A DNA stretch of 64,000 bases from an uncultured Pseudobdellovibrionaceae bacterium (GCA_964519985.1 CAZFMF010000018.1:4674-68673), one strand, 5' to 3'. Numbered from the stretch's first letter, positions 1-64,000 are shown. The notes: generated from the sequence alone by a model not told the origin. Numbers and translations are program-made.

Positions 1-1115
1 CGAGAAAATAAAGCGGCAGGACTACGTCTAAACCCCCAAAGCGTGAATAGGTAAATGCCGAGTGCGGCGAGCGTCTTGCTCGCAAAGGCAGTCGCGCGCG
101 GATCCCAAATCGCCTTCGGCCAGAGATCGGTATAAGCCACGGTGCCGGCGAACGCGAGCAACCCCCAAACCACGAGCGCCTTGGCCCGTTCCCGCCCCGG
201 AACACCCAGAATCGTCGACATGAGAAAAAGATAGGCGGGGGCCAAGAGCACGAAGGTTGGAGACTCCGTGCGCGGGCTAAAGAGCAGCAGCGCCGCGGCG
301 CCGAGCGTATAGAAGAGCCCCCAGGAGAAATGAGAGACCTTTCGGAATGAGTGCGCCAGCAACGTCAGGGTGATGGGCAAAACGAGCGACTGAATCACGC
401 GTCCCACCGACCCCAACCCCGGATCCATTCGCGCCAAGACGCTGTGAATATCCAAAAGGCCGGGCGCTCCCATATCGGCCATCAACGTCTGCACCCAGTG
501 AAGGTGCGCCTGCCAACACCCGTGCCAACCCAAGCGAACGATCGGCAGCAGTAGCAACTCCAAGCTAAAGATCACTAAGTGAAGGAAATAGCGCCCGCCG
601 CCCGGGATGAGTAGAAGGGCGGCGAAGAAACCGGGCAGGAGTTTCAGATTGGTATCCAGCGCAATCCAGCGTGCGGCGCGGGCCTTGTTCTGGTCGCGCA
701 TTTCCGCCAGCGCGACCAGCAGAACACCGGCCATCAATGCATTGATCTGCTGGTAGCGCAAACTCGTATCGAGTTCCATGGCCGTTACCGCGGTCGCGAT
801 CCAAATCAGGGGGTGGGTGGCCCGCTCCCAACGAAACCAGCGCGAAAGTCCGTACCAGAAAATCAAAGCATTCAGGGCGGCCCACGTCAGGGCTTGGATC
901 ACGTCGGGAAGGGCAGCGAAGAGGCCGTAGGCGGCAGCGAAGAACGGTGAGTACTTGAACCAGTCGCCTTTTCCGTTCGGTGGCTGATAAGGATCTTCGC
1001 CGGCCCAAAAATGATCGGCAGCGCGCTCGTAGGTTTGCGTTACGATATTGGTGCCGGTCCGCGCCAGCATCGGCGCAACCGCTAACCAGGATATCAGGGC
1101 CAGCAAAATCCAAGA
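1..1115 (-). CDS. Partial (runs off the window edge) polytopic integral membrane protein; possible GT-C-type glycosyltransferase (DUF2029/GT87-like)
   Basis: My own translation of the minus strand from the ATG at ~1113-1115 gives a stop-free, very hydrophobic product ('MRNSWILLALISWLAVAPMLARTGTNIVTQTYERAADHFWAGEDPYQPP...') continuing to position 1. It is absent from the ORF track, presumably because it lacks an in-window stop. The listed ORFs 277..528 and 565..1182 are Arg-rich shadow frames. Confidence 0.5.
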
Positions 1116-1123
1116 GTTGCGCA

Positions 1124-3166
1124 TCAAGGTTTGAGTCGGGCGGAAAGAATCTTGTCGCCGACTTCCAGCTTATCGGCGACATCCATACCGTCGGTCACTT
1201 CTCCGAAAACCGTGTAACGGCCATCGAGGTGGAGGTTCGGCGCCAGGTTAATAAAAAATTGGCTCCCGCCGGTATCCTTACCACTGGTGGCCAGGCCGAT
1301 CGTTCCGCGCAGGTGGGACCGCGGGGAGACTTCGTCGCGGACAAGGTACCCCGGTCCGCCAAAACCATCCGCGCGGGGATCGCCTCCCTGCACCACGAAC
1401 CCGGGAACGATCCGGTGAAAAGTGAGGCCGTCGTAAAAGTGTTTTTTAACCAACCGAATGAAGTGGACGGAATTCAACGGCGCTTCTTTGGCGAGTTTCA
1501 ACGTGATTTCGCCGCGCGAAGTTTTTAATTGCACCCGGGCATTCGCGGCCTCTTGGATTTCCGCGGACGTAAAGGGGAAGGGCGTCGGCTTGCTGTTCAA
1601 GGGAATCTGCCCGCTTTCGTCCCGACTCGCAATTTCCCGCAGGCCTTCCACCGCGGCGGAAACGACCAGTCGGTCTGGATCCTTGAGGGCCGATTCAAAG
1701 ATCGGTACCGTGTCGGCACTGCCCAAGCTCGACAACGCGGAAAGCACGGCGACCTTGCTTTCTACCAAATCGGGGCGCCCCATCGTAGCGTAAGCAGAAG
1801 CGAGGGGCGCAGCGAACTCCTTCCAGTGGTGCTTTTCGACGATGCCCGCCACCGCGGAAACGACCGCGGGGTCCTTCTTTTCCACCAGCGTTTTGAAGGT
1901 CGCGCGCAATTCGGAATTAAAAAAACCATCCGGCCGATCGGAAAGGGCTTCCAGGGTATCGAGCGCGACACGGGGGTCCGGGTCTTGGACAATTGCGCCC
2001 AGGAGCGGCGCATCGGTGGGTACGGCGACGGCCGCGAAGGCCGCGCCGGCCGGCGCGCGAATCGTTGATTTCCCGTCGGCCAGCTCTTTGAGCACCAAGG
2101 GTTTCCAAACTTCGGGGGCCGCGGCCGCACCCGCGCGGAGCGCTTTACCGCGAATCCAAACCGACGGTGTTTTCTTGAATAACTCGACGATGGCCGGGGA
2201 GAGTTCGCTGGCCGCGGTTTCAAAGGCTTGCGCGGTGTCGAGAGCCTGATACACCACCGCATTTTGCGGGGCGGCGATGCCATTACGGATCGCGCCCAGA
2301 ACCGCCGGCGAAATGGGGTGGCTGGCCAAGGATTTCAAAGTCTCGATCCGCACCGGCGGGGAGTAAAACGGCGCCGCCCGTTGAACCAATACCGCGGTAG
2401 CCGAGGGCGATTCGATCTTGGCCAGAACTTTTAATAAGAAGGGGATTGCATCCTTGTTTTTCACCGCATCAACCAGCTTGACGACTTCACTCGGCGGAAT
2501 ATGCGACGGCAATCCTTTGAAGCGGGAAAGGGCGAATGAGCAGTTGAGCGCGAGCCCGTCGGTTTGTTTGGCGCGTTGGATCAGCAGCATGTGGATGCCG
2601 GGCGGCACGACCCAGCTCTCCGAGTCCTTGGCCCAGAGTAGGCCCAGACCACGGCAAACCCCCTCGAGCACCTGGGGGTTGGCCACGTTCGAAAGGGCGT
2701 TGGCGAAGAGCGCCACGTTTTTTTCCGAACCCCCGCGCCCAATTGAAACGTAGAGATCGGCCAGGACGCCCGGGTCTTGTTGCATCGCCAGGTGCTGAAT
2801 GGCCATCGTCACCGCGGTATCGTCGGGGATAAGCCCGAGGGCAAACGCAACATCATTCTTGTTGGTGCCCCGCCGGCGATTGAGCATTCCGGAAAGCTCG
2901 CCGAGCAACGAAGCATCGCCAATCCGGGCCACCGCAAAGATCGCCGCTTGGCGCACCGAGGGCGTGGGGTGATGGATCGCCGTGGCCAGGTAGGCGTCCT
3001 TGAGGGTGCGTTGGTTCTCGGCGGAAAGAATCCGCGTCAGTGAATCGCGATTGGCGCTGGTGGGGGCGCGGTAGGAGGCCTTTTTTTTGGCTTGGGCCGT
3101 AGCACCGACGGTCACCGCCAGAAAAAGAGCGACCGGGAGCGCCGCGCGGAGCCGAAAGGGGAGCAT
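1124..3166 (-). CDS. Secreted HEAT/ARM-repeat protein fused to a C-terminal cyclophilin-type peptidyl-prolyl cis-trans isomerase
   Basis: N-terminal signal peptide (MLPFRLRAALPVALFLAVTVGATAQA). A long α-helical repeat region. The C-terminus carries the cyclophilin signature 'HRIVPGFVVQGGDP...GGSQFFINL...YTVFGEV'. Confidence 0.8.
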   Translation of the reverse strand: MLPFRLRAALPVALFLAVTVGATAQAKKKASYRAPTSANRDSLTRILSAENQRTLKDAYLATAIHHPTPSVRQAAIFAVARIGDASLLGELSGMLNRRRGTNKNDVAFALGLIPDDTAVTMAIQHLAMQQDPGVLADLYVSIGRGGSEKNVALFANALSNVANPQVLEGVCRGLGLLWAKDSESWVVPPGIHMLLIQRAKQTDGLALNCSFALSRFKGLPSHIPPSEVVKLVDAVKNKDAIPFLLKVLAKIESPSATAVLVQRAAPFYSPPVRIETLKSLASHPISPAVLGAIRNGIAAPQNAVVYQALDTAQAFETAASELSPAIVELFKKTPSVWIRGKALRAGAAAAPEVWKPLVLKELADGKSTIRAPAGAAFAAVAVPTDAPLLGAIVQDPDPRVALDTLEALSDRPDGFFNSELRATFKTLVEKKDPAVVSAVAGIVEKHHWKEFAAPLASAYATMGRPDLVESKVAVLSALSSLGSADTVPIFESALKDPDRLVVSAAVEGLREIASRDESGQIPLNSKPTPFPFTSAEIQEAANARVQLKTSRGEITLKLAKEAPLNSVHFIRLVKKHFYDGLTFHRIVPGFVVQGGDPRADGFGGPGYLVRDEVSPRSHLRGTIGLATSGKDTGGSQFFINLAPNLHLDGRYTVFGEVTDGMDVADKLEVGDKILSARLKP

Positions 3167-3218
3167 TTCATGAGGTTACCGTTGATCGCCGGAGCGGCAA
3201 AGACTAAGTTTTAGCGCA

Positions 3219-5483
3219 TTGGACTACCTAGCAAAATTGAATGAAGAGCAGCGGCGCGCGGTGGAATACGGGGCGGGACCCCTCTTGGTTTTGGCCGGGG
3301 CCGGTTCGGGAAAGACTCGGGTACTGACCCACCGCATTGCCCACCTGATTCACCATTATAAAGTGCATCCTTCGGAAATCTTTTCCGTGACGTTCACCAA
3401 TAAAGCGGCGGCGGAGATGCGCCACCGGGTTTTTGCGCTGATGCAAGGGCACCCGGCCTTTCGGGGCGAGCGCGATATTTGGGTGAGCACCTTTCATTCC
3501 TCCTGTATGCGCATTTTGCGCTCGGACATCCACCACCTCGGCTATCTGAATCAGTTCACGATCTATGATGACGCGGATCAGCTCTCGGTGGTGAAGGCCT
3601 GCTTGAAAGAGTTTCACTACAATGACAGCTCCTTCTCCCCCAAGGCATTCCAGGGGCGAATCAATCGGCTGAAAAACGAAGGCATCGATTTCGCGTCGTA
3701 CCGGCCCACCCAATTTGGAGGACCCTTCGAGGAGGCGTTTACCCGGGTTTTCGAGCGTTACACGCAGGTCCTGCAAAAGTCTTCGGCCGTGGATTTCGCG
3801 GATTTAATTCTGTTGACCGTGAAACTTTTCCAGCAGTTTCCCAAAGTGCTAGCGGCTTATCAGGCCCGTTTCCCATTTGTTTTGATCGATGAGTACCAGG
3901 ATACGAACAAGTGCCAGTATCTTTTGATGAAGCAGCTGGCCGGTCGCGACGCGAATCTCTGCGCGGTGGGCGATGAAGACCAGTCGATCTACCGATGGCG
4001 CGGAGCGGATATCTCGAATATTTTGAACTTCGAGAAGGACTATCCCACCGCCCAGATTTTCAAGTTGGAACAAAACTACCGTTCCAGCCGGAACATCATC
4101 GAGGCCGCGAGCCACCTCATTTCCAATAATACTGAGCGCCGCGATAAGAAGCTTTGGACCGACAATCAAGTGGGCGAGAAGATCGCGCTTTTGGAGTGCT
4201 ACGACGAACACGACGAAGCCATCAAAGTCGCGTCGGAAGTCATGAATGCCCTTTCGCAGGAGTTTCCCCTCAATCAGATTGCGATTTTCTACCGCACGAA
4301 TGCCCAGTCGCGTTTGTTGGAAGACATGCTGCGGGCGAAAGGCATTCACTACCAGATTTACGGCGGCCAGAAATTTTACGACCGCATGGAAGTGAAGGAT
4401 CTGCTGGCCTACCTGAAGCTGATTTGCAATCCGGACGACGATGTGAGCTTCCGTCGGGTGGTCAATGTCCCTGCGCGAGGGATCGGGGCCGTTTCCTTAG
4501 AAAAGCTCGTCGACAAAGCTAGGACCCAAGGGGTTTCGCTCTTCCGGCTTCTGGAAATGGCATTCGGATCGAAACCCGAGATCGCTCTGGAACTCGGGCG
4601 AGCGGAAAAGAATTTGCGGGGCTTCTACCAGCTGGTCGAAACGTTGAAGACCGCTAAGCGCGACCTCTTGCCCTCCGACTTGATCACCATGGCGATCGAG
4701 GACACCGGCTATCGCAAGATGCTCACGGATGAACACTCCACCGAATCGCAAAGCCGATTGGAAAATTTGGCGGAATTGCGACAAAGCGTAGTGGAATTTG
4801 AACTGCGCAGTGGGGCGGAAAATCCCGAGAAGGAATTGACGATTGAATCTTTCCTCGAGGAGATTGCGCTCGTCAGCGACATCGATCGCTTCGATCCGGA
4901 TGCGCCCGCGCTGAAAATGATGACCATCCATATGGCGAAGGGTCTGGAGTTCGACGTGGTCTTTATCGTGGGACTCGAAGAAGAGCTTTTCCCCAGTCTG
5001 CGCCCGTGGGAGCCGGAGGAACCGGCCGATGTCGAAGAAGAACGCCGCTTGATGTACGTCGGGATGACGCGAGCCCGAAAGAAACTCCATCTCCTATTCG
5101 CAAAGAACCGGACCATTTTTGGCAACGCGGGTTTTCGGGTGATGAGCCGTTTTGTCGATGAGATCCCCCGTGACTATATTGAGGAGAAACGTGCTGACTA
5201 TTTTACCCGCCGGCGCGGCGCCATGGATCGTCCCGGTTTGATCCCGGCTCCGCAACGCACCACGGATGAGTGGGCGCAAGTCTCCGACTATCCGGAAAGC
5301 TGGTCCCAAGAACCCGAAGAAGAGACGGAAGGCGAATACCGTCAGGGGGCTAGGGTCCTCCACCCGCTTTTTGGGGAAGGGGTGGTGCGCCGGAGCATTG
5401 GGCGGGACAAGCTGATCGTGGAGTTTGCCGGTCGGGGGATGAAGAAAATCTCCCTCAAATTCACCCAGCTCAAGGTCTTGTAG
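3219..5483 (+). CDS. uvrD: ATP-dependent DNA helicase, UvrD/PcrA family
   Basis: N-terminus 'LNEEQRRAVEYGAGPLLVLAGAGSGKTRVLTHRIAHLI' (Walker A), plus DEYQDTN and the other SF1 helicase motifs. 754 aa. Starts at TTG. Confidence 0.9.
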   Translation: MDYLAKLNEEQRRAVEYGAGPLLVLAGAGSGKTRVLTHRIAHLIHHYKVHPSEIFSVTFTNKAAAEMRHRVFALMQGHPAFRGERDIWVSTFHSSCMRILRSDIHHLGYLNQFTIYDDADQLSVVKACLKEFHYNDSSFSPKAFQGRINRLKNEGIDFASYRPTQFGGPFEEAFTRVFERYTQVLQKSSAVDFADLILLTVKLFQQFPKVLAAYQARFPFVLIDEYQDTNKCQYLLMKQLAGRDANLCAVGDEDQSIYRWRGADISNILNFEKDYPTAQIFKLEQNYRSSRNIIEAASHLISNNTERRDKKLWTDNQVGEKIALLECYDEHDEAIKVASEVMNALSQEFPLNQIAIFYRTNAQSRLLEDMLRAKGIHYQIYGGQKFYDRMEVKDLLAYLKLICNPDDDVSFRRVVNVPARGIGAVSLEKLVDKARTQGVSLFRLLEMAFGSKPEIALELGRAEKNLRGFYQLVETLKTAKRDLLPSDLITMAIEDTGYRKMLTDEHSTESQSRLENLAELRQSVVEFELRSGAENPEKELTIESFLEEIALVSDIDRFDPDAPALKMMTIHMAKGLEFDVVFIVGLEEELFPSLRPWEPEEPADVEEERRLMYVGMTRARKKLHLLFAKNRTIFGNAGFRVMSRFVDEIPRDYIEEKRADYFTRRRGAMDRPGLIPAPQRTTDEWAQVSDYPESWSQEPEEETEGEYRQGARVLHPLFGEGVVRRSIGRDKLIVEFAGRGMKKISLKFTQLKVL

Positions 5484-5526
5484 CGCAGTTGCCGAGGCCG
5501 ATATCTGCGGGTAAGTTACCCCCCTT

Positions 5527-5820
5527 ATGTTTAGCCGCGAAGAAGTCCTGCGCATCGCCAAGCTCGCCCGATTGGAACTGACCGAAGAAGAAGTCGAGCG
5601 ATACCGACAGCAGCTCGAACGGGTTCTCGGGTACGTCCGCGAGCTGCAGGGCGTGGCCACGGAGGGGGATGCGTTTGTGAAACACGTCCCTCGCGATTCC
5701 GTCGCCCTGCGGGGAGATAAAGTTTTGCCGTTCGCCAATACCAAGGGTCTTTTGGAAAATGCCCCGGCACTGGAAGGCGATGCCTTCCTGCTGCCCACGG
5801 TGGTGGAGCACGAAGCATGA
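5527..5820 (+). CDS. gatC: Asp-tRNA(Asn)/Glu-tRNA(Gln) amidotransferase subunit C
   Basis: 97 aa, 'EEVLRIAKLARLELTEEEVERYRQQLERVLGYVRELQGV'. Lies immediately upstream of gatA, with a 4-nt overlap. Confidence 0.9.
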   Translation: MFSREEVLRIAKLARLELTEEEVERYRQQLERVLGYVRELQGVATEGDAFVKHVPRDSVALRGDKVLPFANTKGLLENAPALEGDAFLLPTVVEHEA

Positions 5821-7298
5821 GTGCATTTCGGAAGCAGGGAATTCAGGATCTTTGCGAGGGATACCAGCGTAAGGACTTCAAGCCGACGGAGGTCGTGAGT
5901 TCGCTGCTCGACGTCGTCAAAAAGTCGAATCCGGAGCTGAATGCGATTTTGGAATTACGCGCGGAAGATGTGCTCGCGCGGGCCAAGGATTTGGACGCGC
6001 GCCTCGGTGAGGCCGCGAAGCTGCCCCTGTACGGCGTTCCGATCGCGATCAAGGACAATATTCTGGTGAAGGGCTGGAAGGCGACGGCCGGCTCGAAGAG
6101 TTTGGAAAAGTACTTGTCTCCCTACACGGGAACTTGTGTGGAGCGGCTGGAGGCGGCCGGGGCCATTGTTTTCGGCAAAGCGAATTGTGATGAGTTCGCC
6201 ATGGGGTCCTCGAATGAGAACAGTGCCTTTGGTCCCGCGCGCAACCCCTGGGATCCGGAGCGAGTGACCGGCGGTTCTAGCGGCGGATCGGCGGCGGCCG
6301 TGGCGGCCGGTTTTGCTCCCGGAGCCCTGGGAACCGACACCGGGGGATCGATTCGGCAGCCGGCCAGTCTTTGCGGCGTCGTCGGCGTAAAGCCGACGTA
6401 TGGTCGCGTGAGCCGCTACGGAGTGATTGCGTTTGCGAGCTCATTGGATCAGGTCGGGCCTTTCGGGCGTTCGGTTTGGGACGCGGCCCGGATGATGGAA
6501 GTCATTTCCGGTTACGACGCGCGCGACGCCACGAGTTCGCGGGCGGTGGTGCCTAAGTTTACCGAGAATCTCGCGACCCCGGGCGCCGATTCTTTACGCA
6601 ATTTGAGTATCGGTATCGCGCCCGAATGGATGGAGGGCCTCGATCCGGAAGTCCGGAAGTCGTTCGATACTTCGGTCGAGACGCTGAAATCGCTCGGTGC
6701 CAAAATCGTCGAAGTGAAGCTCCCCCACACGAAGTACGCGCTCTCGGTGTACTACTTGATCGCGGCGAGTGAAGCGAGTAGCAACCTAGCTCGTTACGAC
6801 GGTATTCACTATGGCGGTCGCACCCCATCGGCCAAGGATCTGGAGGAAGTTTATTCGCGCAGCCGGGGGGGCACGCTCGGACGCGAGGTGAAGTTGCGCA
6901 TCATGTTGGGAACCTACGCTTTGAGCGCTGGCTACTACGATGCGTTTTACGGAAAAGCGAATCAAGTCCGGCGGTTGATCCAAAAGGACTTTGAAGACGC
7001 TTTCGCCAAAGTCCATTGTGTGGCCTCTCCGACTGCCCCGACCACCGCGTTCCGATTGGGAGAGAAGCTCGAAGACCCGTTGACGATGTATCTCTCCGAT
7101 ATTTTTACCTTGCCGGTGAACCTCGCGGGACTGCCGGGCATCTCCGTCCCAAGTGGATTGGATTCCGATCGCTTGCCGATTGGTTTGCAGCTGATCGGAA
7201 AGCTCTTCGACGAAAGCCAGCTTTTGCAAATTGCCAATGCCTATGAAAAAGCGCGCGGCCCGTTATCGCAGCCTCCGTGGAAAGGAGATCGGGCATGA
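5817..7298 (+). CDS. gatA: Glutamyl-tRNA(Gln) amidotransferase subunit A (amidase signature family)
   Basis: Amidase signature 'GGSSGGSAAAVAAG'. 493 aa. Order is gatC-gatA-gatB. Confidence 0.95.
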   Translation: MSAFRKQGIQDLCEGYQRKDFKPTEVVSSLLDVVKKSNPELNAILELRAEDVLARAKDLDARLGEAAKLPLYGVPIAIKDNILVKGWKATAGSKSLEKYLSPYTGTCVERLEAAGAIVFGKANCDEFAMGSSNENSAFGPARNPWDPERVTGGSSGGSAAAVAAGFAPGALGTDTGGSIRQPASLCGVVGVKPTYGRVSRYGVIAFASSLDQVGPFGRSVWDAARMMEVISGYDARDATSSRAVVPKFTENLATPGADSLRNLSIGIAPEWMEGLDPEVRKSFDTSVETLKSLGAKIVEVKLPHTKYALSVYYLIAASEASSNLARYDGIHYGGRTPSAKDLEEVYSRSRGGTLGREVKLRIMLGTYALSAGYYDAFYGKANQVRRLIQKDFEDAFAKVHCVASPTAPTTAFRLGEKLEDPLTMYLSDIFTLPVNLAGLPGISVPSGLDSDRLPIGLQLIGKLFDESQLLQIANAYEKARGPLSQPPWKGDRA

Positions 7299-8728
7299 GC
7301 GACAATCGATTTGAAGCCGTGATCGGACTCGAAGTCCACGCCCAGGTGCTCACTAAGAGTAAGATGTTTTGCTCCTGCGCCAATGCGTTCGGCACCGAAG
7401 TGAACACGCAGATATGCCCGGTTTGCTCCGGTCAACCTGGCTCTTTGCCGGTGATCAACCAAGCCGCGATCGAATTGGGCATCCGCGCGGCCTTGGCGTT
7501 AAACCTTAAAATCCATTCCGAGAGTGTTTTCGCCCGGAAGAACTATTTCTATCCGGATCTCCCGAAGGGCTACCAGATCAGTCAGTATGAGCGGCCCTAT
7601 TCCACCGGCGGCAAAATTGAAGTCATCTTGAAAACCGGGGAAACGAAGTGGATCGGAATTACTCGCATTCACTTCGAGGAAGATGCCGGCAAATCGATCC
7701 ACGGGGAAGGTGGAACCCTCGTCAATCTCAATCGCGCCGGCGTGCCACTCATCGAAATCGTGAGCGAACCCGATATGCGTAACTCGCACGAAGCCGGTCA
7801 GTACCTACGCGCCCTGCATTCGGTTTTGCGCTTCGGGGATATCTGTGACGGAAACATGGATCAGGGCAGCTTCCGCTGCGATGCGAATATCTCGGTGCGC
7901 CCGGTGGGTCAGCAGAAATTCGGCACGAAGGTGGAGTTGAAAAACATCAATTCCTTCCGCTTTGTCGAAAAAGCGATCGATTACGAAATTGAACGGCAAA
8001 TTGATTGCATCGATCACGGTAAGCCGATCGTACAGGAAACCCGCAGCTGGAATTCCGCTAAGGGCGTTACCGAAACGATGCGCGCCAAGGAACAGGCCCA
8101 TGACTACCGATACTTCCCGGAGCCGGACCTTCCGCCGCTGGTGATCCCGCAGACCTGGATCGATAAAGTAGCGGCGGAAATGCCGGAGATGCCGGCGGCC
8201 AAGCGCGGTCGTTTCAGGGCCGATTACGGCCTGGGCGACTACGACGCGGGGGTTTTGACCTCGACGAAAGAGCTCGCGAAGTTCTACGAGGACACCGCGG
8301 CCAAGTCGGGCAATCCGAAGGCCACCGCCAACTGGGTCATGAATGAGCTCCTGGGACGTTTGAACGCGGCCGGCAAGGAAATCGAGGACAGCCCGGTTTC
8401 GGTCGAAAATCTCGCCCAGTTGATTCAATCCGTGGAGACGGGCAAGATTAGCGGTAAGATTGCAAAAACGGTATTTGAGGAAATGTTCGCCGAAGGTGGA
8501 GACCCGGAGTCCATCATTAAGGCTAAGGGGCTCGTGCAAATCAGCGACCCGGCGGCCATCGAAGCGATCGTAAAGAAGATCGTGGCGGCAAACCCGCAAC
8601 AGGCGGCGGACTACCGGGCCGGCAAAGTAAAGCTTCTCGGCTTCTTCGTGGGTCAGGCTATGAAGGAAACCAAGGGGCAAGCGAATCCGGCCCTGCTAAA
8701 CGATCTGGTAAAAAAAGTCTTGGGTTAG
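7295..8728 (+). CDS. gatB: Asp-tRNA(Asn)/Glu-tRNA(Gln) amidotransferase subunit B
   Basis: 'MSDNRFEAVIGLEVHAQ...' typical GatB N-terminus. The ATG at 7295 overlaps the gatA stop (ATGA). The track's upstream extension is probably spurious. Confidence 0.95.
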   Translation: MSDNRFEAVIGLEVHAQVLTKSKMFCSCANAFGTEVNTQICPVCSGQPGSLPVINQAAIELGIRAALALNLKIHSESVFARKNYFYPDLPKGYQISQYERPYSTGGKIEVILKTGETKWIGITRIHFEEDAGKSIHGEGGTLVNLNRAGVPLIEIVSEPDMRNSHEAGQYLRALHSVLRFGDICDGNMDQGSFRCDANISVRPVGQQKFGTKVELKNINSFRFVEKAIDYEIERQIDCIDHGKPIVQETRSWNSAKGVTETMRAKEQAHDYRYFPEPDLPPLVIPQTWIDKVAAEMPEMPAAKRGRFRADYGLGDYDAGVLTSTKELAKFYEDTAAKSGNPKATANWVMNELLGRLNAAGKEIEDSPVSVENLAQLIQSVETGKISGKIAKTVFEEMFAEGGDPESIIKAKGLVQISDPAAIEAIVKKIVAANPQQAADYRAGKVKLLGFFVGQAMKETKGQANPALLNDLVKKVLG

Positions 8729-9712
<984 letters not shown>

Positions 9713-11226
9713 CTATTTCAGCGCGGCGTAAATCTGTTTCACGACTGCTTCGGGTAGGGGTTTTAAAGGCACCGCTCCCATGGAGTCGTGAACATAGGCC
9801 GGTTTTCGCATTCCATTCAAAACGCAGCTCACTCCCGGAGTGTGAATCAAGATTCCGAGCGCCTTTTGCGACAGGGATGTCTTGCGCCATTCCTCGGGCA
9901 GGAAGGGATCGATTTTGGCAGAAAGCGCATCGCTGTTTTCCTGACTGCGGCGGTTGGCCGCGTCGCGCAGCGCGGCCAGGCACGAACGCAGCTTAGGTAG
10001 GTAGCGGTTTTGCCATTCGGCCCAGGGACCCTGCTGCAGCTGCGTCGAAAGCTGATCGCATAGTTCCGTGACGTGTTGGCTGATCTGTTCCTCCACTTGG
10101 GACCATCGGTCTGCACCTAGGGGAAGATCTTTCACTTGGGCCAGATCCTGGGTCCAACGGAAAAGATCGGATGCCGAAACGCCGCCGCCGGTTTGGATGC
10201 CCGGGGCGATCTTGACCGCGAATTCCCCTTCGAGCAATGCCAGCTGCTCGAGCAGCGTATCGATGGACCCCACTCCGGCGTTTTGACTAAAGTCGGACAG
10301 ACGCACCATTTGCTGTTGGGTAAAGGCGTTCAGCGGGCGATTGACCAAGATCGCAATGCGTTGTTTGGCCGCGAACTCCAACGCGGTTTGGGAATCGGAA
10401 GGCCCGGTGTTTTTCACGAAGTAGGGGCCCGTTTCGTAAAGGTTCATCGGGAGCTGCGCCACGTGAAAATGGTGTTTTTCCGGCGCGCCATTTTTTTCCT
10501 GGGACGCGGCCCGCGCCGCTTCCCAAAAAAGGGACAAGGACGTTGCGTCCGGTCGATCCCCCGGTGCTCCCAAGGTATTGGACGACACGCCGTAGCCTTG
10601 GAGCTTACCCGCGGCCACTTGTTCTTCAAAAAAAACGAACGCGCGGCGCACGCGGTCATAAAACTCCTGCCGCAGCTCAGAGACGCGGAAGGGCGCGCCG
10701 CGTTTGGCCGCGTCCATCATGAAGTATTCCGGATTGTGCAGGAGACAGAAGTCCAGGCATTCGACATCGAGACGTTCCAAAGATTTCTGGAGTTGCACGG
10801 CGAGAAAGTCCGGGTGGATGCAGTGCCAACACCCCTGCATGTATTTCACCATTTCCGCAAAGGGCTGGCCGGAGGCCTCGCGCTCCTGAGCGAGGGCCAG
10901 GGCTTGGCCCTGGACGTAACCGAGTTTCGAAACGAGTACGACCTGTTCCCGATCTAAAACGCCGACCCGGATAAGTTCCGCCAACGCTTTTCCCACCGCT
11001 CGTTCGCTACCGCCGTCGGTATAGTTCGACGAGGTATCGATTAAGTTACAACCCGAAAGCAGGGCGGTCTTAAGGGCTTCGGCTTGAACCGGCGAACGAT
11101 CGTCGACCCGGTAACCACCGAAACCGACGTGAGAGCAATGGAGCCCCGCCTCCAACCACCCTCCGAGTTCGGCCCGCGAATTGAAGTACTCGGCGGTGGC
11201 TTCCGCCGTTGCGTGTCCCGGTATCA
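9713..11226 (-). CDS. Long aldo/keto reductase family oxidoreductase
   Basis: AKR core 'LIDTSSNYTDGGSERAVGKAL...LERLDVECLDFCLLHNPE'. The likely start is an internal Met (MIPGHATAEATAEYF, ~11226, or M at ~11283). The first ~115 codons of the track ORF overlap bolA on the opposite strand and are spurious. Confidence 0.75.
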
Positions 11227-11320
11227 TCGTGCCTCCGGCGGGCACAGTACCCGGGGCCGGCGATACCGGCAATGGCCCCGGCATTGCTTTTCTTGAAGGT
11301 TCAGGTAAGAGAGGGGCTCG

Positions 11321-11560
11321 ATGTTTTCGACGGATAAAATCAAAGAAATGGTAGAGACGGCGTTCCCAGGCTCTTCGGTGCAAGTCCGGGATTTGACCGG
11401 AACGAACGATCATTTTGAGCTCGTCGTGGTTTCCAGTATCTTTGAAGGCAAGCGTCCGGTGGAAAGACATCGGATGGTTTACACGGCCATCGGGGCCGCG
11501 GTGGGAAATGAAATCCACGCGCTCGCGCTCAAGACTTTGACGCCGTCGGAAAACGGCTAG
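11321..11560 (+). CDS. bolA: BolA family protein
   Basis: 79 aa, '...NDHFELVVVSSIFEGKRPVERHRMVY...' BolA fold signature. Adjacent to a CGFS glutaredoxin, the classic BolA–Grx4 pairing. Confidence 0.8.
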   Translation: MFSTDKIKEMVETAFPGSSVQVRDLTGTNDHFELVVVSSIFEGKRPVERHRMVYTAIGAAVGNEIHALALKTLTPSENG

Positions 11561-11570
11561 GGGAAAGAAC

Positions 11571-11909
11571 ATGGTTTACCAAGATGAGGCAGAAGTTCAG
11601 AAAGTGATTTCGGAATCAGTGGCTCAGCATCCGATCATCCTTTTCGTGAAGGGCACCCCGGAGGCGCCGCAATGCGGGTTCTCTAAAGGGGTGATGGACA
11701 TGTTTTCCTATCTCGAGGTTCCTTTCCAGACCGTGAACGTCCTGGCCGATCCGATGATTCGTGAAGGCATCAAGAAGTTCACCCAGTGGCCGACGATTCC
11801 CCAGATCTTTATCAAAGGAGAATTCATCGGCGGCTTCGATATCGTGCGCGATCTCTTCGAACGCGGCGAATTGGAAGCGATGGTGAAATCCGCTACCGCC
11901 CCCAAATAA
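11571..11909 (+). CDS. grxD: Monothiol (CGFS) glutaredoxin Grx4/GrxD
   Basis: 'ILFVKGTPEAPQCGFSKGV...WPTIPQIFIKGEFIGGFDIV'. 112 aa. Confidence 0.9.
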   Translation: MVYQDEAEVQKVISESVAQHPIILFVKGTPEAPQCGFSKGVMDMFSYLEVPFQTVNVLADPMIREGIKKFTQWPTIPQIFIKGEFIGGFDIVRDLFERGELEAMVKSATAPK

Positions 11910-11912
11910 GCC

Positions 11913-13280
11913 GTGTTTTGGAACCACCCTCTGCGCGGCTGGTTTGTTTTCGCTTTTTTCGTTCAATTGCTTTGCCCGATGCCGGTCGGCACGAACCCGG
12001 GTTCCCGGTGGGCGTTGCTCTGCGCGCTCTCCGAAGAGGGGCGCCTCGCGATCGATTCTTACGTCAATCACACCATTGATTGGTCACGGACTCCGGAAGG
12101 TCACTATTATTCCAATAAGGCCCCTGGCCCGGCACTCTTAGCTTTTCCCGTCTTCAAACTGCTCGATGGGTGGCAGACGCGTGGCATCGCCGATCGCGCG
12201 GAGCGGGACCGGATTCGGTATTTACAGCGGGGAAATAACACCCGCTTGCTGTCCTTTCTCTTCCAAGTCTTTCCTTTTTTCGCGCTCGTTTTTTGGTGGT
12301 TGCGGCGATTGGAACGCCAGGGCGTTTCCCGGGACGCCGTCGCGGGTGCGGCCATGGCGCTACTGTTGGGCAATACGGCCTGCGTTTTCCTCAACTCCTT
12401 TTTTGGCCACGGGGTCACCGCGGTTTGTGCCTTGGCGACCTTGGCGGCGGCCGTTCAGGGATCGGTGGCCGCGGCCGCCTTTTTCTTCGGGTGGGCTCTG
12501 CTCTGCGACTATTCCGCCGCCGTACTACTACTACCGCTCGGGCTTTTTTGGATTCCCGATTTTCGCGCTTCGCCCGCGCGGGGGCTTTGGTTTTTGCGGC
12601 TTGTCGTCGGTGCGGCCGTGCCGGCGGTCCTATGGATCGGGTACCACCAGATTTGCTTCGGTGGGCCGTTCACGATTGCCAATGCGTTTCAGAACCCGCT
12701 CTTCATCGAGCCCGATGCGAGTCGCCTGGGGGGAATCCTTTCCCTCCCGAACCCGGTGGTGGCGTGGGAGCTGCTCTTTGGAACGGCGCGCGGGTTGTTG
12801 TGGACCCAGCCCTGGGTACTGGTGATGTTGGCGGCGCCGTGGCTCTTCCCAATCGATCGGGCGGCGCGCTTCGCGTTTGTCACTTTCGCCTTACTCTTCG
12901 CGGTGAATGCGGCCTTTAACGGTTGGCACGGGGGCGATAGCGCGGGCCCGCGCTACCTCGCCGCCGGGTTAGCGTTGATGGGGGTGGCGTTGGGCCTAGT
13001 TTGGGATGGATTTTCGTCTCCGTTGCGGGCCGCGCTGCGATTCACGGTGAGTGTGGCCGTGGTTTTTCAGCTGGTGCTGTTCTCCGTCTACCGAATGCCG
13101 CACTATCAGCCGCTCTGGCGTTTCTTTCGGGACGAGCTGGTGGGAGAGAAGTGGGCCACCCCCGTGTCGCGATTGGCCCTGACGTTGCCGATCGCGCTAC
13201 TGCTGATCTACCGAACTTGGCGCGAGCGTCCGAACAAGTCACCGAGCAGCCGTCCCTTTTCGCCGGCGGCGGCAAACTGA
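11913..13280 (+). CDS. Polytopic membrane protein, putative GT-C-fold glycosyltransferase (family unassigned)
   Basis: 455 aa with about 10 hydrophobic segments. The start is uncertain (GTG at 11913, or Met at ~11979). Confidence 0.45.
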   Translation: MFWNHPLRGWFVFAFFVQLLCPMPVGTNPGSRWALLCALSEEGRLAIDSYVNHTIDWSRTPEGHYYSNKAPGPALLAFPVFKLLDGWQTRGIADRAERDRIRYLQRGNNTRLLSFLFQVFPFFALVFWWLRRLERQGVSRDAVAGAAMALLLGNTACVFLNSFFGHGVTAVCALATLAAAVQGSVAAAAFFFGWALLCDYSAAVLLLPLGLFWIPDFRASPARGLWFLRLVVGAAVPAVLWIGYHQICFGGPFTIANAFQNPLFIEPDASRLGGILSLPNPVVAWELLFGTARGLLWTQPWVLVMLAAPWLFPIDRAARFAFVTFALLFAVNAAFNGWHGGDSAGPRYLAAGLALMGVALGLVWDGFSSPLRAALRFTVSVAVVFQLVLFSVYRMPHYQPLWRFFRDELVGEKWATPVSRLALTLPIALLLIYRTWRERPNKSPSSRPFSPAAAN

Positions 13281-14110
13281 AATCCGGCCACGTCCTTGAC
13301 TAGGCAGTAAGCGAGATTGAGTTTCACGATCACGGCCCGAGCCGCCACTCGCGCGGCCCGCACCCAACCGCGCTTCGCGCACTGATCGGCCAGTTTTGCG
13401 AACAACGCCGATTCTTCGCGAAAACGAAGCGCGTTTTGAGTGTAGGCGGTCGTACTGTTGCCGGCGTGGCGCCGGTACGCGTATGCGAATTCGGGTAAAC
13501 CAATAAGGGTCCGGCCTTCGAAGAGCAACCGGGCCCAAAGATCGAGGTCCTGAACCATTTCCCATTGGGGATCAAAGCGCAGGGTTCCCAGTACCGATTT
13601 GCGAAAACAGGCGGTCGGACAAAAGAGAAAGTTTCCCCGGAGCAATGCGCGCAATCCCTCTTCTCCCGTGAGCAAAATCGTCTCTCGCCGCGATGGCATC
13701 AGGAAGCCCTTGTAAAAATCGGGAAAAGAAAAAACCGGTCGACCCTCGCCATCCATTACCCGGGCGCGGCAAAAAACGGCCGCCGCCTCCGGATACTGGT
13801 GGGCGGCTTCGCGCATCCGCCTCGCGTAGTTCGGCAAGAGTGCGTCGTCGCCGTGCAAGAGCGTCACGAGATCGGTTTCGGCAAGCTCGAGACAACGATT
13901 CCAATTGCCAACCATTCCCAAGCGCGTGGCGTTGTGCACGTAGCGGATGCGGGGGTCGGCGAGTCCGTCGACGAACTCCCGAATCCCGGTCTCCGTACCG
14001 TCATCGCTGATCACCAGCTTCCACTCGCTCTCGGATTGGGCCAGTACGCTGTGTACCGCTTTTTCCAAAAGGGGTCGGCCGCGGTAAAAGGGAATCGCAA
14101 AACTGATCAT
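13208..14110 (-). CDS. Glycosyltransferase family 2
   Basis: 'MISFAIPFYRGRPLLEKAVHSVLAQSESEWKLVISDDGTE' is a GT2 N-terminal motif. Confidence 0.8.
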   Translation of the reverse strand: MISFAIPFYRGRPLLEKAVHSVLAQSESEWKLVISDDGTETGIREFVDGLADPRIRYVHNATRLGMVGNWNRCLELAETDLVTLLHGDDALLPNYARRMREAAHQYPEAAAVFCRARVMDGEGRPVFSFPDFYKGFLMPSRRETILLTGEEGLRALLRGNFLFCPTACFRKSVLGTLRFDPQWEMVQDLDLWARLLFEGRTLIGLPEFAYAYRRHAGNSTTAYTQNALRFREESALFAKLADQCAKRGWVRAARVAARAVIVKLNLAYCLVKDVAGFQFAAAGEKGRLLGDLFGRSRQVR

Positions 14111-14733
14111 TTGATCGCCAACACGATAAATTCATTGTGGGAGAAGACATGTCCCACCCAGCGGGGGAATGGAAAAGAATAACGCCGCCGAATGGTCAAT
14201 CCCAATTCCACCAGCCACTGCGAAGCGAGTCGGTCATCGACAAAGTTCACATGGGTGGCATCGGATCGGTAGCCGGCCGGCTGCGGGGTGATCACCGCTA
14301 CCTTGCCCCCCTTCCGGACAAACGGGAGATAGTGCGCGAGCAAAGCTTTAGCTTCCGGGGCGGGCAGGTGCTCTAATACGTGGGCGATGAGCAGAGCGTC
14401 AAAACTGGCGGGTTTTGCGTACGGCGAGTATTGGAATTCCTCGGGCAAGAATGCGCGGAGCCCACGCTCGCGCATGCGGCGTACCGCCTCGGCATTGTGA
14501 TCGACCCCAACGCCGTGACCTTCGAGGTGTAGGAGATTACGGCCGATGCCGGCGCCGACGTCCAAAGTAAAACCCAGATCGAGACCGCGAATGTTTCGGC
14601 GGTAAGGGGCTTGCACATCGACGAAACGTCGCCAGCCACGCGATTCAATGCGCGCGAGTCGCAACGCGTATTCCCGGTCCTTCGTATTGGGACTTTCCAC
14701 CCTCAAACCATACGTTCGCCGACGCAGGCCCAC
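14107..14733 (-). CDS. Class I SAM-dependent methyltransferase
   Basis: 'LDVGAGIGRNLLHLEGHGVGVDHNAEAVRRMRERG' (motif I). The stop overlaps the start of the downstream GT2 (4 nt). Confidence 0.8.
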   Translation of the reverse strand: MGLRRRTYGLRVESPNTKDREYALRLARIESRGWRRFVDVQAPYRRNIRGLDLGFTLDVGAGIGRNLLHLEGHGVGVDHNAEAVRRMRERGLRAFLPEEFQYSPYAKPASFDALLIAHVLEHLPAPEAKALLAHYLPFVRKGGKVAVITPQPAGYRSDATHVNFVDDRLASQWLVELGLTIRRRYSFPFPRWVGHVFSHNEFIVLAIK

Positions 14734-14786
14734 AACCCCGAAAAACTTCGGTTGTTTTCTCTCCCGAAACTCGCGATCCTAGGCGG

Positions 14787-15257
14787 ATGAAACGCCTTTG
14801 CTGCTTGATTTTGGTCGGTCTGACTCCCTTGGTTTTAACCGCGGCCCCCGTCCAGCACCTAACCGTCGAGGGCGTCCGGCCGGCGCGTCTAAAAGCAAAC
14901 CAAGCGGCGGAAGTGGTGGTGGAAGTCAAAGTCCGCGATGGATTTCACGTCCAAGCCAATCCCGCCAGCAAGCCGCAGCTCATTGCGACCCGGATCGATC
15001 TGGCCGGGGGCAAGGGCCTCAGTATTGGTCGCCCGCTGTACCCACAAGGCAAACCCTATAAAGTCGGGGGATTGTCGATGACGGTCTCGACCTACGACGG
15101 CCGTTTTGAACTCAAAATCCCCATCAAGGCTTCTTCGCTGGCCAGCCCCGGCAAACAGGATCTGGCGGGTAAGATCCGTTACCAGGCTTGCGACGATAAA
15201 CTGTGCTTTCCACCGACGCTGGCCAAGTTCTCAGCCTCCGTGGAAGTCCTTCCCTAG
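14787..15257 (+). CDS. Secreted protein with a DsbD N-terminal (thiol:disulfide interchange)-like domain
   Basis: Signal peptide 'MKRLCCLILVGLTPLVLTAAP'. C-terminal 'IRYQACDDKLCFPPT' Cys pair resembles the DsbD α / DsbD_2 domain. Confidence 0.5.
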   Translation: MKRLCCLILVGLTPLVLTAAPVQHLTVEGVRPARLKANQAAEVVVEVKVRDGFHVQANPASKPQLIATRIDLAGGKGLSIGRPLYPQGKPYKVGGLSMTVSTYDGRFELKIPIKASSLASPGKQDLAGKIRYQACDDKLCFPPTLAKFSASVEVLP

Positions 15258-15284
15258 AGACATTTTCGGATTTAGGATGCCCCC

Positions 15285-16070
15285 ATGTTGAACGGCGAGA
15301 AAGTAGTTTGCGTCCTTCCGGCCTACAACGCCGAAAAGACCTTGGAAAAAACCTTGCAGGATGTGCCCGCCGGAGTGGTGGATCTTTATATTCTCGTCGA
15401 TGACTGCTCGAGCGATGCGACGGTGGCATTGGCCGAGCGCCTGCAGAGCCGATTTCCACTCAAGGTCATTCGCCACGACTCCAATAAGGGTTATGGCGGC
15501 AACCAAAAAACGTGTTACCGCGAAGCGATGAGTGAGGGCGCCGAGGTCGTGGTGATGTTGCATCCGGACTATCAGTACGAGCCCAAGCTTCTCGGGGCCT
15601 TGGCGGGTTTAGTAGCCAACGGCGTCTACGATGTTTCCCTTGGCTCGCGGATCTTGGGTATGGGGGCTCTCAAAGGGGGAATGCCCCTTTACAAGTACCT
15701 CTTCAATCGAGCTTTGACCTTGATCGAAAATCTTTTGATCGGCCAAAAACTTTCCGAGTACCACACGGGATACCGAGCCTACTCCCGGCGTGTTTTGGAT
15801 CAGGTGGCGTTCGATATCAATAGCGATGACTTTGTTTTCGACAACGAGATGCTGGTCCAATGCCACGTGGCGGGTTTTCGTATCGGCGAGATTTCGGTGC
15901 CGACCAAATACTTCCCGGAAGCCAGCTCCATCAATTTCCGTCGCAGCGTAAAGTATGGTTTCGGGGTTCTGCGCTGTTCCCTGGAAGGGTTTCTCTTTCG
16001 CACCGGATTGCGGAAACACCCACGCTTCCGAGGTTCCACTACCGTTTCCCTTCCCACTTCCCTGGGATAA
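15285..16070 (+). CDS. Glycosyltransferase family 2, dolichyl/polyprenyl-phosphate hexose synthase-like (Dpm1-like)
   Basis: 'VVCVLPAYNAEKTLEKTLQDVPAGVVDLYILVDDCSSDAT'. 261 aa. Confidence 0.8.
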   Translation: MLNGEKVVCVLPAYNAEKTLEKTLQDVPAGVVDLYILVDDCSSDATVALAERLQSRFPLKVIRHDSNKGYGGNQKTCYREAMSEGAEVVVMLHPDYQYEPKLLGALAGLVANGVYDVSLGSRILGMGALKGGMPLYKYLFNRALTLIENLLIGQKLSEYHTGYRAYSRRVLDQVAFDINSDDFVFDNEMLVQCHVAGFRIGEISVPTKYFPEASSINFRRSVKYGFGVLRCSLEGFLFRTGLRKHPRFRGSTTVSLPTSLG

Positions 16071-16096
16071 GATAATTCCCGGTCGGGGGATAGAAA

Positions 16097-18124
16097 ATGC
16101 GCACTCGTTCCAAACGCTTACGAGCCGCGGGGCCGTGGCTTGTCGCACTGAGTCTGTATTCGATTTTGCTCTTCGTTCTCCTGCGGGTACACCATTCGAC
16201 GGTTTCCGCCGAACCCGATCAGTACTACCACCTGGCGATGGCCCGTCTGATGGCCGAGAACGGCCTGATTGATTCGGTGCCGCAAGCCGACAATATGGTT
16301 TGGAAGGAGAAGTTCACTAACATTTACTTCCTTTTTACCGCCCTGACGGCGGCGGCCTGGAAAGTCGGCGGAGAACCCGCCGCGCGGGCGATTTCGCCAC
16401 TACTGACGCTCGCTCTTTTGCTGCTCCTATTTGCTTTTTGTCGGCGCTATCTCAATTGGAAATGGGCGCTCTTTCTCCCGGTCCTGCTACTGCTTCTAAA
16501 TCCGTCGACTTTCTCCCGGTATATTCATCTGCGCCCATCGGTGCTCGCCGAGTGCTTGGTGGTGGGAATGATGCTCGCGATCGTTTCGGGCCATCGCTAC
16601 GCCTTGCTGGCCACGGCTTTCTTGTTCCCCCTTAGCTACCACGCCCTGTACGTGCCCTTAACTGTTTTAGTCGGCGCGGCGGGTATTGGGTATTTTCTAG
16701 ATAAGGACGAATGGACCCGGGATGCGCTTTACGGTTTTGGGGCGTTGGCGTTGGGTTGCGTCTGCAACCCGTACTTTCCGGCGACGCTCGCGCCGATCAC
16801 CGCGAGCTTTTCGGCCGTGGCGAAGACCGGTGTGCATTGGACTGATGCGCCTATGGAAATTTTCGGCTGGGATCGGGAACGGTTTTTTGGACGCATTCCC
16901 TTTTTTGGTTTTGTGCTCGGGGCGGCCGCTTGGCTGGCGCTCTCTAAGTCGAAGAAGAAATGGGATCGGTCCGAATTTTTTTTCCTCTTCGGTTTGGCCG
17001 CGATGTTTTCGGCGCTGCTTTTTGTCTCCTATCGGGCGATGGAGTATGCGGGACCGATGCTGGTCCTGCTTTCGGCTTTCGTGATGTCGCGTCTCGCCCA
17101 ATCGCCGAAGGAGCTGGGTTTTTTGATGGCGGCCGCGGTGTTGGTGAGCTTGCCCGAGAGCGTTCGCCTTTTCCGGGTACCGTTGCCGACTCCGATCGAT
17201 TCGGTTTCCCAGCGGTCCGCGATTGATTCCATTCCGAAGGGGGAAGGGAAGAAGGTTTTTAATTGCGATTGGTCTTCGGGTGGGCCCTTGCTCTATTTGC
17301 GTCCCGACTTGAAGTTCATCGATTTGGGAGACCCGACCGCGATGGATTCGGCAAGCTCGATATTTCGTGGCTTGCGGACGGCGGTGATTGACGGCCAAAT
17401 CCCTTTTCTATTTGGACCGGTCCGCCACGCCTTCCAATCGGACTACGTGTTTTGCCAGAACCGGCCACTATTGGGAGCATTGGAACGGGATCCTCATTTC
17501 CGTCGCATCTATCCGCCCGGTCCGGCGGGGCTGGCATCGTTGAGTGCGGAGGGCTACGCCGTATATGAAGTCGCGCCCGCCCGGCACCCAAGCTTCGTCT
17601 CCGAACTGGAAAAGCAAGGCAAAGCGGGCCGGGAAAAATTGCGGACATCGCAGGCATTGCCGGAGCCGCAGCGCAGTCCCTTTTTCAATCTCTCCGCGCC
17701 TCCCGCCGCCCGCGCGATATCCAGTGAAGAGAAAGACTGTGAGCAGATTGTAGTACCCCGGGAAGAAGTGGCCCGACGACAAGGCGCCCAGTTTCTCGGG
17801 TTGGGGGGTGGTCCGGAAATGCGCGTGCAATGGAACGGAAAGCCCCTCTTCCGTCGGCACGGTGCTCGCCCCACCCAAAGTCTGGATGTCTTGATCCCGT
17901 TGCCCCAGCCGCTCGCGGCCGCGGATCGGATTGAGATTCGTGTCTGTCCGGGTTGGAATCTTCCGCAGATGGGAGTGGCAGTTTCCCTGTGGAAAAGCAC
18001 GGAAATCAAGGCGACGTGCCATTGGAAGGGAACGGCGGAGGCTTCGGCCACCGAAGTCCTTTTCTCCGAGCGCCCCGCTTACACCTGCCTCGGCACCATT
18101 GCTTCCCCGGCGCGGTCTTTATGA
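16097..18124 (+). CDS. Large GT-C-fold membrane glycosyltransferase-like protein with a C-terminal soluble domain
   Basis: 675 aa. About 370 aa of TM segments precede a soluble domain. The first extracytoplasmic loop carries 'EPDQYYHLAMARLM', reminiscent of the ArnT/PMT-type acidic loop motif. Confidence 0.55.
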   Translation: MRTRSKRLRAAGPWLVALSLYSILLFVLLRVHHSTVSAEPDQYYHLAMARLMAENGLIDSVPQADNMVWKEKFTNIYFLFTALTAAAWKVGGEPAARAISPLLTLALLLLLFAFCRRYLNWKWALFLPVLLLLLNPSTFSRYIHLRPSVLAECLVVGMMLAIVSGHRYALLATAFLFPLSYHALYVPLTVLVGAAGIGYFLDKDEWTRDALYGFGALALGCVCNPYFPATLAPITASFSAVAKTGVHWTDAPMEIFGWDRERFFGRIPFFGFVLGAAAWLALSKSKKKWDRSEFFFLFGLAAMFSALLFVSYRAMEYAGPMLVLLSAFVMSRLAQSPKELGFLMAAAVLVSLPESVRLFRVPLPTPIDSVSQRSAIDSIPKGEGKKVFNCDWSSGGPLLYLRPDLKFIDLGDPTAMDSASSIFRGLRTAVIDGQIPFLFGPVRHAFQSDYVFCQNRPLLGALERDPHFRRIYPPGPAGLASLSAEGYAVYEVAPARHPSFVSELEKQGKAGREKLRTSQALPEPQRSPFFNLSAPPAARAISSEEKDCEQIVVPREEVARRQGAQFLGLGGGPEMRVQWNGKPLFRRHGARPTQSLDVLIPLPQPLAAADRIEIRVCPGWNLPQMGVAVSLWKSTEIKATCHWKGTAEASATEVLFSERPAYTCLGTIASPARSL

Positions 18125-20277
18125 CGAAGAAGCGAGTCCGCCAAGCCAGTCGACGGGGACAGCCCGAACTCGAACGTTGGTTGCCGGCCTTGATTGTGGC
18201 CAGCTTCCTCGTGCCGCTCATGTTTTTGGTTTTGCTTTTTTGCGATATGCGCGCACAGGAAGCGCAATTCCTATTGATTGATGGTGTCTTCCAAACGCTG
18301 GATCCATTACGGCGCCTTTTCTCCGGCCAGGTCTTTTTCCGCGATTTCGTTTCTTACCTCGGCATTGGCCACACCTTGATGTACGTGCCACTTTTCGCGT
18401 TGCTCGGCCAAACGCTTTACGCCTCCATGTTTTCCGCGCATTTCGTGGTTTGCATTGCCACCGGTGCTTCATTGGTCTTAGTCGCGGCGATGGTTTTTCG
18501 TTCTTGGCGTTGGGGCGCGATCTTGGCGGCCGTTTTCCTGGCGCACGCGATCTTTAACCCTTCGCTGCAATTCATCTTGCTTCCCCCGACATTCATCGAT
18601 CCCGGTGTTTCGGGACGTCCGATCCGCCTTTTCCTACCTACGTTGATTGCCTTGATCCTCTATTTTAGTTGGCCGCGGCTCAGTGGGAAAACCCGTCGCG
18701 CCGCGATTCACCGTGCCGCCGCTCTGGCCGGGCTGGGAGCGGTCTCCATCTTTTACAGCAATGACTACGGGCTGCCGGTGGCGGTGACCCTTCCATTGGT
18801 TTTTATTTTCCTGCGGCCGGGCAATTCGCAGCGTGGAATCGAACTGGGCATCTACGCCCTCGTCTTGCCGATTCTCATTTTCCTGCTGGGCAATTTACTG
18901 ACCCTTGGACATTTCTTCGACTGGTACCGGTACAACTTCGATTGGGTCGCACGTTCCCAGTTTTGGTATTTTGAAGATTACACAAAAAAACTGGTTGGCC
19001 TGGGGGATTGGCTCCAGTTCTGGATGCTGGAGGATGCGTACAAGGTACGGATGGTCGCGTGCGTACCCCTGCTCATTTACATTTGGTTCCGCGGGCCGGC
19101 GGGCCTCACCGCTCCCGCCGTGCTGCTTTTCTTGGGGATTACCCATCTTCTCTCGGCGATTGTCGTTCAGTTTGGATCCTGGCGGGATAGTGGCTACGAA
19201 TTAGGCTTAGCGCTCGAATATAAGTTCATCGAGCTCTATTGCATTCTGTTTTTGCTCCGCCAATTGCCGTGGGCGCGCCTCTTCAAGCGTCTCGGCAAGG
19301 GGGCACGGCGCCAGTGGGAACGGATTGTCGCGCGGGAGCGAGAGTTTCGCGACATCGCCTTCGTGGTGGGTGCGCTAACCACGGCTATCTATATTGGTTC
19401 TCAAGCCATGCGCCTGCAGCGATTTTACGAATCGGTCGACTCAGCGTTTGGTGAGCGCCCGACGATGCCGATCGTGGACCGGACCCTCGATGATCAACGC
19501 AAGCTGGATATGCAGGTTTTGGCCTCACTCAAAGCCCAGCTCGGCGCGGGCACGGTCCTTTCCGAGTACAGCGGCTTAGATCTCCTGGGATTGGGTAAGA
19601 TCAGTGATAGTCGCGCCGGCCTAATCATTCACGCTTTCGGAGGAGATCGAGAGGCGATCGTCGATAAACTGACGCGCAAGTCGACCGCGCTGGTTTCGAC
19701 GGTTTCCAATCGGTTTACCAACTGGATTGAATGGAGCGTGCGGCAGAACTGGTGGTTCTACCGACCCCTTTACGAAAACTACCAATTGGTGGCCGCGAGT
19801 CCGGGTTACCTTTTTTGGAAACCGCGAGTCCGTCCGCTTGCCTTCGACTCCGAAAAGCTGACCTGCCGCTGGACGCAGACGAACGGGAGATTTTTTTTCT
19901 CCGTTACGCGCGAGAGCGGCAAGCCGCGTTGGAAGGAAAATGCGTTGGCGGAGTTGGAGCTGACGGTTCGCCCGGGCGATCTGAGTGGCTACCGCAAGAC
20001 CCTGCAGCGGGAACTACTGGTCCTCGCTTTTCCCGAAACCCCCATGGAACAGGTTGTGAATCAAAATGGATTGCGTATGGGGCGTCCGGTAGTGCCGGGG
20101 TCGTTTGCCTTTCCGATCGAGGTGCGAAACTCGGGGAAAATGCGTTTCGAAATGAACCTGGAGGCGACCTTTCCCCGGACGATTTCCGTGGAGGCGTGCG
20201 CGGCAAAGGTGATTGCGCCCATGAGCACATTTCGCCCGCCGCGTGAACGTCCCTACGCACCCCGGGTCAGCGAGTGA
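18121..20277 (+). CDS. Large polytopic membrane protein (GT-C-like) with a C-terminal soluble domain
   Basis: The ATG at 18121 overlaps the upstream stop (ATGA). 'MTKKRVRQ...LIVASFLVPLMFLVLLF' is followed by many TM helices. About 718 aa. Confidence 0.5.
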   Translation: MTKKRVRQASRRGQPELERWLPALIVASFLVPLMFLVLLFCDMRAQEAQFLLIDGVFQTLDPLRRLFSGQVFFRDFVSYLGIGHTLMYVPLFALLGQTLYASMFSAHFVVCIATGASLVLVAAMVFRSWRWGAILAAVFLAHAIFNPSLQFILLPPTFIDPGVSGRPIRLFLPTLIALILYFSWPRLSGKTRRAAIHRAAALAGLGAVSIFYSNDYGLPVAVTLPLVFIFLRPGNSQRGIELGIYALVLPILIFLLGNLLTLGHFFDWYRYNFDWVARSQFWYFEDYTKKLVGLGDWLQFWMLEDAYKVRMVACVPLLIYIWFRGPAGLTAPAVLLFLGITHLLSAIVVQFGSWRDSGYELGLALEYKFIELYCILFLLRQLPWARLFKRLGKGARRQWERIVAREREFRDIAFVVGALTTAIYIGSQAMRLQRFYESVDSAFGERPTMPIVDRTLDDQRKLDMQVLASLKAQLGAGTVLSEYSGLDLLGLGKISDSRAGLIIHAFGGDREAIVDKLTRKSTALVSTVSNRFTNWIEWSVRQNWWFYRPLYENYQLVAASPGYLFWKPRVRPLAFDSEKLTCRWTQTNGRFFFSVTRESGKPRWKENALAELELTVRPGDLSGYRKTLQRELLVLAFPETPMEQVVNQNGLRMGRPVVPGSFAFPIEVRNSGKMRFEMNLEATFPRTISVEACAAKVIAPMSTFRPPRERPYAPRVSE

Positions 20278-22825
20278 GCCGCTGAAACTCCGCGGAGGCG
20301 AGTGCCGCGGCCCCATCATTTAGAATGACCTCGACCTCGGTGATCGGACTCCCCACCAGCCACCGGGGGGCGGTGCCCAGGGGCAGCAAGAAACGACCCG
20401 GTTTCCACTCGAAATTGAAAGACCCACTACTGCCGTCGACGGAGGTCCAGTGCAGACGCCCGCTCCCCCACGGAGCTCGGGGATCGCCGGGAATCTCCAG
20501 CCGCAGAAAATCGGCACGGCCGGTGGCACCGTCGAGGGCCCCACTGGTCACCCGCCAATGCCCTTTCTCACTCGCCACGATCGTGGTGGCCCGCCTTTCG
20601 AATCGGTTTTCCAGGCGGGGCCAGTTGCGTCCCCACGCGTGCGGCAGTCGTTGGAGATCGATCGGCTGGAGGATCCCGTTCAAGACTTCCAGCTCCTTCG
20701 CGTCCATCGGACCGGAGATGCGTGCGTTTGGATTCTTCTCTTTGTGGACCAAGGCCGCGAACGGTTTATGAACGGTTAGCGAATAGAGGTCCGACTCCAA
20801 TAGCCACCGGTACACGCGGTAGTTGCGAATGGACGCCGGGCCTTCCAGGTGGCGGATGGAAGGTGCGAGCCAAACCAGCGCGGGCGGGCTTTTCTTGAGG
20901 GCGGAAAGGTTTCGATTTTGGAAACCTTCGTCGAACGCGTGGTAGTCGGAGGCCAAGGGCACCGGCACCCGTTCGTCGAGAAGCGCATAGAGTAACGAAC
21001 GATTGGTCAGATCGAGATAGTTCTCTTCCGGTGCTTTTGAATTCCGGATCCGGTCCCGGATGGTAATGAGTTCGCGCCAGCGATCCGGGGGGGTGAAGAC
21101 CGCGCCTAGTTTGGGCAGTCCCCAATCCGTTCCCCGCACCAGCACGAACTCCCGCGGCACGGAAACGGGCGTGAAGAGATCGGCGAGTTTCGCACGGGGT
21201 GCCCACATGGAAAGCGGTAGGGCGTACCCCAGCGCGACCCCGGTTAGACCGCTCCACAGCAACGAAAAGGGTCGGCGACTTAGCGCGATGAGACAGCCAA
21301 CCAGGGAGAGGCTTCCCAAGAAAACGAGGCTGGTCACCCCGGTTCGGCTCAAGCCAATGGCGGCAATGCGACCGAAGGAATAGGGCAGAAGGAGCAAGGG
21401 GCCGAGTAAACTGAGGCAACCCACCAAAAACAAGGGCGGGAAGCTCCGTTCCGCTTTCTTTCTCGCGCGTGCCGCCATGACGAGAAAGATCCCACCCAGC
21501 GCCATGGACAAGAGCCAGCCCCCGCTACGCATTGCTTCAATGCTGAGTCGGTACGCCGGGTGGTCCCAGTCGATCGGCAGCGAGTGCGTGGTATCGGGCT
21601 GGACGACCCCGAGACCATAGGCGACTGAGTTCGCGCGCCCGTTGGCGAGTCCGAACGTCACGACCCCCACGAGCCAATTCCAACTCACGCCGATAAACGC
21701 TAGTACGGCGGCGACTCCGGCCGCGAGTTGCCGAAAGTTCCAGCGCGGACGAGTGAGGTAGAGTGTTGCGGCTAAGGCGATGCCGGTCGAAACGGTCCAG
21801 GCTACGCCCGAGGGGAGATTGTACAAGATCGCAAACAGGGCGAGAGCCGCCCAAGTCGGCCCTCGGACGGAGGGGCGGGCGACTAACCAGGGATCTAAAA
21901 TCAGCAAAGTGAACGGCAAGAGGCAGAGGAGGCGATCGCCGCCCTCCGGGTAGATCGCTAAGACCGGCAACATCCAGCCGGCGAGTCGAGGCCCCAGAAC
22001 CCGTGCGGCGAGGACCAAGCAAAGCCCGCCCACCTGGCTTTCGACGGAAGCCTTCGCGATCAGGTAAGTTCCGAGATCACCACCGTAAATCCACTGATTC
22101 CAGTAGCCGGCCACCATTCCCAACAGACCTTGGACCGGGACAAAATCAACGTAAGGTCGGGCACCCTTTTCATGGATTTGGTGCCAAGCGGTATAGAGCT
22201 CACCCAAATGGAAATCATCCAAGAGCAAGGGGCTCCACGCGGGTAAGGTATAGGCGGACAGCGTGCCCAGGGTGAAAAAGGTGGGCCAGGCGACGACGCA
22301 TTTCGGATCGCGCTTCAGCGTGCGCGCACTCAGCACCATTAGCCCGGCGATCGCGGCGCTGAGGAAAATCCAACCCTGCTCGTTGGGTCCGAAAGATTCG
22401 GACGCCTCTTGGAAACGAAATCCGATTTGGACGGTCGCGAACAATAGGAGTGGGCACCCGACTTGGAGTGGACGGAGTTTGGCAATGAGTTTCGGGTCCA
22501 GGCGGAGGCGTCCGATGGCGAAAGCAACGACCAAGGCCAGAACGGGAACTTCTAAAGCCAGCGGAGCGGCCAGTCGCCAATGCAGGACGAGCGCCACCAG
22601 AATTCCTGCGGCCCATCCCGCAAACGGGGCCCAAGGATGCGGACTGACCAGGCGATGGCGGGCCTTCTTGGTCAGGCTCTTTTCAACCCCGTAAGCAGCG
22701 CCCCATATTACGGCGAGAAAAACGGCGGTGCTGATCAATGCCCCGACGAAATCGCGGGTTTTGGAATAGTCGGCCCAGGCGATCGCCCCGGCCACGATAT
22801 CTTGATAGTTTTGTTCGAGCGTCAT
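20267..22825 (-). CDS. Large polytopic membrane protein (GT-C-like) with a C-terminal soluble domain; last gene of a 6-gene operon
   Basis: 852 aa. About 560 aa of TM helices ('DDFHLGELYTAWHQIHEKGARPY' acidic loop) precede a soluble tail of roughly 300 aa. The start overlaps the upstream gene's stop. Confidence 0.5.
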   Translation of the reverse strand: MTLEQNYQDIVAGAIAWADYSKTRDFVGALISTAVFLAVIWGAAYGVEKSLTKKARHRLVSPHPWAPFAGWAAGILVALVLHWRLAAPLALEVPVLALVVAFAIGRLRLDPKLIAKLRPLQVGCPLLLFATVQIGFRFQEASESFGPNEQGWIFLSAAIAGLMVLSARTLKRDPKCVVAWPTFFTLGTLSAYTLPAWSPLLLDDFHLGELYTAWHQIHEKGARPYVDFVPVQGLLGMVAGYWNQWIYGGDLGTYLIAKASVESQVGGLCLVLAARVLGPRLAGWMLPVLAIYPEGGDRLLCLLPFTLLILDPWLVARPSVRGPTWAALALFAILYNLPSGVAWTVSTGIALAATLYLTRPRWNFRQLAAGVAAVLAFIGVSWNWLVGVVTFGLANGRANSVAYGLGVVQPDTTHSLPIDWDHPAYRLSIEAMRSGGWLLSMALGGIFLVMAARARKKAERSFPPLFLVGCLSLLGPLLLLPYSFGRIAAIGLSRTGVTSLVFLGSLSLVGCLIALSRRPFSLLWSGLTGVALGYALPLSMWAPRAKLADLFTPVSVPREFVLVRGTDWGLPKLGAVFTPPDRWRELITIRDRIRNSKAPEENYLDLTNRSLLYALLDERVPVPLASDYHAFDEGFQNRNLSALKKSPPALVWLAPSIRHLEGPASIRNYRVYRWLLESDLYSLTVHKPFAALVHKEKNPNARISGPMDAKELEVLNGILQPIDLQRLPHAWGRNWPRLENRFERRATTIVASEKGHWRVTSGALDGATGRADFLRLEIPGDPRAPWGSGRLHWTSVDGSSGSFNFEWKPGRFLLPLGTAPRWLVGSPITEVEVILNDGAAALASAEFQRLTR

Positions 22826-23637
22826 TTTTCCCCGAAGGCCGGACCAATCTCTTTCAGAACCGCGGCAATGACTTCTGTCCTTCCCTCCGGGTTGAGCATT
22901 TCCACGGAGGCGTAAGGGGGAAGATCGAGGCGATTGAAAATATCGACGATAGCTTCAACCTGATCTCGCTTCCGATTTATAATCGGCTGAAGTGCTTCGG
23001 TGCTCAGATGAAAATGGCGAAATGCCGTGCGATGGGTTTCCACCGCTTGGAGGACATTTTCTCCTTCGAGTTCCATGCAACCCCAGTCCCCGTGCAAACC
23101 AAATCCGGGCGTCGCGACCCGATCGACCAAATCGGCGGCTTCGTCAGTGGTGACGATGAAATCGCAGGCATACTTTCTCGCATTCGCTTCCAAACCTAGA
23201 ATCACGCCGTGCTGGGCGGCGGCCTGGCCCACGCGTTGGAAGAAAGGGATCGCGATCTCTAGGGCGCGCTCGGGGGAGAGATTCCCCTTCAACCGGTTGC
23301 GGGGAGAACCGAAAACGAGCACTTTGGCCCCGAGGCGTTCGGCGAGCACAAACATTTTTTCGAGGTATTCGGCGAGGGCATCGCGCCGGGCTTCGTCTCC
23401 GAATAGACGGAGGTCGGGCTTTCCGAAGAGCAGGGATTGGAGCGCGACGATCGGCAATCCGCGTTTTTCCCAAGCGCGCCGGTACGCGGTGGCATCGGCA
23501 GCGGAGACGGCGGTGGGTTCCTTCCAAATCTTACTTGGCGCGATTTCGACGCCACTGACCCCACCCGCCTTCAGTACGGTGGCCACGTCGGCGTCATGCT
23601 TGGGTTCCCAAGCGAGATTGGAGAAAGCGAGTTTCAT
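22822..23637 (-). CDS. Sugar phosphate isomerase/epimerase (xylose-isomerase-like TIM barrel)
   Basis: 'MKLAFSNLAWEPKHDAD...VSGVEIAP...AKVLVFGSPRNR' is a typical AP-endonuclease-2 / TIM-barrel sugar epimerase. The ATG at ~23637 overlaps the upstream stop. Confidence 0.75.
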   Translation of the reverse strand: MKLAFSNLAWEPKHDADVATVLKAGGVSGVEIAPSKIWKEPTAVSAADATAYRRAWEKRGLPIVALQSLLFGKPDLRLFGDEARRDALAEYLEKMFVLAERLGAKVLVFGSPRNRLKGNLSPERALEIAIPFFQRVGQAAAQHGVILGLEANARKYACDFIVTTDEAADLVDRVATPGFGLHGDWGCMELEGENVLQAVETHRTAFRHFHLSTEALQPIINRKRDQVEAIVDIFNRLDLPPYASVEMLNPEGRTEVIAAVLKEIGPAFGEK

Positions 23638-24389
23638 ATTTGCGCAAACTCCCGAAGCTCCTGGAACACTTGCGCGCGGGAATAGAGGTAGCCATCGTCC
23701 CGGCCCCAAAGGGCACAATAGCGGCTTCTCAAATCGTAGGTCGCCGCGGGAGTTGTCGGTGCACTTTTTAGCTCGATTCCCAGCCCCTCGCGAGCGATAT
23801 CCCGCATAGCCGTGGGCTCTACCGCCAAGTGGATCAGCCGCAGCTTGGCGTCGCGGGCCTTTTCAATATCCGACCAAAGGTGTTTCAGATTGTAGAACTG
23901 GAATTTCGCCTCGGGGTGGATGGCTTCCACCAGGTTGTTGTGCATTAAGTCGTAGATCGCATTCTTTTTGAGACCGGGCCCAAAGAGCGCCGGGAGGCGG
24001 ACGATCAGTCCCGAGGGAAACAATCCGGAGAAAAACAGTTCGAGCGCGAATCGGTGCTTGCCGTAAGCGTGGTGATTCGAGGCATCGATCTCCGCCGTTT
24101 CATCCTTACCTCGGCAATCGGGAAAAACATCGACGGTAGAAATCAAGATCGCATGATCCGCTTTTACGGCGGAAAGATTGTGGATCAGGGCCTGGATATG
24201 CGCGAGGTCACTTTGCGGATCCTTATTGGCTTTCCACTTCTCCGCCCGTGCGCCGGAACAAACCAGCAGATCGAATTTTTTTCCTCGCATCTCGTCGCTA
24301 TTGGCGGAGTGGTAAAGATGCGTAAAGGGGTGTTGGGCCTTCAGGTTGCCACCGACAAAGCCCGTGTGTCCGATCAATGCCGCATTCAC
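23634..24389 (-). CDS. NAD(P)-dependent epimerase/dehydratase (SDR-like, ~251 aa)
   Basis: Rossmann motif 'VNAALIGHTGFVGGNL' at the N-terminus, if the GTG at ~24389 is the start (it overlaps the upstream TGA). The upstream extension in the track is low-complexity. Confidence 0.65.
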   Translation of the reverse strand: MNAALIGHTGFVGGNLKAQHPFTHLYHSANSDEMRGKKFDLLVCSGARAEKWKANKDPQSDLAHIQALIHNLSAVKADHAILISTVDVFPDCRGKDETAEIDASNHHAYGKHRFALELFFSGLFPSGLIVRLPALFGPGLKKNAIYDLMHNNLVEAIHPEAKFQFYNLKHLWSDIEKARDAKLRLIHLAVEPTAMRDIAREGLGIELKSAPTTPAATYDLRSRYCALWGRDDGYLYSRAQVFQELREFAQI

Positions 24390-25183
24390 TTGGGTGACTC
24401 CAGCTTGGGATCGAAACGGTGCCGACACGCATCGAGCAAAGTTCGCATCACCTTGATTTCCCCTTTGATGCCCTTGATTTTTGTCGGCGGCGCCTCGCCG
24501 GCGGGGTAGCGCCGTTCCACCGGAACCTCGGTCACGCGGAATCCCAGGCGGCCCGCGCGAATGGCTAGGTAGTAGTGCAATTCGTACTTGGTAAATACCT
24601 CGCGAAAGGGCTGGACTCGGGGATCGGTTAGAAATCGACGGCTGTACGCGCGAAACCCATTGGTGGTGTCGGTATAACGCACTCCCGCCGCCATCGAGAT
24701 CAAGGGCGCGTGGATGCAGCGGATGGCCAGAATGCGTTTCCACGGATTGTGGATGGCCTTACCTCCCGGCACGAACCGAGAACCTTGGATGTGATCGAAT
24801 CCCTTTTCCAGCGCGTCAATGAATCGGGTGATGCCCTCCACTCCGTCTTTATCATTTCCGTCGATGAGAATGATCCCTTCGTAGCCATCTTCGATAGCTT
24901 GGGCGAGGCCAATGCGGAGCTGCGCGCTCAGCCCCAGCGGTCGGGGCATGGCGAGATACCCCCGGAAACCATTGCGTTTCAACAGTTCGGAGGTAACGGC
25001 GCCGTCGGTGCTTCCGCCATCGACGAGGAAGGCGTCCACCTGATTCGCGAACGGGGCGAGCTTTACGGCCTGTCGGCGAATGCGTTCGCCCTCATTAAGC
25101 ACGGGAACGATGAGGGCGTACTTCGAGGACTTGGCCCGAAACAGTTCGCAAGTGTGGGATGGGACTTGCCAGCCCGCGTTCAT
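24386..25183 (-). CDS. Glycosyltransferase family 2
   Basis: 'YALIVPVLNEGERIRRQAVKLAP...FLVDGGSTDG...IILIDGNDKDG'. 265 aa. Confidence 0.75.
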   Translation of the reverse strand: MNAGWQVPSHTCELFRAKSSKYALIVPVLNEGERIRRQAVKLAPFANQVDAFLVDGGSTDGAVTSELLKRNGFRGYLAMPRPLGLSAQLRIGLAQAIEDGYEGIILIDGNDKDGVEGITRFIDALEKGFDHIQGSRFVPGGKAIHNPWKRILAIRCIHAPLISMAAGVRYTDTTNGFRAYSRRFLTDPRVQPFREVFTKYELHYYLAIRAGRLGFRVTEVPVERRYPAGEAPPTKIKGIKGEIKVMRTLLDACRHRFDPKLESPK

Positions 25184-26175
25184 CGCGGTGCCCTGGGCTC
25201 GGCCAAGGTATTGCGACGGCCCTCGCCGGAGACCCGCTCCAGCGAGTTGAGTTCCTCGAGAATATAGTAGAACGGGCGATCCTTGGATTCGGACAGCAGC
25301 CGGCCCAGGTACTCGGAAAGCACCGAAAGCGTGCCGAAGAGGAGGAAGAAGTTGACCGCGGTCTGAGAGGAAGCGGTGACCCAGCCTTCGGCGGGGTTGG
25401 GTTTTAGAAAATAGATGGCCGTGATGTAGCCCATGTAAAGCAGGTTGGCGAAACTCAGGGCGAGCGAGCCGAGTGTGACTAGGCGCAGCGGCCGCAGAGA
25501 GTTGAGGACGATGAGGTCCAGGGAAGCATTCACGGAATTCCAGAGTCGTGCAAAAAGTCCCGGACGCCGTGGGTTGGGTTTTGGCGTGTAGGGGAACAAG
25601 GAGTAGGGCACACCCAGGCTATTGTGGAGCGTGGTCAGAAAACGAAACTTGTCTTGGGTCCGGGACATCTGTTGGATCGCAGATCGAGAAAGAGCGGTGA
25701 AGTAAGTCGTGTGGCGCGGAAAGCGTAACTGCAGGAACCGGGCGCAAGCCCAAGCGTAGAGGCTTTCCACCCGGTTTGCGATCCAGCTCTGCGAGGCATC
25801 GCTCTTTTCGCCTAATACCAAACAGTGTTTTTCGCGACAGATTCGGACCAGGGCGGGGATTTCCTGCACCGGATCGGTTTCCGGAAGCAGGGTTACGCAA
25901 ATATCCCCGATCGCGACATCCAGCCCGGCGGTCAGTGCGGTGGCGACATCAAAGCGGCGCGAAAGCCGGAGGTAGCGAACTCCCGTCCACTTCGATAGCA
26001 GCGCATTGACCAAGACGCGCGTGGCATCATCCGATCCACGGTCGACCAATAGGATCTCGAACTGGTCATAGTGATCGCTTAGGACCGCATGCAGTTCGGA
26101 TAAGAAACCTTCGATGCGGTCCGCCGCATTGTGGAGGGGAGCAATCACAGTGATCAGGTGATCCGAGAGTTTCAC
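25180..26175 (-). CDS. Glycosyltransferase family 2, GtrB/ArnC-like polyprenyl-phosphate sugar synthase with C-terminal TM anchors
   Basis: 'ITVIAPLHNAADRIEGFLSELHAVLSDHYDQFEILLVDRGSDDAT'. C-terminal hydrophobic helices ('LIVLNSLRPLRLVTLGSLALSFANLLYMGYI'). The GTG start at ~26175 gives a GTGA overlap with the upstream gene. Confidence 0.75.
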   Translation of the reverse strand: MKLSDHLITVIAPLHNAADRIEGFLSELHAVLSDHYDQFEILLVDRGSDDATRVLVNALLSKWTGVRYLRLSRRFDVATALTAGLDVAIGDICVTLLPETDPVQEIPALVRICREKHCLVLGEKSDASQSWIANRVESLYAWACARFLQLRFPRHTTYFTALSRSAIQQMSRTQDKFRFLTTLHNSLGVPYSLFPYTPKPNPRRPGLFARLWNSVNASLDLIVLNSLRPLRLVTLGSLALSFANLLYMGYITAIYFLKPNPAEGWVTASSQTAVNFFLLFGTLSVLSEYLGRLLSESKDRPFYYILEELNSLERVSGEGRRNTLAEPRAPR

Positions 26176-27284
26176 AAACCTGCTTTCCGGTCCGACGGAT
26201 CGGCGCCGCAATAAATTTCGACTTCCGCCAGGCAATCGAAGATGTTGTCTATCTTACCACCCAGAACGCAATGCAGGCCAGGCAGCCCGAAGTTGGTACG
26301 GAAGAGGATGGGCCGGCTGTCGTTCTCTTCGCTTTGCGGCAACAAGGCTTTCGTTTCCCAGAGCGAATCGCGATAGGTGCACTGGCTGAGCAGAGGGAGG
26401 TAGCGGGCAGCGTCTCGCTTCATAGACTCGAACCGACTCCTGCGCTCGAACGTGGATTCGTCGAGCGTGTTCTCTGGTTGCTTCCAACGCAAGTGCGGAG
26501 TGTAGCGTACGTGCGAGAAGGTGTGAAGGGCCTTGGCCGGGAAGGGCATCAGCGAAAAAAAAGGCCCGTCCATCACGGTGACACCGGCGCGGCGCAATGC
26601 CTCGGGGGCTTCCACCAAGGCCATTTCGGCAATCTCCAACTGCATCGGAATGATCGATTGGCCAAATGCCGCCAAGACCCGATTTAGGGCGGAGTAAGTG
26701 CAAACCCATATCTCTTTCGTGCGGATTTCTCTTCCGTCGCGACACTGCACCCGAAACGAACCATCGGATTCGCGCGCTAGCGAATGGGCGCTGGAGTTTA
26801 GCGAAACCGTGACGCCGGCGGCGCTGAGATCCGCTTCGAGGCGCGCGCGCAACTTGCGCGCATCAAAAACGCTTTCTTCCACCTCAAAAACATCTTCGAT
26901 GGTCTCGCGATTGAAGAGCGTGCGAATCTCCGGGGGGGCCGGCGCTAACGGGGCGCCGATCCGATGGCAGAGCTGGGTGAATTGCTTAGCCGAGATCTGC
27001 GACAGTGAAGACGAAACGGCATAGTAGTGGCGAAAACCTGGGACCACACTTTCGGAATACAGTTCGAGGAAGTGCGCGTAGTTGATTCGCGAGCGCTTGG
27101 CGGTGAGGAAACTGCGCGGGTAGTGGTAGCCGCCGTGTACGCGGGCCTGATTGGAAAAGCTCGCACGGTGAAACAGCTGGTCTCCTTCTTCCAGCAAGAT
27201 CACCGAACCGCGAAAGCCAGAGAGTTTCTGTGCGATCGAGCAGCCGAAAAACCCTCCGCCAATCACCATCGAGTCGAAAATCAT
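26172..27284 (-). CDS. FAD-dependent oxidoreductase (DAO family)
   Basis: N-terminal dinucleotide fold 'MIFDSMVIGGGFFGCSIAQKLSG...VILLEEGD'. 370 aa. First gene of the operon. Confidence 0.8.
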   Translation of the reverse strand: MIFDSMVIGGGFFGCSIAQKLSGFRGSVILLEEGDQLFHRASFSNQARVHGGYHYPRSFLTAKRSRINYAHFLELYSESVVPGFRHYYAVSSSLSQISAKQFTQLCHRIGAPLAPAPPEIRTLFNRETIEDVFEVEESVFDARKLRARLEADLSAAGVTVSLNSSAHSLARESDGSFRVQCRDGREIRTKEIWVCTYSALNRVLAAFGQSIIPMQLEIAEMALVEAPEALRRAGVTVMDGPFFSLMPFPAKALHTFSHVRYTPHLRWKQPENTLDESTFERRSRFESMKRDAARYLPLLSQCTYRDSLWETKALLPQSEENDSRPILFRTNFGLPGLHCVLGGKIDNIFDCLAEVEIYCGADPSDRKAGL

Positions 27285-27490
27285 GGCGTCATTATACCGG
27301 GGTTGGCGTCAGAAGCTTAGACAGTTCCGGGTTTTCGCCGCTTTGAAAAACAGGAGGCTAGACCGGGGGTATACGGGTCTTTGGAGCGTCAAAATGCCAC
27401 GCGGTGACTACCCACTTTGAGTGCTCACGAGTAGTCGCGGTCTGGCAAATTCTTTGCACTTCTATCCGGTCAATACGAGTGGAGTGCGCG

Positions 27491-28072
27491 ATGAAAGCGG
27501 TACGCGGACAGTGGATGTTGGTTACTTTCCTTTGGGTGGGCTTGCCGATGACGGCGATGGCCGAAGGGCCCAATCACAATGGGAATTCGGGAACGCCGCG
27601 GCCCTATGCGGGCCAAACGCCCCAACAAGTTTTTAATAACACGATTAGCGCCTGTGCCTTGGGCCAAGGTGCTGGAGTTGGGCCCGGCTTTGCGGCCGCT
27701 CTACCGATAGCCTCGCCGCCACCGCCCTCTCCACCGCCGGCCGTTTTTCCTCCCCCGGGTGATGACATCTTGCCGAGCGATGACACGGAAACTTCTCCGA
27801 CCGGGTCGGCCGAAACGCCGAAATCCGCTACGGCGTCGACCCGAAATGGGGGAACGCCTCCGGTCCAAGACGCCACCGTCCGTCAATCCGACGTGATCGG
27901 GATCATGTCCAAAGTGAACTGCAACAAATGCCACGGCGACGGACGTGTGGCCGCCGATTACAGCCCGCAGGAGCTGGCCCAGAAGTTCGCGGATGTCGCC
28001 AAAATGCGAGCGGCGCTGCCGGCGGGCGAAGTCGCCAAGCTGGAGTCGTGGATCAAGGCCGGCGCACGCTAA
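27491..28072 (+). CDS. Secreted Pro-rich protein with a single CXXCH haem-binding motif (putative c-type cytochrome)
   Basis: Signal peptide 'MKAVRGQWMLVTFLWVGLPMTAMA'. 'SPPPPSPPPAVFPPPGDD' linker. 'CNKCHGDG' near the C-terminus. Confidence 0.45.
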   Translation: MKAVRGQWMLVTFLWVGLPMTAMAEGPNHNGNSGTPRPYAGQTPQQVFNNTISACALGQGAGVGPGFAAALPIASPPPPSPPPAVFPPPGDDILPSDDTETSPTGSAETPKSATASTRNGGTPPVQDATVRQSDVIGIMSKVNCNKCHGDGRVAADYSPQELAQKFADVAKMRAALPAGEVAKLESWIKAGAR

Positions 28073-28160
28073 GTCTTCGAAATCATGAACATCGCAGTGC
28101 GCCAGCGCGCTGCATTATTTTCCTTTAGTTCGCCCTTCTTTCCTTCCGATAAGTCGAAGG

Positions 28161-29201
28161 ATGTCCAGGACTGCTTTCATTGGCCTTGGGGTGGCCGTTT
28201 TCGCGGGTTTGTTTGCTCTCGATCTTTGGGTGGTACGCCCGAAGATTGAGCGCGATCTAGCCCGCCGTACGCGCGAAGCGCTCGGAAAGCGGGCGATTGC
28301 GGTGAAGGACGCCCGCTTTTCCGGTCGGGACGGGCAAATTGAAATCGTGGATACGGGGGCTGGGGAACTGGCGCAGGCGACCCGTGCCACCGAAGGCGTT
28401 TTTGGCGTGCGGGTCGCCGAAGTGACGGCGCGTACCACGCGCAAGGCGTCGCCGTTGGTCAAAGTTGAGCGGGTGGGCGAGAACGTGAAATGGTCGGGAA
28501 TCCTTCCCAGCGAAAAGGTGAAAGCAGATTTCGTTCGCGCGCTGAATGACGCTTACGGGGTAATGGTCATTACCGAAGAAGTGACGATCGGAGAAGTGAG
28601 CGCGCCGACGTATCTCCAAGGTTTTGTCGCGATGGTGGGATTGCTCACCGCTACGGCGCCGGAAGGCTTTTTGGAATTGAGTGGCACCAGCGTGCGCTTG
28701 GGTGGAGAAACGCCGGATGCGCAAGCGCGCGAAAACCTGCGGGCCCGGGCGCAGGAACTACTGCCCCCGGACTTGCGTTTGGTTTTTGACGTGAGGGCGC
28801 CGGAGCGATCGCAGGTGGCCCAGATTTCGCCGTCTATTCCGCAACGCGATTTTCGGCGCGAATTGGAATCGACCCGATTGGGTTTCGCTTTTAACTCCAC
28901 CCAGCTAACCGCCGAAACGGTGTACCTGGTCGAACCGTTGGTGGAAATGGTGAAGGAGCAGGGGGCACTGCGTTTGCGCATCATTGGCCACGCCGACGCG
29001 ACGGGGACGGATGCTTATAACGAGGCCTTGAGCCGCCGGCGTTCGAAATCGATCGCTCAACTCCTCATTCGAAATGGAGTGGCGGCCACCTCATTAGAGA
29101 CGGAGGGTCGCGGAGAATCCCAACCCGTCGCGGACAATACAACCCCCGCGGGTCGCGCGAAAAACCGGCGCGTGGAATTTGAGCTGGTGGAAGGAAGCTA
29201 G
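28161..29201 (+). CDS. OmpA/MotB-family protein (N-terminal TM anchor, C-terminal peptidoglycan-binding OmpA-like domain)
   Basis: C-terminus 'LRIIGHADATGTDAYNEALSRRRSKSIAQLLIRNGVAATSLETEGRGESQPVADNTTPAGRAKNRRVEFELV'. Confidence 0.8.
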   Translation: MSRTAFIGLGVAVFAGLFALDLWVVRPKIERDLARRTREALGKRAIAVKDARFSGRDGQIEIVDTGAGELAQATRATEGVFGVRVAEVTARTTRKASPLVKVERVGENVKWSGILPSEKVKADFVRALNDAYGVMVITEEVTIGEVSAPTYLQGFVAMVGLLTATAPEGFLELSGTSVRLGGETPDAQARENLRARAQELLPPDLRLVFDVRAPERSQVAQISPSIPQRDFRRELESTRLGFAFNSTQLTAETVYLVEPLVEMVKEQGALRLRIIGHADATGTDAYNEALSRRRSKSIAQLLIRNGVAATSLETEGRGESQPVADNTTPAGRAKNRRVEFELVEGS

Positions 29202-29203
29202 AA

Positions 29204-30784
29204 ATGATCTATCTGGCGATACAAACTTTCGCGTGGTTGGCGGTGACGGCCGCCATCTTTTTTGGACTCGGGTATGCGTTTCACCGCCGCTTCGCGCGTG
29301 CGCGGGTAGTGGTCAGCGATCAGCCGCCTACGGATCCCCCGCCGCACCGCTCGACCGATGAATTCGATAAAGTCGTTCGCGATTTGCGCACACGCCTTTT
29401 GGAAAAAGAACGCGATCTCGCCGAGCTCCTCGAATCCGTTCCGCAATCGGAGCGGCCCCAGCCGAATCCGGAAGATGCGGCCCGGATGGCGCGCTTAGAG
29501 TCGGAACTCGCCGAAATCCACTCGGCTTACGACAAGCAAGTGGCGCGTAACCGGGAGATGGAAGCCCGATGCTTAGAGCTCGCGCAGGAGTTGAAGTCTC
29601 GTGCGGAAATGCCAATCGCTCCGGTTTCGACTTCCGAGCCCGACCACCGGGAAATGGAGGAAATGCATTCCCGCCTTGAAGGTTTAATGGCCGAGGTGGC
29701 GCTGAAAACCGCGCAAGCGGAGGCGATTCAAATCGAACTCGATCGCATGCGTTCCGAAACAGTCGCTCGTTCCGAATTTGAAACCGTGCGTGCCGAACTC
29801 GCGCAACGCGAGGCCGAGCTCTCCGCCAAGAGCAATCTCTTGGTTCAGCGGGAGGCGGATTTGGAAATGATGCGCCAAGCGGCGGAGGAGGCCGCGGGCC
29901 CTTCGACCGTGATCGCCAGCCTCGGCGACTCCGAACTCAATGAATTGCGAGAAGAGCTCGAACGTAAAGTCGGTGAAATTTCGGATTACCAAGCCCGCGT
30001 GGAGACTTTAGAAGGTCAACTCTACGAACGCGAGTATCTCCTGCAGGTGGCGCGTTCCCAACAAGAGCGCGAACGCGACGACCTAGCCCGGGCCGCCGAT
30101 GCGATTTGGGAGGATGGCGAGACCGTACTGGAAGAGACTCCCCTAGAAATCGAAATGCCTCCCGTTTCGGTTTCGGCCACCGGCACGCCGGAATGGGCGA
30201 AGCGAATGGAGGCGGAGTTTCGCCAAAAGATTAGCCTACTCGAAGCCACGATTGAAAATCTGCGCAACGAGAACGAGATGGCATTGCTGACCGCTCTGGA
30301 AATGAACCGGGCACTAGATCACTCTACGCCGGCCGAATCCCCGACCGCCCCCCGGTGGGAACCGCCGCCAGAATTTCTCGAGCTGCGGGAACGCGAGGCG
30401 GCGGTGGATGCATTATGGAAAGCCGAGAAGGACGCGGAGAAAGAAAAGCTGCGCCGTTCGGTGGAAAACCTCAAGCACTCGCTCGACGCCAAGGAAAGAG
30501 CCATCGAGGACCTGGGTCATCAGCTGGAGAATCTCTCCGGCAAGCTCGATCCGAAACTCGTCGGTGATGACAACCTTGAGCTAATCAAAGGCATTGGACC
30601 TTTTACCCGCAAGCTCCTGGAAAAGGAATTTGGGATTACCTCGTTTGCGCAATTAGCCAAACTCACGTCGGCGGAACAGGCGAAGGTTTCGGAACGGCTC
30701 TTCTTCAAGAATCAGATTGAGCGCGACGACTGGCGCGCGCAGGCGCGCGAGCTGCACCTTAAGAAATACGGCGAAACGCCCTAA
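29204..30784 (+). CDS. Membrane-anchored long coiled-coil protein with a C-terminal helix-hairpin-helix-like motif
   Basis: N-terminal TM 'LAIQTFAWLAVTAAIFFGLGYAF'. About 400 aa of heptad-rich E/R/A/L sequence. C-terminal 'LELIKGIGPFTRKLLEKEFGITSFAQLAKLT'. Starts 3 nt after the OmpA-family gene. Confidence 0.5.
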   Translation: MIYLAIQTFAWLAVTAAIFFGLGYAFHRRFARARVVVSDQPPTDPPPHRSTDEFDKVVRDLRTRLLEKERDLAELLESVPQSERPQPNPEDAARMARLESELAEIHSAYDKQVARNREMEARCLELAQELKSRAEMPIAPVSTSEPDHREMEEMHSRLEGLMAEVALKTAQAEAIQIELDRMRSETVARSEFETVRAELAQREAELSAKSNLLVQREADLEMMRQAAEEAAGPSTVIASLGDSELNELREELERKVGEISDYQARVETLEGQLYEREYLLQVARSQQERERDDLARAADAIWEDGETVLEETPLEIEMPPVSVSATGTPEWAKRMEAEFRQKISLLEATIENLRNENEMALLTALEMNRALDHSTPAESPTAPRWEPPPEFLELREREAAVDALWKAEKDAEKEKLRRSVENLKHSLDAKERAIEDLGHQLENLSGKLDPKLVGDDNLELIKGIGPFTRKLLEKEFGITSFAQLAKLTSAEQAKVSERLFFKNQIERDDWRAQARELHLKKYGETP

Positions 30785-31642
30785 TCACTTCGCCGTGAGT
30801 GGCCCGTAGAGATCGGGACGCCGGTCGCGAAAAAAGCCCCACGCCGCACGCGTGGCGCGAATGTCTTCCAAGTCGAAGGTCGCAGTAATGATACCTTCTT
30901 TTTCCGCCGGGAGTTCCGCTCGGAAGGTTCCCCCCTCATCGCAGATAAAGCTATGCCCGTAAAAGGTTTGGGAACCTTCCCGGCCGATGCGATTCGCGGC
31001 CACGACCGGAATCACGTTCGACACCGCGTGGCCGACCATGGCGCGCTGCCATCGATCTTTAGTCGCTAGGGGATCCGGATTAGCGGGTTCCGATCCGATC
31101 GCCGTCGGATAGAGCAAAACATTGGCACCTTGCAAAACCATCGCGCGCGCGCATTCCGGAAACCATTGATCCCAGCAAATCCCAACGCCAATCGTGCCGA
31201 AAGCGGTCGGCCAAACGCGAAATCCCGTGTTACCCGGATTGAAGTAGTATTTTTCCTCATAACCCGGGCCATCCGGAATATGGCTCTTCCGGTACAAACC
31301 CATTACTTCCCCAGTTACGTTCAACATGGCGACGCTATTGTAATAAGCTTGTCCATCGCGTTCGAAGAATGAAATCGGCAGTGCGACCTGGAGTGACCGC
31401 GCCAGCTTCGCGAAATGGTCGATAATCGGATTTTCATTGGCGGGCATCGCCCGCGCAAAAAATTCTTGCTTCTCCTCTTTGCAAAAATAATGGCCGTGAA
31501 AGAGCTCGGAGGGAAGAATCACCTGTGCGCCATCTTTGGCCGCTTTCTCGACCCAATGAGAAATTTTTTCCGTGTTTTCTTTTGGGCTGTCGGTCAGCGC
31601 GCACTGGATCGCGGCCACCGTAACCTTCGACGGCTTTTTCAT
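30785..31642 (-). CDS. aguB: N-carbamoylputrescine amidohydrolase (carbon-nitrogen hydrolase family)
   Basis: 'VTVAAIQCALTDSPKENTEKI...GLYRKSHIPDGPGYEEKYYFNPGNTGFRVW...IGVGICWDQWFPE'. The Met start at ~31642 overlaps the aguA stop. The track's N-terminal extension is Arg-rich junk. Confidence 0.85.
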   Translation of the reverse strand: MKKPSKVTVAAIQCALTDSPKENTEKISHWVEKAAKDGAQVILPSELFHGHYFCKEEKQEFFARAMPANENPIIDHFAKLARSLQVALPISFFERDGQAYYNSVAMLNVTGEVMGLYRKSHIPDGPGYEEKYYFNPGNTGFRVWPTAFGTIGVGICWDQWFPECARAMVLQGANVLLYPTAIGSEPANPDPLATKDRWQRAMVGHAVSNVIPVVAANRIGREGSQTFYGHSFICDEGGTFRAELPAEKEGIITATFDLEDIRATRAAWGFFRDRRPDLYGPLTAK

Positions 31643-32676
31643 CCGATTTCCTTTTCTAGAGGTTGTTGCTGGGTGACGCAATGAAAGGCGCCACCGCCGC
31701 TCAGAATGGCTTTCGCCGAGCAGCCGAAAACCTTTCGACCGGGGAAAAGCTTCGCGATCGCTTCCACCGCCGCTGGGCCCGAAGGCGTGCCGTAGGTCGG
31801 CACGACAACGGAATGGTTCGCAACGTAGAAGTTCACGTGGCTGGCGGCGAGCACTTCCCCGGCCTGATTCTGCACGCATCCCGGCGAGGGAACGCGGTGA
31901 ACTTTGAGCGTGCGGCCTTGGGCATCGGTCATGCCCGCCAACGCTTCGGCGATGGAATCAAGAACGGTGGCATTAGGATCGTCCGATCCGGACGGTGACA
32001 TGCAGACGACCTCGCCGGGCGCGGTGAAGCGGGCAATCGTATCGATATGTCCATCGGTATGATCATTAATCAGACCTTCTTTCAGCCAAAGCGTCTTGCG
32101 GATGCCAAAGATGTTGTTCAACCGATCTTCGAGTTGCTGGCGATCGAAGTCGGGGTTTCGGTTGGGATTGAGTAGGCACTGCTCGCTGGTCAGGCAAGTC
32201 CCTTCGCCATCGACTTCGATGGAACCACCTTCGAGAATCCAGTTTTCCAAAATAGAAGGACCGCCGAACGCCTCCGCGACCCGGGCGGCGACATCGGAAT
32301 CGTGGGGAAGGTCATATTTATCGCCCCACCCATTGAAATGGAAGCAGGCCGCCACCAGAGGGCCTTGAAGCTGGCGCACGAAAATCGGGGCGGTGTCGCG
32401 CAACCAGATATCGCCGAAATCGATGTCATAAAACTCCGCTTCAATCCCGGCCAGTCGCTCCTGGGCTTCCTTTCGGCGCTTCGTGGTGGGCACCAAGACA
32501 TTGAGTTTTTCCGGGCGTCCACCCGGAGGAGAGTAAGCAATGGCGCGACAAAGTCCGACAAACTCGTCCTGCACCGTGCGCAGATCTTCACCCCAAAGAT
32601 CGGCGGCGCTGGGCCAAGCGACCCAGCAAGCCGCGTGCGATTCCCATTCGGCCGGCATGCGGTATTTCATGGCCAT
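31639..32676 (-). CDS. aguA: Agmatine deiminase
   Basis: 'MAMKYRMPAEWESHAACWVAWP...' agmatine deiminase / PAD_porph family. Directly upstream of aguB. Confidence 0.85.
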   Translation of the reverse strand: MAMKYRMPAEWESHAACWVAWPSAADLWGEDLRTVQDEFVGLCRAIAYSPPGGRPEKLNVLVPTTKRRKEAQERLAGIEAEFYDIDFGDIWLRDTAPIFVRQLQGPLVAACFHFNGWGDKYDLPHDSDVAARVAEAFGGPSILENWILEGGSIEVDGEGTCLTSEQCLLNPNRNPDFDRQQLEDRLNNIFGIRKTLWLKEGLINDHTDGHIDTIARFTAPGEVVCMSPSGSDDPNATVLDSIAEALAGMTDAQGRTLKVHRVPSPGCVQNQAGEVLAASHVNFYVANHSVVVPTYGTPSGPAAVEAIAKLFPGRKVFGCSAKAILSGGGAFHCVTQQQPLEKEIG

Positions 32677-33431
32677 TGCCTACCATGAATGCGGACAGGG
32701 TGCACCTCCGTATGGTATGGAAACGCGCGATGAATCTCCGTTCCGCCGTCGCCAAAATCAATGGGAAAGGAATTTTGCTCGTCTATCCAATCCAGAATCG
32801 CCCGGAGCCCGCTTCTTTATGGTCGGAGTTCTTTCCCCGGTCGAAGATGCGCTGGGAGTGGGACGACGGAGCCGATGATCGGGTGGCCCGGATGTGGCGC
32901 TTGCGGGAAGCGGTCTCCCGCTCTGGGCAGGCCGTTTACGCGAAATGGTACCAGGGGCGGGCCACTTTTTTTTCGCGCGCCATCTTTCCTTATTTGCTTT
33001 CCGCCCTGCGCGGTTACGAAGGGCAACTCTCGCCGGGCGCGCGCTCGATTCTGCGGGTACTCGAGGAAGATTCGCCGCTATCCACAAAGGAGCTGAAACG
33101 GCGAGGCAATCTTACCGGCAAGGCCGCGGAGAAAACTTACGAGCGATCGCTCAAAGAGCTCTGGTCGAAACTCTTTATTGTGGGATACGGCGAAATCGAC
33201 GATGGGGCATTTCCTTCGTTGGCGATGGGCGCCACCAGCTTGCTCTTCGACGACCTTTGGCATGAGGCCCAATCCCTGGATCCGCAGGCGGCCGAGGCGG
33301 AGCTGCGCCGGCGCTTGGGGGCCGACTCCCACTTTTACAAGCAGTTTCTGAAAAATCGCGGCGTCTCCGGCACGGGCGGGGTGCAAACCCTAAAGGGCAC
33401 CTTGCGTTACGAAGATCTCGTTAAAAAGTGA
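32676..33431 (+). CDS. Hypothetical protein (possibly winged-helix YcaQ/AlkZ-like); start uncertain
   Basis: Plausible codon usage. The start collides with the divergent aguA start, so an internal Met (~32712 or ~32730) is more likely. Confidence 0.3.
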   Translation: MPTMNADRVHLRMVWKRAMNLRSAVAKINGKGILLVYPIQNRPEPASLWSEFFPRSKMRWEWDDGADDRVARMWRLREAVSRSGQAVYAKWYQGRATFFSRAIFPYLLSALRGYEGQLSPGARSILRVLEEDSPLSTKELKRRGNLTGKAAEKTYERSLKELWSKLFIVGYGEIDDGAFPSLAMGATSLLFDDLWHEAQSLDPQAAEAELRRRLGADSHFYKQFLKNRGVSGTGGVQTLKGTLRYEDLVKK

Positions 33432-34827
33432 TCGGCGGATCTGGACAGCCGATCGGTAGATAGGCGCGCAACGGTCCGCGTCGCGCATTGTGGCGATTCA
33501 ACTTCACCAATAGCGATTCCACGAAGGCCGGCTCAAAACGGGCCACTTCCCGAAAGCGCGTTTCCCATTTTCCGTCGAGTACTAAATCCCAGCGGACGAT
33601 TGCAACGCGTTGGCAATCTTGGTGCGCGTAATCGGCCGGTTCGGCATCCGCCCAGGCAATCGGCCGAAGTAAGAAGGCCTGGGGTCGCAAGACGAGGGCC
33701 CGATCCATGGAGTCTACCCGTACGATCGTCGCATGTTCGGCGAGCCAGCGGGATAGGCCGATCAGATTGCGCTGGGGAACGTTGGCGCAGGCGAGAACGA
33801 GCAGTGCGCTATTGGTTCCCAAGAACCAGTAACGGCGCCAACGTTGACCATTTTTCCACAAATAGCTTGCCGCCGGAACTAAGAGAAAGAGGAGCAAGGG
33901 CAGCACCGGAACCAGGAAGCGCTCTTCCTTATGTGGCGAAAGGGAGTGGGATAAAAGAAAGACGACAAAATACAGCAGGGGGGCCAGGAGGGGCCGATAG
34001 GCTTTTTTCCATTTGAAACCCGGATAGTGCGCAAAGAAGGTCGGCGGCAGCGTCAGTGCGACGGAGAGGAGCAGAAAAACGTAGAACGGCATCTTGCCGA
34101 AGATTTCGCCCGCGCGCAGACAGTAGATACAATAGGCGATGAGCTGCCCATGAAAACGGCCCTGGACGAAATAGTCCAAAAGACCAGTCAGGAAAAATAG
34201 CCCGCTGGCCGCTAGCGCCAGCAGCACGGCGTCGGACCACCGGCGCCGGTAAGCGACGAGAAAAAACAGCGCAGCCCCGCAAATTCCCGATTGAAAACGG
34301 AGCATGGAGGCCAGCGCAAGTAACGCCGTAGCTCCCAGGAGCGAAGATCGGGACCCGTGGTTCGCGTACCCCGCCGCCACGACCGCACTCCAAGTTAAGA
34401 AGGGCATCGCCAGCGTTTCGATCATGGGTCGGGTGGAAAACAGCGGCATGGCGAAATGAAAACAAATAAGAAAGTAGGCGAAAGTCAGCGCCATCGCATC
34501 CGGCGCGTCGGAAAAAAGGCGCCGCGTCGCAGCGATATTCAACCCGAAACAAAGCAGCCCGACCAGGATGAGCGCGAATTGAAGCTGCGAAAACGGATGG
34601 GTGAGTCCCATCGCGAGGGCGATTCGCGTGAAAGAGGACAGAATGGCCCGCGGTAAAACTGGATGGATGCCGCTTTGCAGCACGGTGGAAAAAGGGCGCG
34701 CGTTTTGGGCGGGAATCATCTCCGAGAAACCGTTCTCGTAATCGTCGATAGCGATGATTCCCGGATTGAAAAAACCGGTGAACAAAACCAAACCGAGCCC
34801 GACTATAAGCATCCCGCGATTTAGCAT
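33421..34827 (-). CDS. GT-C mannosyltransferase-like membrane protein with an Alg9/PIG-B-type HKEERF motif (GT22-like)
   Basis: Polytopic protein. 'IAIDDYENGFSEM' acidic first loop. 'LSHSLSPHKEERFLVPVLP' (nt ~33916-33933) matches the HKEXRF signature of the Dol-P-Man-dependent Alg9/Alg12/PIG-B family. The start is set at an internal Met because the track start (34899) collides with the divergent lipoprotein gene. Confidence 0.65.
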   Translation of the reverse strand: MLNRGMLIVGLGLVLFTGFFNPGIIAIDDYENGFSEMIPAQNARPFSTVLQSGIHPVLPRAILSSFTRIALAMGLTHPFSQLQFALILVGLLCFGLNIAATRRLFSDAPDAMALTFAYFLICFHFAMPLFSTRPMIETLAMPFLTWSAVVAAGYANHGSRSSLLGATALLALASMLRFQSGICGAALFFLVAYRRRWSDAVLLALAASGLFFLTGLLDYFVQGRFHGQLIAYCIYCLRAGEIFGKMPFYVFLLLSVALTLPPTFFAHYPGFKWKKAYRPLLAPLLYFVVFLLSHSLSPHKEERFLVPVLPLLLFLLVPAASYLWKNGQRWRRYWFLGTNSALLVLACANVPQRNLIGLSRWLAEHATIVRVDSMDRALVLRPQAFLLRPIAWADAEPADYAHQDCQRVAIVRWDLVLDGKWETRFREVARFEPAFVESLLVKLNRHNARRGPLRAYLPIGCPDPPITF

Positions 34828-34897
34828 CCGGAAAGACTCTACGGCGAATCTTATCCTGGACGCCAGTCCGGATATTCGCGATAATGGGGGCAATCCC

Positions 34898-36559
34898 ATG
34901 AAAAAAGCTCAACGCACTCGTTTGGTGGTGGGTTCCCTCCTCGGTGGATTCGCTTGTCTTCTGCTTTGGGTTAGCGGCTGCGGCCGGGCGATTCCGCTGG
35001 ACACCGGAGGAATCCTTGGTGATGCCGTCGTTGGTGATGGAGGAACCCGAACCGATGGTTCGGACTTAGGCGCCATCTACCCGGTGACTACGGTGGTGCA
35101 AGTGACCGCCGGCCCGACGATTACCGGCTTTACTCCCCCCGGCGATTTGCCCTTTCCCGATCCGGCGATTGGCTTCAACGATTTCACGCTGAACCGTCAG
35201 GTGCCGTTCAGTTTCAATTTCTCGTTTCCGCCGAATAACTATCAGTTGTATGCCGCGCATTTGGTGATCGATACGAATCGCGATGCTTCGGATACCGAGG
35301 GTATCTTCGTCGATGGCGTGTTGACGGGACGTCCGCCGAGCGTGAACGCTTCGTGCCCCAAGACCACGAACCATCACTATCTCGGGAATAGCTTCGCCAA
35401 TCCCGTGAACAACTATTACATGCAATTTTCCCTCGAGCATTACCTGCAGAACGTGCGCAATACGTTCGACTTGGACATCTCCGAGCTGTTGAAGCCCACC
35501 ACCAAGACGATTTACAACGTCTTGAGCGACGGCTTCCTACCGGTAGTGACGGCGGACGATTCGCCGGTCTACCAAGCCTTCTTGGTTCTGGATGGGTATA
35601 CGATTTCTAAGACCGCGCTGACTTGCAGCACCCTCGGACCGTATACGTACGAAAACGTTTACGTGCATAATGATGGCAACTCCATCAGCACGCCCGCCTT
35701 CACCGGCACGGTCGAATCGCCGATTACGTCGGTAAGCAGCGGCGTTTCCGGTTTCAAATCCATTGAGTTCTATTTCGACCCCAAACTTCCGCGCGTTCCG
35801 ATTGGCGATATCACGCTCGCGAGCGGGTCGGTCTCCTTGCAGGTCACCCGCAATGGTTTGGGCGCGGGGATCGTCGTCAACGGCGTGGGCGTTTCGGATG
35901 CGACGTTCGATCGCACGCAAGCCAGTGCGGTCGTCGAGTCGTGGGACGACAGCACCACGGCGGTCAACTACTGGAACAGCTTGCTCGCCACCATCCCCAT
36001 CGATCTGACGCCGACCACGATCACTTTGAATCTGCGATCGATGTTCGGTGAGACCAAATTGAAGACGCTTCTGGCGCAGGGGAAGTTGAACATCGCCTTG
36101 GCGGGCGGGTTTCGGCGAGTCACCGCGAGTGCGGCGACGAGCACCCGCACTTACGGTACGGCGGTGACCGGCCCGAACTTGACGTTGAACGGAACTTACG
36201 TGAACAAGCCGTGCACGATTCCCAGCGACGCTTCGTCTCCGCTCACCGGTGGCGGCGTGACGCCTACCTTGCCCGGTGATACGACGAGTCCGCAGATCAT
36301 CTCGGCCCAGGCGACCGAAATCACGAATACGACCGCGAGCGTGGTTTGGTTGACCGACGAAGGGGCGGACACGCAGCTGGCTTACGGAGTGGCGAACACG
36401 GACACGTTAACGACGCTCGACTCGACCCAAACCACGTTCCACAAGGTGAGTCTGACGGGGTTGCTCCCTTATAAATATTATTATTACAAAATTAGGACGA
36501 AGGACGGGAACGGCAACCTGACCGAATCGGGCGTGAAAGTATTCCGAACCCTAAGGTGA
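34898..36559 (+). CDS. Lipoprotein with a C-terminal fibronectin-III-like (purple-acid-phosphatase-N-like) domain
   Basis: 'MKKAQRTRLVVGSLLGGFACLLLWVSGC' lipobox. C-terminal 'SPQIISAQATEITNTTASVVWLTDEGADTQLAYGV...YKYYYYKIRTKDGNGN'. Confidence 0.55.
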   Translation: MKKAQRTRLVVGSLLGGFACLLLWVSGCGRAIPLDTGGILGDAVVGDGGTRTDGSDLGAIYPVTTVVQVTAGPTITGFTPPGDLPFPDPAIGFNDFTLNRQVPFSFNFSFPPNNYQLYAAHLVIDTNRDASDTEGIFVDGVLTGRPPSVNASCPKTTNHHYLGNSFANPVNNYYMQFSLEHYLQNVRNTFDLDISELLKPTTKTIYNVLSDGFLPVVTADDSPVYQAFLVLDGYTISKTALTCSTLGPYTYENVYVHNDGNSISTPAFTGTVESPITSVSSGVSGFKSIEFYFDPKLPRVPIGDITLASGSVSLQVTRNGLGAGIVVNGVGVSDATFDRTQASAVVESWDDSTTAVNYWNSLLATIPIDLTPTTITLNLRSMFGETKLKTLLAQGKLNIALAGGFRRVTASAATSTRTYGTAVTGPNLTLNGTYVNKPCTIPSDASSPLTGGGVTPTLPGDTTSPQIISAQATEITNTTASVVWLTDEGADTQLAYGVANTDTLTTLDSTQTTFHKVSLTGLLPYKYYYYKIRTKDGNGNLTESGVKVFRTLR

Positions 36560-37107
36560 AAAACTCTATGCGAAACGCAAAACTCTGGCTCTTGGGCTTG
36601 ATGGCGATGGGTGCCGCGCCGGCATTCGGCGGAATGATGGGAATGAATGTTTCGGCCACCACGCTGGCGCTGACAAGCTCCACGCAGCAAGGTGGACAAG
36701 GCCCAAAGGGTTCGACCGTCCTCCTGCAGGGGGACATGGTTTACAACTGGTCCTGGTACGGGATCGGGATGTTCTACCTTTTCGATATCCAGGGCAGTAG
36801 CCAAAAGGACCATATGTTCGGTCCGAAGCTGGAACTCCACTACGATGTGTTCTACATCGAAGGCGGATGGGCGCCACTAACGCGTCGTGACTTCACGGAC
36901 CGCAGCATTGCTACCCAAAAGGGGAATGGCTGGTTCGTGGGGGTGGGAATTCGTTTCGGACTGGAAGGGGATGCCGGCGGTTGGTTCTTCCAGGCCTCGT
37001 ACAAACTTCGGTTCCAAAACATCAAGACGCAAGACGGCGTGGAATTGACCGAACCCATTTCGATTAAAGACGGTTACCCACTGGTGGGTATCGGGATGAA
37101 CTTCTAG
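36556..37107 (+). CDS. Small outer-membrane β-barrel protein (OmpW/OmpA-β-barrel-like)
   Basis: Signal peptide 'MRNAKLWLLGLMAMGAAPAFG'. Alternating amphipathic strands. Terminal Phe ('GIGMNF'). Confidence 0.5.
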   Translation: MKNSMRNAKLWLLGLMAMGAAPAFGGMMGMNVSATTLALTSSTQQGGQGPKGSTVLLQGDMVYNWSWYGIGMFYLFDIQGSSQKDHMFGPKLELHYDVFYIEGGWAPLTRRDFTDRSIATQKGNGWFVGVGIRFGLEGDAGGWFFQASYKLRFQNIKTQDGVELTEPISIKDGYPLVGIGMNF

Positions 37108-37118
37108 AGGACAAGCGA

Positions 37119-37940
37119 ATGCGGATGCGAACCTTCCTAGCTTGTTTTGTCGCGGGACTAGCAGCAACCACCTGCGGGCGGTCGGCTTCGACCTTGCTGC
37201 GACAAGGGCAGTCACCCGTTTTCGACTTTCCCGTCTACATTAGCGAAGGCGCTCCGGGTCGGGTTTGGAAATACGAACGCGATCGTTCTCGTACGCTCGT
37301 ACTGAGCGGCTTAAGTGACCCGCGCGGCATCGCGAGCGATCGCGCCAACAATCTTTACATCGTCGAGCAAGGGGCAAGTCGCCTCATTAAATACAATACG
37401 GTTTCCGGTGTGACGACGACCGTTGCCGACGCACTAGCGACCCCCACGGTCGTGGCGGTGAATAGTTTTGGGGAGCCTTTCGTGACGCAAGACGGTGCGT
37501 TGAACGTCATCCGCGCGCAAGACAAGCTCGCGATTAAGACGTTCACCTCGCGTCCCTCCGCGCTCGCATTCGGTGTGGAAGACGTGATGATCGTGGGGCT
37601 GTACGATTCCGATCAAGCCGTTTGGGTGTCATCCGGTGAGACGGCGTCCGTAAGCCAACCGGTGGGAATTAGCACCGATGCCACCGGCCGGGTTTACGTA
37701 GCCGAAGGAGCAACGGCCAATGCCCGGGTCGTTCGCTACCAACAACGCGGCCCGAGCGGTGAAGCGGTGGTCGCCGATTCACTGAGCGGCATCGCGGGTC
37801 TCGCCGTGGATCCCGTCGGCAATATTTACGCCGTGGAACAGGGCGCGAACCGGGTGATTTTGATTAGCTTCGATGGAACCCTCTACACGTGGGTCTCCGA
37901 TACCCTGGATCCTCAGTACCTAGCGTTCACTCAGTACTGA
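37119..37940 (+). CDS. Secreted NHL-repeat β-propeller protein
   Basis: Signal peptide. Repeated 'G(I/L)A.D..GN(I/L)YV.E.GANRV' units (e.g. 'GISTDATGRVYVAEGATANARVVRY', 'GLAVDPVGNIYAVEQGANRVILI'). Confidence 0.6.
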   Translation: MRMRTFLACFVAGLAATTCGRSASTLLRQGQSPVFDFPVYISEGAPGRVWKYERDRSRTLVLSGLSDPRGIASDRANNLYIVEQGASRLIKYNTVSGVTTTVADALATPTVVAVNSFGEPFVTQDGALNVIRAQDKLAIKTFTSRPSALAFGVEDVMIVGLYDSDQAVWVSSGETASVSQPVGISTDATGRVYVAEGATANARVVRYQQRGPSGEAVVADSLSGIAGLAVDPVGNIYAVEQGANRVILISFDGTLYTWVSDTLDPQYLAFTQY

Positions 37941-37948
37941 GTTCCGAC

Positions 37949-38923
37949 ATGAACCGAAACCTCATCGGTCTGCTCTTTTCGGTTTTCTCCATTCCCGTCA
38001 TCGAGATTTTCTGCCTCCACCGTATGGTGCATTCCGTACTGGGACCGAATAACACGGTCATTGGAATTTACGGGCGCGACATCTACCTACCGGTACTGCT
38101 GGGTGCCATTCTGGCCATGACCAAGATGCACCGAACCCGCCCCTTCACGTTTTGCCTCCAGCCTAATACCATCGCGGTGAATCTTGCGACGCTGGTTTTT
38201 CTTTCGCTCACGCTGCTGCACCACGATTGGCTCGTGCAAAATATCGGTAGCGAATGCGTCGTTATTTTACTGATCCTGGGTGCACTCCTGATGGCCGCGA
38301 GTGGCCTAACGGTTTTCACTCCGTTTTCGGATCTTCTGGACCGCGTGCGGGTCTTTGGTTCCCGGCTTTGGTACCTTGTCGGTGCGCTGGGACTTCTGTT
38401 CACCTACCCTTATGTCTTAGCCGCGGTTTGGCCTTATTTGGTGAAACTCACCGGATACTCGGTGCTGGCCGCCTTAAAGGTGCTAGGCGTCGGCGTCACT
38501 CGTTTCGACATCGCGCACAGTATCGGAATCCACCATCCACATCTGCGCGCGTCGATCGGAATGGGTTGCTCCGGTCTGGAAGGGATTTTCTTCTTCCTCT
38601 TTGCCTACCTGCTAGTCAGGCTTTTTGCCGGGCGTCGGTCTTCTTGGTGGCGGACTTCGGCGGTGGTCTCGGGCGGCGTGCTCTTCATGTTCGTACTGAA
38701 TGTGTTTCGGATCGTGCTTTTCTTCGGAGTGGCCGTCTTCATCAACCAGGCGAGTTCGCAACCCCACGGGCGAGCGTTCTTTGTTTGGGCTTTTCACGAA
38801 AACATTGGGTGGATTCTGTATTTGGCCGGCATTGTGGGTTTCTTCCACTGCTTTGGTCGCTATTTCACGGACGCCCGGGTGGCAGAAGCGGCGCCGGGAG
38901 CGGTTTCTCAATCTCTTTCTTGA
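37949..38923 (+). CDS. Exosortase/archaeosortase-family-like polytopic membrane protein
   Basis: About 8 TM helices, with 'GMGCSGLEGIFFF' (Cys-Ser-Gly), 'LNVFRIVLFF' (Asn-x-x-Arg) and 'AFHENIGW' (His) in the order seen in exosortases. The start is at an internal Met (MNRNLIGLLF). Confidence 0.6.
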   Translation: MNRNLIGLLFSVFSIPVIEIFCLHRMVHSVLGPNNTVIGIYGRDIYLPVLLGAILAMTKMHRTRPFTFCLQPNTIAVNLATLVFLSLTLLHHDWLVQNIGSECVVILLILGALLMAASGLTVFTPFSDLLDRVRVFGSRLWYLVGALGLLFTYPYVLAAVWPYLVKLTGYSVLAALKVLGVGVTRFDIAHSIGIHHPHLRASIGMGCSGLEGIFFFLFAYLLVRLFAGRRSSWWRTSAVVSGGVLFMFVLNVFRIVLFFGVAVFINQASSQPHGRAFFVWAFHENIGWILYLAGIVGFFHCFGRYFTDARVAEAAPGAVSQSLS

Positions 38924-39641
38924 ACAGAAAAAGGTAATTGAACCCACGTAGGAAATAGTTTCCTTCGATAGCCGACGTGTGCCAGTGATTGCGCTTCAGC
39001 GTACGATTGTTACGAGTTACGGCAATGATATCCACGGGGTGGAACAGCCGCTTTGCCAATTCGAAGAGTTCGAACCCAATCGGTGAAAACGGTTTTCCCT
39101 TTTTGAATGAGTCGCTCACGTAAATAGCGAAGTAGCGTCGATCCTTCAGGACCCGGAATGCCTCGCCGATGACCAGATTCATCGCGGCGTAGTAAGCCGG
39201 AGTTCGGGAATCGAGCTCGCCGATACATTGCGGATTACCACTGTACTGAATGTGGGTGGAGTAGGGGGGATCCATGAAGAAAAAATCCGCCGAAGCCTTT
39301 TCGAGCGGGAGCCTCCGTGCGTCGGCTTTCTCGATGTCTTCCCGAAACGGAGCGATATCGAATCCCCTTCCCCGTCGATTCATATCGCGGCAGACATCCA
39401 AGGTGGTCCCACTCCCGCACATCGGATCGACGACCAGATCGCCTTCCCGGGTGTAGCGTTCGAGGCAATTCCAGATCACGTAAGAGGGGGTCGCGCCCTT
39501 GTAGTCTTTATGGCCCTGCATTCCCACGCCGTAGTGCTGGGAAGGGTAGTCCCAGAGCGTGGTGGTTTGCACGCGCAGCTCGGGACGCTTCCACAACCGA
39601 AAAGGCTTTGGGCCATTGGGCGGCGAGTGTTTGTCTTCCAT
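38865..39641 (-). CDS. DNA methyltransferase (N6-adenine/N4-cytosine, DNA methylase N-4/N-6 domain)
   Basis: 'LVVDPMCGSGTTLDV' (motif I, FxGxG-like) and 'FFFMDPPYSTHIQY' (motif IV, DPPY). Local GC is noticeably lower than its surroundings. It overlaps the 3' end of the exosortase gene convergently. Confidence 0.75.
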   Translation of the reverse strand: MEDKHSPPNGPKPFRLWKRPELRVQTTTLWDYPSQHYGVGMQGHKDYKGATPSYVIWNCLERYTREGDLVVDPMCGSGTTLDVCRDMNRRGRGFDIAPFREDIEKADARRLPLEKASADFFFMDPPYSTHIQYSGNPQCIGELDSRTPAYYAAMNLVIGEAFRVLKDRRYFAIYVSDSFKKGKPFSPIGFELFELAKRLFHPVDIIAVTRNNRTLKRNHWHTSAIEGNYFLRGFNYLFLFKKEIEKPLPAPLLPPGRP

Positions 39642-39679
39642 CCGGCTGCGAGTTAGACCATATCCCAGGAACGGGTTCA

Positions 39680-40048
39680 ATGGCTTCGGACAAGATCATT
39701 CATCTCGACAAGCTGCTTCAGCGCCAGCGGGAGTTCGTAAGCGCGCGAGAATGGGACGTTTTTCACACGCCTAAGAATCTAGCCATGGCGCTGGTCGGGG
39801 AGGCCGCTGAGCTGGTGGAACTCTTCCAATGGCTGACCGCGGAGGAGTCCGAAAAGCTGGCCCAGGATCCGGCCAAGGCCAAGGCGCTGCGCGATGAAAT
39901 GGCGGACGTTTTTTTCTATCTTTTACGCCTGGCGGACCGCTTCGAAATCGATTTGGAGGCGGCCTTTCTGGAGAAGATGGAAGACAACGGCCGCAAGTAC
40001 CCGGTGGACCGGTCCAAAGGGAGTGCTCGAAAGTATACGGAATACTAG
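39680..40048 (+). CDS. MazG-like nucleotide pyrophosphohydrolase (all-α NTP-PPase)
   Basis: 'LAMALVGEAAELVELFQW...LRDEMADVFFYLLRLADRFEIDL' EExxE/ExxD metal motifs. About 122 aa from the Met 'MASDKIIHLDKL'. The track's upstream extension is spurious. Confidence 0.7.
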   Translation: MASDKIIHLDKLLQRQREFVSAREWDVFHTPKNLAMALVGEAAELVELFQWLTAEESEKLAQDPAKAKALRDEMADVFFYLLRLADRFEIDLEAAFLEKMEDNGRKYPVDRSKGSARKYTEY

Positions 40049-40629
40049 AAGCGGTTTGCGTCGCTAAAGCTCTGGACCACTGACGGGGGCAGTTTCATCA
40101 AATCCCCAATCCGTTGCCCGTAACGTCCGCCCACCCCACCCCAGTAACCGGCGCCCACTTCCTTAGCGTCGTTGGGACGGGGCAGGGAGCTGAATCGCAC
40201 CTTACCCTCAAATACGACAATCTCCGATTCCAGGAGTAAGGGCTGAAAGGTGGTGAGAAAGTCCGTTCCACGCACCGCCATCACCGTAGTCGGGGTGCGT
40301 AGCTTGAATTTTCCCTTCGACACTTTTTCCTGAAGGCGGGCTCGGACGGTGCCTTGCAACAAGGTGGGCATCAACGGCAGATTCTTGTCAATTTGCAGGC
40401 GGGTGCCCGGAGTGATCAGGATTTCCGACTTTTCTCCGCCTTCTTCCCCCGCTAGCCGAAGCACCGCGCGCGAGTCTGGACCGGCGACGAGTTCACCCGA
40501 CCCATCCAGCTCCATGCCGAGCGTGACCGCCTGCCCGCCGAAGGTTACGGTGCCTTCCACCCGGGTGAAAACCGCCGCCCAAGTGGGACACGTGGTGAGG
40601 AGGGCAATGGCCAAGGCGAGTTTTTTCAT
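40045..40629 (-). CDS. Secreted FecR-domain protein
   Basis: Signal peptide 'MKKLALAIALLTTCPTWAAV'. '...TPTTVMAVRGTDFLT...' FecR/DUF4974-like. Confidence 0.55.
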   Translation of the reverse strand: MKKLALAIALLTTCPTWAAVFTRVEGTVTFGGQAVTLGMELDGSGELVAGPDSRAVLRLAGEEGGEKSEILITPGTRLQIDKNLPLMPTLLQGTVRARLQEKVSKGKFKLRTPTTVMAVRGTDFLTTFQPLLLESEIVVFEGKVRFSSLPRPNDAKEVGAGYWGGVGGRYGQRIGDLMKLPPSVVQSFSDANRF

Positions 40630-40638
40630 GGTGCGTTC

Positions 40639-40989
40639 CTAGCTTTGGGAGGGAAGCCCATCCCGGAAGATGAAGTAGACGGCGCCGACCAGACACAGTC
40701 CCGCCCAGATCAAATTGGGAGTCAGGCGCACTCCCATGTATAGCCGGGCAAAAACGACGAAAACCACGAGGGTGATGACTTCCTGCAAGATCTTAAGCTG
40801 GGGAAGGGTGTAATAGCGAAATCCGATTCGATTTCCCGGCACCTGTAAGCAGTATTCAAAAAAGGCGATCCCCCAGCTAACCAAAATCGCGATCCACAGC
40901 GGTTTCGTCGACAGATCCTTGAGGTGCCCGTACCAGGCAAAGGTCATAAAGACATTTGAGAGTATCAGCAGCAGAAGTGGGGAAATCAT
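40639..40989 (-). CDS. Small 4-TM membrane protein, DMT-superfamily-like (DUF486/EamA-like)
   Basis: 116 aa with four hydrophobic helices. Confidence 0.45.
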   Translation of the reverse strand: MISPLLLLILSNVFMTFAWYGHLKDLSTKPLWIAILVSWGIAFFEYCLQVPGNRIGFRYYTLPQLKILQEVITLVVFVVFARLYMGVRLTPNLIWAGLCLVGAVYFIFRDGLPSQS

Positions 40990-41053
40990 GAACTACCCAC
41001 TTTATCCGGCAGGAGGCCTTCCCACAATCTCCGGTTTAGAGTAGTAAGCGGTC

Positions 41054-41716
41054 ATGTTGGACACCCATCTCTTCACCCTCTTCGCTCAAGCGATTCCCCT
41101 GGTTTTTGCCGCGCTGTTTCCGGTGGTGAACCCCATTGGGTCGGCGATCATCTTGATGCCGTTTACGACGGGCATCGACGATCGAACCCGCCGGTTTGTG
41201 GCCAAGAAAGTGGCTTGGAACACGCTTTTCTTGCTAACGATCGTCTTATTGGCGGGAAGTCATCTGCTCGCCTTTTTTGGTATCTCGGTACCGGTGGTTC
41301 AGGTGGCCGGGGGACTGGTCCTGGCCTCGATGGGCTGGAAGATGCTCACGGCGGAGGACCATGTCGACGAGGAAAAGCCCGAAGGGCACCTAACGTCGCT
41401 GGAAGACCAAACCTTCTACCCGTTTACTTTTCCGGTCACGGTGGGCCCGGGCAGTGTGGCCGTGACGTTGACGCTCAGCGCACACACCACCCAACCGAAG
41501 CTGCTCGAGACCTTGGTCAGTCAGGCGGGGGCGCTGATCGCCTTTATGGCGGTGGCGGTCACCGTATACCTTTCGCTCGCGTACACGGTCACCCTGCTGA
41601 CGCGCATGGGTTCGTCGGGCATGAAGGTGATTATGCGCCTAATGGCCTTCATCATTCTTTGCATCGGCGCGCAAATCAGCTGGAGCGGAATTCACGCCCT
41701 GCTCGCCCAAGTGTAA
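41054..41716 (+). CDS. marC: MarC family (UPF0056 / NAAT) membrane protein
   Basis: 'FPVVNPIGSAIILMPFT' family signature. 220 aa, 6 TM. Confidence 0.8.
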   Translation: MLDTHLFTLFAQAIPLVFAALFPVVNPIGSAIILMPFTTGIDDRTRRFVAKKVAWNTLFLLTIVLLAGSHLLAFFGISVPVVQVAGGLVLASMGWKMLTAEDHVDEEKPEGHLTSLEDQTFYPFTFPVTVGPGSVAVTLTLSAHTTQPKLLETLVSQAGALIAFMAVAVTVYLSLAYTVTLLTRMGSSGMKVIMRLMAFIILCIGAQISWSGIHALLAQV

Positions 41717-41800
41717 AAGGTACCCACTTCCTTTCCAGTCACTTCGCAGGCTGGTACTCGCTACCTTTCCAGTCATGACTGAAAAGGAAGTGGGTACCTT
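41717..41800. terminator. Complex inverted repeat between the convergent MarC and RND genes (putative bidirectional intrinsic terminator)
   Basis: 'aaaggtacccacttcctttccagtca' ... 'tgactgaaaaggaagtgggtaccttt' is a near-perfect 26-bp inverted repeat. A nested palindrome 'cctttccagtca|tgactgaaaagg' sits inside it. Confidence 0.5.
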
Positions 41801-41805
41801 TCAGA

Positions 41806-44800
41806 TCAGTGTTTCGCCATCATCTGCGTCGGTTGGTCTTCCGGTCCACTCACACCATCGGAGAGTTCCTTGTGGATCGGCTCTTTTTCGTACGAGGGCC
41901 GGAACCACTTCACCACCTTCGCTTTGCTCCAGAGGCGGAAGCGGTCGATGTAGATGAACGCGGCCGGTACGACGATTAATGTGAGCAAAGTCGAGCTAAT
42001 CAAACCGCCGATGATCGCCACCCCCATGCTCGTGCGCTGTTTGGAGGCTTCGTTCAATCCCATCGCGATGGGTAAGGTACCGGCGATGAGGGCCATCGTG
42101 GTCATCAAGATTGGGCGCAGGCGAGTTTTACCGGCAAAGACCATGGCCTTCGCGCGGTCTTCGCCCGCCCGAATCAGCTGCATCGCTTGGTCGACGAGCA
42201 AGATCGAGTTTTTCGTCGCGACGCCCAGGAGCATGATCACCCCGATCATCGAGAACAAGTTCACCGACTCGTGCATCACGAGCAAGCCGACGAAAGCGCC
42301 GCAAATCGCGAGCGGCAACGCCATCATGATCGTGAAGGGTGTTACGAACGATTCGTACAGGCTGGCGAGCACCAAGAAGATGAGTAGCACGGCCGCGCCC
42401 ATGGCGGTCATGATGCTCACACCGAACTCCTGGAAGTCTTCCGAGTTCCCGACGAATTGGTAGCGCACGCCTTCCGGCAAGGTGATTTCCTTGTCGAGCG
42501 TCGCCATGATCGACTGCATCGCATCCCCCAGGCCGGCGCCGGGCGCAAGGTCCGCCGTGATTTGAATAAAACGCCCACGATCTTGGCGGTTGATCGCCGA
42601 AGGGCCGATCACGGTCGAGCCGGTAGCGACGTCATTCAGGCGGACGAGTTTCATATTCACGTTCGGGATGTAAACGTCTTTGAACGAATCACGCAGATTG
42701 CGCTGATCCCCCAGCAGCCGCACCCGCACATCGTACTCTTTCCCCGCCTGGCGGAACTTCGCCGGTACAATCCCTTCGACCTGGGCCCGGAGCTCCATGC
42801 CGTAGATCTTGCTGTTCACCCCGTACCGCTCAGCCATCCCGGGCTTCAGCTTGATCTGAAACTCCGGTTGCCCGTCGCGATAGTTGGTGTCCACGTCTTT
42901 CAAACGGGGTTCTTTGCGCGCGATATCCAAAACTTTGAGGGCGACGGACTCGATCTTTTCTTGGTCGGTGCCGGCCACGTTCAACATGAATTGGCGGTTA
43001 CCCCCCGCGCCAATCGGATCGAAATCTTTCACCAGCGGATTGGCCTTGGGGAAGACCTTCAGCTGTTCGCGCAAGGATTCCTTGAACGTGATCGTGTTCA
43101 TCGTCCGATCTTTGGCATCCACCATGTGAATGTAGAAACTCGCTTGATTGGGTTCGCCGTTGCGACCGCCCACCGTCAGCTGCGATACCAACACTTCCTT
43201 GTTCTTGCGAATCACGACATCCACTTCGGCCGCTTGCTTGGCCATCGTCGCTAGGTTCGTACCCGGGGCCATGTCCAACGAGACGCTGAATTCGCCCTGA
43301 TCCTGTTGGGGGAAAAAGCCTTTGGGCAGAAACTTGAAAGACGACATCGCCGCAATAAAGACCACGAAGGAGCCAGCGAGCACGATGGCCGGGCGGCGCA
43401 CCGTGAAACGCAAGATGCTTTCGTAAACCCGCTCGAGCCAGTCTTGGAATTTGCCGAAGGCGGCCACTAAAGCCCCGATGGTGTAGCCCCAAATGCCTTT
43501 CTTCTTTTTCTCATGCACGGACCCGGCGAGGTAGGCGGAGAGCATCGGTGCGATCGTCAGCGCGTCGAAGAGCGAGATGGCCATCGCGAATACGATCGTC
43601 AAACCAAACTGACGGAAGAACTGTCCGGTCATGCCCTTCATGAAGGCAACCGGTCCGAACACAGCCATCACGCAAAGGGTTGTCGCCACCACGGCCAGCG
43701 CGACTTCTTGCGTTCCTTCCTTCGCGGCGCGCACGGAGTTCTTGCCCATTTCGATATGGCGGAAGATGTTTTCTCGCACCACAATCGCGTCATCGATCAA
43801 AAGTCCGACGGACAAGCTCAAAGCCAGCAGCGTCACGATATTGATCGAGAATCCGGCCAGCGCCATGAGGATAAACGCGCCGAGTAGAGAGTTGGGCAGC
43901 GCCAAACCCGTAATGATCGTGGAGCGGCCGTTGGCCAAGAAGAAATACACCACGATGATCGTTAGGATGATCCCGAGGAGAATCGACTCTTCGACATCCT
44001 TCACGTTGGCCCGCACCCAAGCCGCGCCGTCGCGCACGAGTTCGAGCGAGGGTTTGCCGGGCATGGTCGCAATTTCTTTCTGAATTTTTTGCGCCTGCAT
44101 TTTAACCGCATCGGCCACGGCGACGGTATTCGAACCCGATTGGCGGAAAACTTGAAGGATGATGGCCTTCTTTCCGTTCACAAACGTGCGCGACTTCTCT
44201 TCTTCAACCGTATCCTCTACCGTACCCACATCTTGGATCTTGGTGGGGACGTCGTTGCCGAAGAGGTTCACGATCGTTGATCGAATATCGGCGAGATTTT
44301 CAAACTGGCCGACGGTGCGAATGATGGTTTCCTTCGCGCCTTCTTCCACCTTCCCGCTCGGGATGTTTTCGCCGGCCCGTCCGAGGGCGCCGGCAATACT
44401 GGTGACCGACATTTCACGGTTTCGCAGCTTGTTGCGATCGACCGTGACACGGATTTCACGTTTTCGCCCGCCGAGCACTTCTACCAGTCCCACTTGATTA
44501 ACCTGCTCGATACGAGGACGTATGACGTCATCCGCCAGGTCGTAGAGTTGCGCTTCGCTTAGGTCGGCCGAGAGGGAGAGCGAGACAATGGGTTGATCGG
44601 AAGGGTCGATGCGGCGGATGACCGAGTCTTCGGCGTCATCTGGGAGTTTTCGCTTCACCAGGGCCACGCGGTCGCGGACCTGCTGCTCGGCATACTTCAC
44701 ATCGGTTTCCAACGTGAACTGGGCGAAGACTCGGCTCGCGCCCTCCACGTTCGTGGAGGTAACGCGTTTGATACCCGAGAGGGTTACCAGCTCATCTTCG

Positions 44801-45000
44801 ATTGGCTTCGTGACCAAGGTTTCGATTTCGGCCGGGCCGGCGCCCGGATAGATCGTCGTAACGGTCACGAACGGAAAGTTCACATCCGGGAAAAGATCCA
44901 CCGGAAGTTTCCGCATGTAGAAAACGCCCGCCGCCAACATCAATAAGACAAGGCAGGTAATAAAGATCGGTCGCTTAATGGACAGTTCGGCGAGGTTCAT
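41806..45000 (-). CDS. RND efflux transporter permease, AcrB/CzcA-like (1064 aa)
   Basis: 'MNLAELSIKRPIFITCLVLLMLAAGVFYMRKLPVDLFPDVNFPFVTVTTIYPGAGPAEIETLVTKPIE'. 12-TM, two-large-loop architecture. Confidence 0.95.
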   Translation of the reverse strand: MNLAELSIKRPIFITCLVLLMLAAGVFYMRKLPVDLFPDVNFPFVTVTTIYPGAGPAEIETLVTKPIEDELVTLSGIKRVTSTNVEGASRVFAQFTLETDVKYAEQQVRDRVALVKRKLPDDAEDSVIRRIDPSDQPIVSLSLSADLSEAQLYDLADDVIRPRIEQVNQVGLVEVLGGRKREIRVTVDRNKLRNREMSVTSIAGALGRAGENIPSGKVEEGAKETIIRTVGQFENLADIRSTIVNLFGNDVPTKIQDVGTVEDTVEEEKSRTFVNGKKAIILQVFRQSGSNTVAVADAVKMQAQKIQKEIATMPGKPSLELVRDGAAWVRANVKDVEESILLGIILTIIVVYFFLANGRSTIITGLALPNSLLGAFILMALAGFSINIVTLLALSLSVGLLIDDAIVVRENIFRHIEMGKNSVRAAKEGTQEVALAVVATTLCVMAVFGPVAFMKGMTGQFFRQFGLTIVFAMAISLFDALTIAPMLSAYLAGSVHEKKKKGIWGYTIGALVAAFGKFQDWLERVYESILRFTVRRPAIVLAGSFVVFIAAMSSFKFLPKGFFPQQDQGEFSVSLDMAPGTNLATMAKQAAEVDVVIRKNKEVLVSQLTVGGRNGEPNQASFYIHMVDAKDRTMNTITFKESLREQLKVFPKANPLVKDFDPIGAGGNRQFMLNVAGTDQEKIESVALKVLDIARKEPRLKDVDTNYRDGQPEFQIKLKPGMAERYGVNSKIYGMELRAQVEGIVPAKFRQAGKEYDVRVRLLGDQRNLRDSFKDVYIPNVNMKLVRLNDVATGSTVIGPSAINRQDRGRFIQITADLAPGAGLGDAMQSIMATLDKEITLPEGVRYQFVGNSEDFQEFGVSIMTAMGAAVLLIFLVLASLYESFVTPFTIMMALPLAICGAFVGLLVMHESVNLFSMIGVIMLLGVATKNSILLVDQAMQLIRAGEDRAKAMVFAGKTRLRPILMTTMALIAGTLPIAMGLNEASKQRTSMGVAIIGGLISSTLLTLIVVPAAFIYIDRFRLWSKAKVVKWFRPSYEKEPIHKELSDGVSGPEDQPTQMMAKH

Positions 45001-46424
45001 AAGTTTCCTCCGTAGAGCTTGAGCTGGTTCAGCGTGCGCACAAGCTCGCCCTTGGCCATGATCTCGGCCGCTTGGGCTTGGGCGTAGTCGGTTTCAAACA
45101 TCAAAACTTGGAAAGTCGTGGTGCGACCGCTCTTGAGTCGATCGCGTTCGCGCTTGAGTTTCAGACGTTGAACTTCCACCAGACTCCGGGACAGGCGCAG
45201 CTTCGCTTTGACATCGCGCACGCGGTGGATCAAGTCCTGCCACTCCTGCTTCTGGTCGTTCAGTTTTTGGCGATAGATCATTTCGGCCGCGATTTGCTCC
45301 TGACGGTAGCCGGCGGCGGTATCGTTCACTACACTGCGATCGAGCGGCATGGCGAACTTAACGCCGATGGCGTAGGTCGGGCGGCCCGCGGAAAACGGAT
45401 TACCGAGGGAAGCGCCCAAAGCAGGGTCGCGTCCGTTGATGCCGTAGTTCGCGTACGCCGTAAGTTCCGGCCGCAGTTTCTCGATGGCGGCGATGGAGCC
45501 AGCGACGGCGGCCCGCTGATTTTGTTCGGCGGCGCGTACATCGTCGCGCATCGGCTTGATGTCATTAGGGATCTTACGCTCGAGTAAGTCTTCGCTACGC
45601 GGTTCAACCAAGGTTTGCGGCACTTGATCGGAAGCAAGGTTGCGCATGCGGTTAAAAAGGCGCGAAGCGGCACGCTCTTCATCTTTCGCCGCCTGCAGCT
45701 CCAGCTGACGCATTTCCAGCGCGGCCTTCGCCTGCAGGGCGTCGACCTCGTCGCCCAAATTGCGCTCCACACGCTCCGCATTCCATTTATAGATCTTCTC
45801 CGCTTGTTCCGCCGCGACGTGACTGATCTCCAAACGTTCGCGGGCGAGCGACAAGCGCCAGTAGGTGTCCTCCGCTTGCACTAAGAATGCGCGCGATGCG
45901 TGGCGGGCCATGAGACTCTGGGCGGTAGCGGCGGCCCGCGCCCGATCTTCGTTGGCGCGAGTGGCGCGCCCGAAACCGTTCGCCCAGAGCGATTGAGAGA
46001 GCTCAATCGTCGGGCGAGCATCGAAGAAGTCGACGGTGACGGGGGTCGATCCCCCCAGCAAGCCGTTAACGTACTTCGTATGCAAAAGCAGATAGTAGGC
46101 CTTGATGTCGAGGCCGAAGGTCGTGAGCTTCTTCACGCCCAGCGAGTAGTTGTGCATATTGATGGCGTCATAGGTGAAAAGCGGCAGGACCGGAAGTTTC
46201 GAGTCGCTGTTGTACTCGGCATTGGCAAAGAGCATCGTCGAGGTGGCAAGTCCGCCCTCTCCGGCGCGCAGGGCACTGCCCTCGCTGCTCTGAACCTGGC
46301 CCTTGTAGTCTTCGTTTTTCGACTGCACTTCTTTGATGAATTGCTCGGGGGTGAGCGGTTCCGCGAACGCGGAAGGCGCGAAGGCCAGGGCCACCATTAG
46401 AAGGGCTAGTTTGCCGCGGTTCAT
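44997..46424 (-). CDS. TolC-family outer-membrane efflux protein
   Basis: Signal peptide 'MNRGKLALLMVALAFAPSAFA'. Two OEP repeats with coiled-coil α-helical segments. Its stop overlaps the RND start (ATGA). Confidence 0.85.
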   Translation of the reverse strand: MNRGKLALLMVALAFAPSAFAEPLTPEQFIKEVQSKNEDYKGQVQSSEGSALRAGEGGLATSTMLFANAEYNSDSKLPVLPLFTYDAINMHNYSLGVKKLTTFGLDIKAYYLLLHTKYVNGLLGGSTPVTVDFFDARPTIELSQSLWANGFGRATRANEDRARAAATAQSLMARHASRAFLVQAEDTYWRLSLARERLEISHVAAEQAEKIYKWNAERVERNLGDEVDALQAKAALEMRQLELQAAKDEERAASRLFNRMRNLASDQVPQTLVEPRSEDLLERKIPNDIKPMRDDVRAAEQNQRAAVAGSIAAIEKLRPELTAYANYGINGRDPALGASLGNPFSAGRPTYAIGVKFAMPLDRSVVNDTAAGYRQEQIAAEMIYRQKLNDQKQEWQDLIHRVRDVKAKLRLSRSLVEVQRLKLKRERDRLKSGRTTTFQVLMFETDYAQAQAAEIMAKGELVRTLNQLKLYGGNL

Positions 46425-46442
46425 CTTCTCTTCTCCGCTCGT

Positions 46443-46611
46443 TAGTAAGCAGTTACTTACTAAATCTTAGCAGTCAGCTATAGCAAGCGCAACGTGAGGA
46501 ATGTGAAGAAATCATCATAATTCTTTTATTTCAATTAGTTACTAAATTGTGTTGTTTTTGTTGCTAGACCGTTAGGCAAAACTCATGCGATAGTAAGCAA
46601 GTGATTACTTA
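46443..46611. promoter_or_regulatory. AT-rich divergent promoter region with three related palindromes (putative TetR operators)
   Basis: TAGTAAG-N6-CTTACTA at 46443-46462. TTAGTtACTAA at 46535-46545. TAGTAAG-N-..TTACTTA at 46591-46611, overlapping the TetR start codon. Confidence 0.4.
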
Positions 46612-47279
46612 TGAGCCGATCGGGCGGGCGCAGGATGTCGCCTAAACCCTTGAAAACCAAGATGAAAACCGAGCCCGCCAAACGACGGCGGGATCGGGAG
46701 GCGAGTGCACGCGCTCTACTGGAAGCCGCAATTCAGGTCTTTGCGGAGCGCGGATTCGACGGGGCGACGACCCGCGAAGTGGCCAAGCGCGCTGGAGTGT
46801 CCGAGGCGCTGATCCAACGCTATTTCGAGGGCAAGACCGGATTGCTAATCGCCATTATGGAAACCTTCGCGGCCGAGGGAGCGGTGGAGGGAATGGCGGC
46901 CTTTCCCTACCAGAAGACGCTGGAAGCGGAAATTGCCCAGTTGCTTCGGGATGGCTGCCAGAAGCACCGCGAGCACGCGAGCTTCATTCGGGTGGCGTTT
47001 TCCCAGGCTCTCATCAACCCCAAGATCGCCAATCAGCTGCGCGTGAGTGTGCACGAAAAGCGGATGCCCGCATTAGTGGCGCGGCTGCAACATTATAAGC
47101 AGCAGGGCTTGATTGCGCCGGATGTGGACCTCCACGCCCTGGCTTACGGGATCTCCGCGGTCGCCTTTTCCCTCGGCTTCATCGGGCCCCAGGTCTTCAG
47201 TATCGAAGCGACCCGAATGGCTTTCATTACCGAACAGATCACCACCCTCCTCGGCCGGGGCGCCGGCTCCAAGAAGTAG
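46611..47279 (+). CDS. TetR/AcrR family transcriptional regulator
   Basis: 'ARALLEAAIQVFAERGFDGATTREVAKRAGVSEALIQRYFEGKTGLL' HTH. Divergent from the TolC-RND operon. Confidence 0.85.
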   Translation: MSRSGGRRMSPKPLKTKMKTEPAKRRRDREASARALLEAAIQVFAERGFDGATTREVAKRAGVSEALIQRYFEGKTGLLIAIMETFAAEGAVEGMAAFPYQKTLEAEIAQLLRDGCQKHREHASFIRVAFSQALINPKIANQLRVSVHEKRMPALVARLQHYKQQGLIAPDVDLHALAYGISAVAFSLGFIGPQVFSIEATRMAFITEQITTLLGRGAGSKK

Positions 47280-47377
47280 AAATCCTTCCACCTTCTCAGG
47301 ATTGCTCCTCTTTTCTCGTTGCGACGCGTCAAGTCAAAGGTTATAAGCCGCAGGTCTTAATTGTTCTTGGAGGAACG

Positions 47378-48608
47378 CGTGTTGCATAAATTTATTGTTG
47401 TCTGTCTTGCTTTGGTTCTCGCGGAGGGACAGGCCTTCGGTGGAATCGTCCTTTCCTTGTCGAACCTGGGAGATTTGGGCGGGGGTTATAGCTACGGTTA
47501 CGGCGTCAATAACCAGGGACACGCTACGGGCGTGAGCAAGATCAATGGAATTGATTCCCGCGCTTTCTACTGGAACGGATCGTCGATGCTTGATTTGGGC
47601 ACGAACCCGAACGGCGGCCCGAGTTTCGGATTCGATATCAACGAAAACAATCAAATTGTCGGTATGGCCAACGCGCAACCGTTTCGCTGGACGGAATCCG
47701 ATGGTCTCCAGCTCTTAGATCTGGACAATCTCGGCAGCGCTGACGGTATCAACAACTCCGACACGGTCGTCGGGAGCATCCGCATCTCTGATTCCGCGAA
47801 CAACACCATCGTCTGGAGCGCTGACGGTTCTCCGACCAACCCTTACCCTGGTTCGAATAGCACGGGATCCGGCATCAACGATCTCGGGCAGTTCGTGGGA
47901 ACGGATGAGTTAGGCGGTTATTATAGCCCCGGCATCTTCGACCCCAAACAGCCGCTGCCTTTGACGAATGCGACGGACATCAACACTTCGCGGCTGATCA
48001 CCGGCTCGGTCACGGGCGACGCGGCCCTTTTCAACTACGACACCAGCACTCTCACGCTGATCGGCCGATTGAATCCGTCGGATCCGTTTTCGATGGCGCT
48101 GGGAATCAGCAATAACAATCGCGTGGTAGGGACCTCCGGCCTGAGCGGTTTTATTTACGACAGCACCTTGGGCCTGAAAGAGGCGACTTCGCTTTTGAGC
48201 AGTGACTACGCTGGCTGGCAGATTTTGGCTCTCGAAGGGATTTCTGACGACGGAACGAAGATGATCGGCGTTGGACGTTTTAACGGCGTGGATCAAGCGG
48301 TGATCTTGTCCGTGATGCCTCCCGGCCCGGCGGTTCCGGAACCGAATTTCGTCTTTGACTCGGCGAAGGGCATTCAAAGTGCCTACCGGTTGACGGGCGA
48401 TGCGATCGCTTCGCTTTGCGAGCAGAGCGACGAATGCGAAGTCGACCCGTCCTTTAAGAAAATGGCGACTCCGACCATTGTGAAGGCGGATAGCAGCGCG
48501 GCGGAAAACGTGGCCAAAGTGCTGGAGAACGTGATCGAAGCCGGTCGGTTCAAAGGCGAAGCGAAAGCTCGGGCCGAAAAAGCGCTCGAAAAGCTGCGCA
48601 ATCGCTAA
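47378..48608 (+). CDS. Secreted HAF-family extracellular-repeat protein with a non-PEP-CTERM C-terminal domain
   Basis: GTG start after 'ggagga'. Signal peptide 'MLHKFIVVCLALVLAEGQAFG'. Repeats 'GYGVNNQGHATGVS...RAFYWNGSSMLDLGT...SFGFDINENNQIVGMA...PFRW' match the HAF repeat pattern. The C-terminal ~90 aa do not resemble a sorting signal. Confidence 0.55.
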
Positions 48609-48920
48609 TCAGTCTTCTTCGGAAGCCTGACCGATCGCCAGACAAGCCCCGCCGATTTCGTCCCCGATTTCCGGGAAGATATCGTCGATATTGTGAACAC
48701 TATTCCAGGCGAGCGCGGTCACGCGCTCGTCTTCCTCATCAAACGGCCATTCGTTTGGAAGGGCCGTCAGTAAATCCGTGATTTGTTTTCGCAAGCGAGT
48801 GAGCAGGTCGTCATCCGGGTGCTGGCCCAGCGACTCGTCGATCTGCCGGACGGCTTCGCGCAAGTGCGCCTCGGCCGTGGCTCTCAACTGATCGAGATCT
48901 TTAGTTGGTTTTTTGGACAT
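48609..48920 (-). CDS. Small acidic cytoplasmic protein; candidate immunity/antitoxin partner of the upstream gene
   Basis: About 103 aa from 'MSKKPTKDLDQLR'. Very acidic (DDDLL, FDEEDE, SEED). Overlaps the stop of the 457-aa gene by about 20 nt. Confidence 0.3.
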   Translation of the reverse strand: MSKKPTKDLDQLRATAEAHLREAVRQIDESLGQHPDDDLLTRLRKQITDLLTALPNEWPFDEEDERVTALAWNSVHNIDDIFPEIGDEIGGACLAIGQASEED

Positions 48921-50274
48921 AGCGCCCCCACTCTGGCGGCAGGATATATTGAATGCCTCCGCCGTTACCGCCGACACCGGCAATCTCGCCGCTCTTGAAA
49001 TCTTCGATGACGGTCTCTAAGACCTCCATCGTCTGTTTGACCTTATACCGGACGAGGATGCGCCCCTGTAAGTCAATTCCGAGTTTCGCCGGATCACTTC
49101 CCAATGGGGTACTGAAAATTCCCGGCACACCCCCGGTTCGGGTCCACTGTTCCACGACGGTCCCGGGTCGCAGTTTGATTTTTCGAATGCGGGAATAGCG
49201 TCGCGCGCTTTGCATATGCTTGGCCAAGGAGCGGTGCTGGCGGGCCAGCGTTTTGGGGTCGGCGCGCATGGAGCTGCGTCCTAAGTAAATCGAAGGGTGC
49301 TCCATCAACCATTCTTCCAATAGCTGCCGCCCGACCCGTTGCTCCGCCCGATTGACCCGGTCTAAACGGCTCTTGGGTTTTCGCCCCTTCTTCACTTTCA
49401 CCGCGGTCCCCACCGGCGTGGTGGCGATTTCGGCCGTCTCCGCCATTCGCTCGGCGGCCCGCGCCGCGCGCGCGCCCTTGGTGACAGCCAGAACGGCAGT
49501 GGCGATTTCCAGTACGCCGAGGGTCACCCACTTGGCGACGAGCTCCGTTTCCTTACCGGCCTGCACGGCCTTGTCCCAGTCCGCCTGCATTGAATCGCGA
49601 ACCGAATCAAAGAGTGACTGCGCAAAGTCCCGGGCCGTTTTGGCGGCCTCCTGCTTTTGTTGGTCGGTGCCGAAGTAAAGCTTAAGCGTGAAGATCGTCC
49701 ACGCTTTCATCAATTCGAGAGCCCGTTCTCGCGCGTCCGCCTCGGAGGCCAGGGAGTAAGCAAGTTTGAAAAGGTCGGCGATTCCGACGACGGTACCTTT
49801 GGCGAACTGGTACGCGCCTTTGGTCGCGCCCACTCCCAGATCGAACTGGGTCAAATCCCATTTATCGTCGATAGTTTTGCGGTGCTCTTCCGCCAAAGCT
49901 TCCAGCGGAGCTTCGACCGCTTGTTCCCACCAACCCGGATAGCGCGCCTGAAACGCGATGGCCTCGTTCAGCTTTTGCACGCTTAGGTCGCGCAAGGCGT
50001 CCGTTTTGGAAAGGCGAAAAAGGAAGGTTTCTAAGTCGGAGTTGCTGGCGATGCGCAAAGCGAGGGAGTCGACGGCGGCGGGATCGGCGCTTCGGCGCAG
50101 ATGTCTTAACGTCCGGGCCGCCCATTCCGTCCGAAACTCCACGGACTTTCCCGAGCCCAGAGCAAGGCGCCGGGGTTGGTCGAGCGAAAGCCCATCCTCC
50201 TCCCGGCTTGGTTCCCTAAAGTGTTGAAAAAGCATCCGCCAATCGCCTCGAGGATCCGTCAAAGCAACCGCCAT
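48901..50274 (-). CDS. Hypothetical 457-aa protein; candidate two-part toxin-like protein (N-terminal helical region, basic C-terminal domain)
   Basis: No recognisable family. A central hydrophobic helix 'WVTLGVLEIATAVLAVT'. A Lys/Arg-rich C-terminal ~150 aa ending 'GGNGGGIQYILPPEWGRYVQKTN'. Immediately followed by an overlapping small acidic ORF. Confidence 0.3.
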   Translation of the reverse strand: MAVALTDPRGDWRMLFQHFREPSREEDGLSLDQPRRLALGSGKSVEFRTEWAARTLRHLRRSADPAAVDSLALRIASNSDLETFLFRLSKTDALRDLSVQKLNEAIAFQARYPGWWEQAVEAPLEALAEEHRKTIDDKWDLTQFDLGVGATKGAYQFAKGTVVGIADLFKLAYSLASEADARERALELMKAWTIFTLKLYFGTDQQKQEAAKTARDFAQSLFDSVRDSMQADWDKAVQAGKETELVAKWVTLGVLEIATAVLAVTKGARAARAAERMAETAEIATTPVGTAVKVKKGRKPKSRLDRVNRAEQRVGRQLLEEWLMEHPSIYLGRSSMRADPKTLARQHRSLAKHMQSARRYSRIRKIKLRPGTVVEQWTRTGGVPGIFSTPLGSDPAKLGIDLQGRILVRYKVKQTMEVLETVIEDFKSGEIAGVGGNGGGIQYILPPEWGRYVQKTN

Positions 50275-50358
50275 ACCAAAGGTAACTAGGCTGGAAATAA
50301 CGGATTGAGGAGGGTCGGTCTCAGAGATGAAGCGTCAAACCCGAGACGGTGGTCGCCG

Positions 50359-51153
50359 CTACAAGCCTAGGCGTTCCGCGATGGCTTTGCGCTCCGGGGA
50401 GTCCTTCTCGATACGCTGAGCCGGAACGAGGGTCTTGATCACGAGCGCCTCGTCACCGATCGCCAGGGCGGTTTCGGGATGGAAAAAACCATTGGGAGTT
50501 TGGGAAATCAAAGTGCGAAAGCCGCTCCCCAAACGTTGGAAGGCGATCGGTTTGCCGCCCACGAGGGCGCGGTTTTCATTAAAAGCCAGCAACTCGCCTT
50601 CTTCGTCCCGGTACTGCAAAACTTCCCCATCCGACGAAAGCACGAGAATCTCATTTTGAAGCGCCACTACCGCCGTGGCCGAGGGGGCTTGAAGCGGCAC
50701 CCACGTTTTGAAGCGAGGCCGATAAACGGATAGGACCCCGTCTTCATCCAATCGTAAGACGTGTTCGCGGAAGGCCGCAATCGCCCGGGTCCTTTCGGAG
50801 CCGGGAAGGGTATTTCCCGTACCGTCTTTGACCACCCCGTCGACCAGGGCAAAGGCTTGTCGCACCTCAGTTACCGCGAAACTGGGATGGTCGGGAACCG
50901 TGTCATTTGCGGTCAGGACGATTCGGTCGGTCGGTTTTCCCCACTTCACGCCGGCGTAAAAGCTGATGCCCGCAATCACGTGGGCGGCGACTAGCCCGAC
51001 GCAGATGGCCGTTTTATGCTTGGCAATGCTTTGCCATTGGCGCCGCAGCGGGGAGGGTTTGGCCGTCTCGTCCGCCCGGGCGGGCGCGGGTAAAGTGCCG
51101 ACGAGCAGCAAAATCAAAAGAATCCAAAGACTTAGTTTTCGCACGCGCACCAA
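50359..51153 (-). CDS. Hypothetical secreted/membrane-anchored protein
   Basis: Signal/anchor 'LSLWILLILLLVGTLPAPARA' and a second TM. No family recognised. Confidence 0.4.
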   Translation of the reverse strand: MVRVRKLSLWILLILLLVGTLPAPARADETAKPSPLRRQWQSIAKHKTAICVGLVAAHVIAGISFYAGVKWGKPTDRIVLTANDTVPDHPSFAVTEVRQAFALVDGVVKDGTGNTLPGSERTRAIAAFREHVLRLDEDGVLSVYRPRFKTWVPLQAPSATAVVALQNEILVLSSDGEVLQYRDEEGELLAFNENRALVGGKPIAFQRLGSGFRTLISQTPNGFFHPETALAIGDEALVIKTLVPAQRIEKDSPERKAIAERLGL

Positions 51154-51243
51154 GAAACCACACTCCTCACGGGGAGAGGGCTTATAGCAAGTTCCGATGG
51201 GCGGATCAATGTCGGACGGGCGGTGGCGGTGTATAGTAAGTCC

Positions 51244-52578
51244 ATGTCCGGAAAAGAGATTTTGTCTTCCATCGTCTGCCCCGGCTGTCGGGAGTCGCTT
51301 TCCGATTCCTACCGCTGTGCCAAATGTGGGACCGAATTCCCATTACTCGACGCAATCCCCGTGTTGACGCCAAACCCCGATGCGACCCTGGCGGCGTGGA
51401 AAAACCGGTGGCTGGGATGGCGGGCGGTCCTTCAGCGAGATAATGCCAAAGCGCAGGCGGGAATGCAGAACGGGTCTCTTTCCGGATTGACGCGGCGTCG
51501 TCTGGAAAAGCTTTGCCGCGCCTACGCCGAACAGGACCGTCTGGTCTCCGATCTATTGGCGCCGCTGGGGGTGACCGGCCAAGCGGTTGACCCGATTGAC
51601 GAGGTCATGGGGGGCCGCCTGCCTTTGAATTTTTCTTTGGCCGGCTACGAAACCAACCTGCACCGGGATTGGGCCTGGGGAGACGCCGAGAACCAGGCCA
51701 GCATCGACTGTCTCAAAGGCTTGGGCGTCAGCCGTCCGGGTAAGACCTTGATCCTGGGCGCCGGCTGGGGGCGACTCGCCTACGATTTCCATCAGGAATT
51801 TGCGCCCACCCAGACCATCGCATCGGATCTGAATCCCCTCTGTCTCTTGATCGCCAAGCAATTGAGCGCGGGCCGAACGCTTCGCCTACACGAATTCCCG
51901 GTGGCGCCTCGTTCCTTGGATCAGGTTTCAATCCTGCGGGAATTGAAGGCTCCCAAGCCCGCGTCGGATTCGCTGCGTTTCGTGCTGAGCGACGCACTGG
52001 CTCCGCCTTTTGCCGACGGAAGTTTTGATACCATCCTCACCCCATGGCTAGTCGATGTGGTGCGCGAAGATTTTCGGATTTTTTCTAAACGGATTAACGC
52101 GCTGCTTAAACCGGGCGGTCACTGGATCGAGTTTGGTTCGCTTACCTTCTTGGGCGGCGATCCGGCAATGCATTACTCCCCGCAGGAAGCGCAGGAATGG
52201 TTGAAAGAGGCGGGTTTCGAAATCGCGGCATCCGCGGAACCGGAAGTTCCTTATTTGAGGTGTCCCGACAGCCGCCATTCCCGTCTGGAAACGCTTTGGA
52301 CGTTTCGCGCGATTAAGAAAACGACCGTGCCGATGCCAACGGTGACCAAGCTTCTGCCCGAGTGGTTGGAAAAGCCCGACCAACCGATTCCGCGGCGGCC
52401 CGGCTTTTCGACTGCCCTGGTCACCCACACGCTTTTCGGGGAGATCCTTCGCATGATCGATGGCAGACATTCGGTCCGAGATCTGGCGGCGATGTTGACT
52501 CAGCGTTACCAGCTGGAACCGGCCCGGGCGTTGGAAGCGGTGACCCATTTTCTCTCCGCCCAGGTGGAACAAGCGTGA
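51244..52578 (+). CDS. Tripartite protein: Trm112-like zinc ribbon + class I SAM methyltransferase + C-terminal PqqD-like domain
   Basis: 'SIVCPGCRESLSDSYRCAKCGTEFPLLDAIPVL' (CxxC...CxxC). 'TLILGAGWGRLAYDF' MTase motif I. C-terminal 'LFGEILRMIDGRHSVRDLAAMLTQRYQLEPARALEAVTHFLSAQV' matches the PqqD/RRE pattern. The ATG at 51244 is preferred over the track's GTG at 51223. Confidence 0.6.
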   Translation: MSGKEILSSIVCPGCRESLSDSYRCAKCGTEFPLLDAIPVLTPNPDATLAAWKNRWLGWRAVLQRDNAKAQAGMQNGSLSGLTRRRLEKLCRAYAEQDRLVSDLLAPLGVTGQAVDPIDEVMGGRLPLNFSLAGYETNLHRDWAWGDAENQASIDCLKGLGVSRPGKTLILGAGWGRLAYDFHQEFAPTQTIASDLNPLCLLIAKQLSAGRTLRLHEFPVAPRSLDQVSILRELKAPKPASDSLRFVLSDALAPPFADGSFDTILTPWLVDVVREDFRIFSKRINALLKPGGHWIEFGSLTFLGGDPAMHYSPQEAQEWLKEAGFEIAASAEPEVPYLRCPDSRHSRLETLWTFRAIKKTTVPMPTVTKLLPEWLEKPDQPIPRRPGFSTALVTHTLFGEILRMIDGRHSVRDLAAMLTQRYQLEPARALEAVTHFLSAQVEQA

Positions 52579-52628
52579 AGCGGGCAGAATTGCTTTACGC
52601 CGTCGGCCAAAGCGTTTAATCGATCACT

Positions 52629-53402
52629 ATGTTCCCTCTCTACTACTCCGAGTTCTCGGTCTTCAATTACCACCAGATCCCGGCGGGATACTACTACCAG
52701 GTCATGAAGACGGGAGCGGCCGCGCAGCGGTTTTGGCACCGGGAGAAATTCATGGCGGTCGCACGCACCATCAAGGATGGGTCGCGGGTTTTGGATTTTG
52801 GTTGCGGGCCGGGAAGTTTCCTCGATGTCCTCGGCGAGAACTTTCCCAAGCTGACGGCGGTGGGAGTGGACCAAGCCACCAACCAGATTGAATTCGCCTC
52901 GCAGAACATTGCACCGAAACACGGCCCGGATCGCATTCGCTTCCAAGCGCTCGCCGAGTCGGACCCGGGTCTACCCTTCGAAGATGGGGCCTTCGACCAG
53001 GTAACGATCATCGAGGTGGTTGAACATATTCACCCGTACTATACCAATGCCATTTTACGGGAAGCGCTGCGGGTGTTGAAACCCACCGGGAAGCTCGTCG
53101 TCACGTCACCCAATTACCGATCCCTTTGGCCCCTGATCGAAAAAATTCTAGAGAAATTGAGTCCGGTCAAATACCACGATCAACACATCAACAAGCTCAC
53201 ACCTAATTCGGCGTTGAAAATCGTCGAGTCGGCCGGCTTTAAAGTCGATTCGGTGAAAACGATCTTTATCATCGCGCCTTTTCTATCGGGAATTAGCGAG
53301 AAGCTGGCGCGCTGGTTTTACGCGCTGGAGAAGCGGTTTTTTCCGCGGCTGGGCAGCTTGCTTATTCTTGAGGCGCGGCCACTTTTTCGGGCCAAAAGTT
53401 AG
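52629..53402 (+). CDS. Class I SAM-dependent methyltransferase
   Basis: 'SRVLDFGCGPGSFLDVLG' motif I, and 'LKPTGKLVVTSPN'. Confidence 0.8.
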   Translation: MFPLYYSEFSVFNYHQIPAGYYYQVMKTGAAAQRFWHREKFMAVARTIKDGSRVLDFGCGPGSFLDVLGENFPKLTAVGVDQATNQIEFASQNIAPKHGPDRIRFQALAESDPGLPFEDGAFDQVTIIEVVEHIHPYYTNAILREALRVLKPTGKLVVTSPNYRSLWPLIEKILEKLSPVKYHDQHINKLTPNSALKIVESAGFKVDSVKTIFIIAPFLSGISEKLARWFYALEKRFFPRLGSLLILEARPLFRAKS

Positions 53403-54699
53403 TACTGAGGACCGTCACGCCCGCGCCCACCGCTACGAACAAAGCGATCTGCCAAAAGCCCGAGTGGGTTGGGCAAACCCAGGCCCAGTGGGAAAGGTGA
53501 GGCGACCACCCCTGGAAGTAGTTGCGGGCTTGGCACCCCATGACAAACGCCGCCGGCGGATCGTTGCCCCCGCGCAGCGGATCGCTCCATACCCACCAAC
53601 GGTGAAGCAGGCCGGTGTATCCCACGATCAGGGCGAGGACGGCCCAGCGACGGGAGTGGAGCAAGGCCGCAAAAGCAAAAACGTTTAAGAGTAGGAACAC
53701 GATCGCGAACCAGCTGAAAAAGCGCTCGTAGTTCCCACCGCCGAAAACCGAAATGAGACTGGAGAGCGCACCGGCTAGGACGAGAAACGGAATGCGAGCG
53801 CGAATTTCGGCGGGGACGGTCACCCACGCTTGGCGACCCGCGGCCCACCAAAGCAGGATGGTGGGACCAAAAACCGCGACGTAGGACCAGAGGATCGGGG
53901 TGAAGTAGGCCTTGCTCGACCAAAAAATCAAGACTCCGAGCTTAGAGGAAACCGCGCGCGATCCTACGATGCTGACTGCGATCGCCATGGCGGCAACACT
54001 TCCGGCCGCGATAGCCAGCGTATTGGCGATTCGATCGCGATCCAGTGGCCAGGCGAACTTCCCATTGGGTTGGCGCACAAACCATGCGAGCGGCAGGAAG
54101 GGCGAGTAAAGGAGGAAGCTCTCTCGTACCAACCCACCGACGAGAAACAATCCAAAATAGAAAAATGTGTCGCGCAGGCGCGGGCCGCGAGTCAATGCGG
54201 CCCAAAACGCGATCAGGCCTAAGAAGTTGGAGGCGATGTCGGGCGTCGACGGATACCAACCCACGAAACGCGCCGCCGCGAGTTCACCCAGATTCAGCGG
54301 AAGCCACGCCAATACGATTGCGGCGTAGTTACCGGGGAGTAGGGTACTGAGCATCACCCAGGACAAGACCCCGAAGAGGGTCGCCAGCACGTAGTTGATC
54401 TGTTCCAACGTATCCAGCGTGTTCGCATGGCGCCCCGTAATCGCGCGGGAAGTTTTCTGGATGGTCGCGGCTAAAAACGGAACGGCGACTCGCACGTTAA
54501 AAGGCTCCACGATCTCAGACATGGCAGGTTTACCGTCGCGGAAGTGATCCACCAGGCGGCCATACTGGATACCGTCCCAACCGTAGCCATCACCTTGTAG
54601 AATCCGTTCCTGAAATACGACGCAAGGGAGGACGACCAGGAGTGAAAGCCCCAGGCCCCAGTACCAGCGGGCCCAATTGAGAGAATAGCGCGTCGTCAT
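53362..54699 (-). CDS. Polytopic membrane protein, GT-C-like (putative glycosyl/arabinosyl-transferase-type)
   Basis: Starts at 'MTTRYSLNWARWYWGLGLSLLVV' (ATGA overlap with the FkbM gene stop). At least 10 TM helices. Confidence 0.45.
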   Translation of the reverse strand: MTTRYSLNWARWYWGLGLSLLVVLPCVVFQERILQGDGYGWDGIQYGRLVDHFRDGKPAMSEIVEPFNVRVAVPFLAATIQKTSRAITGRHANTLDTLEQINYVLATLFGVLSWVMLSTLLPGNYAAIVLAWLPLNLGELAAARFVGWYPSTPDIASNFLGLIAFWAALTRGPRLRDTFFYFGLFLVGGLVRESFLLYSPFLPLAWFVRQPNGKFAWPLDRDRIANTLAIAAGSVAAMAIAVSIVGSRAVSSKLGVLIFWSSKAYFTPILWSYVAVFGPTILLWWAAGRQAWVTVPAEIRARIPFLVLAGALSSLISVFGGGNYERFFSWFAIVFLLLNVFAFAALLHSRRWAVLALIVGYTGLLHRWWVWSDPLRGGNDPPAAFVMGCQARNYFQGWSPHLSHWAWVCPTHSGFWQIALFVAVGAGVTVLSTNFWPEKVAAPQE

Positions 54700-55550
54700 T
54701 CGTGGGGAGAACCGTATCGGACCGGCATCTGGGCCCGCAAGGGAAACCGGGTTGAGAGCAGGTTCACGGGGTGGCCTTCCAATCCGGACTCTGGCAGCGG
54801 GGTGTGAAAGCCCAAAGCCGCGAGATAGTCGACGACGGGTTGGGAGACGAGTTTGCCATCTCCGCCCCAATGCGCTTCGAAAATGATCGCTTTCGGTGGC
54901 GACTGGCGGAGTGTGGCTTCTAAACCCTGGAGCGCCTCCAACTCGGCGCCTTCGATATCTAGCTTAATGAGCGTCGGGGCCGGCGCATGGCCCTGAGCGA
55001 TCCAATCATCGCCCCGAAAGCACGGGACTTCGATGGACTCGTTGTTCCAACGCGGCTCAAACCCACCCACACCGCGATTGGCGGAAAGCCCCGTGAAGAA
55101 CGGGCGCGCCTCGTTTCGGGACGATAGGGCAACTCCGTGCGGTTGGACCGGAAGGTCCGGATTGAGCCGCCGGTTTTTTTCGAGCTGGGCGAACACGGGG
55201 GGATTGGGTTCAAAGCAATGGACGGTCCGCACCCCGGGATGCTGAGCGGCCAAGAAAGTGAAGCTGCCAATATTGGCGCCGATATCCCAGATGATCTCCT
55301 TCGCATCGACGAAAGGGACCAATCGGTCCCAAACCTCTCGCTCGTAGGCGCCGGTCTTGAGGATCTCGAACTGGATAAAATCACTGAAGTCTAAGCTCAA
55401 GTGCGCCTGTTCGCCGTAGGGAACGACAAAGCGGGGTCGCCCGAGAAAACGGTGCAAACCCGTCCAGATGCGCAGCTTCCCCGGATGGTCGGGCCCGAAG
55501 TAGTAGCGCAGGAGCCAATGGGAAAGCGTGGCTGTGAGTGACCAAGTCAT
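54696..55550 (-). CDS. FkbM-family methyltransferase
   Basis: 'EIIWDIGANIGSFTFLAAQHPGVRTVHCFEPNPPVFAQLEKN' is the FkbM signature. The start is at an internal Met (MTWSLTATL). Confidence 0.75.
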   Translation of the reverse strand: MTWSLTATLSHWLLRYYFGPDHPGKLRIWTGLHRFLGRPRFVVPYGEQAHLSLDFSDFIQFEILKTGAYEREVWDRLVPFVDAKEIIWDIGANIGSFTFLAAQHPGVRTVHCFEPNPPVFAQLEKNRRLNPDLPVQPHGVALSSRNEARPFFTGLSANRGVGGFEPRWNNESIEVPCFRGDDWIAQGHAPAPTLIKLDIEGAELEALQGLEATLRQSPPKAIIFEAHWGGDGKLVSQPVVDYLAALGFHTPLPESGLEGHPVNLLSTRFPLRAQMPVRYGSPHE

Positions 55551-55644
55551 GCGAGCCCAAATAGGGTACCCCGAAATCGGGAAATATGCTAAATCGCGCG
55601 GGTTGGGCGGGGATCCGGTGTCCGGGAGTTTTGTGCGTAAACGA

Positions 55645-56736
55645 ATGTTTCTAAGCGGATTGCTTTTTCTCTCCAGCCCCCTGCTTGCGGCCGAGCCAAT
55701 CCCTTCGGAATCCACCGTGCATGTCGACCAGCTCAATGCTTGCGCTAAAGAAGTCGTGAAACAGCAGACTCCGGAGGAGGCCCTGCGGCGGTTGGGCATT
55801 TCGCCTACTCCCAACGCTTTTGCTTCCGCTTTTTCCATTTGTGTGCGGATGGCGGAAGGTCTGGTTTGCGGCGGGGGAGAAAGTGCGCCGCAGTTTCACC
55901 GGGTGCGGGCGCAGATTGCGGAAGCCGCGACCTTCTTGAGCGACATTTACGTCGATGCGCTGGGGGACACGCACCGGCCGTATCTCTTCCAAGAACTCAT
56001 TCTAGTCCCCGGAGAATTTTCAAAGCCCACGCTCGAACTTCAGGGCACGCGGTTGTTCGTGGCGATTCCGCGGGGCATGATTTTCGGCGCATTCAAACCC
56101 CTGTCCGCCCGAGACTTGCGCCGGCTTTGGGATTCCGGTGCTCACCTTCACAAGGACGCGAAGGAAAAAAAGTATTGGCGCTTTCTCAACCCGGTCGGAG
56201 AGTTCCGCGTCGGCATTCGACATGTTTTGGTGAAACTTCGTTTGAAGCTTGGGGCGCGGCTCCAAGAGTTGGAGAACCGTCTGGCGGTGGAAAAGCGTAA
56301 AGCTTTGATCCACCTGCCGAGCGACTCGGAATCGGCCGAAAGTATTCGGCAGCGCATCTCTTCTCTTGATGATGCGTTGGTCGAGAGGCTGTTCGAACGG
56401 GTGCAGGCTAAGGTTCGCGATCCCAAATCGTTGGACGATTTGGAGAACGCCGGTATGGCTCGGATCGCGGAATCCCGCTCCGCCCGCGACTATTCGATCT
56501 GGATCTTGGGCGCACTGTCTGGGTACGGAAACGAACACGACGTCCATGTTGGGGTTGCCTATTCTCGGTGGGCGCAGTTCGTGCGCGCGACGGAAAACCC
56601 ACGTCGGACGCGAGTCGTCGTCACCGGTTTTTTCTTCGCTGGTTACACCATCGACAACATCAGTGTGAATCTCGACTTTGCCGGTAGCCTTGAAGCCGGG
56701 GCAATAACGGACGCCCTGGACGAGATCGAAAACTAA
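55645..56736 (+). CDS. Hypothetical secreted protein
   Basis: Signal peptide 'MFLSGLLFLSSPLLAAEP'. No family recognised. Confidence 0.4.
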   Translation: MFLSGLLFLSSPLLAAEPIPSESTVHVDQLNACAKEVVKQQTPEEALRRLGISPTPNAFASAFSICVRMAEGLVCGGGESAPQFHRVRAQIAEAATFLSDIYVDALGDTHRPYLFQELILVPGEFSKPTLELQGTRLFVAIPRGMIFGAFKPLSARDLRRLWDSGAHLHKDAKEKKYWRFLNPVGEFRVGIRHVLVKLRLKLGARLQELENRLAVEKRKALIHLPSDSESAESIRQRISSLDDALVERLFERVQAKVRDPKSLDDLENAGMARIAESRSARDYSIWILGALSGYGNEHDVHVGVAYSRWAQFVRATENPRRTRVVVTGFFFAGYTIDNISVNLDFAGSLEAGAITDALDEIEN

Positions 56737-56738
56737 AG

Positions 56739-57191
56739 ATGTTAGACATCTACATCGACGCCGATGCCTGCCCGGTCAAAGAAGACACCTTTCGCGTCGC
56801 CAAACGCTATGGCTTAAAGGTCTTCGTGGTTTCGCGGGTGCCGATCCACTTGCCGATCGCCGATTGGATCGTACCGGTGGTCGCGGGAGACGGTTTCGAT
56901 CGGGTGGATGACTGGATTGTAGAAAAGATCGCCGCGGGCGATATTGCGGTGACCGGCGATATTCTGTTGGCCCAACGTTGTATTGAAAAATCAGGACGTG
57001 CCATCGATCCCCGGGGACGCATTCTGGATGCCGACAATATTTCGGAAGCGGTATCGATGCGCGAATTGCTCTCCGAGTTGCGGCAGCGGGGGGAGATCGG
57101 GTTGGGACCGGCGAAAATGGGCAAGAAGCATAAATCGAACTACCTCTCGGCCCTCGATGAACTCATTCACCGCATCAAGCGCGGCGTTTAG
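56739..57191 (+). CDS. YaiI/YqgE family protein (UPF0178/DUF188)
   Basis: 'MLDIYIDADACPVKEDTFRVAKRYGLKVFVVS...' family N-terminus. Confidence 0.8.
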   Translation: MLDIYIDADACPVKEDTFRVAKRYGLKVFVVSRVPIHLPIADWIVPVVAGDGFDRVDDWIVEKIAAGDIAVTGDILLAQRCIEKSGRAIDPRGRILDADNISEAVSMRELLSELRQRGEIGLGPAKMGKKHKSNYLSALDELIHRIKRGV

Positions 57192-58027
57192 TCGATCTTC
57201 CGGACCGGCATCAGTTTACGCGCCTGAAGCGCCTCGGTGAGATGAACGGCATCGTGCGGAGAATACACTTTCGCCTCAGTATTGAAGTAAACGTAGGCAT
57301 CCCGTTTTCCCTTCGTCCAGGCCGCGAGTTGCTCCGCGAAACGATCGAGAGACTTTTTCGGATACCCCTTAGCGAACGCTTTTCCTTCCCCGTGCATTCG
57401 CGCGTAGAGAAAATCTGCCGTCGGCTCTTCGCAATATAGAGCGTCCTCACCGCCGTGGGCGAGAACGATGGCGATATTGTATGCACGCAACAGCGCAAAG
57501 AAGTCGGCGTTGAAAAAGCTGGGATGTCGGAACTCGAGAGCATGCCGGACCTTCTTCACCCCTTCGGCCGAAGTCCATTCCCGGCCTTCCATCCGCGCAC
57601 CGTGTTGCCGAGCCAGTTTTTCCGCTTGGACGCCGGTCGACGGGAGGAGTTTCACAAACTTCTCAAAGCGATCGTCTTTCAATTTTACGTTGGGGGGAAA
57701 CTGCCAAAGCACGGGTCCGAGCTTCTCCTTGAGCGCGAGGATGCCGGAAGCAAAAAAATTAGCGATCGGCTCCTCGGCTTCCTTGAGTCGCAGAATATGC
57801 GTAATGAAGCGCGGCGCCTTCAGCGCGAATACAAAGTCGGCCGGGGTCTGAGCGTACCAAGATTGAAAAGATTTCGGCCTCTGTAGGGAATAGAAGGTGC
57901 CGTTGATCTCAATCGTATTGAGGCGCCGGCTCGCATATTCCAGTTCCTTTTTCTGCACCAATCCTTTGGGATAAAAACTCTTCCGCCAGGGTGCAAACGT
58001 CCAACCGGACATGCCGACGCGAATCAT
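57188..58027 (-). CDS. DUF72 (UPF0759) family protein
   Basis: 'MIRVGMSGWTFAPWRKSFYPKGL...LNTIEINGTFYSLQRPKSFQSWYAQTPADFVFALKAPRFITH'. Confidence 0.8.
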   Translation of the reverse strand: MIRVGMSGWTFAPWRKSFYPKGLVQKKELEYASRRLNTIEINGTFYSLQRPKSFQSWYAQTPADFVFALKAPRFITHILRLKEAEEPIANFFASGILALKEKLGPVLWQFPPNVKLKDDRFEKFVKLLPSTGVQAEKLARQHGARMEGREWTSAEGVKKVRHALEFRHPSFFNADFFALLRAYNIAIVLAHGGEDALYCEEPTADFLYARMHGEGKAFAKGYPKKSLDRFAEQLAAWTKGKRDAYVYFNTEAKVYSPHDAVHLTEALQARKLMPVRKID

Positions 58028-58035
58028 TTTTTCTT

Positions 58036-58554
58036 TCAGCGCTTACGGCAGCGCAAAATGGAGGTGTCCGAGAAGCCGGGCGTGTTCAATGACTTAAAAA
58101 CCAAACCCTCAATCGAAGGATCCTCCTTCTCCAGCACCGCCATGCACTTATCGAGTGTCTTGAGCATCGGCAGCACGGTGAGGTGCGGAGAAATAAAATC
58201 GCGGGGAAGCAGAGCGTGCCGCTCCGGATACGTTAGGGCATCGAGCTCTTTGTCATCGATTTTCAGAACATCAAAGAGATAGAGCAGATTTTTCCCCTTG
58301 AGCCACTCGGCATCGATCACCGTCCAGCCGTCGCGGGGCTGGATCACGCGACGCAATTCTGCGGTGATGCTGTCCGGAATCTCTTTCTTGTGCAGAGTGC
58401 CGTGTCGCGTGTAAGCGATCGGCTCGACCATCGGATCGGACGGAAGGTGAATCTGGGCGCGGTGCCCATGAATTTTCAGTTGGCCCACCCAACCGGCCCG
58501 CAGGACTTTGGCAATGGCGAGGCTATCGGGACGAATCTCCGTCTTGGGGTGCAT
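58036..58554 (-). CDS. Minimal ATP-dependent DNA ligase-like nucleotidyltransferase domain (~170 aa)
   Basis: Motif I 'LKIHGHRAQ' (Kx[DH]GxR), motif III-like 'DAEW', IIIa 'LYLFDVL', and motif IV 'IEGLVFK'. No OB domain. The start is at the internal Met 'MHPKTEIRPD'. Confidence 0.55.
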   Translation of the reverse strand: MHPKTEIRPDSLAIAKVLRAGWVGQLKIHGHRAQIHLPSDPMVEPIAYTRHGTLHKKEIPDSITAELRRVIQPRDGWTVIDAEWLKGKNLLYLFDVLKIDDKELDALTYPERHALLPRDFISPHLTVLPMLKTLDKCMAVLEKEDPSIEGLVFKSLNTPGFSDTSILRCRKR

Positions 58555-58673
58555 CGGGCGCAGGAACCGGGAGGGAAACAAGATTCTCGTCCTCGCAAAA
58601 AGAAACGGTTCAAATATCCCCGGGGCGTTCATCCCCCCCAAAATAGGGGAAAGCAAACGCCGGAGCAAGCACG

Positions 58674-59282
58674 CTATTTAATGTAGTTCTTGATCTTCAG
58701 GGCCTTGAGGAGTGCGCGCATCTCCGCCGGAGTCTTGGCGTACTGCTTCGAAGTTTCCGCGGCTCCGGCTTTAGCCTTCATCAACATCGGCTTAAAAAGG
58801 TTTTCTAGGACGTCTTCGGGAAGCACTTGGAGTGCCTCGACGACAGCATCGTAGTTTGCTTCCAAAACCTTCGGATCAAACTTAATGCTGCCGAAATCGC
58901 GCGTGATCAATTCTTCTGCCGCCTTACGGCCCCATTTTTTTTCAATATCGGCAACGTCTTCTTCGGTGAGTCCGGCGCTGGCGTCCATGACGATGTAGGT
59001 CACCATGGTTTCATCGCCTAGGATCTTGAAAGACTTGCCCATGCCGTTGAAAAGGCGTTTCGTGTACTCCTCTTCGCCAAAGCGTAAGATCTGATCCTTG
59101 TGAATGGTCGCTTCGCCTTCAAAGTGCTTGGCCTGATCCTGCGCCTCACGGAAGGCATCAATCGCCGCCGCCACTTCTTCGGGTGGGGTTACGGTGTCAT
59201 TGAGCTTCTTCCCATCGGTCTCCCGAACTTTCCGGGTTTTGAAAGGGTCTTTTTTTGCTTTTTTCTCAGCCTTCGCCATTGT
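58674..59282 (-). CDS. Hypothetical Lys-rich protein in the ligase operon
   Basis: 'MAKAEKKAKKDPFKTRKVRETDGKK...'. No family recognised, and it does not resemble Ku. Confidence 0.4.
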   Translation of the reverse strand, partial: TMAKAEKKAKKDPFKTRKVRETDGKKLNDTVTPPEEVAAAIDAFREAQDQAKHFEGEATIHKDQILRFGEEEYTKRLFNGMGKSFKILGDETMVTYIVMDASAGLTEEDVADIEKKWGRKAAEELITRDFGSIKFDPKVLEANYDAVVEALQVLPEDVLENLFKPMLMKAKAGAAETSKQYAKTPAEMRALLKALKIKNYIK

Positions 59283-59385
59283 CTTCGCTCCACACAAAGC
59301 TTCCTGACAGTATCGGCAGAACGGGTCGCAAACTGAAAGGGAAAAACCACTAGAGCCCGTCATTGCGAACGCAGTGAAGCAACCC

Positions 59386-61557
59386 CTAGAGCTTTTTCAG
59401 GGCGCGGGACAAATTCGCCCGCCGGTCAAAGAGCGTGGCCCACAGATCGCCAAGCTTCTTGAGCCGGGCCGGCATCGTGTGAATGGTAAAAGCGCCCGGT
59501 TTCAGGCCCTTCTTCACTTCTTTCCAGTGCAGGGGAGCGGACACCGGGGCTCCGTTCCGTGGGCGCACGCAATAAGGTGCCGCCATCGTCGAGCCACGAC
59601 GATTCTGCATGAAGTCGAGATAAATACGCCCACGGCGTTTCGCCGGGTTTCTTTCTAGGCTCGTATTCTTCGGGAAACTGGCGTGGACCTTTTCGCAGAC
59701 CGCATGCGCAAACGCTCGGGTCGCATCAAAGTCGAGGCCCGGCTCCACCGGGATGTAGATGTGGATTCCGCTGGCGCCGGAAGTTTTCACGCCGTGCGGT
59801 GCGCCAATCCGGTCCAGTGCTTTGTGGACGGCTTGCGCCACTTCAATCACTTCATCAAAAGAGTTGGTATCGGGATCGAGATCGATGACGCAATAGTCCG
59901 GCGCGTCCAGCGTGGGCACTTTCGAGATCCAGGCGTTCAGTTCAATGCAGCCAAGATTGATTAGGTAGAGCAGGCTCTTTTCGTTTTGGCAGAGCAGGTA
60001 GTTGATCGTGCGCTGCGCCGAAGGGGAATAAACGCGGGTCATCTCGATGCCCTTGGGTACGTAACCCGTCACATCTTTTTGGTAAAAACTAGGCTTGGTG
60101 ATTCCGTTCGGGTGCCGATTCATCGATTGGGGGCGGTCCTTCAAATGTGGCAAGATGAACGGCGCAACCGCTCGGTAGTACTCAATCAGATTGCCTTTAG
60201 TGATTTTGTCCTTGGGGAAAAAAATTTTATCGAGGTGAGTAAGGGGCGGTTCATCGTTGACGGGCGCCTTTTTTCCCACTCGTTTTGGGGTAGCTCCCGA
60301 TAGCCCCGAGCGCAGCCACGCGTTCCCTGTTCCCGAAACGTAAGGGCTATCGAGATTGCGGGCCAGCCATTCTCCATCGGGTTGAGCGCCTTCCGCCTTA
60401 GCGACGACTAGAGGTTTCGCAAGTTTCAACGCCTCCAGCCGCTTCAACCGATCCCTCAGCGGCCGCTCGCGCAAATCCTCGCTGTTGGCATACAGCAAAT
60501 CAATGATTCGGTACTCCGCCTGTTTGCCGGCGCCTACGATTTCTCCGTCGACCACGAGTCCCGACCGGCCTTCCAAGGCCGTGACAATCTCGGGATACTT
60601 AGCGGAAAGCGGCAAGAGTTGGCGGGAGTGTAGCGAAGCGCGGCCATCCTCGGACTCTCCGATCGCACGAATCCCGCCGCCGAACGCGTCGAAACGCCAC
60701 TGTTTCCCCTCGGGCACTTCGCGCGCGACCGCCGGCAACATGGGTTTCAAACGCCGGGGCAACGTCGTTTTCGAGGCGGCGGGTGGCGGGGCCGGCCGAG
60801 AAACGGACGCCGTACGCTTCGGCTTTTTCAGCGGGGGCGCCTTCTTTCCCGCCTTTCCCCGTTTAGGCAGCCAGGTGATATTTTTCTTCAGCGAGTATTC
60901 GCGCACCTGCTCAAGTGAGCGACCGGAGGCCACCGACGTGTCCGGGATTTTCGCGATCTTTGAAACCGAAAAGGCATCGCGTTTTTTGACGAGCAACCAA
61001 GCCTTGCCGTTGCCTTTCTTCAATTGGATCAGCGCAAACTCCCCGCGGAGTTTGACGCCTTCAAGCAAGAAGGTGATATGACCCTTCGCCAACCCGTCTC
61101 GCATCGCTTTTTCGCTTTGTTTGCGGTCGGTCGAACCGCGTTCGAGGTAAGTGCCGGCATCCCAGAGCACGACGGTTCCGGCGCCGTAGTTGCCATCGGG
61201 AATCACCCCCTCGAAGGTGCCGTATTCAATTGGGTGATCTTCCACTTGCACGGCGAGGCGTTGATCCATGGGATTTAGTGACGGCCCTTTTGGGACAGCC
61301 CAGCTCTTGTAAACACCGTCGATTTCCAGGCGCAGGTCCCAATGCAAACGCGTCGCCGAATGCATTTGCACCACAAACCGAAGGTCCTTGGCGGGCTTGG
61401 CCTTACCGCCCTTCGGTTCGGGTGTTTGGTCGAACGATCGCTTGCGCTGGTACTCTTTCAGCTTCATGCCAGAAACTATAGCATCGCCTACGGATGGCGC
61501 TCCAATCGCGAATTTTGGAGCACTTTGCTCCAGTGCGGCTAGACAGAAGCCCGACAA
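59386..61557 (-). CDS. ligD: LigD-like multidomain NHEJ protein: N-terminal 3'-phosphoesterase, degenerate central ligase-like region, C-terminal primase-polymerase domain
   Basis: PE domain 'LRFVVQMHSATRLHWDLRLEIDGVYKSWAVPKGPSLNP...VEDHPIEYGTFEGVIPDGNYGAGTVVLWD'. Pol domain 'YCVIDLDP...VKTSGASGIHIYIP'. The central region has ligase motifs III ('VVDGEIV') and IIIa ('IIDLLY...ERPLRDRLKRLEAL'), but motif I is 'WRFDAFGGGIR', where the catalytic Lys and Asp are replaced. Confidence 0.8.
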   Translation of the reverse strand: MSGFCLAALEQSAPKFAIGAPSVGDAIVSGMKLKEYQRKRSFDQTPEPKGGKAKPAKDLRFVVQMHSATRLHWDLRLEIDGVYKSWAVPKGPSLNPMDQRLAVQVEDHPIEYGTFEGVIPDGNYGAGTVVLWDAGTYLERGSTDRKQSEKAMRDGLAKGHITFLLEGVKLRGEFALIQLKKGNGKAWLLVKKRDAFSVSKIAKIPDTSVASGRSLEQVREYSLKKNITWLPKRGKAGKKAPPLKKPKRTASVSRPAPPPAASKTTLPRRLKPMLPAVAREVPEGKQWRFDAFGGGIRAIGESEDGRASLHSRQLLPLSAKYPEIVTALEGRSGLVVDGEIVGAGKQAEYRIIDLLYANSEDLRERPLRDRLKRLEALKLAKPLVVAKAEGAQPDGEWLARNLDSPYVSGTGNAWLRSGLSGATPKRVGKKAPVNDEPPLTHLDKIFFPKDKITKGNLIEYYRAVAPFILPHLKDRPQSMNRHPNGITKPSFYQKDVTGYVPKGIEMTRVYSPSAQRTINYLLCQNEKSLLYLINLGCIELNAWISKVPTLDAPDYCVIDLDPDTNSFDEVIEVAQAVHKALDRIGAPHGVKTSGASGIHIYIPVEPGLDFDATRAFAHAVCEKVHASFPKNTSLERNPAKRRGRIYLDFMQNRRGSTMAAPYCVRPRNGAPVSAPLHWKEVKKGLKPGAFTIHTMPARLKKLGDLWATLFDRRANLSRALKKL

Positions 61558-61578
61558 TCGCGGACACTAAACTTCGAC

Positions 61579-62388
61579 ATGGGGAAACTGGGTGGGAAAA
61601 ATACGGTTCCTCCGTTGAGGAATCCCGTCGATTGGATTCGTTTCGAGTATTCCTCGCGACGAGCCAAGAACCCGCTTTATAGCTTGCGCGCTTTTGCCCG
61701 GCACCTGGCGATGGGTTCGGGACCGCTCTCGGAGATCCTCTTGAGCAAACGGACGCTAACGAAAAAGCAGGCGCTGCGAATCGCCGAACGTCTCGGCTAC
61801 TCCCCGTCGGACACCCAAAAGTTTGTTCAGGTCGTCGAAGGATCGAAGGTTCAAAAAAAGGCCGAGGCGACCGACTCTGCCTACCTGGCTCTCAATGAAG
61901 ATGTGTTCCAGGTGGTGGCGGATTGGTTCCATTACGCCATCCGCGAACTCGTAGGAACGGAAGGCTTTCGCGAAGACCCCCAATGGATAGCGCGGAGGTT
62001 GGGGCTTTCCACTACCGAAGTGCGCGGTGCTTGGGAACGCTTGGTTCGTCTGGGTTTGATCAAAAAGACGAAGCGGGGATGGGTTGCCGTCGATAAAGTC
62101 ACGACAACCCACGATGTTCCATCGTCGGCAATCCGCAAGTTCCACGAACAGGCGATTCTACGATCGGTCGAGAAGTTACGCGATGTACCAACAGAGTTGC
62201 GTGACATCACCTCGATTACCGTTTCCACCGATCCAGAGCTTTTGGCCGAAGCCAAAGCCGAGATCAAAAAGTTTCGTCGTAAGCTGGCGCTTCTACTCGA
62301 GCGCGGAAAAAAGACCGAAGTTTATCAATTGAACATTCAACTGGTTCCACTCACCAAGAAGGAGATCCGAGATGGATCGTCACATTAG
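61579..62388 (+). CDS. Hypothetical protein (TIGR02147/DUF4423-like)
   Basis: 269 aa with good coding statistics. No confident family. Confidence 0.35.
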   Translation: MGKLGGKNTVPPLRNPVDWIRFEYSSRRAKNPLYSLRAFARHLAMGSGPLSEILLSKRTLTKKQALRIAERLGYSPSDTQKFVQVVEGSKVQKKAEATDSAYLALNEDVFQVVADWFHYAIRELVGTEGFREDPQWIARRLGLSTTEVRGAWERLVRLGLIKKTKRGWVAVDKVTTTHDVPSSAIRKFHEQAILRSVEKLRDVPTELRDITSITVSTDPELLAEAKAEIKKFRRKLALLLERGKKTEVYQLNIQLVPLTKKEIRDGSSH

Positions 62389-64000
62389 GCTCAAATTGAA
62401 GTCGCTGTTTCTTTCCTTTTTCTTACTCGCCGGTTGCGGCAAGGGAAGTCAGGATATTGCCCAACCGCTCTTGGCGAGTGAGGTCGGTAACGGTGGGCAC
62501 TCGGTGGTTTGCCGTGATGAAGCGCAGAAAATCATTTCGGTTCGAATGCTGGACTTCTATGAAGCGAAGACCCTGCGCGATACCCATTTCGCATTAGGGG
62601 CAGATGAACTTTCGGTCGCCGAGAAGGTGAAGGTCGCTTTCGAAAGATTGAGCGAAGTCGATGCTGTTCGGGCAGCGGTATACCAAGAGCGTGCCGATAA
62701 GTTCCTGGAAAATACCCAATTCGTTCCGGGTCTAGCTCTTGGATCCACGAAAGACTATGGCTACATCAATATCCCTTCCTATTGCCGGGTGGAGCAGTTT
62801 GCGATTCAGAAGCCGCCGATCAAAGCGGGCGACAAACGGTACACGGTGAGCCTCGACCTTTGGGATCGTGCGGACCACAACCACCGCGCGGGCTTGGTCG
62901 TCCACGAAATTGTCTATCAAGACGCCATCGAAAGAGGCCATAAGGACTCCATTGCCACTCGGTATCTTACCGGAGTGATCACCTCGGCCGCCTTTGCGAA
63001 TATGGACGCTTCCGCCTACGGCGATCTGGTTGAGCGCCTGGACTTGGGGAAAGTCAGCGGAGGGCCAGGACCCGGACCTGGGCCCGGTGGAGGTGGAGGG
63101 CCTTTCGGTTGGTTAAAAGACCCGATCCGCTTACCCGACGCCTGCGTCGGCCAAACGGTGACCCACAGCTTCAGCCAGTGGGTGATCAATGGGGGAGGTG
63201 GCAATTTCAGTTACCGGGCGAACAACCAACCCGGATGGCTCTTTCTTACGGCAAGCGGGATACTGATGGGCAACCCTGGAGTGCAGGACATCGGTACCGC
63301 GCAGTTCGAAGCCACGGTGACTCTGCCCAGCGATCCGAGGCGAATCCATTCAACCACGGTCATCGTCAACGTGAAGGACTGCACCGTAAACAATCCCCGC
63401 GTGGCGCTGACGGTGCGGGTTGGGGGCTTGCTCGCCTACAATCTTAATGACGTCAAATTGATCCCGGGCGGTGGCAAAGGTTTTACGATGCTCTCGGGTC
63501 CCGCTTGGGCTTCCATTTCGAATGGACGATTGGTAGGGACGCCGAGAGAAACGGACGTCGGCATGAATGTATTTCAGATTCAAGCGGAACGCCTTTCGGA
63601 CGGTTCCACGTTTACGATCGAGGTGAGCGTGTCCGTGCCGGCGGTGCTCAAGATGCCGATTTGGAATCAGGATCCCATCGATTTGGGCAAAGTGGAGGTC
63701 GGAACGCCTTTTCAATACGATCTTGCGCCCCATGTCAGCAGCCAGAGTGGAGAACGATTGGTTTTCCGAGCGACCAATCTCCCATCGTGGTTGACGTTGG
63801 ATGCCTCGGGAAAGCTCAGAGGCACTCCCCAAGCGGTAGACGAAGGGAAGTGGACGGGCACGGTGCAGGTCTCGGATGGCTTGGGTACCGTTCCGGTGGG
63901 CGTTTTTGGCGAAGTGCCGTTGAAAGACCCGCCGATCGTTCCGACGTGCGTCCTCACCGCAACGCCAAGTTCGGTGGTCGTGGGGGAACATATCACCGTC
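62372..64000 (+). CDS. Partial (runs off the window edge) large lipoprotein with a Gly/Pro linker and repeated putative Ig-like (dystroglycan/cadherin-like) domains
   Basis: My translation from the ATG at 62372 ('MDRHIRLKLKSLFLSFFLLAGCGKG', lipobox LAGC) is stop-free to 64000. 'GGPGPGPGPGGGGGP' linker (~63060-63105). Repeated '...LPSWLTLDASGKLRGTP' units. Not in the ORF track because it lacks a stop. Confidence 0.6.
   Translation, partial: MDRHIRLKLKSLFLSFFLLAGCGKGSQDIAQPLLASEVGNGGHSVVCRDEAQKIISVRMLDFYEAKTLRDTHFALGADELSVAEKVKVAFERLSEVDAVRAAVYQERADKFLENTQFVPGLALGSTKDYGYINIPSYCRVEQFAIQKPPIKAGDKRYTVSLDLWDRADHNHRAGLVVHEIVYQDAIERGHKDSIATRYLTGVITSAAFANMDASAYGDLVERLDLGKVSGGPGPGPGPGGGGGPFGWLKDPIRLPDACVGQTVTHSFSQWVINGGGGNFSYRANNQPGWLFLTASGILMGNPGVQDIGTAQFEATVTLPSDPRRIHSTTVIVNVKDCTVNNPRVALTVRVGGLLAYNLNDVKLIPGGGKGFTMLSGPAWASISNGRLVGTPRETDVGMNVFQIQAERLSDGSTFTIEVSVSVPAVLKMPIWNQDPIDLGKVEVGTPFQYDLAPHVSSQSGERLVFRATNLPSWLTLDASGKLRGTPQAVDEGKWTGTVQVSDGLGTVPVGVFGEVPLKDPPIVPTCVLTATPSSVVVGEHITV

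Follow-up and report, generated by a model that had tools for sequence, protein, structure and literature searches.

The window analysed here, a stretch of 64,000 nucleotides from an uncultured Pseudobdellovibrionaceae bacterium, carries several large membrane proteins next to glycosyltransferase genes. This raises the question of whether these genes form a dedicated glycan assembly system and, if so, which donors and which acceptor it would use. We lean, by a little more than an even chance, towards a locus for glycosylation at the periplasmic face of the inner membrane, which would use lipid-phosphate-sugar donors and act on a putative envelope acceptor.

Organization and conservation of the locus

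The open reading frames of the 455-, 156-, 261-, 675-, 718- and 852-aa proteins were confirmed at the coordinates given in Table 1. The entire array is syntenic in three other lineages (L001, L005 and L007), with protein identities of 37-95%, and synteny of the core, from the 455-aa to the 675-aa protein, extends to all four related lineages, L002 included. Given this conservation at the sequence level, the cluster genes are real and not chance open reading frames. The best conserved of them is GT2_261, with 78-95% identity in relatives.

Table 1 Features of the locus and of its conserved neighbourhood
Feature	Position	Strand	Description	Evidence or remark
GDP-mannose 4,6-dehydratase	8750-9712	+	conserved neighbour	PF16363, 5e-137
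bolA	11321-11560	+	BolA open reading frame	upstream of the glutaredoxin gene
grx	11571-11909	+	CGFS-type monothiol glutaredoxin	Glutaredoxin PF00462, 2.3e-18; immediately upstream of the 455-aa gene
M455	11913-13280	+	455 aa, polytopic membrane protein of unannotated family	open reading frame, hydropathy
GT2_300	13208-14110	-	300 aa, soluble family-2 glycosyltransferase, PglI/WcaA-like	PF00535, 5.9e-22
Methyltransferase	14107-14733	-	class I, SAM-dependent	Methyltransf_11/25/12/23, 1e-8 to 3e-7
DsbD-alpha-like protein	14787-15257	+	156 aa, secreted, stand-alone	DsbD_N PF11412, E = 8e-12
GT2_261	15285-16070	+	261 aa, predicted polyprenyl-phosphate hexose synthase, Dpm1/AglJ/PpgS-like	PF00535, 3.7e-21
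M675	16097-18124	+	675 aa, predicted GT-C-fold glycosyltransferase	AF2 model and Foldseek
M718	18121-20277	+	718 aa, polytopic; soluble C-terminal domain with a beta-sandwich at its end	ATG at 18121
M852	20267-22825	-	852 aa, membrane protein	last gene of the six-gene operon
TIM-barrel protein	22822-23637	-	xylose-isomerase-like, sugar epimerase/isomerase type	PF01261, 2.5e-19; ATG at 23637
SDR-like protein	23634-24389	-	251 aa, Rossmann GxxGxxG start, weak SDR/RmlD-like similarity	GTG start at 24389
GT2_265	24386-25183	-	second Dpm1/AglJ/PpgS-like GT2	PF00535, 2e-6
GT2_331	25180-26175	-	PgfS/ArnC-type GT2, predicted membrane-anchored polyprenyl-phosphate glycosyltransferase	
FAD-dependent oxidoreductase	26172-27284	-	DAO family, first gene of the six-gene operon	PF01266, 8.3e-17

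The original prediction described positions 11913-20277 as a dense plus-strand cluster. This applies to most genes of the interval, but GT2_300 and the methyltransferase gene, which overlap by 4 nt, form a separate two-gene unit on the minus strand, which converges with the 455-aa gene and diverges from the gene of the DsbD_N protein. The predicted ATGA overlap at 18121-18124 is real and couples M675 to M718, and the six minus-strand genes ending with M852 are likewise joined by 4-nt start/stop overlaps. The proposal of an assembly line is supported by the synteny of the core in relatives, but the half containing M718 and M852 belongs to a variable block (18121-30784) that is missing from one related lineage.

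The genes bolA and grx are probably co-transcribed with the 455-aa gene, which does not imply a functional link; the order BolA-Grx-membrane protein was also found in L002, L003 and L005. Together with gatA/B, they belong to a housekeeping backbone that constitutes a large share of the neighbourhood, and some of the adjacency may therefore be historical rather than functional. The GDP-mannose 4,6-dehydratase, which is 84-86% identical in L001 and L002, is a possible supplier of precursors. As had been anticipated, the stretch from 8.7 to 36.5 kb gave no match to a Wzx, Wzy, Wza or ABC-exporter family, and the locus showed no GtrA-, SMR- or MATE-type flippase candidate.

The large membrane proteins

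All four large membrane proteins are polytopic according to hydropathy. The C-terminal soluble domains that had been attributed to three of them are present in M675 and M718, but not in M455, which is membrane-embedded nearly to its C-terminus. None of the four showed a Pfam, NCBIfam or PDB sequence match, and 45 members of the M852 family likewise gave no Pfam match. The CAZy assignments put forward at the outset were not recovered, as none of the four proteins matched PMT, PMT_2, STT3, GT22 or GT87 at E <= 0.1.

The AF2 model of M675 (pLDDT 77.4, pTM 0.77) comprises a membrane domain (residues 1-360) followed by a periplasmic alpha/beta domain and beta-sandwich (365-675). When this model was compared with solved structures (PDB) using Foldseek, the best 20 matches were all GT-C enzymes, 18 of them at E <= 1e-3; the alignments span 450-850 columns, and most TM-scores are about 0.4-0.54. 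STT3 subunits ranked first (1.6e-8 to 1e-6), followed by DPY19 (1.9e-6, TM-score 0.53) and PglB (4.7e-6); AglB, ALG9/12, AftD, AftA and ArnT (1.2e-3) were also matched. Judged from its model, M675 is thus an enzyme with a GT-C fold from a sequence family not described before, which agrees with its original description as GT-C-like. The conserved residues are D41, H45, E254, R313 and E316. D41 and H45 are located in the first periplasmic loop and the invariant E254 in a flexible loop of the model, and these three residues are active-site candidates. Dpm1-like GT2 genes, the expected makers of the donor, adjoin M675 here as well as its distant homologues (30-32% identity), a GT2 gene being found within one to three genes of them in L004, L039 and L040.

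M455, for which 30 metagenomic relatives were found, has a long first loop with an invariant D56-W57 and the motif H-Y-Y-S-N-K-A-P-G (25-sequence alignment A8). Comparison of A8 with the M675 family by hhalign gave a probability of 65% and an E value of 6e-5 over 307 columns, and the alignment is in register across the whole membrane domain. M455 is probably a remote GT-C relative, and paralogue, of M675. In other lineages, a GT2_261 homologue (59-68% identity) lies 2-4 kb from the M455 homologue, and in L010 a PMT_2-like protein immediately follows it.

M718 and M852 had been regarded as GT-C-like too, but they match no GT-C sequence family. The AF2 model of M718 has a pLDDT of 45, too low for a fold call of the membrane part, and Foldseek returned matches through the C-terminal beta-sandwich only. 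Five homologues of M718 were found in a word-indexed search; its invariant residues are D54, R64-R65 and R74-D75. The unannotated M852 family is sizeable (629 cluster representatives at E <= 1e-3), with members of roughly 700-1150 aa, mostly about 1000. D203, H206, E209, R494 and R667 of M852 are invariant in 45 diverse members, the first three forming the loop motif D-x2-H-x2-E. Of the three motif residues that are invariant in this family, two are missing from M718, and hhalign links the two proteins only weakly (11%). The motifs of both proteins lie on the periplasmic side, as read from the sequences with the positive-inside rule. Both share a layout consisting of a basic cytoplasmic segment, a membrane helix, a conserved acidic loop, about ten more helices and a C-terminal periplasmic domain. 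One helix, a conserved acidic loop and a large C-terminal periplasmic domain are the typical GT-C architecture. On account of this architecture, we infer that M718 and M852 may also be lipid-sugar-dependent transferases. The modelled GT-C fold itself is assigned to one of the four large membrane proteins, M675.

Glycosyltransferases and accessory proteins

The prediction of two GT2 enzymes on this side of the locus, one of them Dpm1-like, was confirmed: GT2_261 is closest to polyprenyl-phosphate hexose synthases (NCBIfam DPhHxTase 1.6e-13, AglJ 1.6e-12, PpgS 4.4e-12), whereas GT2_300 matches PglI (2e-15) and WcaA (5e-14). GT2_265, in the minus-strand operon, matches DPhHxTase (4.3e-10) and AglJ (1.3e-9). 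A GTG start at 26175 gives GT2_331 a length of 331 aa, matching its relatives, and the protein aligns over its full length to PgfS (2.2e-25) and ArnC (2.4e-15). All these NCBIfam scores are far under the equivalog cut-offs, and by best family similarity GT2_261, GT2_265 and GT2_331 are predicted to be of the polyprenyl-phosphate synthase type.

In the same operon, the TIM-barrel protein also matches IolO-like proteins (1e-11) and psicose 3-epimerase (3.7e-6). The 251-aa protein showed sub-threshold Epimerase/RmlD_sub_bind matches in all three orthologues and a match to dTDP-4-dehydrorhamnose reductase (1vl0) at E = 0.07. Together with the FAD-dependent oxidoreductase, these proteins could tailor the sugar donor of the M852 operon.

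The 156-aa protein fits its first description as a secreted DsbD-alpha-like protein with a cysteine pair. It has an N-terminal hydrophobic signal segment, its DsbD_N match (45.7 bits) exceeds the gathering cut-off of 25, and five orthologues retain both C135-x4-C140 and the RYQACDDKxCF segment unchanged, with a nearly invariant P-P after the segment. It resembles the DsbD alpha domain in this YQxC...C(F/Y)PP-like context but differs in its C-x4-C spacing; it stands alone, with neither the membrane nor the thioredoxin-like domains of DsbD, and no partner reductase was identified. Its conserved adjacency and cysteine pair suggest that it may serve the thiol-disulfide chemistry of cysteine-containing periplasmic domains.

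Proposed function and alternatives

In the proposed mechanism, cytoplasmic GT2_261, GT2_265 and GT2_331 would use nucleotide sugars to charge polyprenyl phosphate with one sugar each, and the resulting lipid-phosphate-sugars would be flipped to the periplasmic face. The polytopic enzymes, with their periplasm-facing acidic loop motifs, would then pass the sugars to a periplasmic acceptor, for which protein, LPS/lipid A or another glycan are candidate classes. The methyltransferase and GT2_300 could decorate or extend the product. This reading is supported by the GT2 genes found beside homologues of M675 and M455 in unrelated lineages; against it, no GT-C Pfam family was matched by any of the four membrane proteins, even with limits as loose as E <= 0.1-10.

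An unlikely alternative, though the one that survives best, is that M718, M852 or both are Wzy/WaaL/EpsG-type polymerases or ligases using diphosphate-linked oligosaccharides, or another membrane enzyme or transporter, which would make this a disguised polysaccharide polymerization locus. The poor model of M718 and the missing GT-C sequence matches of both proteins are compatible with this, and a faint EpsG match of M675 (E = 0.038) indicates how close polytopic families look by sequence. As the original prediction had noted no separate Wzy, that role is vacant, and enzymes of the PglI/WcaA type, like GT2_300, act on diphosphate-linked intermediates. Nevertheless, no priming phosphoglycosyltransferase, Wzx, chain-length regulator or exporter was found in the locus, M852 closes an operon with two predicted polyprenyl-phosphate monosaccharide synthases, and the GT-C-typical layout of helix, acidic loop and large periplasmic domain argues for transferases.

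It is improbable that a core pair or trio from among GT2_261, M455 and M675 modifies lipid A or the LPS core, for example by adding a neutral hexose to lipid A in an ArnC/ArnT- or FlmF1/FlmK-like manner. The core belongs to the chromosomal backbone conserved across all related lineages, the nearest genome carries the label Pseudobdellovibrionaceae, and the lipid A of Bdellovibrio reportedly carries mannose in place of phosphate. Francisella provides a precedent for the pairing of a Dpm1-like synthase with a GT-C enzyme (PMC2233673). ArnT is indeed among the structural matches of M675, but it ranks under STT3, DPY19 and the ALG enzymes; no sequence relation to ArnT/PMT_2 was detected, and the neighbourhood showed no gene for a lipid A phosphatase.

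The least probable reading is that M675 is an oligosaccharyltransferase in the sense of STT3, PglB or AglB. Its donor would then be a preassembled glycan linked through a diphosphate, and its acceptors would be proteins, perhaps pilins or the co-transcribed DsbD_N-like protein. In favour of this are the Foldseek ranking, the small secreted protein gene at the start of the operon and a distant M675 homologue that directly follows two type IV pilin genes in L040. Against it, M675 has no Pfam STT3 match and no WWDYG-type motif (FNCxW at 388-392 being the closest), DPY19 equals STT3 by TM-score with a lower rmsd, M675 is conserved together with a Dpm1-like synthase of monosaccharide-lipids rather than with a diphosphate-oligosaccharide pathway, and those parts of the window that were annotated yielded no pilin gene.

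Comparison with known systems

Glycosylation of an envelope acceptor from lipid-phosphate-sugars, the reading we prefer, can be compared with four groups of systems. STT3, PglB, AglB and the C-mannosyltransferase DPY19 (GT-C, class A) are the best structural matches of M675 (E = 1.6e-8 to 9e-6; TM-scores of 0.46-0.54 over 500-850 aligned columns). Like M675, they have an acidic residue on the first external loop and, past the last helix, a mixed domain in the periplasm or lumen, whereas sequence identity is 9-14%. DPY19 uses Dol-P-Man, and the Dpm1-like GT2 next to M675 speaks for a donor of this kind, a single sugar linked through a monophosphate, rather than a diphosphate-oligosaccharide.

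In three-component systems (GtrA/GtrB/GtrC; Citrobacter ORF15/14/12, GT136), comprising a synthase, a flippase and a GT-C enzyme, a polyprenyl-phosphate monosaccharide is made in the cytoplasm and used in the periplasm by a polytopic GT-C enzyme with a C-terminal beta-sandwich (PMC11127046). Auxiliary epimerase-type genes can diversify the donor, and C-terminal carbohydrate-binding domains also have precedent in GT2 synthase and GT-C systems (PMC11127046). The present locus resembles them in its three polyprenyl-phosphate-type GT2 genes beside membrane proteins and in the predicted fold of M675. It differs in having no flippase gene, four large membrane proteins instead of one, no surrounding O-antigen or capsule locus, and in that M675 falls outside all existing sequence families.

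The pairing of a Dpm1/ArnC-like GT2 with a GT-C enzyme is also found in ArnC/ArnT and in Francisella, where FlmF1/FlmF2 and FlmK add mannose or galactosamine to lipid A (PMC2233673). The full-length alignment of GT2_331 to ArnC and the structural match of M675 to ArnT are in line with this, whereas the PMT_2/GT83 sequence signature and ArnA/B/D-type sugar-nucleotide genes are absent here.

Finally, the M852 operon bears a resemblance, and only that, to mycobacterial DprE1/DprE2 and the Emb/Aft arabinosyltransferases. There, a flavoenzyme and an SDR re-tailor a lipid-linked sugar that is used by several large GT-C enzymes. The flavoenzyme here belongs to the DAO family instead of being of the DprE1 type, the similarity to SDR proteins stays below threshold and there is no PRPP-dependent synthase. 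Nevertheless, the operon combines a flavoenzyme, an SDR-like protein, two lipid-sugar synthase-like GT2s and a large membrane protein, and AftD and AftA are among the structural matches of M675.

Gene organization of the locus

Reading of the open reading frames on both strands revealed that the locus comprises four transcription units, two on the plus strand and two on the minus strand, and a single plus-strand operon was rejected on this basis. Its large polytopic membrane proteins (M455, M675, M718 and M852) and family-2 glycosyltransferases (GT2_261, GT2_265, GT2_300 and GT2_331) are named by their length in amino acids. The coordinates and sizes of the original prediction were correct, as was the ATGA overlap it had reported between the M675 and M718 genes. 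Its description of a plus-strand cluster applies to the other genes it covered; GT2_300 and the methyltransferase lie on the minus strand. The soluble C-terminal domain that it ascribed to the 455-aa protein is absent from M455. Overall, what it observed was confirmed in part, and its interpretation was partly supported.

Features of the locus and its surroundings, with positions along the window (genes of units 2 and 4 are written 5' to 3')
Unit	Strand	Position	Feature
1	+	11321-11560	bolA
1	+	11571-11909	CGFS glutaredoxin gene (grx)
1	+	11913-13280	M455
2	-	14733-14107	SAM methyltransferase
2	-	14110-13208	GT2_300
3	+	14787-15257	DsbD_N-like protein, 156 aa, secreted
3	+	15285-16070	GT2_261
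3	+	16097-18124	M675
3	+	18121-20277	M718
4	-	27284-26172	FAD oxidoreductase
4	-	26175-25180	GT2_331
4	-	25183-24386	GT2_265
4	-	24389-23634	SDR-like protein, 251 aa
4	-	23637-22822	Xylose-isomerase-like TIM-barrel protein
4	-	22825-20267	M852
	-	1124-3166	680-aa protein, HEAT repeats fused to a C-terminal cyclophilin-type prolyl isomerase domain
		8750-11240 (region)	GDP-mannose 4,6-dehydratase and aldo-keto-reductase-like protein
		28161-29201	OmpA/BON protein
		29204-30784	Coiled-coil-like protein, 526 aa
	-	30785-32676	CN-hydrolase and Porphyromonas-type agmatine/peptidyl-arginine deiminase genes
	-	33421-34899	GT22 (Alg9-like) GT-C protein, polytopic

In unit 1, bolA and grx are separated by 10 nt, and grx and M455 by 3 nt. 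The two genes of unit 2 overlap by 4 nt, and GT2_300 is convergent with M455, with an overlap of 73 nt. The gaps in unit 3 measure 27 and 26 nt, ahead of the M675/M718 overlap. Unit 4 is a chain of six genes with a 4-nt start/stop overlap at each junction, and its M852 gene is convergent with that of M718, the two overlapping by 11 nt. Scanning for promoters and terminators returned sites no more numerous than in shuffled sequence. The order bolA-grx-M455, which is unexpected company for an envelope enzyme, is kept in every relative; grx and bolA constitute a second redox-flavoured neighbour in the locus, besides the DsbD_N gene.

A predicted GT-C fold in M675

Searches of Pfam, NCBIfam and PDB sequences with the four membrane proteins, both singly and as family profiles, gave nothing usable. 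None of the four could be assigned to a CAZy GT-C family (GT39/GT83 PMT and PMT_2, GT66 STT3, GT22, GT87 or GT53) at Pfam E <= 0.1, and the family assignments envisaged by the original prediction were therefore not obtained. The Pfam profiles did detect a true GT22 protein encoded in another part of the window, so the method works.

The GT-C-like character that had been proposed was nevertheless borne out for M675 by its AlphaFold (AF2) model (pLDDT 77.4, pTM 0.77). The top 20 Foldseek matches in the PDB were all GT-C glycosyltransferases, 18 of them at E <= 1e-3. The best were yeast and human STT3 (1.6e-8 to 1e-6), accompanied by the DPY19 C-mannosyltransferase (1.9e-6, TM 0.53, rmsd 7), PglB, AglB, ALG9, ALG12, AftD, AftA and then ArnT; AftB, Pmt4 and ALG3 were among the lower-ranked GT-C-type chains. 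Judged by its model, M675 is a GT-C-fold enzyme, and since it escapes every family profile, its sequence family is an undescribed one. Its structural neighbours act on proteins (STT3, DPY19, PMT), on lipid-linked glycans (ALG, Aft) and on lipid A (ArnT).

The M675 alignment comprises ten sequences with 30-84% identity, a family size that is a lower bound because word-indexed protein searches understate family sizes. According to model and alignment, the conserved D41 and H45 are in the first periplasmic loop, behind a helix that is itself preceded by a basic N-terminus. The invariant E254 is found in a low-confidence loop (residues 244-259), C-terminal to which lies the invariant segment R313-A-x-E316-Y-A-x-P320. 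Past the last helix, the model exhibits an alpha/beta domain and a beta-sandwich, and the periplasmic domain contains two invariant cysteines, C390 and C453.

The other large membrane proteins

As a control, the M675-family profile was compared with authentic PMT_2 and GT22 proteins, which are GT-C enzymes, and the probability stayed below 5%. Since the profile misses these enzymes, negative sequence results do not argue against a GT-C fold for M718 and M852. Conserved acidic residues in the first extracytoplasmic loop behind a membrane helix, which the original prediction had suggested looking for, are present in the alignments of all four proteins (D41 in M675, D48 and D56 in M455, D54 and D75 in M718, D203 and E209 in M852), the loops being placed outside the cytoplasm by the positive-inside rule. 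Pairwise BLASTP among M675, M718 and M852 gave no detectable paralogy, and hmmsearch between the membrane-protein families was negative.

With regard to M455, hhalign aligned its family with that of M675 over 307 co-linear columns (probability 65%, E = 6e-5), covering the entire membrane domain of both proteins. This match is stronger than that of the M675 profile with genuine PMT_2 or GT22 sequences, and M455 is probably a remote GT-C relative. A metagenome scan yielded 30 relatives, and in a 25-sequence alignment D56-W57, Y65, S67-N-K-A-P-G72, Y244-H245, W338 and R347-Y348 are invariant. No GT-C Pfam family matched any of five M455 orthologues at E <= 10.

M852 belongs to a sizeable family: HMMER, run exhaustively over 1.84 billion cluster representatives, returned 629 matches at E <= 1e-3, including 127 at E <= 1e-30. 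A word-indexed search had found three relatives and missed the 41%-identical orthologue in L001, a related genome; a tblastn search of 72,556 plasmids gave no match. Most members are about 1000 aa long, and the shorter ones (about 700-800 aa) start one helix ahead of the motif. Among 45 diverse members, D203, H206, E209, R494 and R667 are invariant, and the loop reads D-D-F-H-x-G-E...Q...P-Y-x-D-F-V-P-x-x-G. The source names are all 'hypothetical protein', including that of a Paenibacillus periandrae entry. None of the 45 members matched any Pfam family (the GT-C families were absent at E <= 0.1) and the family profile had zero matches among PDB sequences; these negatives carry no weight, because such searches miss M675 too. 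The periplasmic domains of M675 (residues 425-495) and M852 (609-676) showed weak similarity twice (BLASTP E = 0.04; hhalign 43%), and no similarity was found between the membrane domains of these two proteins.

M718 appears rare, its five homologues in a word-indexed search being a lower bound. The AF2 model from five sequences had a pLDDT of 45.5 and a pTM of 0.35, and only its C-terminal beta-sandwich (130 residues) was matched by Foldseek, to the pro-BMP9 prodomain, the Eph ligand-binding domain and CBM-like beta-sandwiches, none at E <= 1e-3. Behind the first helix is an invariant loop, D54-G-V-F-Q-T...P-L-R-R-L...R74-D-F-V, and the C-terminal domain contains two invariant cysteines. hhalign of the M718 and M852 families gave a weak match at the acidic-loop region (155 co-linear columns, probability 11%, E = 0.003); the M718 loop lacks the H and E of the M852-family motif. 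We treat this likeness as a lead and do not infer homology from it. The positive-inside rule would put both loops in the periplasm.

GT2 enzymes and associated proteins

GT2_261 matches PF00535, has no membrane helix and is closest to the NCBIfam models for dolichyl-phosphate hexose transferase (DPhHxTase), AglJ and PpgS (1.6e-13 to 4.4e-12), in agreement with the earlier description of one GT2 enzyme as Dpm1-like. GT2_265 has the same match profile (1e-13 to 1e-8 for the two enzymes together), and GT2_331 matches PgfS (2.2e-25) and ArnC (2.4e-15) end to end; all these scores are far under the equivalog cut-offs. The three enzymes are likely polyprenyl-phosphate monosaccharide synthases in type, and the scores do not give the sugar. 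GT2_300 is PglI/WcaA-like, and the methyltransferase is a generic class I enzyme. In unit 4, the TIM-barrel protein is nearest to 5-keto-L-gluconate and psicose 3-epimerases, and the 251-aa protein has a Rossmann GxxGxxG motif at its start, with sub-threshold Epimerase/RmlD matches in all three orthologues.

The DsbD-alpha identity and Cys pair proposed for the 156-aa protein hold: it scores 45.7 bits with the DsbD_N profile (cut-off 25), and C135 and C140 are invariant in five orthologues. A role in redox care of periplasmic domains is compatible with the invariant cysteines of M675 and M718. The 156-aa protein might just as well act as an acceptor or accessory subunit; no DsbD beta/CcdA-type electron-donating membrane partner is found at the locus, and the gene is absent beside the distant M675 homologues (L004, L039 and L040).

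Conservation in related and distant lineages

In a genome scan, L001, a metagenome-assembled genome labelled uncultured Pseudobdellovibrionaceae, proved fully syntenic across the locus, and contig look-ups added two further fully syntenic lineages. A fourth lineage (L002/L003) has only the core, comprising gatA/B, the GDP-mannose 4,6-dehydratase (GMD), the aldo-keto reductase, bolA, grx, M455, GT2, methyltransferase, DsbD_N, GT2 and M675. The order DsbD_N-GT2_261-M675 is kept in all four. By tblastn with all window proteins, identity to the related loci is 37-95%, gene by gene; GT2_261 is by far the best conserved (78-95%, versus 37-81% for the membrane proteins).

Downstream of M675 in L002, where 12047-13121 is the stretch compared with 18121-30784 of the window, a 197-aa unknown precedes the shared CN-hydrolase gene, and the backbone resumes with CN-hydrolase, agmatine-deiminase-type, AlkZ-related and GT22 genes, whose window counterparts lie at 30785-34899. 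The block 18121-30784, comprising M718, the M852 operon, an unknown protein of 222 aa, the OmpA/BON protein and the coiled-coil-like protein, is therefore variable and marks either an insertion or a deletion with respect to L002. Synteny in relatives, on which the original prediction had made its reading depend, thus holds for the core and in part for the M718/M852 half, which L002 lacks.

Other genes of the surroundings are conserved as well. The GDP-mannose 4,6-dehydratase is 84-86% identical in relatives. The gene behind it is in every case a convergent one, for an aldo-keto-reductase-like protein of unusual length (about 500 aa), and the vicinity contains neither a GDP-fucose synthase nor an Rmd-type reductase. 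The CN-hydrolase and deiminase genes, with overlapping ORFs, belong to the conserved backbone and are the usual agmatine-to-putrescine pair. The GT22 protein (PF03901, 2.2e-13) is encoded 11 kb downstream in this backbone, also in L002.

In distant lineages, the membrane proteins recur beside GT2 genes. A 31%-identical M675 homologue is directly followed by a GT2 gene in L004, and a convergent GT2 gene abuts the homologue in L039. A GT2 gene with 59-68% identity to GT2_261 is located 2-4 kb away from M455 homologues in other lineages. In L010 (9314-12136), the genes behind the M455 homologue encode first a 459-aa protein whose PMT_2 match is sub-threshold (E = 1.3e-4) and then a 475-aa protein without a Pfam match; a convergent GT2 gene 62% identical to GT2_261 comes after them. 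The association of membrane protein and Dpm1-like GT2 therefore predates this locus, which we take as the strongest reason to suppose that the two are functionally linked. In L040 (1300-10380), a shorter, 30%-identical M675 homologue is directly behind two type IV pilin genes, in a cluster with a PMT_2 protein, a GT2 gene and two membrane proteins of 640-650 aa (F-D-D first-loop motif, no Pfam match), which looks like a multi-GT-C pilin glycosylation cluster.

Discussion

GT-C enzymes make or decorate envelope glycans, including N-glycans, O-mannose, lipid A aminoarabinose and mycobacterial arabinan, and are hard to spot by sequence. We regard the modelled GT-C fold of M675, the conserved adjacency and the operon couplings as established here, and the types of the GT2 enzymes as likely. 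On the most likely reading, with three polyprenyl-phosphate synthase-like GT2 genes as context, the locus would carry out sugar transfer from a lipid-phosphate donor. A GT2 enzyme would put one sugar on polyprenyl phosphate, the lipid-sugar would then be flipped across the membrane, and a GT-C enzyme would transfer the sugar in the periplasm. M455, M718 and M852 may also be lipid-sugar transferases of this kind, and their fold is the main uncertainty. The flavoenzyme, the SDR-like protein and the TIM-barrel protein could tailor the donor for M852, and the methyltransferase and GT2_300 could modify the product.

A more far-reaching reading, which we consider unlikely as a whole, would have four mutually unrelated-looking, unclassified GT-C-type families, among them that of M852 (629 or more clusters at 50% identity, with an invariant D-x2-H-x2-E), which would be widespread, its recorded members coming from metagenomes and from Paenibacillus periandrae. 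These would be fed by three lipid-phosphate-sugar donors, one of them re-tailored by the flavoenzyme, SDR-like protein and TIM-barrel epimerase as a functional analogue of mycobacterial DprE1/E2 plus arabinosyltransferases, and the product would be a dedicated envelope lipoglycan or a neutral lipid A/LPS decoration in Bdellovibrio-like bacteria.

Behind M852 stand several hundred clusters that lack annotation and share a sharply conserved loop motif. Should M455, M718 and M852 turn out to be GT-C enzymes, new families would join the catalogue, and the locus would point to an undescribed envelope glycoconjugate of predatory or related bacteria, for which surface chemistry bears on prey recognition and immune evasion. 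Failing that, what is left is one new GT-C family within an otherwise ordinary glycosylation locus.

Compared with known systems, several differences are apparent. Three-component glycosylation systems have a dedicated flippase gene, whereas no lipid-sugar flippase of the GtrA, SMR or MATE type is present among the genes annotated at about 8.7-36.5 kb, where tight gene packing leaves no room for an unannotated small membrane protein. STT3, PglB and AglB have a WWDYG-type motif and the STT3 profile; M675 does not match the STT3 Pfam profile, and its conserved equivalent of the motif is F-N-C-x-W, with a variable fourth residue. Unlike DprE1/DprE2, the flavoenzyme belongs to the DAO family and is not DprE1-type, and the SDR matches of the 251-aa protein are only sub-threshold. 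The logic of a GT2 synthase, a flip and a GT-C enzyme is known from extracytoplasmic glycosylation, in which the GT-C enzyme often ends in a carbohydrate-binding domain and the donor is sometimes varied by auxiliary epimerases (PMC11127046); Francisella FlmF1/FlmF2/FlmK are an example of the GT2 and GT-C combination (PMC2233673). The kind of system is thus already known, and what is new is a GT-C family, that of M675, supported by its structural model and caught by no profile, together with the sizeable, unannotated M852 family with its sharp loop signature, the apparently rare M718, and the packing of these proteins with a DsbD-alpha-like protein and three GT2 genes that resemble lipid-sugar synthases.
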